IMG/VR virus record: IMGVR_UViG_3300033153_011579
DNA from: a virus
Taxonomy: Duplodnaviria; Heunggongvirae; Uroviricota; Caudoviricetes
Direction: 5' to 3' (one strand)
DNA length: 18,351 bases
Both the position numbers and the translations under genes were made by a program. Positions 1 through 18,351 of this stretch are shown here, in pieces (the stretch's first letter is position 1; each line of letters starts with the position of its first letter). The notes below the pieces were generated by a model. That model was not told the DNA's origin and did not search any database. It worked only from the letters and a program-made list of their open reading frames with translations.

Positions 1-1
1 A

Positions 2-361
2 GTTCAGGCGAACGCGCGGATCGACGGGACGCCGGTACCGCACATCCTCATCCGGAGGCTGTCGCATCGGTTCGGTGCCGGCGCGTTCCGGATCCACCAG
101 GGCCACCTCTGGGTCAGCCAGGACGGCAAGTGGACGATCCACGTCCACCGGGACGACATCCGAAACTGGATCAGCGGCCAGGAGCTCACCGCCACGGTGG
201 GGGTAGCTCCCGACCCGTCCGAGTCCGGAGTCAAGGTAGACGTCGTCGAGTACGAGGAGTCGGTCCACGCCGACGGGAAGCCGGTCTACAAGTGCGGCGC
301 GTGCAGCGTGACCCGGCGCAAGGAAGAGTTGATCATCAAGCACATCGAGGAAAAGCACTGA
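2..361 (+). CDS. Partial (5'-truncated) protein with a C-terminal C2H2 zinc finger
   Basis: Frame +2 is open from the window edge and ends YKCGACSVTRRKEELIIKHIEEKH* (C-x2-C-x12-H-x4-H). Its TGA overlaps the next ATG (TGATG at 359-363). Not in the ORF track. Confidence 0.8.
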   Translation, partial: VQANARIDGTPVPHILIRRLSHRFGAGAFRIHQGHLWVSQDGKWTIHVHRDDIRNWISGQELTATVGVAPDPSESGVKVDVVEYEESVHADGKPVYKCGACSVTRRKEELIIKHIEEKH

Positions 362-618
362 TGGCGTCCAAGCGGACCAAGGCCGAGGTTGGACTGAGCA
401 TCGCTGTCCTGGCCGGCGCGACCTTCGGTGGGTACGTGGGCTACAAGGTGGCGACCCTGCTCATCCCGCTCGACTGGCGGTCGGGTTCGGAGGAGCATGC
501 CGGCAAGGGCCAGGTCGTCCAGGGGTCTGGTGCTGCGATCGGGTTCATCACTGGTCTGGTGCTGTCGGGCATGCTGCTCGGCAACGTGGGCAAAGCTTCG
601 AGAGCACTGGAGGCCTGA
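361..618 (+). CDS. Small two-helix membrane protein (85 aa)
   Basis: MASKRTK... followed by two Gly-rich hydrophobic segments (LSIAVLAGATFGGYVGYKVATLLI; GAAIGFITGLVLSGMLLG). The start is coupled to the upstream stop. Confidence 0.75.
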   Translation: MASKRTKAEVGLSIAVLAGATFGGYVGYKVATLLIPLDWRSGSEEHAGKGQVVQGSGAAIGFITGLVLSGMLLGNVGKASRALEA

Positions 619-619
619 G

Positions 620-979
620 ATGGCACAGCGACGACCAAAATGGCAGATGACCAAGACCGAGGGCGGGAAGTTCGCGCGAGCGGTGCTCAAGATGCTGAAG
701 AGCGCTGGTGCCAAGCCCAACACCGGAGAATTTTCCAGCATGTACAACATGCGGGTGAAGACCGGAGCTGGCGAGCTTCTGGTCGACACCAAGCGCATCG
801 ACGAGGGGACGGTATTCACGCGCTTCCGCAACCCGACGAAGGGCGCAAAGTGCGTCGGCAACTCCAACCCGTACAGCGGCAAGTGGAACTTCCACTTCGG
901 TCGCGTTGGGGGTAGCAGCGCCGCGACCTACTTCAAGAGTTCTCTGGCTCATGCGCGCCTTTGCAACATCGGGAAGTGA
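620..979 (+). CDS. Basic hypothetical protein (119 aa)
   Basis: ATG at 620 with GGAGG at 609-613. Contains the aromatic motif SNPYSGKWNFHF. The longer start in the track (428) overlaps the previous gene. Confidence 0.7.
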   Translation: MAQRRPKWQMTKTEGGKFARAVLKMLKSAGAKPNTGEFSSMYNMRVKTGAGELLVDTKRIDEGTVFTRFRNPTKGAKCVGNSNPYSGKWNFHFGRVGGSSAATYFKSSLAHARLCNIGK

Positions 980-983
980 GCTG

Positions 984-1220
984 ATGCCAAAAACATGCAG
1001 AGGGGTGAAGTGGAATTGCGACTCGAAGAACGCGTGCTACGGGACGTTCGGCAAGGGCAAGAGCGTCTGGAGCAGGGCGCTCCTGCGGGTCGAGTGCCAG
1101 CGCGGTGGGAAGTGCAAGGCCGAGGTGCTCCTTGGGAGGTTCATGGTCGGGCGAAAGCGCGGGATCAGGTCGATGGTATCAGCAAAGCGCTGGGCGTGCG
1201 CTCGAGCGCGTCGAGGATAA
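984..1220 (+). CDS. Basic Cys-rich hypothetical protein (78 aa)
   Basis: ATG 4 nt after the upstream stop. 20 K/R, 6 Cys and 3 acidic residues (counted by hand). Confidence 0.65.
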   Translation: MPKTCRGVKWNCDSKNACYGTFGKGKSVWSRALLRVECQRGGKCKAEVLLGRFMVGRKRGIRSMVSAKRWACARARRG

Positions 1221-1262
1221 TCAGCAACGCTGGCGAGACCAGCGAACAGAGGAGATAGTCTC

Positions 1263-1502
1263 ATGGCTAAGAAGCGTCGTAAAAAAGGTTCGGCAGTCAA
1301 GACGGTAGTGATCGTTGTGGGCGCGGCGGTCGCGATCCTCTTCGGTCTCCCGGTGCTGATGAACGCGATCCGCCCCGGTGGCACGGTCAACCCGAACTTG
1401 CCGATGGGGGAACCCCCCCAGCTCAACCGGATGCTCAACTTCAAGCCGGGCAAGACGCCGTCGTACGCGACGATGATGAACCCGCTGGGGATCCTCGGAT
1501 GA
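1263..1502 (+). CDS. Single-TM membrane protein (79 aa)
   Basis: AGGAG SD at 1250-1254. MAKKRRKK followed by VVIVVGAAVAILFGLPVLM and a Pro-rich tail. Confidence 0.8.
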   Translation: MAKKRRKKGSAVKTVVIVVGAAVAILFGLPVLMNAIRPGGTVNPNLPMGEPPQLNRMLNFKPGKTPSYATMMNPLGILG

Positions 1503-1720
1503 GCAATCTTGTGAAGCGCGAGGAGCTCGTCGGCTACGCCATTTTCGGCGTGAGCACCGCCGCGGGATTTCTGGCGCTCCGCAAGACGAAGCTCGGCCCC
1601 GGGTGGGGAGCTGCGGTCGGCGCGGGCGTCGGAACGCTCATCTCCCTGATCTGGTGGGGATTCCAAGTGAGCAAGGATCCGCTCACGGTCGGAAACATCC
1701 AGGCGCTCAAGAGGCGATAG
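1499..1720 (+). CDS. Two-TM membrane protein (73 aa)
   Basis: ATGA overlap with the upstream gene. Hydrophobic segments LVGYAIFGVSTAAGFLAL and WGAAVGAGVGTLISLIWWGF. Confidence 0.75.
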   Translation: MSNLVKREELVGYAIFGVSTAAGFLALRKTKLGPGWGAAVGAGVGTLISLIWWGFQVSKDPLTVGNIQALKRR

Positions 1721-1897
1721 ATGCCGAAGGCGAAGAAGCCCAAGAAGACGAGCTCGGTACCAAAGGCGTATGCCCGCGGTATCAGCTACGCGATCCGCTG
1801 GGCTCTACTCGGTCTCGGTGGCGTCCTCGCGTGGCGCATCGCCAACCTGCTGGTCGACAAGTTTTTGGGGACGGAGAAGAAAGGACTGCTGAGATGA
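1721..1897 (+). CDS. Single-TM microprotein (58 aa)
   Basis: MPKAKKPKKTSSVPKAYARGISYAIRWALLGLGGVLAWRIANLLVDKFLGTEKKGLLR*. It exactly fills the gap between the stop at 1720 and the ATGA overlap at 1894-1897. Absent from the ORF track. Confidence 0.75.
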   Translation: MPKAKKPKKTSSVPKAYARGISYAIRWALLGLGGVLAWRIANLLVDKFLGTEKKGLLR

Positions 1898-2211
1898 ACC
1901 GGATAGTTGGAGCTCTCATGGTGATCGGCGCATCCACGATCTCGGGCCTCCTGGGGTACGGGACGTACGGATACCTGAAAGACAAGAAAAAAATGTCGTC
2001 ATGGAAGGCTGGCGCGGTCACCGGGGCGATTGGCGGCCTGGTAGGCGGGCTCGCGGTCCTGATCGGCGTGACCCCCGGGTTGGGCGCGGTCATGGTGCAG
2101 CCCAAGAAGCTGCAGCCGGCGTCGGTCGCGACGCAGACGCCAGACCTCGGCTCTCAATTCGGTGCGATCGTCATGAACCGCCTGTACGGCTGCTCGGCCT
2201 GCGGAATATAG
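1894..2211 (+). CDS. Two-TM membrane protein with a C-terminal CxxC (105 aa)
   Basis: ATGA overlap. Gly-rich TM segments separated by KDKKK, ending GCSACGI. Confidence 0.75.
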   Translation: MNRIVGALMVIGASTISGLLGYGTYGYLKDKKKMSSWKAGAVTGAIGGLVGGLAVLIGVTPGLGAVMVQPKKLQPASVATQTPDLGSQFGAIVMNRLYGCSACGI

Positions 2212-2220
2212 GAGAACGTC

Positions 2221-2712
2221 ATGCAATCGATACTCTGCAGCCGCTGGCTGATGTGGGCCCTGATGGGGCTCGGTGGTGGTGCTGGCTTCCTGATCACGCG
2301 CAAGCGGACCAAGAAGGGCCTCGTGAAGGCCGGTGCGAGCGCCGGCGGTATCGCCGCGGGCTACGTCGCGTGGCTCTTCCTGAGCAAGATGTGCCAGGGC
2401 CAGCAGGAGCAGGCTCCACAGTTCTACGACGAGGAGCCGTGGATGGACGACGAGGCCTACGAGGAGCAAGCTCCGTACGAGCGCCAACCGGGCTCTGGGA
2501 CGGCGACAGGCCAGCGGCCGGGGGTTCCCCCAGGAGCAGCTTCTGGGTCTGATTACAGTACCCCCGACGCTCCTCCGAGGACTCCGGTCAGCTCCGCGAG
2601 GACGCCGACGAGGACGCCGGTCAACCCGGCGCTCGCCGCGAGCGGTGCCGCGGTGATGACCGGCTCGAGGACCATCGCCAACTCGATGTTCAGTGGGGCG
2701 TATGGGAGCTAA
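2221..2712 (+). CDS. Membrane protein with two N-terminal TMs and an acidic/Pro-rich disordered tail (163 aa)
   Basis: AGGAG at 2210-2214. Two TMs separated by RKRTKK, then low-complexity Q/E/P/T/S sequence. Confidence 0.75.
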   Translation: MQSILCSRWLMWALMGLGGGAGFLITRKRTKKGLVKAGASAGGIAAGYVAWLFLSKMCQGQQEQAPQFYDEEPWMDDEAYEEQAPYERQPGSGTATGQRPGVPPGAASGSDYSTPDAPPRTPVSSARTPTRTPVNPALAASGAAVMTGSRTIANSMFSGAYGS

Positions 2713-3709
2713 GACGAAAACCGGGCTGATGGTTCTCGGCGGCGTGGCCCTCGGTGGTCTCGGGCTGTGGGCGCTCCGTCGCTTCGGGCCGGCGGATGTC
2801 GAAGAGACTGTCACCCAGGACGAGGTTTCTGCGGGAAGGCGGGCGACGTCGTCGACCACGGCGCGTAAGAACGCAGTCCGCCAGGCCAAGGCGTCGAGCA
2901 AAGGTCCGCTGATGCTGAGCCTGGCCCCGATGGCCACGGTGAAGATCAAGGTGAAAGAGCCCAAGTTCGTGATCTCGTACTCGCCGGGTGGCACCGGGAA
3001 GCACGGGAGCGACTGGGACAAGGGCGGACGGCTGCGGAAGATGTACACCAGCGGCGATGTCGTCAGCCTGTCGCGCGCCAAGAAGCTCCTGGCGAACAGC
3101 ACGAAGGGGATGCTGTTCGGACGCCCGCGAGTGATCGTGTCGACCCCGCAGCAGGTCGCCAATGCGATGTTGAACCTCAAGAGCGAGCCCGATGGGATGG
3201 AGCTCTCCGAGCTTCCCGACTGGGGCGATACGATCAAGCTGAACATCCCGGCCGGGACGTATGTCCTGTCTCCGGAAGCGTGGCCGCATCGCGAGCACCA
3301 CTGGAAGTTCTTTACGAAATACTGGGCGTGGACTTCCAAAGGTCCGTTCGACCTGGCTGACCCCAAAGCCCCCGGTCAGCCCAAGTACGCGATCGAGGCG
3401 GTCAAGAAATTCCTTAAAGACGACTGCACGAAGTGGTTCACATACGTGGACATCTCATTCCGTAGCAACCTGGGCAAATCGTGGAAAGCTGTCGAGCTCA
3501 AGCAAGGCAGCAACGGCACGGTGACCCTGCAGCCGTACGTCACGATCTACATCAAGAAGTGGAAGAAGAAAGAAGCAGGATCGATCGCCTACAACGCCTG
3601 GTGCGAGACGACGTCGCTCGCGGTGAAGGCCGCGATGGTCGCCTCCGGAGGTCAACTCGGAACTCTGGCCGCGCTCCTGATGAAGGGCGCGGGGATATTT
3701 GCAAAGTGA
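2702..3709 (+). CDS. N-terminally membrane-anchored protein, possibly structural (335 aa)
   Basis: MGAKTKTGLMVLGGVALGGLGLWALRR signal-anchor, a soluble Trp/Lys-rich middle and a hydrophobic C-terminus. No family recognised. An alternative GTG start lies at 2693. Confidence 0.75.
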   Translation: MGAKTKTGLMVLGGVALGGLGLWALRRFGPADVEETVTQDEVSAGRRATSSTTARKNAVRQAKASSKGPLMLSLAPMATVKIKVKEPKFVISYSPGGTGKHGSDWDKGGRLRKMYTSGDVVSLSRAKKLLANSTKGMLFGRPRVIVSTPQQVANAMLNLKSEPDGMELSELPDWGDTIKLNIPAGTYVLSPEAWPHREHHWKFFTKYWAWTSKGPFDLADPKAPGQPKYAIEAVKKFLKDDCTKWFTYVDISFRSNLGKSWKAVELKQGSNGTVTLQPYVTIYIKKWKKKEAGSIAYNAWCETTSLAVKAAMVASGGQLGTLAALLMKGAGIFAK

Positions 3710-3766
3710 AAGACTGCTAGGCAGTCACAACGACCCCTGATAAGGTCGAATACAAGGAGAAGAAAA

Positions 3767-3994
3767 ATGGCACGCAAAGGAAAACGCTGTTACATCAAGC
3801 GCGCGAAGGTCCGGATGTGTTTCTGCAGCGGCAAGCGCCGGAAGCTCTCGAGCTGCGGCGTCAAACCCCGCAAGAAGCTCAGCAAGAAGGGCTACTGCAA
3901 GCCGAAGACCACGCGCAAGCGCGGCAAGTCCTGGATCTGCACCACCCGCGGTGGCGGCACGAAGTTCGTCACCAAGCGCATGCGCCGCCGGTAG
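3767..3994 (+). CDS. Protamine-like basic Cys-rich protein, putative DNA-condensing protein (75 aa)
   Basis: AAGGAG SD. 17 K + 14 R, no D/E, 6 Cys. Flanked by hairpins in both intergenic gaps. Confidence 0.7.
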   Translation: MARKGKRCYIKRAKVRMCFCSGKRRKLSSCGVKPRKKLSKKGYCKPKTTRKRGKSWICTTRGGGTKFVTKRMRRR

Positions 3995-4036
3995 CGGTGA
4001 GCCACCGCCCCCAGTATTGCGAGTACCACCGGTACC

Positions 4037-4065
4037 TTGACTCCTAACTCCTGATCATCTATATC
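4037..4065 (+). promoter_or_regulatory. Putative sigma70-type promoter for the glyco-module
   Basis: TTGACT-N17-TATATC in the 95-bp intergenic gap. The -10 box lacks the conserved final T. Confidence 0.4.
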
Positions 4066-4087
4066 TGTCCCTGCGGCGAAAGGGACA
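4066..4087 (+). promoter_or_regulatory. SD-sequestering hairpin upstream of the ATG at 4090
   Basis: TGTCCCT-GCGGCGAA-AGGGACA. The 3' arm holds the AGGGA SD-like sequence and ends 2 nt before the ATG. Confidence 0.5.
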
Positions 4088-4089
4088 CA

Positions 4090-4797
4090 ATGGATTTACG
4101 CACGGTCATCAACTGGGCTCCGTACCCCGCGGGGACTCCACGCTCTCACCAGCAGTTCATGGCGGTCAGCCGGTTCGTCGAGCACGCACCGAGCTGGGCC
4201 GAGCTCGTCCTGTGCGTCCTGCCGACCGAGGAGATCCCCGAGGTCGTGGTCGACGGCCAGCGCTGTGATTTCCAAAAGGCGATCCTACCGAGGGACGCCT
4301 TTGGAGACCACGCCGGCCAGCGGCACCTCCCGTACGTCAAGGACGTGATGGACCTCGCTGCCGCCGATTCGGGTGACGACGCCTGGTGCGGCTTTTTGAA
4401 CTCCGACATCATCGTGACTCCCGAGTTCTTCACGAAGATCGCCAAAGCCCCGAGGAGCACCCAGATCATCCTCGTCCACCGGACGGATATTCGAAAATAC
4501 GACGTCGACCCGAAGGACGGCCAGAAGGTGAACCAGAACACGTGCACCGACGGGTTTTTCATCAGACGCGGCCTCTGGCAGAAGGAGCGGGCCCAATACC
4601 CGGACTTCATCCTCGGCGAGCCATGGTGGGACACGGGGACCATCTTCTGGTCGAAGGCCAAGGAGCTCGAGACACTCCGCCTGATCGACAACGAGTGTCT
4701 CCACATCTGCCACAGCAGGTACTGGGCTCGCAAGAGTCTCGGAGCCACCTACAACTCGATGCTCGGCAAGCATCTGTGGAAGTCGATGGCGAAGTGA
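4090..4797 (+). CDS. GT-A-fold glycosyltransferase-like protein, paralog 1 (235 aa)
   Basis: GFLNSDI (DxD-like), DGFF, FILGEPWWD and LHICH..W, matching the motif order of GT-A nucleotide-sugar transferases. Paralog of 9469..10143. Confidence 0.65.
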   Translation: MDLRTVINWAPYPAGTPRSHQQFMAVSRFVEHAPSWAELVLCVLPTEEIPEVVVDGQRCDFQKAILPRDAFGDHAGQRHLPYVKDVMDLAAADSGDDAWCGFLNSDIIVTPEFFTKIAKAPRSTQIILVHRTDIRKYDVDPKDGQKVNQNTCTDGFFIRRGLWQKERAQYPDFILGEPWWDTGTIFWSKAKELETLRLIDNECLHICHSRYWARKSLGATYNSMLGKHLWKSMAK

Positions 4798-5087
4798 TGT
4801 CAGTCAGGAAGATCAGAAAGCCGCGGGTCAAGTACAGGCAGCAGAGCGCTGGGCCGCAGCACGCCACCTGGAAGTGTCCCAGCTGCAAGTCGAACACGGT
4901 GGTCCTCAACTGGGAAAAGCGAGACGAGCACGGCAACCTCCCGGAGGACAAGCCGCCGATCCAGTTCGTCTGCACGAACAGCGCGTGCAAGAAGATCTAC
5001 AAGGAGACCCACGCGGACTATCACTTCGGCCCCGCGGCGGTTGAGGCCGTCCGCCGGATCCGGCTCAAACAGAAAGAGGAGGGCTAG
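4797..5087 (+). CDS. Zinc-ribbon-like protein (96 aa)
   Basis: TGATG overlap. WKCPSC and VCTNSAC Cys pairs. Confidence 0.7.
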   Translation: MSVRKIRKPRVKYRQQSAGPQHATWKCPSCKSNTVVLNWEKRDEHGNLPEDKPPIQFVCTNSACKKIYKETHADYHFGPAAVEAVRRIRLKQKEEG

Positions 5088-5092
5088 CCCTC
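5079..5092 (+). promoter_or_regulatory. Junction palindrome GAGGGCTAGCCCTC (SD in stem, upstream TAG in loop)
   Basis: Perfect 14-bp palindrome. TAG 5085-5087 is the upstream stop and the ATG is at 5094. An identical copy lies at 13971-13984. Confidence 0.7.
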
Positions 5093-5093
5093 G

Positions 5094-5825
5094 ATGTTCA
5101 TCGCGTTCGCCACAGGGTCAGGTCGGTGCGGGACGCAGACGTTCGGAGCGCAGATGCAGCGGCTCGAGCACGTCGTCGGTCTCCACGAGGGAAGGCATCA
5201 GGCGTATCTCGGCTATCGGAATCCACCCAAGGCCCCGCACCTCGTCTGCGGGAGCGACCAGGCGCGTTCCTGGAATGCCCGCGCGCTCCAGATCCGTCGT
5301 GAGCTCTTCATGAAGGGAGAGGCCCAGGTCGGATTCGGAGAGGGAGCGCACTACCTCGCGCTCAACCTCGACCTCGTCGCCGAGGTTTTTTGTGACGCAA
5401 AGATCGTCCACCTCGTCCGCGACCCGTTCGATCAGGTGGCTTCGATGATGCAGCACGCCGGTCCCGAGGTCTACGGCCAGCCCGGAGGTCTCCACCATCG
5501 GAACGAGACCGAGTGGAAGCGCTGGCCCGACTGCTTTCCGATCTACGACGGGGCGACGACGCGCGCCGAGGGTCTGGCGCACTACTGGCAAGACGTCAAC
5601 CAGGCGATCGAGGAGCAGGCGAGCCTGCCGGTACTGCTCGTTCGTACCGAAAATCTCGGGTCACCAACCACCTGGGACGCGATTCTGGATTTCATCGGTC
5701 TGGATGCCACCGTGACGCATCCACAACTCGTGTTCAACGCCCGAAGACCGGCCTACAAGGCGATGCCCATACCGAACGACGTCAAAGACGCCGTCACGAG
5801 GATCTGCACATGGACCCCAAGCTGA
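5094..5825 (+). CDS. PAPS-dependent sulfotransferase (243 aa)
   Basis: N-terminal 5'-PSB loop TGSGRCGT, 3'-PB motif HLVRDPFDQVAS, and VRTENL (a YEDL-like motif). Confidence 0.8.
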   Translation: MFIAFATGSGRCGTQTFGAQMQRLEHVVGLHEGRHQAYLGYRNPPKAPHLVCGSDQARSWNARALQIRRELFMKGEAQVGFGEGAHYLALNLDLVAEVFCDAKIVHLVRDPFDQVASMMQHAGPEVYGQPGGLHHRNETEWKRWPDCFPIYDGATTRAEGLAHYWQDVNQAIEEQASLPVLLVRTENLGSPTTWDAILDFIGLDATVTHPQLVFNARRPAYKAMPIPNDVKDAVTRICTWTPS

Positions 5826-6532
5826 TCTGGATCGCGAGCTTCCCACGGTCGGGCAACACGTTGCTGAGGAGGATCCTCCACAGCGTCACCGGCTGGCCAA
5901 CCTATTCGCTCTACCCCGACCTCAATATCGCCGACCAGCAGCGCGAGGAGATCGGCCACATCGAGGTTCCCAAGATGTGGCAGGACGCCGCACGCGTCCC
6001 GTCTCTAGACCCCGGGCACCCGCGGTTCGTCAAGAACCACGAGTGGCCAGCTCCAGGAGACTCACGGCCTGCCGTCCTGGTCGTCCGCGACGGTCGCGAC
6101 GTCCTGTGCAGCTTCGCGCGCTACCTCAAGACCAAGGAGTCGTCCAAGTACGTCAAGATGAGCCCCGAGGGCGTCCTCGACCGCCTGATCGACGGCAAGG
6201 GACCGCACGGCTCGTGGAGCCAGCACGTCAAGAAGTGGCTGGAGCATCCTCAGAAAACAGTGCTCTACTACCACAACCTGGCCGAGCTCGCGAACAAATA
6301 TCAGAGCGCCACAGTGGGCGTCGTCACGACCCTGCTCGACCTGTGCGGGGTCGCATCGGACACAATCGATGAGCAGGCTAGCCTGCCGGCTTTTGAGGAG
6401 CTGCACGCGGCCGACCCGGATTTTTACCACCGCGGTGGGTCGTACTGGAACGAGGTCATGACTCCCGAGCAGCACGACCTTTTTTGGAAGAAACACGGGT
6501 ACGCGATGGACGCCTTAGGATACAGGAGATAG
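5810..6532 (+). CDS. PAPS-dependent sulfotransferase, Sulfotransfer_1-like (240 aa)
   Basis: IASFPRSGNT (5'-PSB), FVKNH, VVRDGRDVLCS (3'-PB), GSWSQHVKKW and FYHRGGS.W. ATG at 5810. Confidence 0.88.
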   Translation: MDPKLIWIASFPRSGNTLLRRILHSVTGWPTYSLYPDLNIADQQREEIGHIEVPKMWQDAARVPSLDPGHPRFVKNHEWPAPGDSRPAVLVVRDGRDVLCSFARYLKTKESSKYVKMSPEGVLDRLIDGKGPHGSWSQHVKKWLEHPQKTVLYYHNLAELANKYQSATVGVVTTLLDLCGVASDTIDEQASLPAFEELHAADPDFYHRGGSYWNEVMTPEQHDLFWKKHGYAMDALGYRR

Positions 6533-6535
6533 ACG

Positions 6536-6730
6536 ATGATACACGCCAAGCCTGTAAAGCGCATCGAGGTCATGGTCGATACAAAAGGTGGAGTCGCCCG
6601 AAAACAGATTTCGCTGAATCACTTGACCACGCCCGAGCAGCGAGAACCTCTACTGATAGAAGAAATCGCTCAGCGGGAGGCCGAGAAGCTGGTTGAGTGG
6701 GATTATGAAATAGTGGGTGAGCCCCGTTGA
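6536..6730 (+). CDS. Hypothetical protein (64 aa)
   Basis: AGGAG upstream. Fills the gap between the sulfotransferase and the next gene, with a TTGA overlap. Confidence 0.6.
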   Translation: MIHAKPVKRIEVMVDTKGGVARKQISLNHLTTPEQREPLLIEEIAQREAEKLVEWDYEIVGEPR

Positions 6731-7584
6731 CACCGCTCGACCTCACCGAGGCGAACGACCTCCTGTCGACCTGGCTGCTGAGCGGCGAGCCGTTTCTCGC
6801 CGGCCGGTACGGGCTCACCGAGGCCTCCGTCTGCTGGTGGAAGGGGATGCGGGGCAAGGTCTTGGGAAAACCCATCAGGAGCCAGCTCACGTGGGGCGTG
6901 GGCGTCTACCCGACGACGCCCGCCATGATCGACGAGCTCATCTCGCACCAGATGTGGGCGGCGTCCCATGCCGACGGGATCGTCCGCTGGGGGTCTGGGA
7001 AGGTCCACGGCGAGGATCTTTTGCTCGAGCATACGACGAAGGACGACGTGGCGTTCCTCCCGCCCGAGGTGAATTTCGCGTTCCTCCAGCTCGAGCGGCC
7101 GTGGACGCAGCACCTCGCCGGGAAGCGGGTCCTCGTCGTCCACCCGTTCGTGACGACCATCATGGAGCAGTATTGGGAAAAACGAGAAAAGCTGTTCGAC
7201 AACCCGTCGATCCTGCCGGAGCTCGACAACCTGACGGTGATGGACGGTATCCAGTCGATCGGCGGGACGGGACCGCACAACAACTGGGTCGAGTCGCTCG
7301 ACATAATGAGCGATGCGATCCGTATCCTCGTGAGAGACGACGTGTTCGACGTCGCGCTCATCGCCTGCGGAGGTTACGGGTTCCCGCTCGCAGCTCGCTG
7401 CAAGCTGGCCGGCAAGCCGGCGATCCACCTTGGTGGCGCGCTCCAGCTTCTGTTCGGGATCAAGGGTCGGCGGTTCGACAAGAACCCCGTCGTCACGCCG
7501 TTCTATAACGACCACTGGGTGCGCCCGCGAGAATCCGAGCGCCCCAAAGGCTGGGAGAACGTCGAGAACGGCTGCTACTGGTAG
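6727..7584 (+). CDS. GT-D-like (DUF1792-related) polysaccharide-locus protein, putative glycosyltransferase (285 aa)
   Basis: PWTQHLAGKRVLVVHPF, FDVALIACGGYGFPLA, GKPAIHLGGALQLLFGIKG and C-terminal ENGCYW. I recognise this pattern from a conserved family in bacterial glycan loci; the fold assignment is tentative. Confidence 0.6.
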   Translation: MTPLDLTEANDLLSTWLLSGEPFLAGRYGLTEASVCWWKGMRGKVLGKPIRSQLTWGVGVYPTTPAMIDELISHQMWAASHADGIVRWGSGKVHGEDLLLEHTTKDDVAFLPPEVNFAFLQLERPWTQHLAGKRVLVVHPFVTTIMEQYWEKREKLFDNPSILPELDNLTVMDGIQSIGGTGPHNNWVESLDIMSDAIRILVRDDVFDVALIACGGYGFPLAARCKLAGKPAIHLGGALQLLFGIKGRRFDKNPVVTPFYNDHWVRPRESERPKGWENVENGCYW

Positions 7585-7589
7585 CCCAC

Positions 7590-7605
7590 CCCACTAGTGG
7601 GTTTT
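7590..7605 (+). terminator. Short hairpin plus U-tract (weak terminator/attenuator candidate)
   Basis: CCCACTAGTGGG palindrome 5 nt after the stop, followed by TTTTAATG and the next SD. Confidence 0.4.
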
Positions 7606-7620
7606 AATGAGGAGAGCACG

Positions 7621-8331
7621 ATGGTGATCATCAACCCAGAGAGAGACAAGCGGATGGCAGCGAAGGCCGCGGAGCGTGCTGCAGGACAGAAGGGTTTTAA
7701 CTACGACCCGACGATCAAGCCACCGGAGTTCTACGGGGACGCCCACGAGACGGGTATCGTCGGCCTGACGTTCAAGCCGCCGTGGCCCACCGCCATCGGT
7801 TGGGTGTGCCGCACGCGACGCGTGGCCGACCTGATCCGCGCCGACCAACCCGTCTTCGAGCTCGGCTGTGGGTTCGGAATCTTAGCGGCGATGCTCTGGC
7901 ACGAAGGGTTTCACCGCGCGAACTACCTCGGCTGGGATTTTTGTCCTGACGCCATCGCCGTGGCCAAGAAGGGGAACGCCAAGGAGGCCCACCAGAACGC
8001 ATTGTGGGTGACGAGCGATCTCGACGATGATGCAGGTCGAGAGCGGGTCCGGATCTCTGTGGAGGCCCAACCAGACAATCTCGCAGTCGTCTCGTGCGAG
8101 ACGCTCGAGCACCTCGAGCACGACAGGGAGCTCGTCGAGGCGATCCCGTCGGGCACCTTCTGCATCTTCAGCGTCCCGCAGTTCTGGGCCCGGTCTCACC
8201 TGCGGAAATTCCAGACGCCGGGGATCGCCCACGAGCGCTACGGCGAGTTCCTCGAAGCCCGGTACCGGCAGTTCCAATTCTATCCAAAGCCCGAGTCGGG
8301 CTGGATCCTCATCTGGGGCTACAGAAAGTAG
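7621..8331 (+). CDS. Class I SAM-dependent methyltransferase (236 aa)
   Basis: GAGGAG SD at 7609-7614. Motif I VFELGCGFG, motif II LGWDF and VSCETLEHLEHD. Confidence 0.85.
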   Translation: MVIINPERDKRMAAKAAERAAGQKGFNYDPTIKPPEFYGDAHETGIVGLTFKPPWPTAIGWVCRTRRVADLIRADQPVFELGCGFGILAAMLWHEGFHRANYLGWDFCPDAIAVAKKGNAKEAHQNALWVTSDLDDDAGRERVRISVEAQPDNLAVVSCETLEHLEHDRELVEAIPSGTFCIFSVPQFWARSHLRKFQTPGIAHERYGEFLEARYRQFQFYPKPESGWILIWGYRK

Positions 8332-8339
8332 GGGGCAAC

Positions 8340-8660
8340 ATGTCCGAAAGAGTCAAGCTGAGCGAAGAAGAGAGCCTCCTGCCGCAGTGCAAGTCTCGCG
8401 AGGTGGCCAACATCCTCGGTGGCTTCCTCGGTGGCCTCGTTGGCTTCATCGACGTCGCGGCGGTCCGCACGGCAGTCCAGTGGTGGGCGGAGTGCGATGA
8501 GGCCTGGGCCGCGTTCGAGGCGATGAACCCGACGAAGATGCCGTGCGCAGGCTGCAAGTACATCAACGACGTCCCCGACGGTGGGGGGTTCTGCTACATG
8601 TTCAAGGAAGCCCCAGAGACGCTCCCGTGTGGAGCGTGGAAGGCGGACCTTCCTCGATAG
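8340..8660 (+). CDS. Hypothetical protein with a C-terminal four-Cys motif (106 aa)
   Basis: ATG at 8340 after GGGGG. CAGC...GFC...LPC metal-binding-like pattern. Confidence 0.65.
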   Translation: MSERVKLSEEESLLPQCKSREVANILGGFLGGLVGFIDVAAVRTAVQWWAECDEAWAAFEAMNPTKMPCAGCKYINDVPDGGGFCYMFKEAPETLPCGAWKADLPR

Positions 8661-8678
8661 GCCACCAGTGGCCTTTTT
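8659..8678 (+). terminator. Intrinsic terminator candidate
   Basis: AGGCCA-CCAG-TGGCCT followed by a T run (8674-8678), starting at the stop codon. Confidence 0.6.
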
Positions 8679-8703
8679 ATCCTGGGGTGTGATACCCTCG
8701 GGT

Positions 8704-9462
8704 ATGGCCCTCGAGCACCCGATCGTCTTCTACGTGACGAACAATAAAGGCGGGAAGTCCGACGGCGCGACCTTCACGGCCGAGGCGCGGAACTTCCAGC
8801 AGCTCTACAACGTCCACGACTCCGACATGATCGGTCTCGACACCGCCCGGCTGTCGAAGTCCGCACGCCGGCAGGTGGTGGCCACCGTGCTCGAGCAGCG
8901 GTGGGGCTACGGTTACGATTCTGTCGTCTTCTTCGGCCACGGTGGGAAGACCTGGAGCGACCTCGGCTACAACCTCCAGAACGTCGACCAGTTCGCGGTC
9001 GCGATGGCCGATGCCCTCGACCCGGACGCGGTGGTCGTCCTGTACGCCTGCCTGAACGCCGACGGCCCCGGGTTTGACTCTGACGACCCCGACGAGCGGG
9101 TCGCCGGGAGTTTCGCCGAAGTCCTCCACAACGCGATGTGCGACGCCGGTCTCGACCGGTCGCGTGTGCTCGGCCACACCTCGATGGGTCACGCGACGGA
9201 AAATCCCTATCTCATGGTCATCGGGCCGTGCGGACAGGGGGCGAGTTGGTACTCGGCGTCACCAGGCGAGCCCGGCTGGTCCGACTGGGCGCACAAGATG
9301 AAGATGAAGGGCGACTACGACCTGCTCGTCCCGTCGTACCTCGAGGACGTCGATTACAAGAAGGTCGCCGAGCAGGGCGACGAGGGAGCGGGGGCTATCG
9401 CTGTCGCCTTCCTGGCCGTCGCCGCCGGCGCGCTCTACGTCTGGTCGAAACGCCGCCGCTGA
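8704..9462 (+). CDS. Caspase/gingipain-fold (clan CD-like) cysteine protease with a C-terminal TM anchor (252 aa)
   Basis: VVFFGHG (H79) and VVLYAC (C116), each after a hydrophobic strand. C-terminal AIAVAFLAVAAGALYVW-SKRRR. Confidence 0.6.
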   Translation: MALEHPIVFYVTNNKGGKSDGATFTAEARNFQQLYNVHDSDMIGLDTARLSKSARRQVVATVLEQRWGYGYDSVVFFGHGGKTWSDLGYNLQNVDQFAVAMADALDPDAVVVLYACLNADGPGFDSDDPDERVAGSFAEVLHNAMCDAGLDRSRVLGHTSMGHATENPYLMVIGPCGQGASWYSASPGEPGWSDWAHKMKMKGDYDLLVPSYLEDVDYKKVAEQGDEGAGAIAVAFLAVAAGALYVWSKRRR

Positions 9463-9468
9463 TCACCA

Positions 9469-10143
9469 ATGAAGTTGCGGGTCGTCATCAGCTGGGTGCC
9501 CTTTCCGAAGGGGTCAGCGCGCGAGGATCACCAGCTGAAGGTATGGGGTCAACTCGTCGAGCTCGCTCCTCCATGGTGTGAGGTTGTCGTGGCGCTCCTG
9601 GACGGTGAGCCCGACCCTGGATTGAACCTCGAGCCTACTGTGCTCCCACGTCGGGCCGACGTCGCGGGCGATTCGGATCGCCCTCTGCCGTATCTGAGAG
9701 ACATGGTCGACGTCGCACTGAATTCGGACGTCACCTGGGGTGGGTTTCTGAACTCCGACATCGTCGTGACGCCCGAGTTTTTTTCTGTAATTGAGCACCT
9801 CTCGCCGACGACGTCGATGGTTCTCTGCCACCGGACAGACATCCTCCGGCTCGGTGGCGGGCTGCAGAACAGCCGTCGACAGCGAGCTCCCGGGTGCTCC
9901 GACGGCTGCTTCTTCCATCGCGATACCTGGAAGCAACGAAGGGACACCGTTCCTGACTACATCATCGGCGAGGCCGCCTGGGATCGCGGGATGTGGCTCT
10001 GGAGTCGCGTGCACGAAGTCGACGTCCGACACATGAGCGACGACGAGATTCTCCACGTCCAGCTGCGGCCGCTCTGGTATCGGTGGAGCAGGGGAGCGAA
10101 GTACAACCGAGCGTTCAACGTCGAGCTCGCTCAGACGCTGTAG
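9469..10143 (+). CDS. GT-A-fold glycosyltransferase-like protein, paralog 2 (224 aa)
   Basis: Shares LPY..D, GFLNSDI.VTPEFF, HRTDI, C.DG.F, PD.I.GE..WD.G and GA.YN with 4090..4797. Confidence 0.62.
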   Translation: MKLRVVISWVPFPKGSAREDHQLKVWGQLVELAPPWCEVVVALLDGEPDPGLNLEPTVLPRRADVAGDSDRPLPYLRDMVDVALNSDVTWGGFLNSDIVVTPEFFSVIEHLSPTTSMVLCHRTDILRLGGGLQNSRRQRAPGCSDGCFFHRDTWKQRRDTVPDYIIGEAAWDRGMWLWSRVHEVDVRHMSDDEILHVQLRPLWYRWSRGAKYNRAFNVELAQTL

Positions 10144-10148
10144 CCATT

Positions 10149-10167
10149 AAAAAGTGCGTTAGCGCAC
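10149..10167 (-). terminator. Terminator candidate at the convergence of the two operons
   Basis: Minus strand reads GTGCG-CTAA-CGCAC-TTTTT. The TAA stop of the radical SAM gene sits in the loop. Confidence 0.55.
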
Positions 10168-10857
10168 CCAGCCGCAGCGCTGGCAGATTTCTAGCTGGCG
10201 GTATCCAGCCTGTAGCTCCTTGTAGACCTTCATCATGGCCGGATTGGCGAGAATGTCAGGGAAGGCCTGGTTGGGAAGTTTTCCAAAGACGTGACGGCGC
10301 TCGAAGTCGAGGCAGCAGAGGATGACCTCGGCGGTGGAGGCGATCGTCAGCTTACCAAACGGTGCGCTGCAGGGTCGGACGTCGTGGATCACCGGGCGGT
10401 CGTAGACGTTGAGGCGGTTGTCGAGAAACTGGCGGTTGACTTCGTACTTCAGCCCCTTGGGCGCGATGAGTCTCACGAGGCGGCTGTACTCGTCGCCGAA
10501 GTAGGCCGAGACGCGGACGTGCGAGACGCCGTGGAGCACGCGGAGGTCGTCGAGGAGGTCCTGGTTGAGGTTGAATCCGTTCGTCCAGAGCGACCGCGTC
10601 GACTTCGGTACCGTGTCCTTGGCGATGTTCAGGAGCATCGTCAGGCGGGGGTCGATCAGCGGCTCGTTGTAGACGTTGAAGCCGATCCGTCCGGAGTACT
10701 TCGCTTGGCCGAGGTAGTTCATGACGCCCACGATGATGGGCGTCGGGAGGATCCTCGGCGGCTCGTCGAGCTGATGGAGCGGACATCGCTTGTGCTTGTC
10801 TTTAAAAACGCAGATATTCGAAAGCTCGAAGTCGACGGAGTTGACCAGGTCGATCAC
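10159..10857 (-). CDS. Radical SAM/SPASM(twitch)-like protein with a variant Cx5Hx2C motif (232 aa)
   Basis: GTG start overlaps the upstream TGA, with a GGAGGG SD. ELSNICVFKDKHKRCP, YNEPL.DP, WTNG, and C-terminal C...CC...CxxC. Confidence 0.78.
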   Translation of the reverse strand: MIDLVNSVDFELSNICVFKDKHKRCPLHQLDEPPRILPTPIIVGVMNYLGQAKYSGRIGFNVYNEPLIDPRLTMLLNIAKDTVPKSTRSLWTNGFNLNQDLLDDLRVLHGVSHVRVSAYFGDEYSRLVRLIAPKGLKYEVNRQFLDNRLNVYDRPVIHDVRPCSAPFGKLTIASTAEVILCCLDFERRHVFGKLPNQAFPDILANPAMMKVYKELQAGYRQLEICQRCGWVR

Positions 10858-11648
10858 GGCATCCCTCCCCAGCCGTTGGCGTTCCTGATGAACTCCCCGC
10901 GGTTCAGCTTCTTGACTCCGATCTTGTGGTTCTTGATGATGAATTGCCGCATGCCCGGCTGGTGCTGTCCGACATCGTGCCACTGGTGAAGGAGCGCGTA
11001 CCGCTGTGGTAGCCAGTGCCACTTCTTACCCGACATGATCGCTCGCTTCGCGAGGTCGTGGTCCTCGGCTCCCCACCACTCCATCTCCTCGTCTAGCCCG
11101 CGGATCTTGAACCACCACGGTCTCAAGGCCGCCTGGCAGCATCCCCACGACATGAACATCGGGCCTTTCCCCGCGCGCCGGCCGTCCCACTCGATCGCCT
11201 CCGACTGCGCGCGGAGCTCGACGTACATCTCAAGGTTGATGTCGTCCGGCATCGGGACCGGCTTCGACAGAGACCGGTTCGGACACATGACGTACCGGAT
11301 CGGCTGCGCCTCGAGCGCGAGCTCGACCTGCTCGATCATCTCGTTGTGCAAAATACAGTCGACGTCCAGCGTGACGATTGCCTCGACGTCCTCGGCAGTC
11401 CGGCGGATCGCCCAGTTGATGGCGAGCGGCTTCCTCCACGGATCGTCAGGCTTCCCGACCGCCCATAGCTGGCCGCCACCGAGGTGCTCGAACAGCATGT
11501 CGGCAACAGAGCGCCGGGCCTCGTCCGTGTCGCCATGGCAGCTGACGATCACCTGGTCGGGCTTCCGCGTCTGGTACGCCAGCGACTGCAGGTGCCGCGA
11601 GAGCTGCTCGAGCCGGTCTCGGTGCGGTGTGATCGTTACGAGGTGCAC
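10854..11648 (-). CDS. GT2-family glycosyltransferase with a GT7C-like C-terminus (264 aa)
   Basis: GTG start with an AAGGAG SD. KPLAIN, LDVD (DxD), GLDEEMEWWGAEDHDL and LLHQWH. Confidence 0.88.
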   Translation of the reverse strand: MHLVTITPHRDRLEQLSRHLQSLAYQTRKPDQVIVSCHGDTDEARRSVADMLFEHLGGGQLWAVGKPDDPWRKPLAINWAIRRTAEDVEAIVTLDVDCILHNEMIEQVELALEAQPIRYVMCPNRSLSKPVPMPDDINLEMYVELRAQSEAIEWDGRRAGKGPMFMSWGCCQAALRPWWFKIRGLDEEMEWWGAEDHDLAKRAIMSGKKWHWLPQRYALLHQWHDVGQHQPGMRQFIIKNHKIGVKKLNRGEFIRNANGWGGMP

Positions 11649-11656
11649 TAGTGCAC
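11643..11656 (-). promoter_or_regulatory. Junction palindrome GTGCACTAGTGCAC
   Basis: Perfect 14-bp palindrome. The upstream TAG (11650-11648) is in the loop and the downstream GTG start is in the 3' arm. Confidence 0.65.
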
Positions 11657-12064
11657 TCCTTCCCAGTGATGGCGGAGTTGGCCGATCAGGCGGGCGGCGG
11701 CGTCGATCGGCGACTTGGCGATCCCTTCGATCTGGGAACACGCCCCTGAAGGCTCGAACCTTCGGACCATCCACTCTTCGATCAGCTTGTCGGTGTTCCA
11801 GACGCCGGACCGCAGGAGGGCGTAGGCTTCCTTGCAGGCGAGCTCGACGAGGGCGCGGACGTTGTGCTCCTGAGCTCCGCTGACGGTGATGTCGATGTAG
11901 TCGAGACGGTGGCCGCACCAGGCGAGCTTCATGTAAAAATCGTAACCAGAGATCGTGAACTTCTGGGTGACCCCCGGAAGACCGCGGGCACGCATCGCGT
12001 CGGCGGCGATCTTACGATGGTCAGGGGACAGGATGTGTCCCACGATGCCTTGGCAAAAAGCCAT
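11648..12064 (-). CDS. Stand-alone TSCPD-domain protein resembling the class II RNR C-terminal/NrdJb domain (138 aa)
   Basis: TQKFTISG..FY, RFEPSG and KSPIDAAARLI match the pattern of NrdJ C-terminal TSCPD domains as I recall it. Confidence 0.6.
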   Translation of the reverse strand: MAFCQGIVGHILSPDHRKIAADAMRARGLPGVTQKFTISGYDFYMKLAWCGHRLDYIDITVSGAQEHNVRALVELACKEAYALLRSGVWNTDKLIEEWMVRRFEPSGACSQIEGIAKSPIDAAARLIGQLRHHWEGVH

Positions 12065-12279
12065 CAGCCGAGGTAGATCGGGTGCTGCCAGTTAGAGCGG
12101 ACGAGGACCATCTCGTACGGCTCCTCGTGGCCCATCAGGCATTTGTAACAGAGCTTCTTCATCGTCCCGTCTCTCCTGGCGCGGTCGACCGCCTCGAAGT
12201 AGCAGCCGTCGACATCGCACAGGTCGCCCTCTTCCACCGGCAGAGGCTTCCAGCAAAGCCTACCCTTCGCCTTGGCCAT
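12064..12279 (-). CDS. Small Cys-motif (zinc-finger-like) protein (71 aa)
   Basis: CDVDGC...LCYKC. TGATG overlap with the downstream gene. Confidence 0.65.
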   Translation of the reverse strand: MAKAKGRLCWKPLPVEEGDLCDVDGCYFEAVDRARRDGTMKKLCYKCLMGHEEPYEMVLVRSNWQHPIYLG

Positions 12280-13018
12280 AGATGGACTCCTTCAGCATGA
12301 ATATTTGCGCCATCGTCTCGCCCCACTCCTCTTCGGTCCACATCCCCGGGTTGCCGATCTCGTACTTCCACTTGAACGGCTTGCGCTTCGCCCGGTGGTT
12401 GGCGATGTTTTTCTCGTGACTCAAGGCGAACCCGAGACCCTGCTGCTTCTGGAACACTTGCCTGTCCTGCGGGACGTTCTGCCAGACCCAGCCCTGCCAC
12501 TGCGTGTCCTGCCCGGTGACGTTCGGCCTGCCGTTCGACAGCTTTTCCATGAACCTGATCTTTTCGACCGCCGCCTTCCGGTACAAACCGAGAGACCACA
12601 TGAAGGTCGGGACGTAGCAAATCTTGATCGGGTCCATCGCGAGGTTGAAAAACGGGAACTTGAGGTGCGTGGCCAGGACGTCCTTGTCGCCCAGGTGCGA
12701 GGTCGCCCACTGCAGCCAGCACGGAGCCTTCCCGTCGTCGTCGTCTAGCCAGCCGATTATCTCTCCGGTGGCCGTGTCCATCCCGACGTTGCTCTTCTCG
12801 GCGATCGTGCAGCCCGCGGGCGCATGCTTCACCCAGACGAGCTCGCGGAACGGGATGAGCGGCGTCAGCGCGTCGAACGAGCTGTCGGTCGGCGTCGAGT
12901 CGACTACCACGAGCTCTTTCGTGTACCCCGGCGGCGTCTTCAGCGAGTTGTACGTGTGCGCGAGCCACGGCATGAACTCAGGCCGTCCCTCGGTGCAGCA
13001 GATGATCGAAATCTTCAA
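12260..13018 (-). CDS. GT2-family glycosyltransferase (252 aa)
   Basis: ISIICCT.GR, ELVVVD, I.EK.N.G...ATGEIIGWLDDDD. TTG start with a GGAGGG SD. Confidence 0.88.
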   Translation of the reverse strand: MKISIICCTEGRPEFMPWLAHTYNSLKTPPGYTKELVVVDSTPTDSSFDALTPLIPFRELVWVKHAPAGCTIAEKSNVGMDTATGEIIGWLDDDDGKAPCWLQWATSHLGDKDVLATHLKFPFFNLAMDPIKICYVPTFMWSLGLYRKAAVEKIRFMEKLSNGRPNVTGQDTQWQGWVWQNVPQDRQVFQKQQGLGFALSHEKNIANHRAKRKPFKWKYEIGNPGMWTEEEWGETMAQIFMLKESIYGQGEG

Positions 13019-13029
13019 GGGCTAGCCCT
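13018..13029 (-). promoter_or_regulatory. Junction palindrome AGGGCTAGCCCT
   Basis: Perfect 12-bp palindrome. The upstream TAG is in the loop and the TTG start begins at the last stem base. Confidence 0.65.
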
Positions 13030-13285
13030 CCTTTATTGAGCGCAAGGTCTCCTGGCACGTCTCGCACCCGCACTTCTCGCAGTGCTTCACGATCAGGCTG
13101 AGGACAAGATCCATAGTGCGTGCAAAATCACGTGCGTCTCGATGGTCAATAGCGTTCTGCGTGCATTTCAGAGCCTCCCGGAACTTCTCGTCTTCTTCCT
13201 CATCTTCATCATTAGCGGTCAGCTTCTTGAGCTCCGACAGGCGCAGTTCTGATCGTTCCCAAAACTCTTCTTCTGTCATCGCCAT
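13022..13285 (-). CDS. Acidic hypothetical protein with C-terminal CxxCxCxxC (87 aa)
   Basis: GGAGGG SD, ATG at 13285 (or 13279). EDEEEDE tract and HCEKCGCETC. Confidence 0.7.
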   Translation of the reverse strand: MAMTEEEFWERSELRLSELKKLTANDEDEEEDEKFREALKCTQNAIDHRDARDFARTMDLVLSLIVKHCEKCGCETCQETLRSIKEG

Positions 13286-13298
13286 CTCGCCCTCCATT

Positions 13299-13317
13299 AA
13301 AAAGCGGACTGGTCCGC
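13299..13317 (-). terminator. Short hairpin plus U-tract
   Basis: Minus strand reads GCGGA-CCAG-TCCGC-TTTTT-AATGG, immediately after the TAG at 13320-13318. Confidence 0.5.
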
Positions 13318-13746
13318 CTAGCCCACCCGCTTGTATAAAAGTTGGAACGGGCTGTCGGGCTCGATCAGCAGACAGGGCGCCACGACGCCCACCGGAGCGG
13401 GGTCGATGATGTACCGCCTCGGGTTCGGGTCTCCCTCGTCGATGTAGACTATTTCGAACCACTTGTGCTCATGAGCGGCGAAGAACCCCGTGACGAGCGA
13501 CACGACGTGCTCGAGGTCTCCCCGGTCCTTGAACTTGTCCCACAGGAGGGACGCCAGGACGAGCCGAGGAGCTGCGCTCTGGTCGCTTCCCTTCGACCTT
13601 CTCTTCACCTCTTGCGTGAGCTCGTCGTCGACCCAGACCTCTTCCTTCTTGTCGTAATGAATCTGCGTCAGGAGCATCAGGTGGCTCTTCGCGATCTCGT
13701 GCGTCCTGACGGCCAGCAGGTGCCACGCTTCTCTCGTCTTATTCAT
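13318..13746 (-). CDS. Hypothetical protein (142 aa; alternative GTG start at 13752)
   Basis: Tightly packed ORF with an AAAGGA SD. No family recognised. Confidence 0.7.
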   Translation of the reverse strand: MNKTREAWHLLAVRTHEIAKSHLMLLTQIHYDKKEEVWVDDELTQEVKRRSKGSDQSAAPRLVLASLLWDKFKDRGDLEHVVSLVTGFFAAHEHKWFEIVYIDEGDPNPRRYIIDPAPVGVVAPCLLIEPDSPFQLLYKRVG

Positions 13747-13760
13747 GGACACTAGTGTCC
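13747..13760 (-). promoter_or_regulatory. Junction palindrome GGACACTAGTGTCC
   Basis: Perfect 14-bp palindrome abutting the ATG, with the upstream TAG in the loop. An identical copy lies at 15930-15943. Confidence 0.7.
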
Positions 13761-13970
13761 TTTCTTATCTGGTAGACCCATCTGTCGTCGATGTTCGTCC
13801 TTCACTTGCTTGGCGAGGCGCGTCACACGCTCCACGAATCTGTCAAGGTTGTGAGGTGGGATGTAGACAGCTGCTCCGGCCGTCCCTCCGCTTCCCCACT
13901 GCTCGACAACCAAGCAGTTCAGGCCCGTCGTGGTCGTCCTCTGATGCGACACTCTCCAGTCGAAACTCAT
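13752..13970 (-). CDS. Hypothetical protein (72 aa)
   Basis: SD AGGAGG upstream. Fills the gap between its neighbours. Confidence 0.7.
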   Translation of the reverse strand: MSFDWRVSHQRTTTTGLNCLVVEQWGSGGTAGAAVYIPPHNLDRFVERVTRLAKQVKDEHRRQMGLPDKKGH

Positions 13971-13984
13971 GAGGGCTAGCCCTC
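13971..13984 (-). promoter_or_regulatory. Junction palindrome GAGGGCTAGCCCTC
   Basis: Identical to 5079-5092. The upstream TAG is in the loop and the ATG immediately follows the stem. Confidence 0.7.
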
Positions 13985-14218
13985 CTCTTTGGCCAGGAAC
14001 ACGACCCGCTCGTGATCGAACACGCCAATCTCTCCCCAGCCGTGGCGGTTGACGTTGAAGACGATCTCGGGAGCTCCTGGGTCGGTCCCCAGGTCAAGGA
14101 TCGTCGCGATACCTCCTGGGTATTCGCCGACGGCTTGCGTCCCCACCAACTGGCCGATCAGCTTGTCGCCAAACATCTCGACCAGGCGTTTCGCTGTCGT
14201 CTTTATTTCTCTAGGCAT
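13976..14218 (-). CDS. Hypothetical protein (80 aa)
   Basis: ATG overlaps the upstream gene end. GGAGG/AAGG upstream. Confidence 0.7.
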   Translation of the reverse strand: MPREIKTTAKRLVEMFGDKLIGQLVGTQAVGEYPGGIATILDLGTDPGAPEIVFNVNRHGWGEIGVFDHERVVFLAKEEG

Positions 14219-14693
14219 TACCTTCTACCTCCACCATCTCGAGCCGGTCGACCCAGCACCACAGGTTTGCGCACTCCTGGAACCCCTTGGCATCCCTTCC
14301 GTACGTCTTGAGCAGCACATTCTCCATGAGCATGTACGCACCCGCAAGTAGCGGACTGATCTCAAACGCGCGCTTTACCTCGGTACTCACCAGGCGGACG
14401 CGTTCGTAATCAGAGTCGGTCCACACGCGGCACGACACCATTGGGTTTTCCTCGATCATCTTGACGTCGAGGCCGACCTCGATCCCCACCGGACCGATCG
14501 GGTGGAAGCAGTAAATCAAAGGCGTCAGAGACACACCTTCTTCGTTGGTGTTCCACCAACTCCAGCTACCATCTACTGGATCGACCTCAACACCATCAGC
14601 TGGCTCTTTCAGATCGACCGTCCGAATGCGGATCACGAACCCGTGCTCGCGCAGGTACTCCCACTCTCCCTTGGTGATCTCGACTCTCTTCAT
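14211..14693 (-). CDS. Hypothetical protein (160 aa)
   Basis: Start MKRVEITKGEW at an ATGA overlap with the zincin gene. Confidence 0.7.
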   Translation of the reverse strand: MKRVEITKGEWEYLREHGFVIRIRTVDLKEPADGVEVDPVDGSWSWWNTNEEGVSLTPLIYCFHPIGPVGIEVGLDVKMIEENPMVSCRVWTDSDYERVRLVSTEVKRAFEISPLLAGAYMLMENVLLKTYGRDAKGFQECANLWCWVDRLEMVEVEGNA

Positions 14694-15292
14694 GCCGCGT
14701 GCCGCTTCAACCAGGCGATGGAGTTCTTCGAAATGCGGTTGTGGAGCTTCCCGGCGCAGACGACGCCCGACACGATCTTCAGATGCTTCTCGACGGTCCG
14801 GATGTCGCCCCGCCGCACCTTGTAATACTCGAGGCCCTGGGCCATCTGTCCGAGAGACGGTAGGCGGCCGCGTAAGAACCAGATCATCTCGAGCTCGGTG
14901 TGCATCGCCCTCGCCTCGTACCACGCCCGCTTCGCCTTGGACGTCAGGTACCGCACTGCGAAGTACGATGGGTCCTTCCTCATCTGGCGCGCGTGATGGA
15001 ACTCGTGGCAGATCACCTCTACCTGGCGCTTCAGGTCGGGAACGCCCTTCCCGCGCTCGCCCGGCTCGAACGGCAAGTAGATCCGCGTCTTCGTGATGCC
15101 GAACATCTTGAGCTGTGGGATCGTCGTCGCGAAGTTGCTGAGGAAGTAGTCTCGGTCGAAGATCCCCATCAGGTGGAGCGCCTGCCCGACGATTTTCATT
15201 TCCTTCGCGGTGGCCTTGTCGACGATCTTCACCTTGTGCTTCTTCGCCAGGTACTTCGTCAGGTCGCGGACGTGGCTTGATGTGAGTCTCAT
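14690..15292 (-). CDS. HExxH zincin-like metallopeptidase (200 aa)
   Basis: VICHEFHHARQ with a downstream YEARA supplying a likely third ligand. Confidence 0.72.
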   Translation of the reverse strand: MRLTSSHVRDLTKYLAKKHKVKIVDKATAKEMKIVGQALHLMGIFDRDYFLSNFATTIPQLKMFGITKTRIYLPFEPGERGKGVPDLKRQVEVICHEFHHARQMRKDPSYFAVRYLTSKAKRAWYEARAMHTELEMIWFLRGRLPSLGQMAQGLEYYKVRRGDIRTVEKHLKIVSGVVCAGKLHNRISKNSIAWLKRHAA

Positions 15293-15660
15293 TGGGTGAC
15301 CTCCTCGCTCGGTACCTTGTTCAGAAACTTACGGAGTTGGCTGAGACCTTGCTCGTAGTATTGGCCTCCTGGTCTCCACCATTCCGTACACCCCAGACTC
15401 GAGTAGAACCAGCTTTCGATATGCTTGGCCCAGCACTCGTCCAGTTCGAGCCCGTCCAGCGTCGCACGGCCTTTTGTGCAGCAGAATGGCTTGCCTTCGC
15501 AGTAGAGCCCCAGGATGGTTGCCCTCATCCGATCATCGAGCGGGTGCTCCTTCAGGTGGGCGGCCACCGCGGCCTTCAAGGATTCTTCCGCCGAGTCCAG
15601 CTCCTCGCGGGCGAGCTCCAGCTGCTCGCCGGCATACACCCAGTCGTTCAGCGTCGTCAT
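15289..15660 (-). CDS. Hypothetical protein with an N-terminal coiled coil (123 aa)
   Basis: ATGA overlaps at both ends, GAGGA SD-like sequence and heptad-like EQLELAREELDSAEESLKAAV. Confidence 0.7.
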   Translation of the reverse strand: MTTLNDWVYAGEQLELAREELDSAEESLKAAVAAHLKEHPLDDRMRATILGLYCEGKPFCCTKGRATLDGLELDECWAKHIESWFYSSLGCTEWWRPGGQYYEQGLSQLRKFLNKVPSEEVTQ

Positions 15661-15929
15661 TCCTCGCACTCCTCGGGGACGGTGCACGAGAACGAGTCGA
15701 GCTCGGCGTCCCAGCAGCAGATCTCTCCGTCGTACGGCTCGAGGATTTTGCAGTCGAGCACCATGTTCCAGTCCTTGGCCTGGTCGCACAACTCGACCCG
15801 TGTTCCGTGGCACCGCGTGTCGTCAGGTTTGCACCCGTCGTGGCAGCCGCAGTTGAGCCAGAGGATGACCAGCAGCGCGGCGACGTGCACCGCCGCCCAC
15901 AGCGTCGGCCACAGGTGATCAGCTTTCAT
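15657..15929 (-). CDS. Secreted or lipoprotein-like Cys-rich protein (90 aa)
   Basis: Hydrophobic signal-like N-terminus ending LNCGC, 10 Cys in total, AGGAGG SD. Confidence 0.7.
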   Translation of the reverse strand: MKADHLWPTLWAAVHVAALLVILWLNCGCHDGCKPDDTRCHGTRVELCDQAKDWNMVLDCKILEPYDGEICCWDAELDSFSCTVPEECEE

Positions 15930-16152
15930 GGACACTAGTGTCCTCCTCTTCTTCTTTCCTCGGTTTGTAGTGGCGGCAGGCCGGGCGGTCTGCGTAGTTG
16001 CTCTCGTAACGCGTTTCGCAATAGCAAAACCCGTGGTCGACACCAGTGAATCCGCAACTTTGATCCTGACAGGGGTAGTACCAGTGACATTTTCTGCAGC
16101 ACGGGCCGGGGTCGTCCGGTTGAACCAGCTGCACTACACAATCGTCTGACAC
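15919..16152 (-). CDS. Cys-rich metal-binding-like microprotein (77 aa)
   Basis: GTG start with AAGGAG 7 nt upstream and a matching promoter. 9 Cys, CCRKC...GFCYC...AC.HY. Confidence 0.65.
   Translation of the reverse strand: MSDDCVVQLVQPDDPGPCCRKCHWYYPCQDQSCGFTGVDHGFCYCETRYESNYADRPACRHYKPRKEEEEDTSVHES
15930..15943 (-). promoter_or_regulatory. Junction palindrome GGACACTAGTGTCC (second copy)
   Basis: Lies between the SD AGGAGGA and the ATG at 15929. Identical to 13747-13760. Confidence 0.7.
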
Positions 16153-16178
16153 TTGGGTTCTCCTTCCGCCGCAGGCAC

Positions 16179-16207
16179 AAGGTAACAAACACTGGAGGTG
16201 GTTGCAA
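16179..16207 (-). promoter_or_regulatory. Leftward sigma70-type promoter for the minus-strand operon
   Basis: TTGCAA-N17-TACCTT with an extended -10 TG, correctly spaced above the SD and GTG at 16152. Confidence 0.6.
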
Positions 16208-16341
16208 TAAAGAAGCGCCCACAAGGTGTCGCGGCGAAAGGAGCATGGAGGGCTCGGCTAGGAGTTTCCACAAGCCTTTCAACACCAAGGGGCGCGGTCT
16301 ATGATCATACCCGACAAAGAGCCGCGGTCAAGATCGGAAGC

Positions 16342-16370
16342 TTGCCCGCCGTCGAGCACTCCTGTATCAC
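16342..16370 (+). promoter_or_regulatory. Possible promoter giving a leaderless sigma-factor mRNA
   Basis: TTGCCC-N17-TATCAC, ending 6 nt before the ATG at 16377. No SD is visible. Confidence 0.35.
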
Positions 16371-16376
16371 TGAACG

Positions 16377-17051
16377 ATGAAGAAGTGGAACAACGAGGCC
16401 GCCCTGCTCGCCCTCCGCAAGCTCGAGCTGCGCTTTCCCAACGGATCTCCGGCGGTCGAGGACGCCAAGCGGGAGCTCGTCGAGAGGAACTACCGCCTCG
16501 TCTGGCACCTCGCGAGACGGTGGCACGCTCGATACAACCCGATCCACTTCGCGGTCGAGGACTTCGCGTCCGAGGGCGTGCTCGGGCTGTACGAGGCGAT
16601 TCGGAACTGGGACCCCGAGCGGAAGACCGCGACGTTCGCGACGTACGCCTCCAAGGCTATCTGGGCGTGTATGTTCCGCGAGTGGAAGACCAAAGAGTCG
16701 ATCATCCGCGTCCCCGTCAACGCGAAAGCGAAGTGGGCGTATGTCTACTCGCTCGACGCCCCCATGGCGTTCGGCAACAACGGCGAAGAAGTCCCCTTCA
16801 TGGACTTCATCGTCGATAGGGATGCGCTCGAGGAGTCTCAGCACCTCGGTGAAGAAGGAGATGTCGCGAAAGTAGTCGCCGCCGTCGACCGGTTGTCCAG
16901 GCGACAGCGCGAGGCCGTCCGCGCGCGCTTCCTTAAAGAAGAGCCCCTGACGCTCGCTGCCGCCGGCGAGACGATGGGCATCTGCCGCGAACGCGTCCGC
17001 CAGCTCCAGAACCTGGGTCTCGATCGCCTCAGAGACGATCTCCACGCCTAA
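16377..17051 (+). CDS. Sigma70-family alternative RNA polymerase sigma factor (224 aa)
   Basis: Region 2 (LVERNYRLV, EDFASEGVLGLYEAI..WDP, FATYA), SLD of region 3.2, and region 4.2 HTH (LT...GETMGICRERVRQLQ). Confidence 0.92.
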   Translation: MKKWNNEAALLALRKLELRFPNGSPAVEDAKRELVERNYRLVWHLARRWHARYNPIHFAVEDFASEGVLGLYEAIRNWDPERKTATFATYASKAIWACMFREWKTKESIIRVPVNAKAKWAYVYSLDAPMAFGNNGEEVPFMDFIVDRDALEESQHLGEEGDVAKVVAAVDRLSRRQREAVRARFLKEEPLTLAAAGETMGICRERVRQLQNLGLDRLRDDLHA

Positions 17052-17058
17052 ATCGTAG

Positions 17059-17133
17059 TTTCCCGTGAGTTTCCCGTGGATCACGGGAATCCAAGCCATT
17101 TCCCGTGGTTTCCCGTGGCCCGATCGCGGGAAA
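17059..17133. repeat. TTTCCCGTG array: four direct and two inverted copies
   Basis: Direct copies at 17059, 17070, 17099 and 17109. Inverted copies CACGGGAA at 17082-17089 and CGCGGGAAA at 17125-17133. Confidence 0.9.
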
Positions 17134-17138
17134 CCCAG

Positions 17139-17156
17139 TGTGCACAATGTGCACAT
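17139..17156. repeat. Tandem TGTGCACA palindromes
   Basis: TGTGCACA at 17139-17146 and 17148-17155; the second extends to ATGTGCACAT. Confidence 0.75.
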
Positions 17157-17185
17157 CCCCCTCAGGGAATCCCCTATTCTCTAGC

Positions 17186-17214
17186 TTGACCTGGGCTTTA
17201 CCGTGCTATATGAT
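17186..17214 (+). promoter_or_regulatory. Strong sigma70-type promoter
   Basis: TTGACC-N17-TATGAT, followed by a GAGGAG SD and the ATG at 17241. Confidence 0.72.
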
Positions 17215-17240
17215 CGGTTCCGCGGCGAGAGGAGACACCC

Positions 17241-17816
17241 ATGAGTAGCATAGACGCTGTCTGCGAAGAGCATTCTGACGTGGTCGACCGACTGCTGAAC
17301 ACGGTCTCTAAAATCCAGGCCGAGCTCGAGGAGGCCGACAAGATACGAGAGAAGGCCATGCTGCGGTTGCACAACCTCCACGCTCATCTCTACAACGCCC
17401 CGCGGACCGAGCGTTCGAGAGAGATCAGAAAAGAGAACTTCAAAGACCTGGTGACTGCTGTCACTACACCCGGTCATCCTCTCAACGAGGCGCTAGCTGG
17501 ACCACACAGCCCTGATGACCCTTTCGGTCACAACGCGGTGACGCGGGAAGCGGCCAAGCCCTACATCTATGCGTTCCCTGGACAACTTGGTTTGGGGTAC
17601 TTCTACATCGAGACGGGCCTCATCACTATGATGAGCCACGATTCCGAAACGTGGATCACTCTCGACGATGTGCCAGGTCAACTCATCAACCTCTACGACT
17701 GCGTCGGCAAATACATCAAGGTGAGGGTCCCCGGTGGCTGGCGACTCTTCGAGCAAACCTCGGAGGGCGTCCGTGTTCAGAACATCCCAGATAAAGAGGA
17801 GGGTGAGCCCTCATGA
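17241..17816 (+). CDS. Hypothetical protein with an N-terminal coiled coil (191 aa)
   Basis: Promoter and SD upstream. No family recognised. Confidence 0.75.
   Translation: MSSIDAVCEEHSDVVDRLLNTVSKIQAELEEADKIREKAMLRLHNLHAHLYNAPRTERSREIRKENFKDLVTAVTTPGHPLNEALAGPHSPDDPFGHNAVTREAAKPYIYAFPGQLGLGYFYIETGLITMMSHDSETWITLDDVPGQLINLYDCVGKYIKVRVPGGWRLFEQTSEGVRVQNIPDKEEGEPS
17799..17812 (+). promoter_or_regulatory. Junction hairpin GAGGG-TGAG-CCCTC
   Basis: Same stem and upstream context (AAAGAGGAGGG) as 5079 and 13971, with a different loop. The ATG follows immediately. Confidence 0.65.
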
Positions 17817-18022
17817 CCGTCGAGGAGTTGATCGAAGAATTGAAGAAGTGCAACCCGAAGGCGATCGTCATCCGCGCTGACTACGTCCCTGCATCCGATA
17901 GCTGGGAAGATTTAGAGATCGGTGACGTCTTTGAGCTCTGCGGGAAGCTCTACCAGAAGGCCCGCTTCACGACTGAACACACCAACAAGGTTGGCAAGGG
18001 CGACATCGTCAGTCTGATATAG
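17813..18022 (+). CDS. Small phage-type hypothetical protein (69 aa)
   Basis: ATGA overlap. The N-terminus MTVEELIEELKKCNPKAIV is typical of small phage ORFs. Confidence 0.7.
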   Translation: MTVEELIEELKKCNPKAIVIRADYVPASDSWEDLEIGDVFELCGKLYQKARFTTEHTNKVGKGDIVSLI

Positions 18023-18032
18023 GAGATTTCGA

Positions 18033-18350
18033 ATGTCAGATAGCTCTACCTTTCACGAGACCGACGGCGTCGGAAATCCGATCCTGAAAGCATGCCGCGG
18101 GTGCACCATAGTGGTTCCCACGGACAACATGGACGGCGACGGGTACTGTAAATCCTGCTCGCCCTGGGAGGCTCTCAACCGTAGGAACACCACAATCGAC
18201 GAGCTCTCCATCCGGATCGCCGCGCTGACGGAGGAGCTCAAGAACGTCACCGAGAGCCGCGCAGAGTCCATCCGGATCCTCGAAGATAAGCGAGAGCAGT
18301 TCTTCGAATTACTCACAAAGGTTGCCGAGTTCGAGCCGACGAGGAAAAGG
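18033..18350 (+). CDS. Partial (3'-truncated) protein with a CxxC-x14-CxxC finger and a coiled coil
   Basis: AGGAG SD. MSDSSTFHETDGVGNPILKACRGC...YCKSC...IDELSIRIAALTEELKNV, open to the window end. Not in the ORF track. Confidence 0.75.
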   Translation, partial: MSDSSTFHETDGVGNPILKACRGCTIVVPTDNMDGDGYCKSCSPWEALNRRNTTIDELSIRIAALTEELKNVTESRAESIRILEDKREQFFELLTKVAEFEPTRKR

Positions 18351-18351
18351 C

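What the first reader, a model, noticed from the sequence alone, without database searches (positions are those of the whole stretch)
4090..13018. Virus-encoded sulfated/methylated glycan-building system split over two convergent operons
Seen: about 9 kb encoding two paralogous GT-A-like proteins, two GT2s, a GT-D-like protein, two different sulfotransferases, a SAM methyltransferase and a radical SAM/SPASM enzyme, directly after a run of membrane proteins. Known: GT2/GT-A/GT-D enzymes transfer nucleotide sugars, PSB/PB-motif enzymes transfer sulfate from PAPS, and radical SAM/SPASM enzymes such as BtrN oxidise sugars. Inference: a complete pathway making a multi-sugar, sulfated and methylated glycan. 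Candidate acceptors are virion membrane proteins or lipids, the host surface (receptor masking), or viral DNA. No nucleotide-sugar or PAPS synthesis genes are in the window, so donors would come from the host or elsewhere in the genome. I do not know of a characterised bacterial virus with this combination.
Basis: partly seen in the sequence, partly recalled or inferred. Interest (0 to 1): 0.8.

Follow-up and report, generated by a model that had tools for sequence, protein, structure and literature searches.

The report
Sulfating glycan-decoration gene cluster in a virus
An uncultured bacterial virus carries a tight 9-kb block of five sugar-adding enzymes, two sulfate-adding enzymes, a methylase and an oxidising enzyme, which most likely coats its own particle with a sulfated, methylated sugar chain; no bacterial virus has yet been shown to make such a coat.

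Summary
Window 4090-13018 encodes:
- two paralogous GT-A-fold proteins of a family with no Pfam model;
- two GT2s;
- a GT-D-fold protein;
- two PAPS-type sulfotransferases;
- a class I methyltransferase;
- a BtrN-like SPASM protein.

These genes sit in two tightly packed, convergent gene strings, together with six small or unknown genes. One correction: the BtrN homologue lacks the canonical CX3CX2C motif, so radical-SAM activity is unproven.

All nine enzymes lack membrane segments. No lipid-carrier, flippase, polymerase, nucleotide-sugar or PAPS gene is present in the window.

Viral origin is supported only indirectly. The flanks match PHROG families. No match was found in plasmid records, and no relative of the g1 subfamily in reference genomes. 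An 81-kb relative contig appears to share the g1...g5 arrangement. Earlier notes from this scan describe the same genome as a roughly 82-kb jelly-roll, membrane-rich virus.

New context found here:
- In 12 of 18 IMG/VR tailed-phage contigs, homologues of sulfotransferase g4 lie directly after the major capsid gene.
- The best viral structural match of the GT-D protein is a Moumouvirus australiensis protein. That virus has a fibril-glycosylation cluster that also holds a sulfotransferase.

Best reading: the module decorates the virion in the cytoplasm. This is a new variant of a known kind, virus-encoded glycosylation clusters.

The parts
361..3709 (+). Run of small basic membrane proteins (ORFs at 361, 1263, 1499, 1894, 2221 and 2693). 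They probably form the tail end of the virion block and are candidate acceptors or neighbours of the module.
   Evidence: Kyte-Doolittle scan: TM segments in the ORFs at 361, 1263, 1894 and 2693, with pI 8.6-11.6. There are no Pfam hits. Earlier scan notes place the virion block just before the window start on a circular genome; I did not test this.
3767..3994 (+). 75-aa, very basic (pI 11.8), Cys-rich protein between the membrane-protein run and the module.
   Evidence: No family match.
4090..4797 (+). g1: GT-A-fold glycosyltransferase-like protein belonging to a family with no Pfam model.
   Evidence: - No Pfam, NCBIfam or PHROG hit.
- AlphaFold model (pLDDT 82.5) matches SpsA, chondroitin synthase and WrtF.
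- The family has 569 representatives.
- In long proteins the domain is fused next to GT2 or Glyco_transf_7C domains.
- Invariant N104-x-D106 and H205.
4797..5087 (+). g2: 96-aa basic protein with four Cys, zinc-ribbon-like. Function unknown.
   Evidence: Only sub-threshold zinc-finger hits.
5094..5825 (+). g3: sulfotransferase (Sulfotransfer_3-like).
   Evidence: - Pfam PF13469: 27.2 bits against a cut-off of 27.
- ESM Atlas: all ten best family-bearing hits share a sulfotransferase family or clan, and structural TM to sulfotransferase clusters is about 0.7.
- GSGRCGT and RDPFDQVAS motifs are seen in the translation.
5810..6532 (+). g4: PAPS-dependent sulfotransferase (Sulfotransfer_1).
   Evidence: - PF00685: 43.9 bits against a cut-off of 22.
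- PDB match to SULT4A1, E 1.9e-6.
- Invariant PRSG, K-x-H and RDGR...S motifs in a 20-sequence alignment.
- 138 homologues found.
6536..6730 (+). g4b: 64-aa ORF filling the g4-g5 gap. Function unknown.
   Evidence: Its coding status is not tested.
6727..7584 (+). g5: GT-D-fold glycosyltransferase-like protein.
   Evidence: - 2129 homologues found; 23 of the 27 aligned members match PF22882.
- AlphaFold model, pLDDT 94.9.
- DUF1792 GT-D structure 5v4a: Z 13.6, 214 residues aligned, rmsd 4.1.
- Best BFVD match is a 325-aa Moumouvirus australiensis protein, TM 0.77, E 2.4e-17.
7621..8331 (+). g6: class I SAM-dependent methyltransferase.
   Evidence: Pfam Methyltransf_12 scores 30.3 against a cut-off of 30, and Methyltransf_25 scores 27.6 against 27. 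An ELGCGFG motif is present in the translation.
8340..8660 (+). g7: 106-aa acidic protein with six Cys and one predicted TM segment. Function unknown.
   Evidence: A terminator-like hairpin follows it at 8659-8674.
8704..9462 (+). g8: 252-aa acidic alpha/beta protein with a C-terminal TM anchor. It may be a clan-CD-like cysteine protease; this is unresolved.
   Evidence: - Sub-threshold Peptidase_C25 hit.
- ESM Atlas gives leads only, score 0.84.
- TM segment at residues 227-249.
9469..10143 (+). g9: paralogue of g1 (GT-A fold family).
   Evidence: BLASTP 36% identity, E 2e-54. It keeps N-x-D and H205 but lacks the nearly invariant H208.
10159..10857 (-). g10: BtrN-like SPASM/twitch-domain protein with a non-canonical N-terminal cluster motif (C-x5-H-x2-C).
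   Evidence: SPASM PF13186 scores 35.7 against a cut-off of 21.5, with no PF04055 hit. BtrN (4m7s) matches at E 1.5e-11 over residues 44-229.
10854..11648 (-). g11: GT2-type glycosyltransferase with a beta-4-GalT-like C-terminal motif.
   Evidence: Pfam Glyco_tranf_2_3 scores 31.7 against a cut-off of 27, and Glyco_transf_7C scores 25.9 against 23. A DVD motif is present in the translation.
11648..12064 (-). g12: 138-aa protein of unknown function.
   Evidence: No significant family match.
12064..12279 (-). g12b: 71-aa Cys-rich ORF filling the g13-g12 gap.
   Evidence: Its coding status is not tested.
12260..13018 (-). g13: GT2 glycosyltransferase.
   Evidence: PF00535 scores 31.9 against a cut-off of 23.3. 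A DDDD motif is present in the translation. A strong SD (AAGGAGG) precedes the start.
10143..10170 (.). Convergent junction between the two strings. A 5-bp hairpin (GTGCG-TTAG-CGCAC) carries g10's stop codon in its loop. On the minus strand it is followed by a run of five T, so it looks like a terminator for the leftward string.
   Evidence: Sequence read directly. The consensus scan did not call it.

Best explanation
**What it is.** Window 4090-13018 is a virus-carried glycosylation and glycan-tailoring module that works in the cytoplasm.

**How it most likely works.**
- Five soluble glycosyltransferases (GT-A-like g1 and g9, GT2 g11 and g13, GT-D-like g5) extend an oligosaccharide step by step. 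They would draw on the host's nucleotide sugars.
- Two PAPS sulfotransferases (g3, g4) add sulfate, using host PAPS.
- The SAM methyltransferase (g6) adds methyl groups.
- The BtrN-like protein (g10) may oxidise a sugar hydroxyl.
- The most likely acceptors are components of the virus particle made from the adjacent late genes. These could be virion proteins, as in O-glycosylation by GT-D and GT-A enzymes, or lipids of the particle's membrane.
- The particle would then leave the cell with a negatively charged, methylated glycan coat. Such a coat could shield it, tune adsorption, or both.

**Shown here:** the enzyme families and folds, the intact sulfotransferase motifs, the solubility of the enzymes, the tight gene packing, and the genomic context of viral homologues.

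**Inferred:** that the enzymes act on one common product, the acceptor, the order of steps, and the biological benefit.

**Sub-confidences:**

| Claim | Confidence |
|---|---|
| It is a glycan-building and tailoring module | about 0.85 |
| The element is a virus | about 0.8 |
| The acceptor is a virion component | about 0.5 |

The overall confidence given is for the whole statement, acceptor included.
For: **Enzyme identities.**

**Solubility and missing export machinery.**
- None of the nine enzymes has a TM segment or signal-like hydrophobic start.
- No polytopic membrane protein lies in 4090-13018.
- A lipid-carrier export pathway is therefore not encoded here.

**Operon structure.** Genes overlap or abut.

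**Position.** The plus-strand string directly continues, on the same strand, a run of small basic membrane proteins.

**Context of viral g4 homologues.**
- In 12 of 18 distinct IMG/VR records, about 9 lineages, the sulfotransferase begins 608-1180 bp after the HK97 major capsid match, on the same strand.
- Their neighbours are portal, prohead protease, head-tail connector, GT2 and methyltransferase genes.
- One locus reads TerL - portal - protease - capsid - sulfotransferase - methyltransferase.
- In a FastTree tree g4 falls in the virus-rich half.

**GT-D link.**
- GT-D (DUF1792) was solved as a new glycosyltransferase fold from streptococci (entry titles). From my own knowledge, not checked here, its streptococcal members work in cytoplasmic O-glycosylation of a serine-rich adhesin.
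- The best viral structural match of g5 is a 325-aa Moumouvirus australiensis protein.
- That virus's fibril-glycosylation cluster contains a 325-aa GT-D-like glycosyltransferase (Ma463) two genes from a sulfotransferase, and also a SAT/APS kinase (PMC10117803).

**g1 family.** Its domain is fused to other GT-A domains in long proteins. In IMG/VR locus L053 a g1-family gene sits directly upstream of a g4-type sulfotransferase.

**Viral setting.**
- Flanking genes match PHROG families: phrog_13834 at 2e-29, phrog_22479 at 2e-16 and sigma factor phrog_351 at 1e-35.
- No match in plasmid records, and no relative of the g1 subfamily in GTDB reference genomes.
- An 81,271-bp relative contig carries homologues of g1 and g5 six locus tags apart.
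Against: - No acceptor has been identified, and no virion protein was tested.
- I could not see the capsid genes of this genome. The jelly-roll and membrane-virus description comes from earlier, unverified notes.
- The capsid-adjacent context was found in tailed phages, not in this virus type. It concerns g4 homologues at only 23-33% identity.
- Soluble GT2/GT-A enzymes also act on undecaprenyl-linked intermediates at the inner face of the membrane, so lack of TM segments does not exclude host-glycan remodelling.
- The second gene string (g10-g13) follows small genes of unknown function and may be expressed at a different time.
- g10 lacks the canonical radical-SAM motif.
- g3 and g6 pass the Pfam cut-offs only marginally.
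- The g1 subfamily was not found in IMG/VR.
- No g4 homologue from the 81-kb relative appeared among the 120 listed hits.
Confidence: 0.45

Rival explanations
1. Host-surface remodelling. The soluble transferases, sulfotransferases and methylase modify a host lipid-linked glycan (LPS, capsule, EPS or S-layer glycan precursor) at the cytoplasmic face. The host's own flippase and export machinery then displays it. The effect would be to mask the receptor against superinfection, or to help release.
For: - GT2/GT-A enzymes of LPS and EPS pathways are commonly soluble or peripheral, which is established knowledge of those pathways.
- The weak NCBIfam matches of g11 and g13 are to EPS, teichuronic-acid and dolichyl-phosphate-linked transferases.
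- GT-D-like genes in large phage contigs lie among GDP-mannose dehydratase, epimerase and DegT genes. That resembles O-antigen-type islands.
- An earlier scan note reports a tyrosine recombinase next to the small-gene array just beyond the window end. If real, it would allow a temperate lifestyle (not tested).
Against: - The window has no initiating transferase, flippase, polymerase, acyltransferase or Gtr-type membrane protein.
- The module sits beside virion genes rather than beside lysogeny genes.
- Viral homologues of g4 are embedded in head-morphogenesis modules.
Confidence: 0.2
2. Small-molecule biosynthesis. The block is a cargo biosynthetic gene cluster. It would make a glycosylated, sulfated, methylated metabolite, for example an aminocyclitol-like compound or a modified peptide, rather than a macromolecular coat.
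For: - The only solved relative of g10 is BtrN, an enzyme of butirosin (aminoglycoside) biosynthesis.
- The weaker PDB matches of g4 include Teg12, Teg14 and StaL, sulfotransferases that act on glycopeptide antibiotics.
- SPASM proteins often mature peptides, which is established knowledge.
- Several small Cys-rich ORFs (g2, g7, g12b) could be precursor peptides.
Against: - There is no scaffold-forming enzyme: no cyclase, NRPS/PKS, aminotransferase or sugar-nucleotide gene.
- Five glycosyltransferases is many for a small molecule.
- No exporter or resistance gene is present.
- g10's SAM-cluster motif is degenerate.
Confidence: 0.08
3. DNA hypermodification. The transferases decorate modified bases of the viral genome to evade restriction, as T-even phages do by glucosylating hydroxymethylcytosine.
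For: Phage DNA glycosylation is the oldest known role of viral glycosyltransferases (PMC9614988). Radical-SAM-type enzymes and methylases occur in some base-hypermodification pathways; this is my own knowledge, not checked here.
Against: - The window has no hydroxymethylase, nucleotide kinase or DNA-binding transferase type.
- The folds found are GT-A and GT-D, and the best structural matches are enzymes acting on glycans, polysaccharides and polypeptides, not on DNA.
- I know of no sulfated DNA base.
- Viral homologues of g4 lie in head modules, not in replication or nucleotide modules.
Confidence: 0.04
4. Not a virus. The window belongs to a cellular genomic island or another mobile element, for example a large plasmid of a Planctomycetota-like bacterium. 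The module would then be an unusual but cellular glycan locus.
For: - The nearest relative contig is deposited as part of a Planctomycetota MAG.
- The window is absent from IMG/VR.
- None of the module's genes matches PHROGs, and none of the four tested (g3, g4, g5, g10) matches GenBank phages.
- No capsid gene lies inside the window.
Against: - Flank genes match phage-only PHROG families.
- There are many tiny ORFan genes and no housekeeping gene in 18 kb.
- The relative contig (81 kb) is nearly the same size as this one (82 kb), as expected for complete viral genomes binned with their host.
- No relative of the g1 subfamily was found in GTDB reference genomes, and no match in plasmids.
- Earlier notes report jelly-roll capsid genes and a phage-type replication initiator on the same contig (not tested here).
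Confidence: 0.15

Closest known systems
Megavirinae fibril-glycosylation gene clusters (Moumouvirus australiensis ma457-ma468, Cotonvirus japonicus; PMC10117803)
   Same: - Both are virus-encoded clusters combining several glycosyltransferases.
- Both include a GT-D-like glycosyltransferase related to 5V4A/4PHR, together with a sulfotransferase.
- Cysteine-protease-like genes are interleaved in both.
- In Tupanvirus the cluster also holds methyltransferases.
- Sulfation is predicted there but not validated.
- g5's best viral structural match is a 325-aa Moumouvirus australiensis protein, the same length as Ma463. I did not verify the accession mapping.
   Different: - Those are viruses of amoebae with genomes of about a megabase.
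- They also encode the nucleotide-sugar pathways and a SAT/APS kinase for PAPS.
- This element uses bacterial signals (SD sites, a sigma-70 factor) and is about 82 kb.
- It encodes no donor-synthesis gene in the window.
- It has two sulfotransferases plus a BtrN-like protein.
Mycobacteriophage virion glycosylation (Freeman et al. 2023, cited in PMC12582341; cluster F1 phage Maravista, PMC11256854)
   Same: - Bacterial viruses encode soluble glycosyltransferases that are read as glycosylating virion proteins.
- PMC12582341 speaks of extensive glycosylation of virion proteins.
- PMC11256854 infers capsid glycosylation from two phage glycosyltransferase genes.
   Different: - Those are tailed phages with two to a few glycosyltransferases.
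- None of the papers my literature searches returned reports sulfation there.
- Here there are five glycosyltransferases, two sulfotransferases, a methylase and a BtrN-like protein, in an apparently non-tailed virus.
Chlorovirus PBCV-1 capsid glycan machinery (A064R, A111/114R; PMC7826918, PMC9614988)
   Same: The virus encodes its own glycosyltransferases for the glycans of its major capsid protein, including a multidomain protein with three transferase functions (PMC7826918 abstract). From my own knowledge, the glycans carry methylated sugars and are built outside the ER/Golgi route.
   Different: It is a virus of a eukaryotic alga. The enzymes are multidomain fusion proteins rather than separate genes. 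The words 'sulfated' and 'sulfotransferase' do not occur in the 2022 review.
Capsid-adjacent sulfotransferases of uncultured tailed phages
   Same: - They belong to the same Sulfotransfer_1 subfamily as g4 (profile E 1e-31 to 1e-60).
- They are often accompanied by GT2 and methyltransferase genes.
- They are placed inside the virion module.
   Different: - They have one sulfotransferase and few or no glycosyltransferases.
- The capsid is HK97-type.
- They share only 23-33% identity with g4.
- They are uncharacterised. Published phage papers call the role of phage sulfotransferases unclear (PMC10580990).
BtrN, the radical SAM 2-deoxy-scyllo-inosamine dehydrogenase of butirosin biosynthesis (PDB 4M7S/4M7T)
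   Same: g10 aligns over residues 44-229, including the C-terminal auxiliary-cluster cysteines (E 1.5e-11).
   Different: - g10 has C-x5-H-x2-C where BtrN-type enzymes have CX3CX2C.
- It gives no Radical_SAM Pfam hit.
- Its setting is a glycan module rather than an aminoglycoside pathway.

Membership tests
GT-A fold glycosyltransferases (g1, g9) | Single Rossmann-like GT-A fold | tested here: met
   The g1 AlphaFold model (pLDDT 82.5) matches SpsA 1qg8, K4CP, WrtF and ppGalNAc-Ts with Foldseek probability 1.00, E 1e-8 to 1e-5 and TM 0.53-0.62. g9 is inferred from its 36% identity to g1.
GT-A fold glycosyltransferases (g1, g9) | DXD-type metal- and nucleotide-sugar-binding motif | tested here: inconclusive
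   The family has an invariant N104-x-D106 (NSD) after a beta-strand, plus an invariant H205. This is a variant of DXD, and its function is not shown.
GT-A fold glycosyltransferases (g1, g9) | Membership of a curated sequence family (Pfam or NCBIfam) | tested here: not met
   No Pfam, NCBIfam or PHROG hit, even at E 1 or below. The family, with 569 representatives, is uncurated.
GT2 (g11, g13) | Pfam GT2-clan model over the gathering score | tested here: met
   g13 scores 31.9 on PF00535 against a cut-off of 23.3. g11 scores 31.7 on PF13641 against 27 and 25.9 on PF02709 against 23.
GT2 (g11, g13) | DXD motif | tested here: met
   g11 has LDVDC and g13 has LDDDDG, each at the expected position about 90-100 residues in (translations).
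GT-D (DUF1792-type) glycosyltransferases (g5) | GT-D fold | tested here: met
   VIA-align gives Z 13.6, 13.3 and 13.2 to 5v4a, 4pfx and 4phr (212-214 residues aligned, rmsd 3.8-4.1). The next matches are TagA/TarA at Z about 10, and unrelated chains score 4.6 or less.
GT-D (DUF1792-type) glycosyltransferases (g5) | Pfam PF22882 (GT-D-like) over the gathering score | tested here: not met
   g5 itself scores 15.5 bits against a cut-off of 27. However, 23 of the 27 aligned sequences (g5 plus 26 homologues) match at E 1e-3 or better.
GT-D (DUF1792-type) glycosyltransferases (g5) | Metal-binding DXE motif of DUF1792 | not tested
   The residue-level structural alignment was not inspected. No DXE is among the invariant columns of alignment A4.
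PAPS-dependent sulfotransferases (g4) | Pfam Sulfotransfer_1 over the cut-off; 5'-PSB loop, 3'-PB motif and catalytic His | tested here: met
   - PF00685 scores 43.9 against a cut-off of 22.
- P12-R13-S14-G15, K75-x-H77 and R93-D94-G95-R96...S101 are invariant in alignment A7.
- The alignment to SULT4A1 covers these motifs.
PAPS-dependent sulfotransferases (g3) | Family model over the cut-off; PAPS-binding motifs | tested here: met
   - PF13469 scores 27.2 against a cut-off of 27, which is marginal.
- All ten best family-bearing ESM Atlas hits share a sulfotransferase family or clan, and structural TM to sulfotransferase clusters is 0.67-0.77.
- GSGRCGT and VRDPFDQVAS are seen in the translation.
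- There is no PDB sequence hit.
Radical SAM superfamily, SPASM/twitch subgroup (g10) | CX3CX2C motif binding the SAM-cleaving [4Fe-4S] cluster | tested here: not met
   The N-terminus reads ...NICVFKDKHKRCP..., that is C-x5-H-x2-C with only two Cys. There is no PF04055 hit.
Radical SAM superfamily, SPASM/twitch subgroup (g10) | C-terminal auxiliary-cluster (SPASM/twitch) domain and homology to a characterised member | tested here: met
   PF13186 scores 35.7 against a cut-off of 21.5. BtrN 4m7s matches at E 1.5e-11 over residues 44-229, with the aligned Cys retained.
Class I SAM methyltransferases (g6) | Pfam model over the cut-off; motif I (E/D-x-G-x-G-x-G) | tested here: met
   PF08242 scores 30.3 against a cut-off of 30, PF13649 scores 27.6 against 27 and PF08241 scores 22.4 against 21.2. 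ELGCGFG is present in the translation. The substrate class is not determinable.
Lipid-carrier (Wzx/Wzy or ABC) polysaccharide loci | Initiating phosphoglycosyl transferase, flippase, polymerase or ABC exporter in the locus | tested here: not met
   No polytopic membrane protein lies in 4090-13018, and there are no such Pfam or NCBIfam hits. Only the window was testable.
Phage Gtr-type O-antigen modification modules | GtrA flippase, GtrB bactoprenol glucosyltransferase and a polytopic GtrC | tested here: not met
   No matching families and no polytopic membrane proteins.
Virus-encoded virion glycosylation clusters (giant viruses, mycobacteriophages) | Glycosyltransferase cluster on a viral genome, next to or co-expressed with virion genes | tested here: inconclusive
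   The cluster abuts a run of virion-like membrane proteins, and the flanks match PHROGs.
Virus-encoded virion glycosylation clusters (giant viruses, mycobacteriophages) | Glycan demonstrated on virion proteins | not testable with these tools
   Needs particles or heterologous expression.

The most novel reading that the evidence does not exclude
Self-encoded sulfation of virus particles may be a widespread, unrecognised virion modification in bacterial viruses. On this reading, this roughly 82-kb, apparently non-tailed, membrane-containing virus builds a complete sulfated and methylated glycan coat with nine of its own enzymes. At least nine lineages of tailed phages would carry a reduced version: a g4-type sulfotransferase, often with a methylase and a GT2, inserted directly after the major capsid gene. 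The pairing of a GT-D-like transferase with a sulfotransferase, seen both here and in Moumouvirus and Cotonvirus, would then be a module shared between viruses of bacteria and giant viruses of eukaryotes.
Probability: 0.3. Interest if true: 0.8.

Novelty: new variant of a known kind. Interest (0 to 1): 0.6.

Why it matters
**State of knowledge**
- Virus-made glycans have been worked out for giant viruses and, more recently, for mycobacteriophages.
- My literature searches found no demonstrated virus-made sulfated glycan.
- Published phage papers call the role of phage sulfotransferase genes unclear.

**What this window adds**
- It offers the richest such gene set I could find in a bacterial virus.
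- The context analysis gives a concrete, testable idea: phage sulfotransferases work on the capsid or virion.

**Why it would matter if true**
- The particle surface would carry a polyanionic coat.
- That coat would bear on adsorption, on stickiness to sulfated polysaccharide-rich matrices, on evasion of host or grazer recognition, and on phage pharmacology.
- It would also link the glyco-toolkits of bacterial viruses and giant viruses.

**Further by-products**
- The uncurated GT-A family (g1/g9), with 569 representatives, deserves a family model.
- The His-for-Cys BtrN homologue is worth testing.

Tried and rejected
**Getting the rest of the genome**
- No whole genome is held for this window.
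- An exact 38-mer from the window is not in IMG/VR.
- No sequencing run was listed for the module, and no RNA holder was listed.

**Fetching relatives: all scans found nothing**
- g1, P0005, P0128, the 338-aa membrane protein and alignment A3 in viral contigs.
- P0005 and P0128 in metagenome contigs.
- P0005 and alignment A5 in genome contigs.
- As a result, the synteny of the 81-kb relative could only be read from two locus tags.

**Similarity searches with no match**
- Megablast of the whole window against phages and against plasmids.
- tblastn of g3, g4, g5, g10 and the phrog_13834-like gene against 50,697 phage records.

**Family and structure searches with no useful result**
- PHROGs for all ten larger module genes.
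- PADLOC: nothing relevant, so I rejected a defence-system reading.
- PDB sequence searches for g3, g5, g11 and the g5 profile gave nothing usable.

**Co-occurrence**
- My own g4-type sulfotransferase profile gave no hit in the 46 IMG/VR loci that hold GT-D-like genes.
- The g1-family profile gave one hit there.
- The exact combination seen in the window is therefore not a recurrent cassette.

**Unresolved or dropped**
- The virus type of IMG/VR contig L005 stayed unresolved.
- g8 as a protease: only sub-threshold leads.
- An encapsulin reading of the 'HK97 capsid plus sulfotransferase' loci was rejected, because they also encode terminase, portal and prohead protease.
- The first maximum-likelihood tree run did not finish, so a FastTree tree was used instead.

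Full report
**1. Checking the observation**

The window has 62% G+C, so raw ORF lists are noisy. I called genes from third-position GC phase, Shine-Dalgarno motifs and start scans.

- The plus strand carries ten genes from 4090 to 10143: g1, g2, g3, g4, g4b, g5, g6, g7, g8 and g9.
- The minus strand carries five genes from 13018 down to 10159: g13, g12b, g12, g11 and g10.
- Neighbouring genes overlap by 1-20 nt or lie 3-8 nt apart. Two gaps, of 36 and 43 nt, are the exceptions.
- The two strings stop 15 nt apart. A small hairpin there carries g10's stop codon in its loop.

**2. What each enzyme is**

| Gene | Assignment | Main evidence |
|---|---|---|
| g1, g9 | GT-A fold; family has no Pfam model | 36% identical, E 2e-54. 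No hit in Pfam, NCBIfam or PHROGs. |
| g5 | GT-D fold | Z 13.6 to DUF1792 structure 5v4a. |
| g11, g13 | GT2 | Pfam over the cut-offs. DVD and DDDD motifs. |
| g4 | Sulfotransfer_1 | 43.9 bits against a cut-off of 22. |
| g3 | Sulfotransfer_3-like | 27.2 bits against a cut-off of 27. ESM Atlas support. |
| g6 | Class I SAM methyltransferase | Pfam at the cut-offs. |
| g10 | BtrN-like SPASM protein | BtrN E 1.5e-11. No CX3CX2C motif. |

*g1 and g9.*
- A four-sequence alignment gave an AlphaFold model of g1 with mean pLDDT 82.5.
- The best PDB matches of that model are all GT-A glycosyltransferases: chondroitin synthases, SpsA, AvpGT, WrtF, heparosan synthase and polypeptide GalNAc-transferases (E 1e-8 to 1e-5, TM 0.53-0.62).
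- A profile search of 1.84 billion representatives found 569 relatives.
- In long relatives, the g1-like domain lies beside separate GT2, Glyco_transf_7C or Gly_transf_sug domains.
- The family keeps an invariant N-x-D after a beta-strand and a C-terminal L-H-x-x-H. g9 lacks the second His.

*g5.*
- g5 has only sub-threshold GT-D-like hits of its own.
- It belongs to a family in which 2129 homologues were found. Of the 27 aligned members, 23 match PF22882.
- Its model (pLDDT 94.9) aligns to the three DUF1792 GT-D structures at Z 13.2-13.6. TagA/TarA come next at Z about 10, and everything else scores 4.6 or less.

*g4 and g3.*
- In a 20-sequence alignment, g4 keeps the invariant PRSG loop, the K-x-H catalytic histidine and the RDGR...S motif.
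- g4 also aligns to SULT4A1 across these motifs.
- g3 is weaker on Pfam alone. All ten of its best family-bearing ESM Atlas hits share a sulfotransferase family or clan.
- The Atlas's own model of g3 superposes on sulfotransferase clusters at TM about 0.7.

*g10.*
- It has a SPASM domain and is a clear homologue of BtrN over residues 44-229.
- It gives no Radical_SAM hit.
- Its N-terminus reads C-x5-H-x2-C rather than CX3CX2C.
- It should therefore be called BtrN-like, not an established radical SAM enzyme.

*Remaining genes.*
- g2, g4b, g7, g12 and g12b have no assignable function. g14, just outside the block, also has none.
- Several of these are small, Cys-rich proteins.
- g8 has a C-terminal membrane anchor and only sub-threshold protease-like leads.

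**3. What is absent**

- None of the nine enzymes has a predicted membrane segment.
- Between 4090 and 13018 there is no polytopic membrane protein.
- The window has no match to initiating phosphoglycosyl transferases, flippases, polymerases or ABC exporters, to Gtr proteins, or to nucleotide-sugar or PAPS synthesis enzymes.
- No defence-system model matches.

**4. Is it viral?**

I could not inspect the rest of the contig. The evidence available is indirect.

*Within the window.*
- The flanks hold many tiny ORFan genes.
- There is a sigma-70-type factor matching phrog_351 (E 1e-35).
- Two genes match phage-only families of unknown function: phrog_13834 at 2e-29 and phrog_22479 at 2e-16.
- A run of small, basic membrane proteins lies directly upstream of g1.
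- There is no housekeeping gene.

*Outside the window.*
- The window has no nucleotide match in phage or plasmid collections.
- The g1 subfamily was not found in GTDB reference genomes.

*The closest relative.*
- The closest homologues of g5 (49% identity) and g1 (41%) lie six locus tags apart. They are on one 81,271-bp contig deposited in a Planctomycetota MAG.
- That contig is almost the same size as the 82,351-bp contig of this window.
- This fits two complete genomes of one virus group, binned with a host, and it suggests a Planctomycetota host.

*Earlier notes of this scan.*
- They describe the same contig as a roughly 82-kb circular virus. It is said to have jelly-roll capsid genes, about twenty membrane-anchored proteins and no terminase.
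- By the offsets given in those notes, the virion block would end just before this window on a circular map.
- I treat this as a lead. I did not verify it.

**5. Context of relatives, and the acceptor**

*GT-D-like family.* Members of the GT-D-like family occur in 46 IMG/VR contigs.
- Some are T4-like jumbo phages with Gp23 and terminase matches.
- Some are giant viruses with the NCLDV capsid, or are GVMAG records.
- I scanned 150 neighbouring ORFs for Pfam families:

| Pfam family among neighbours | Members matching |
|---|---|
| FkbM methyltransferase | 11 |
| GT2 | 7 |
| GT47 | 5 |
| GDP-mannose dehydratase | 4 |
| DegT aminotransferase | 3 |
| Sulfotransfer_2 | 3 |

- One 132-kb contig, L005, reads: sulfotransferase - GT-D-like - unknown - GT - GT47 - sulfotransferase - FkbM methylase.
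- Glyco-islands of the same concept therefore exist in uncultured viruses.

*g4-type sulfotransferases.* A profile of g4 relatives found 19 IMG/VR contigs, 18 of them distinct.
- Pfam tallies among 117 neighbouring ORFs:

| Pfam family among neighbours | Members matching |
|---|---|
| Phage_capsid | 8 |
| Phage_portal | 7 |
| Prohead protease S78 | 6 |
| GT2 | 6 |
| Methyltransferases | 6 |
| Head-tail connector | 3 |

- In 12 of the 18 records, the sulfotransferase match starts 608-1180 bp after the end of the HK97 capsid match, on the same strand.
- These 12 records represent about nine lineages in the tree.
- One locus reads TerL - portal - protease - capsid - sulfotransferase - methylase - unknown - methylase.
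- In another, the sulfotransferase lies between the capsid gene and the head-tail connector gene.
- These loci are true phage head modules, not encapsulin operons, because terminase, portal and protease are present.
- In a FastTree tree, g4 sits in the virus-rich half, with SH-like support of 93. It is not resolved as sister to the capsid-adjacent clade.
- In locus L053, a g1-family gene directly precedes a g4-type sulfotransferase.

*Link to giant viruses.*
- The best viral structural match of g5 is a 325-aa Moumouvirus australiensis protein (TM 0.77, E 2.4e-17).
- The published glycosylation cluster of that virus contains Ma463, a 325-aa glycosyltransferase related to 5V4A/4PHR. It lies two genes from the sulfotransferase Ma461, with papain-like genes between them and a SAT/APS kinase nearby (PMC10117803).
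- I did not verify that the BFVD entry is Ma463.

**6. Most likely mechanism**

- The soluble transferases build an oligosaccharide in the cytoplasm from host nucleotide sugars.
- g3 and g4 sulfate it from host PAPS.
- g6 methylates it.
- g10 may oxidise a hydroxyl, if it is active.

Three lines of evidence point to particle components as the acceptor, either virion proteins or the particle's lipids:
- the block sits on the same strand, directly after the virion-like membrane proteins;
- viral g4 homologues are placed in head modules;
- the pairing of GT-D-like transferase and sulfotransferase recurs in a giant-virus fibril cluster.

This step is inferred. I give it about 0.5.

The rivals are:
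- remodelling of a host lipid-linked glycan that the host machinery then exports (0.2);
- small-molecule biosynthesis (0.08);
- DNA modification (0.04).

A separate question, not exclusive with these, is whether the element is a virus at all. I give 'not a virus' 0.15.

**7. Comparison with what is known, and novelty**

*What is known.*
- Virus-encoded glycosylation clusters are established for chloroviruses and mimivirus relatives (PMC9614988, PMC7826918, PMC10117803). Virion glycosylation is also reported for mycobacteriophages (cited in PMC12582341 and PMC11256854).
- Sulfation has only been predicted, in Moumouvirus and Cotonvirus.
- The 2022 review of giant-virus glycans does not contain the words 'sulfated' or 'sulfotransferase'.
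- A phage genomics paper states that the function of phage sulfotransferases is unclear (PMC10580990).
- None of g3, g4, g5 or g10 has a tblastn match in 50,697 GenBank phage records.

*Classification.* I class this as a new variant of a known kind. It is the most elaborate glycan-tailoring set seen so far in a bacterial virus, in an apparently non-tailed lineage. It has two sulfotransferases, an uncurated GT-A family and an aberrant BtrN homologue.

*By-product.* The finding that may matter more is that sulfotransferases sit directly after the major capsid gene in several tailed-phage lineages. That observation comes from loci outside this window.

**8. Limits**

- No acceptor, sugar or linkage can be named.
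- Operon status and timing of expression are inferred from gene packing only.
- The viral nature of the whole contig and the host assignment rest on indirect evidence.
- The tree is a quick FastTree with long branches.
- Neighbour tallies used stop-to-stop ORFs chosen by length, and some of the IMG/VR records are near-duplicates.

Noticed in passing
IMG/VR loci L048, L049, L050, L051, L054, L055, L057, L058, L059, L061, L062, L063: In tailed-phage contigs, a Sulfotransfer_1 gene of the g4 subfamily lies 608-1180 bp downstream of the HK97 major capsid gene on the same strand. It is often followed by methyltransferase or GT2 genes, and it sits before the head-tail connector. This suggests capsid sulfation, or sulfated capsid glycans, as an undescribed phage trait.
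   Followed up: partly
L005:9072-14165 (IMGVR_UViG_3300007609_000005, 132 kb): A row of genes reads Sulfotransfer_2 - GT-D-like - unknown - Nucleotid_trans GT - GT47 exostosin-like - Sulfotransfer_2 - FkbM methyltransferase, next to a ClpB-like ATPase. This is the same concept as the window. The virus type is unresolved: only a weak terminase hit, and no HK97, Gp23 or NCLDV capsid hit.
   Followed up: partly
window 10783-10812 (g10 N-terminus): The BtrN homologue has C-x5-H-x2-C in place of CX3CX2C, while the C-terminal auxiliary-cluster cysteines are kept. From my own knowledge, this spacing is that of the HmdB-type CX5CX2C variant, with His in place of the middle Cys. Whether homologues share the motif was not checked.
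   Followed up: partly
window 4797-5087, 8340-8660, 12064-12279, 13022-13285: Four small Cys-rich (zinc-ribbon-like) proteins are interleaved with or abut the enzymes. None has a family match, and their role in the module is unknown.
   Followed up: no
window 8704-9462 (g8): This acidic alpha/beta protein has a C-terminal membrane anchor and weak cysteine-protease-like leads, and it sits inside the glyco string. The Moumouvirus and Cotonvirus glyco-clusters also have cysteine-protease-like (papain-like) genes interleaved (PMC10117803). The parallel is unexplained.
   Followed up: partly
window 9469-10143 (g9): Paralogue g9 has lost the nearly invariant second histidine of the family's L-H-x-x-H motif (H208 in g1 numbering). 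It may therefore differ in metal binding or activity from g1.
   Followed up: no
window 10143-10170: At the convergent junction there is a 5-bp hairpin with g10's stop codon in the loop. On the minus strand it is followed by a run of five T, so it is a likely terminator for the leftward string. It fits the 'stop-in-loop' junction grammar noted by another reader.
   Followed up: no
relative contig of 81,271 bp (proteins P0005 and P0125; NCBI MHC4643889.1 and MHC4643883.1): The closest relatives of g5 and g1 are deposited as genes 00205 and 00175 of a Planctomycetota MAG, on a contig almost the same size as this one. It is probably a related virus genome binned with its host, which gives a host hint.
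   Followed up: partly
L018:4910-7873 and L053:8883-10004: g1-family domains do occur in IMG/VR. One is inside a 988-aa multidomain glycosyltransferase near a GT-D-like gene and a Sulfotransfer_2 gene (L018). The other lies directly upstream of a g4-type sulfotransferase (L053).
   Followed up: partly
window 13976-14218 and 14690-15292: Two genes of the leftward string match phage-only PHROG families of unknown function: phrog_22479 at 1.8e-16 and phrog_13834 at 2.2e-29. The second also has a sub-threshold hit to the putative metallopeptidase family DUF6782.
   Followed up: no
literature (bioRxiv 10.1101/2021.03.18.436031): Family 3 encapsulin operons, which have HK97-fold shells inside biosynthetic clusters, commonly contain sulfotransferases. 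This is a second, unrelated setting in which an HK97 shell gene and sulfotransferase genes travel together.
   Followed up: no
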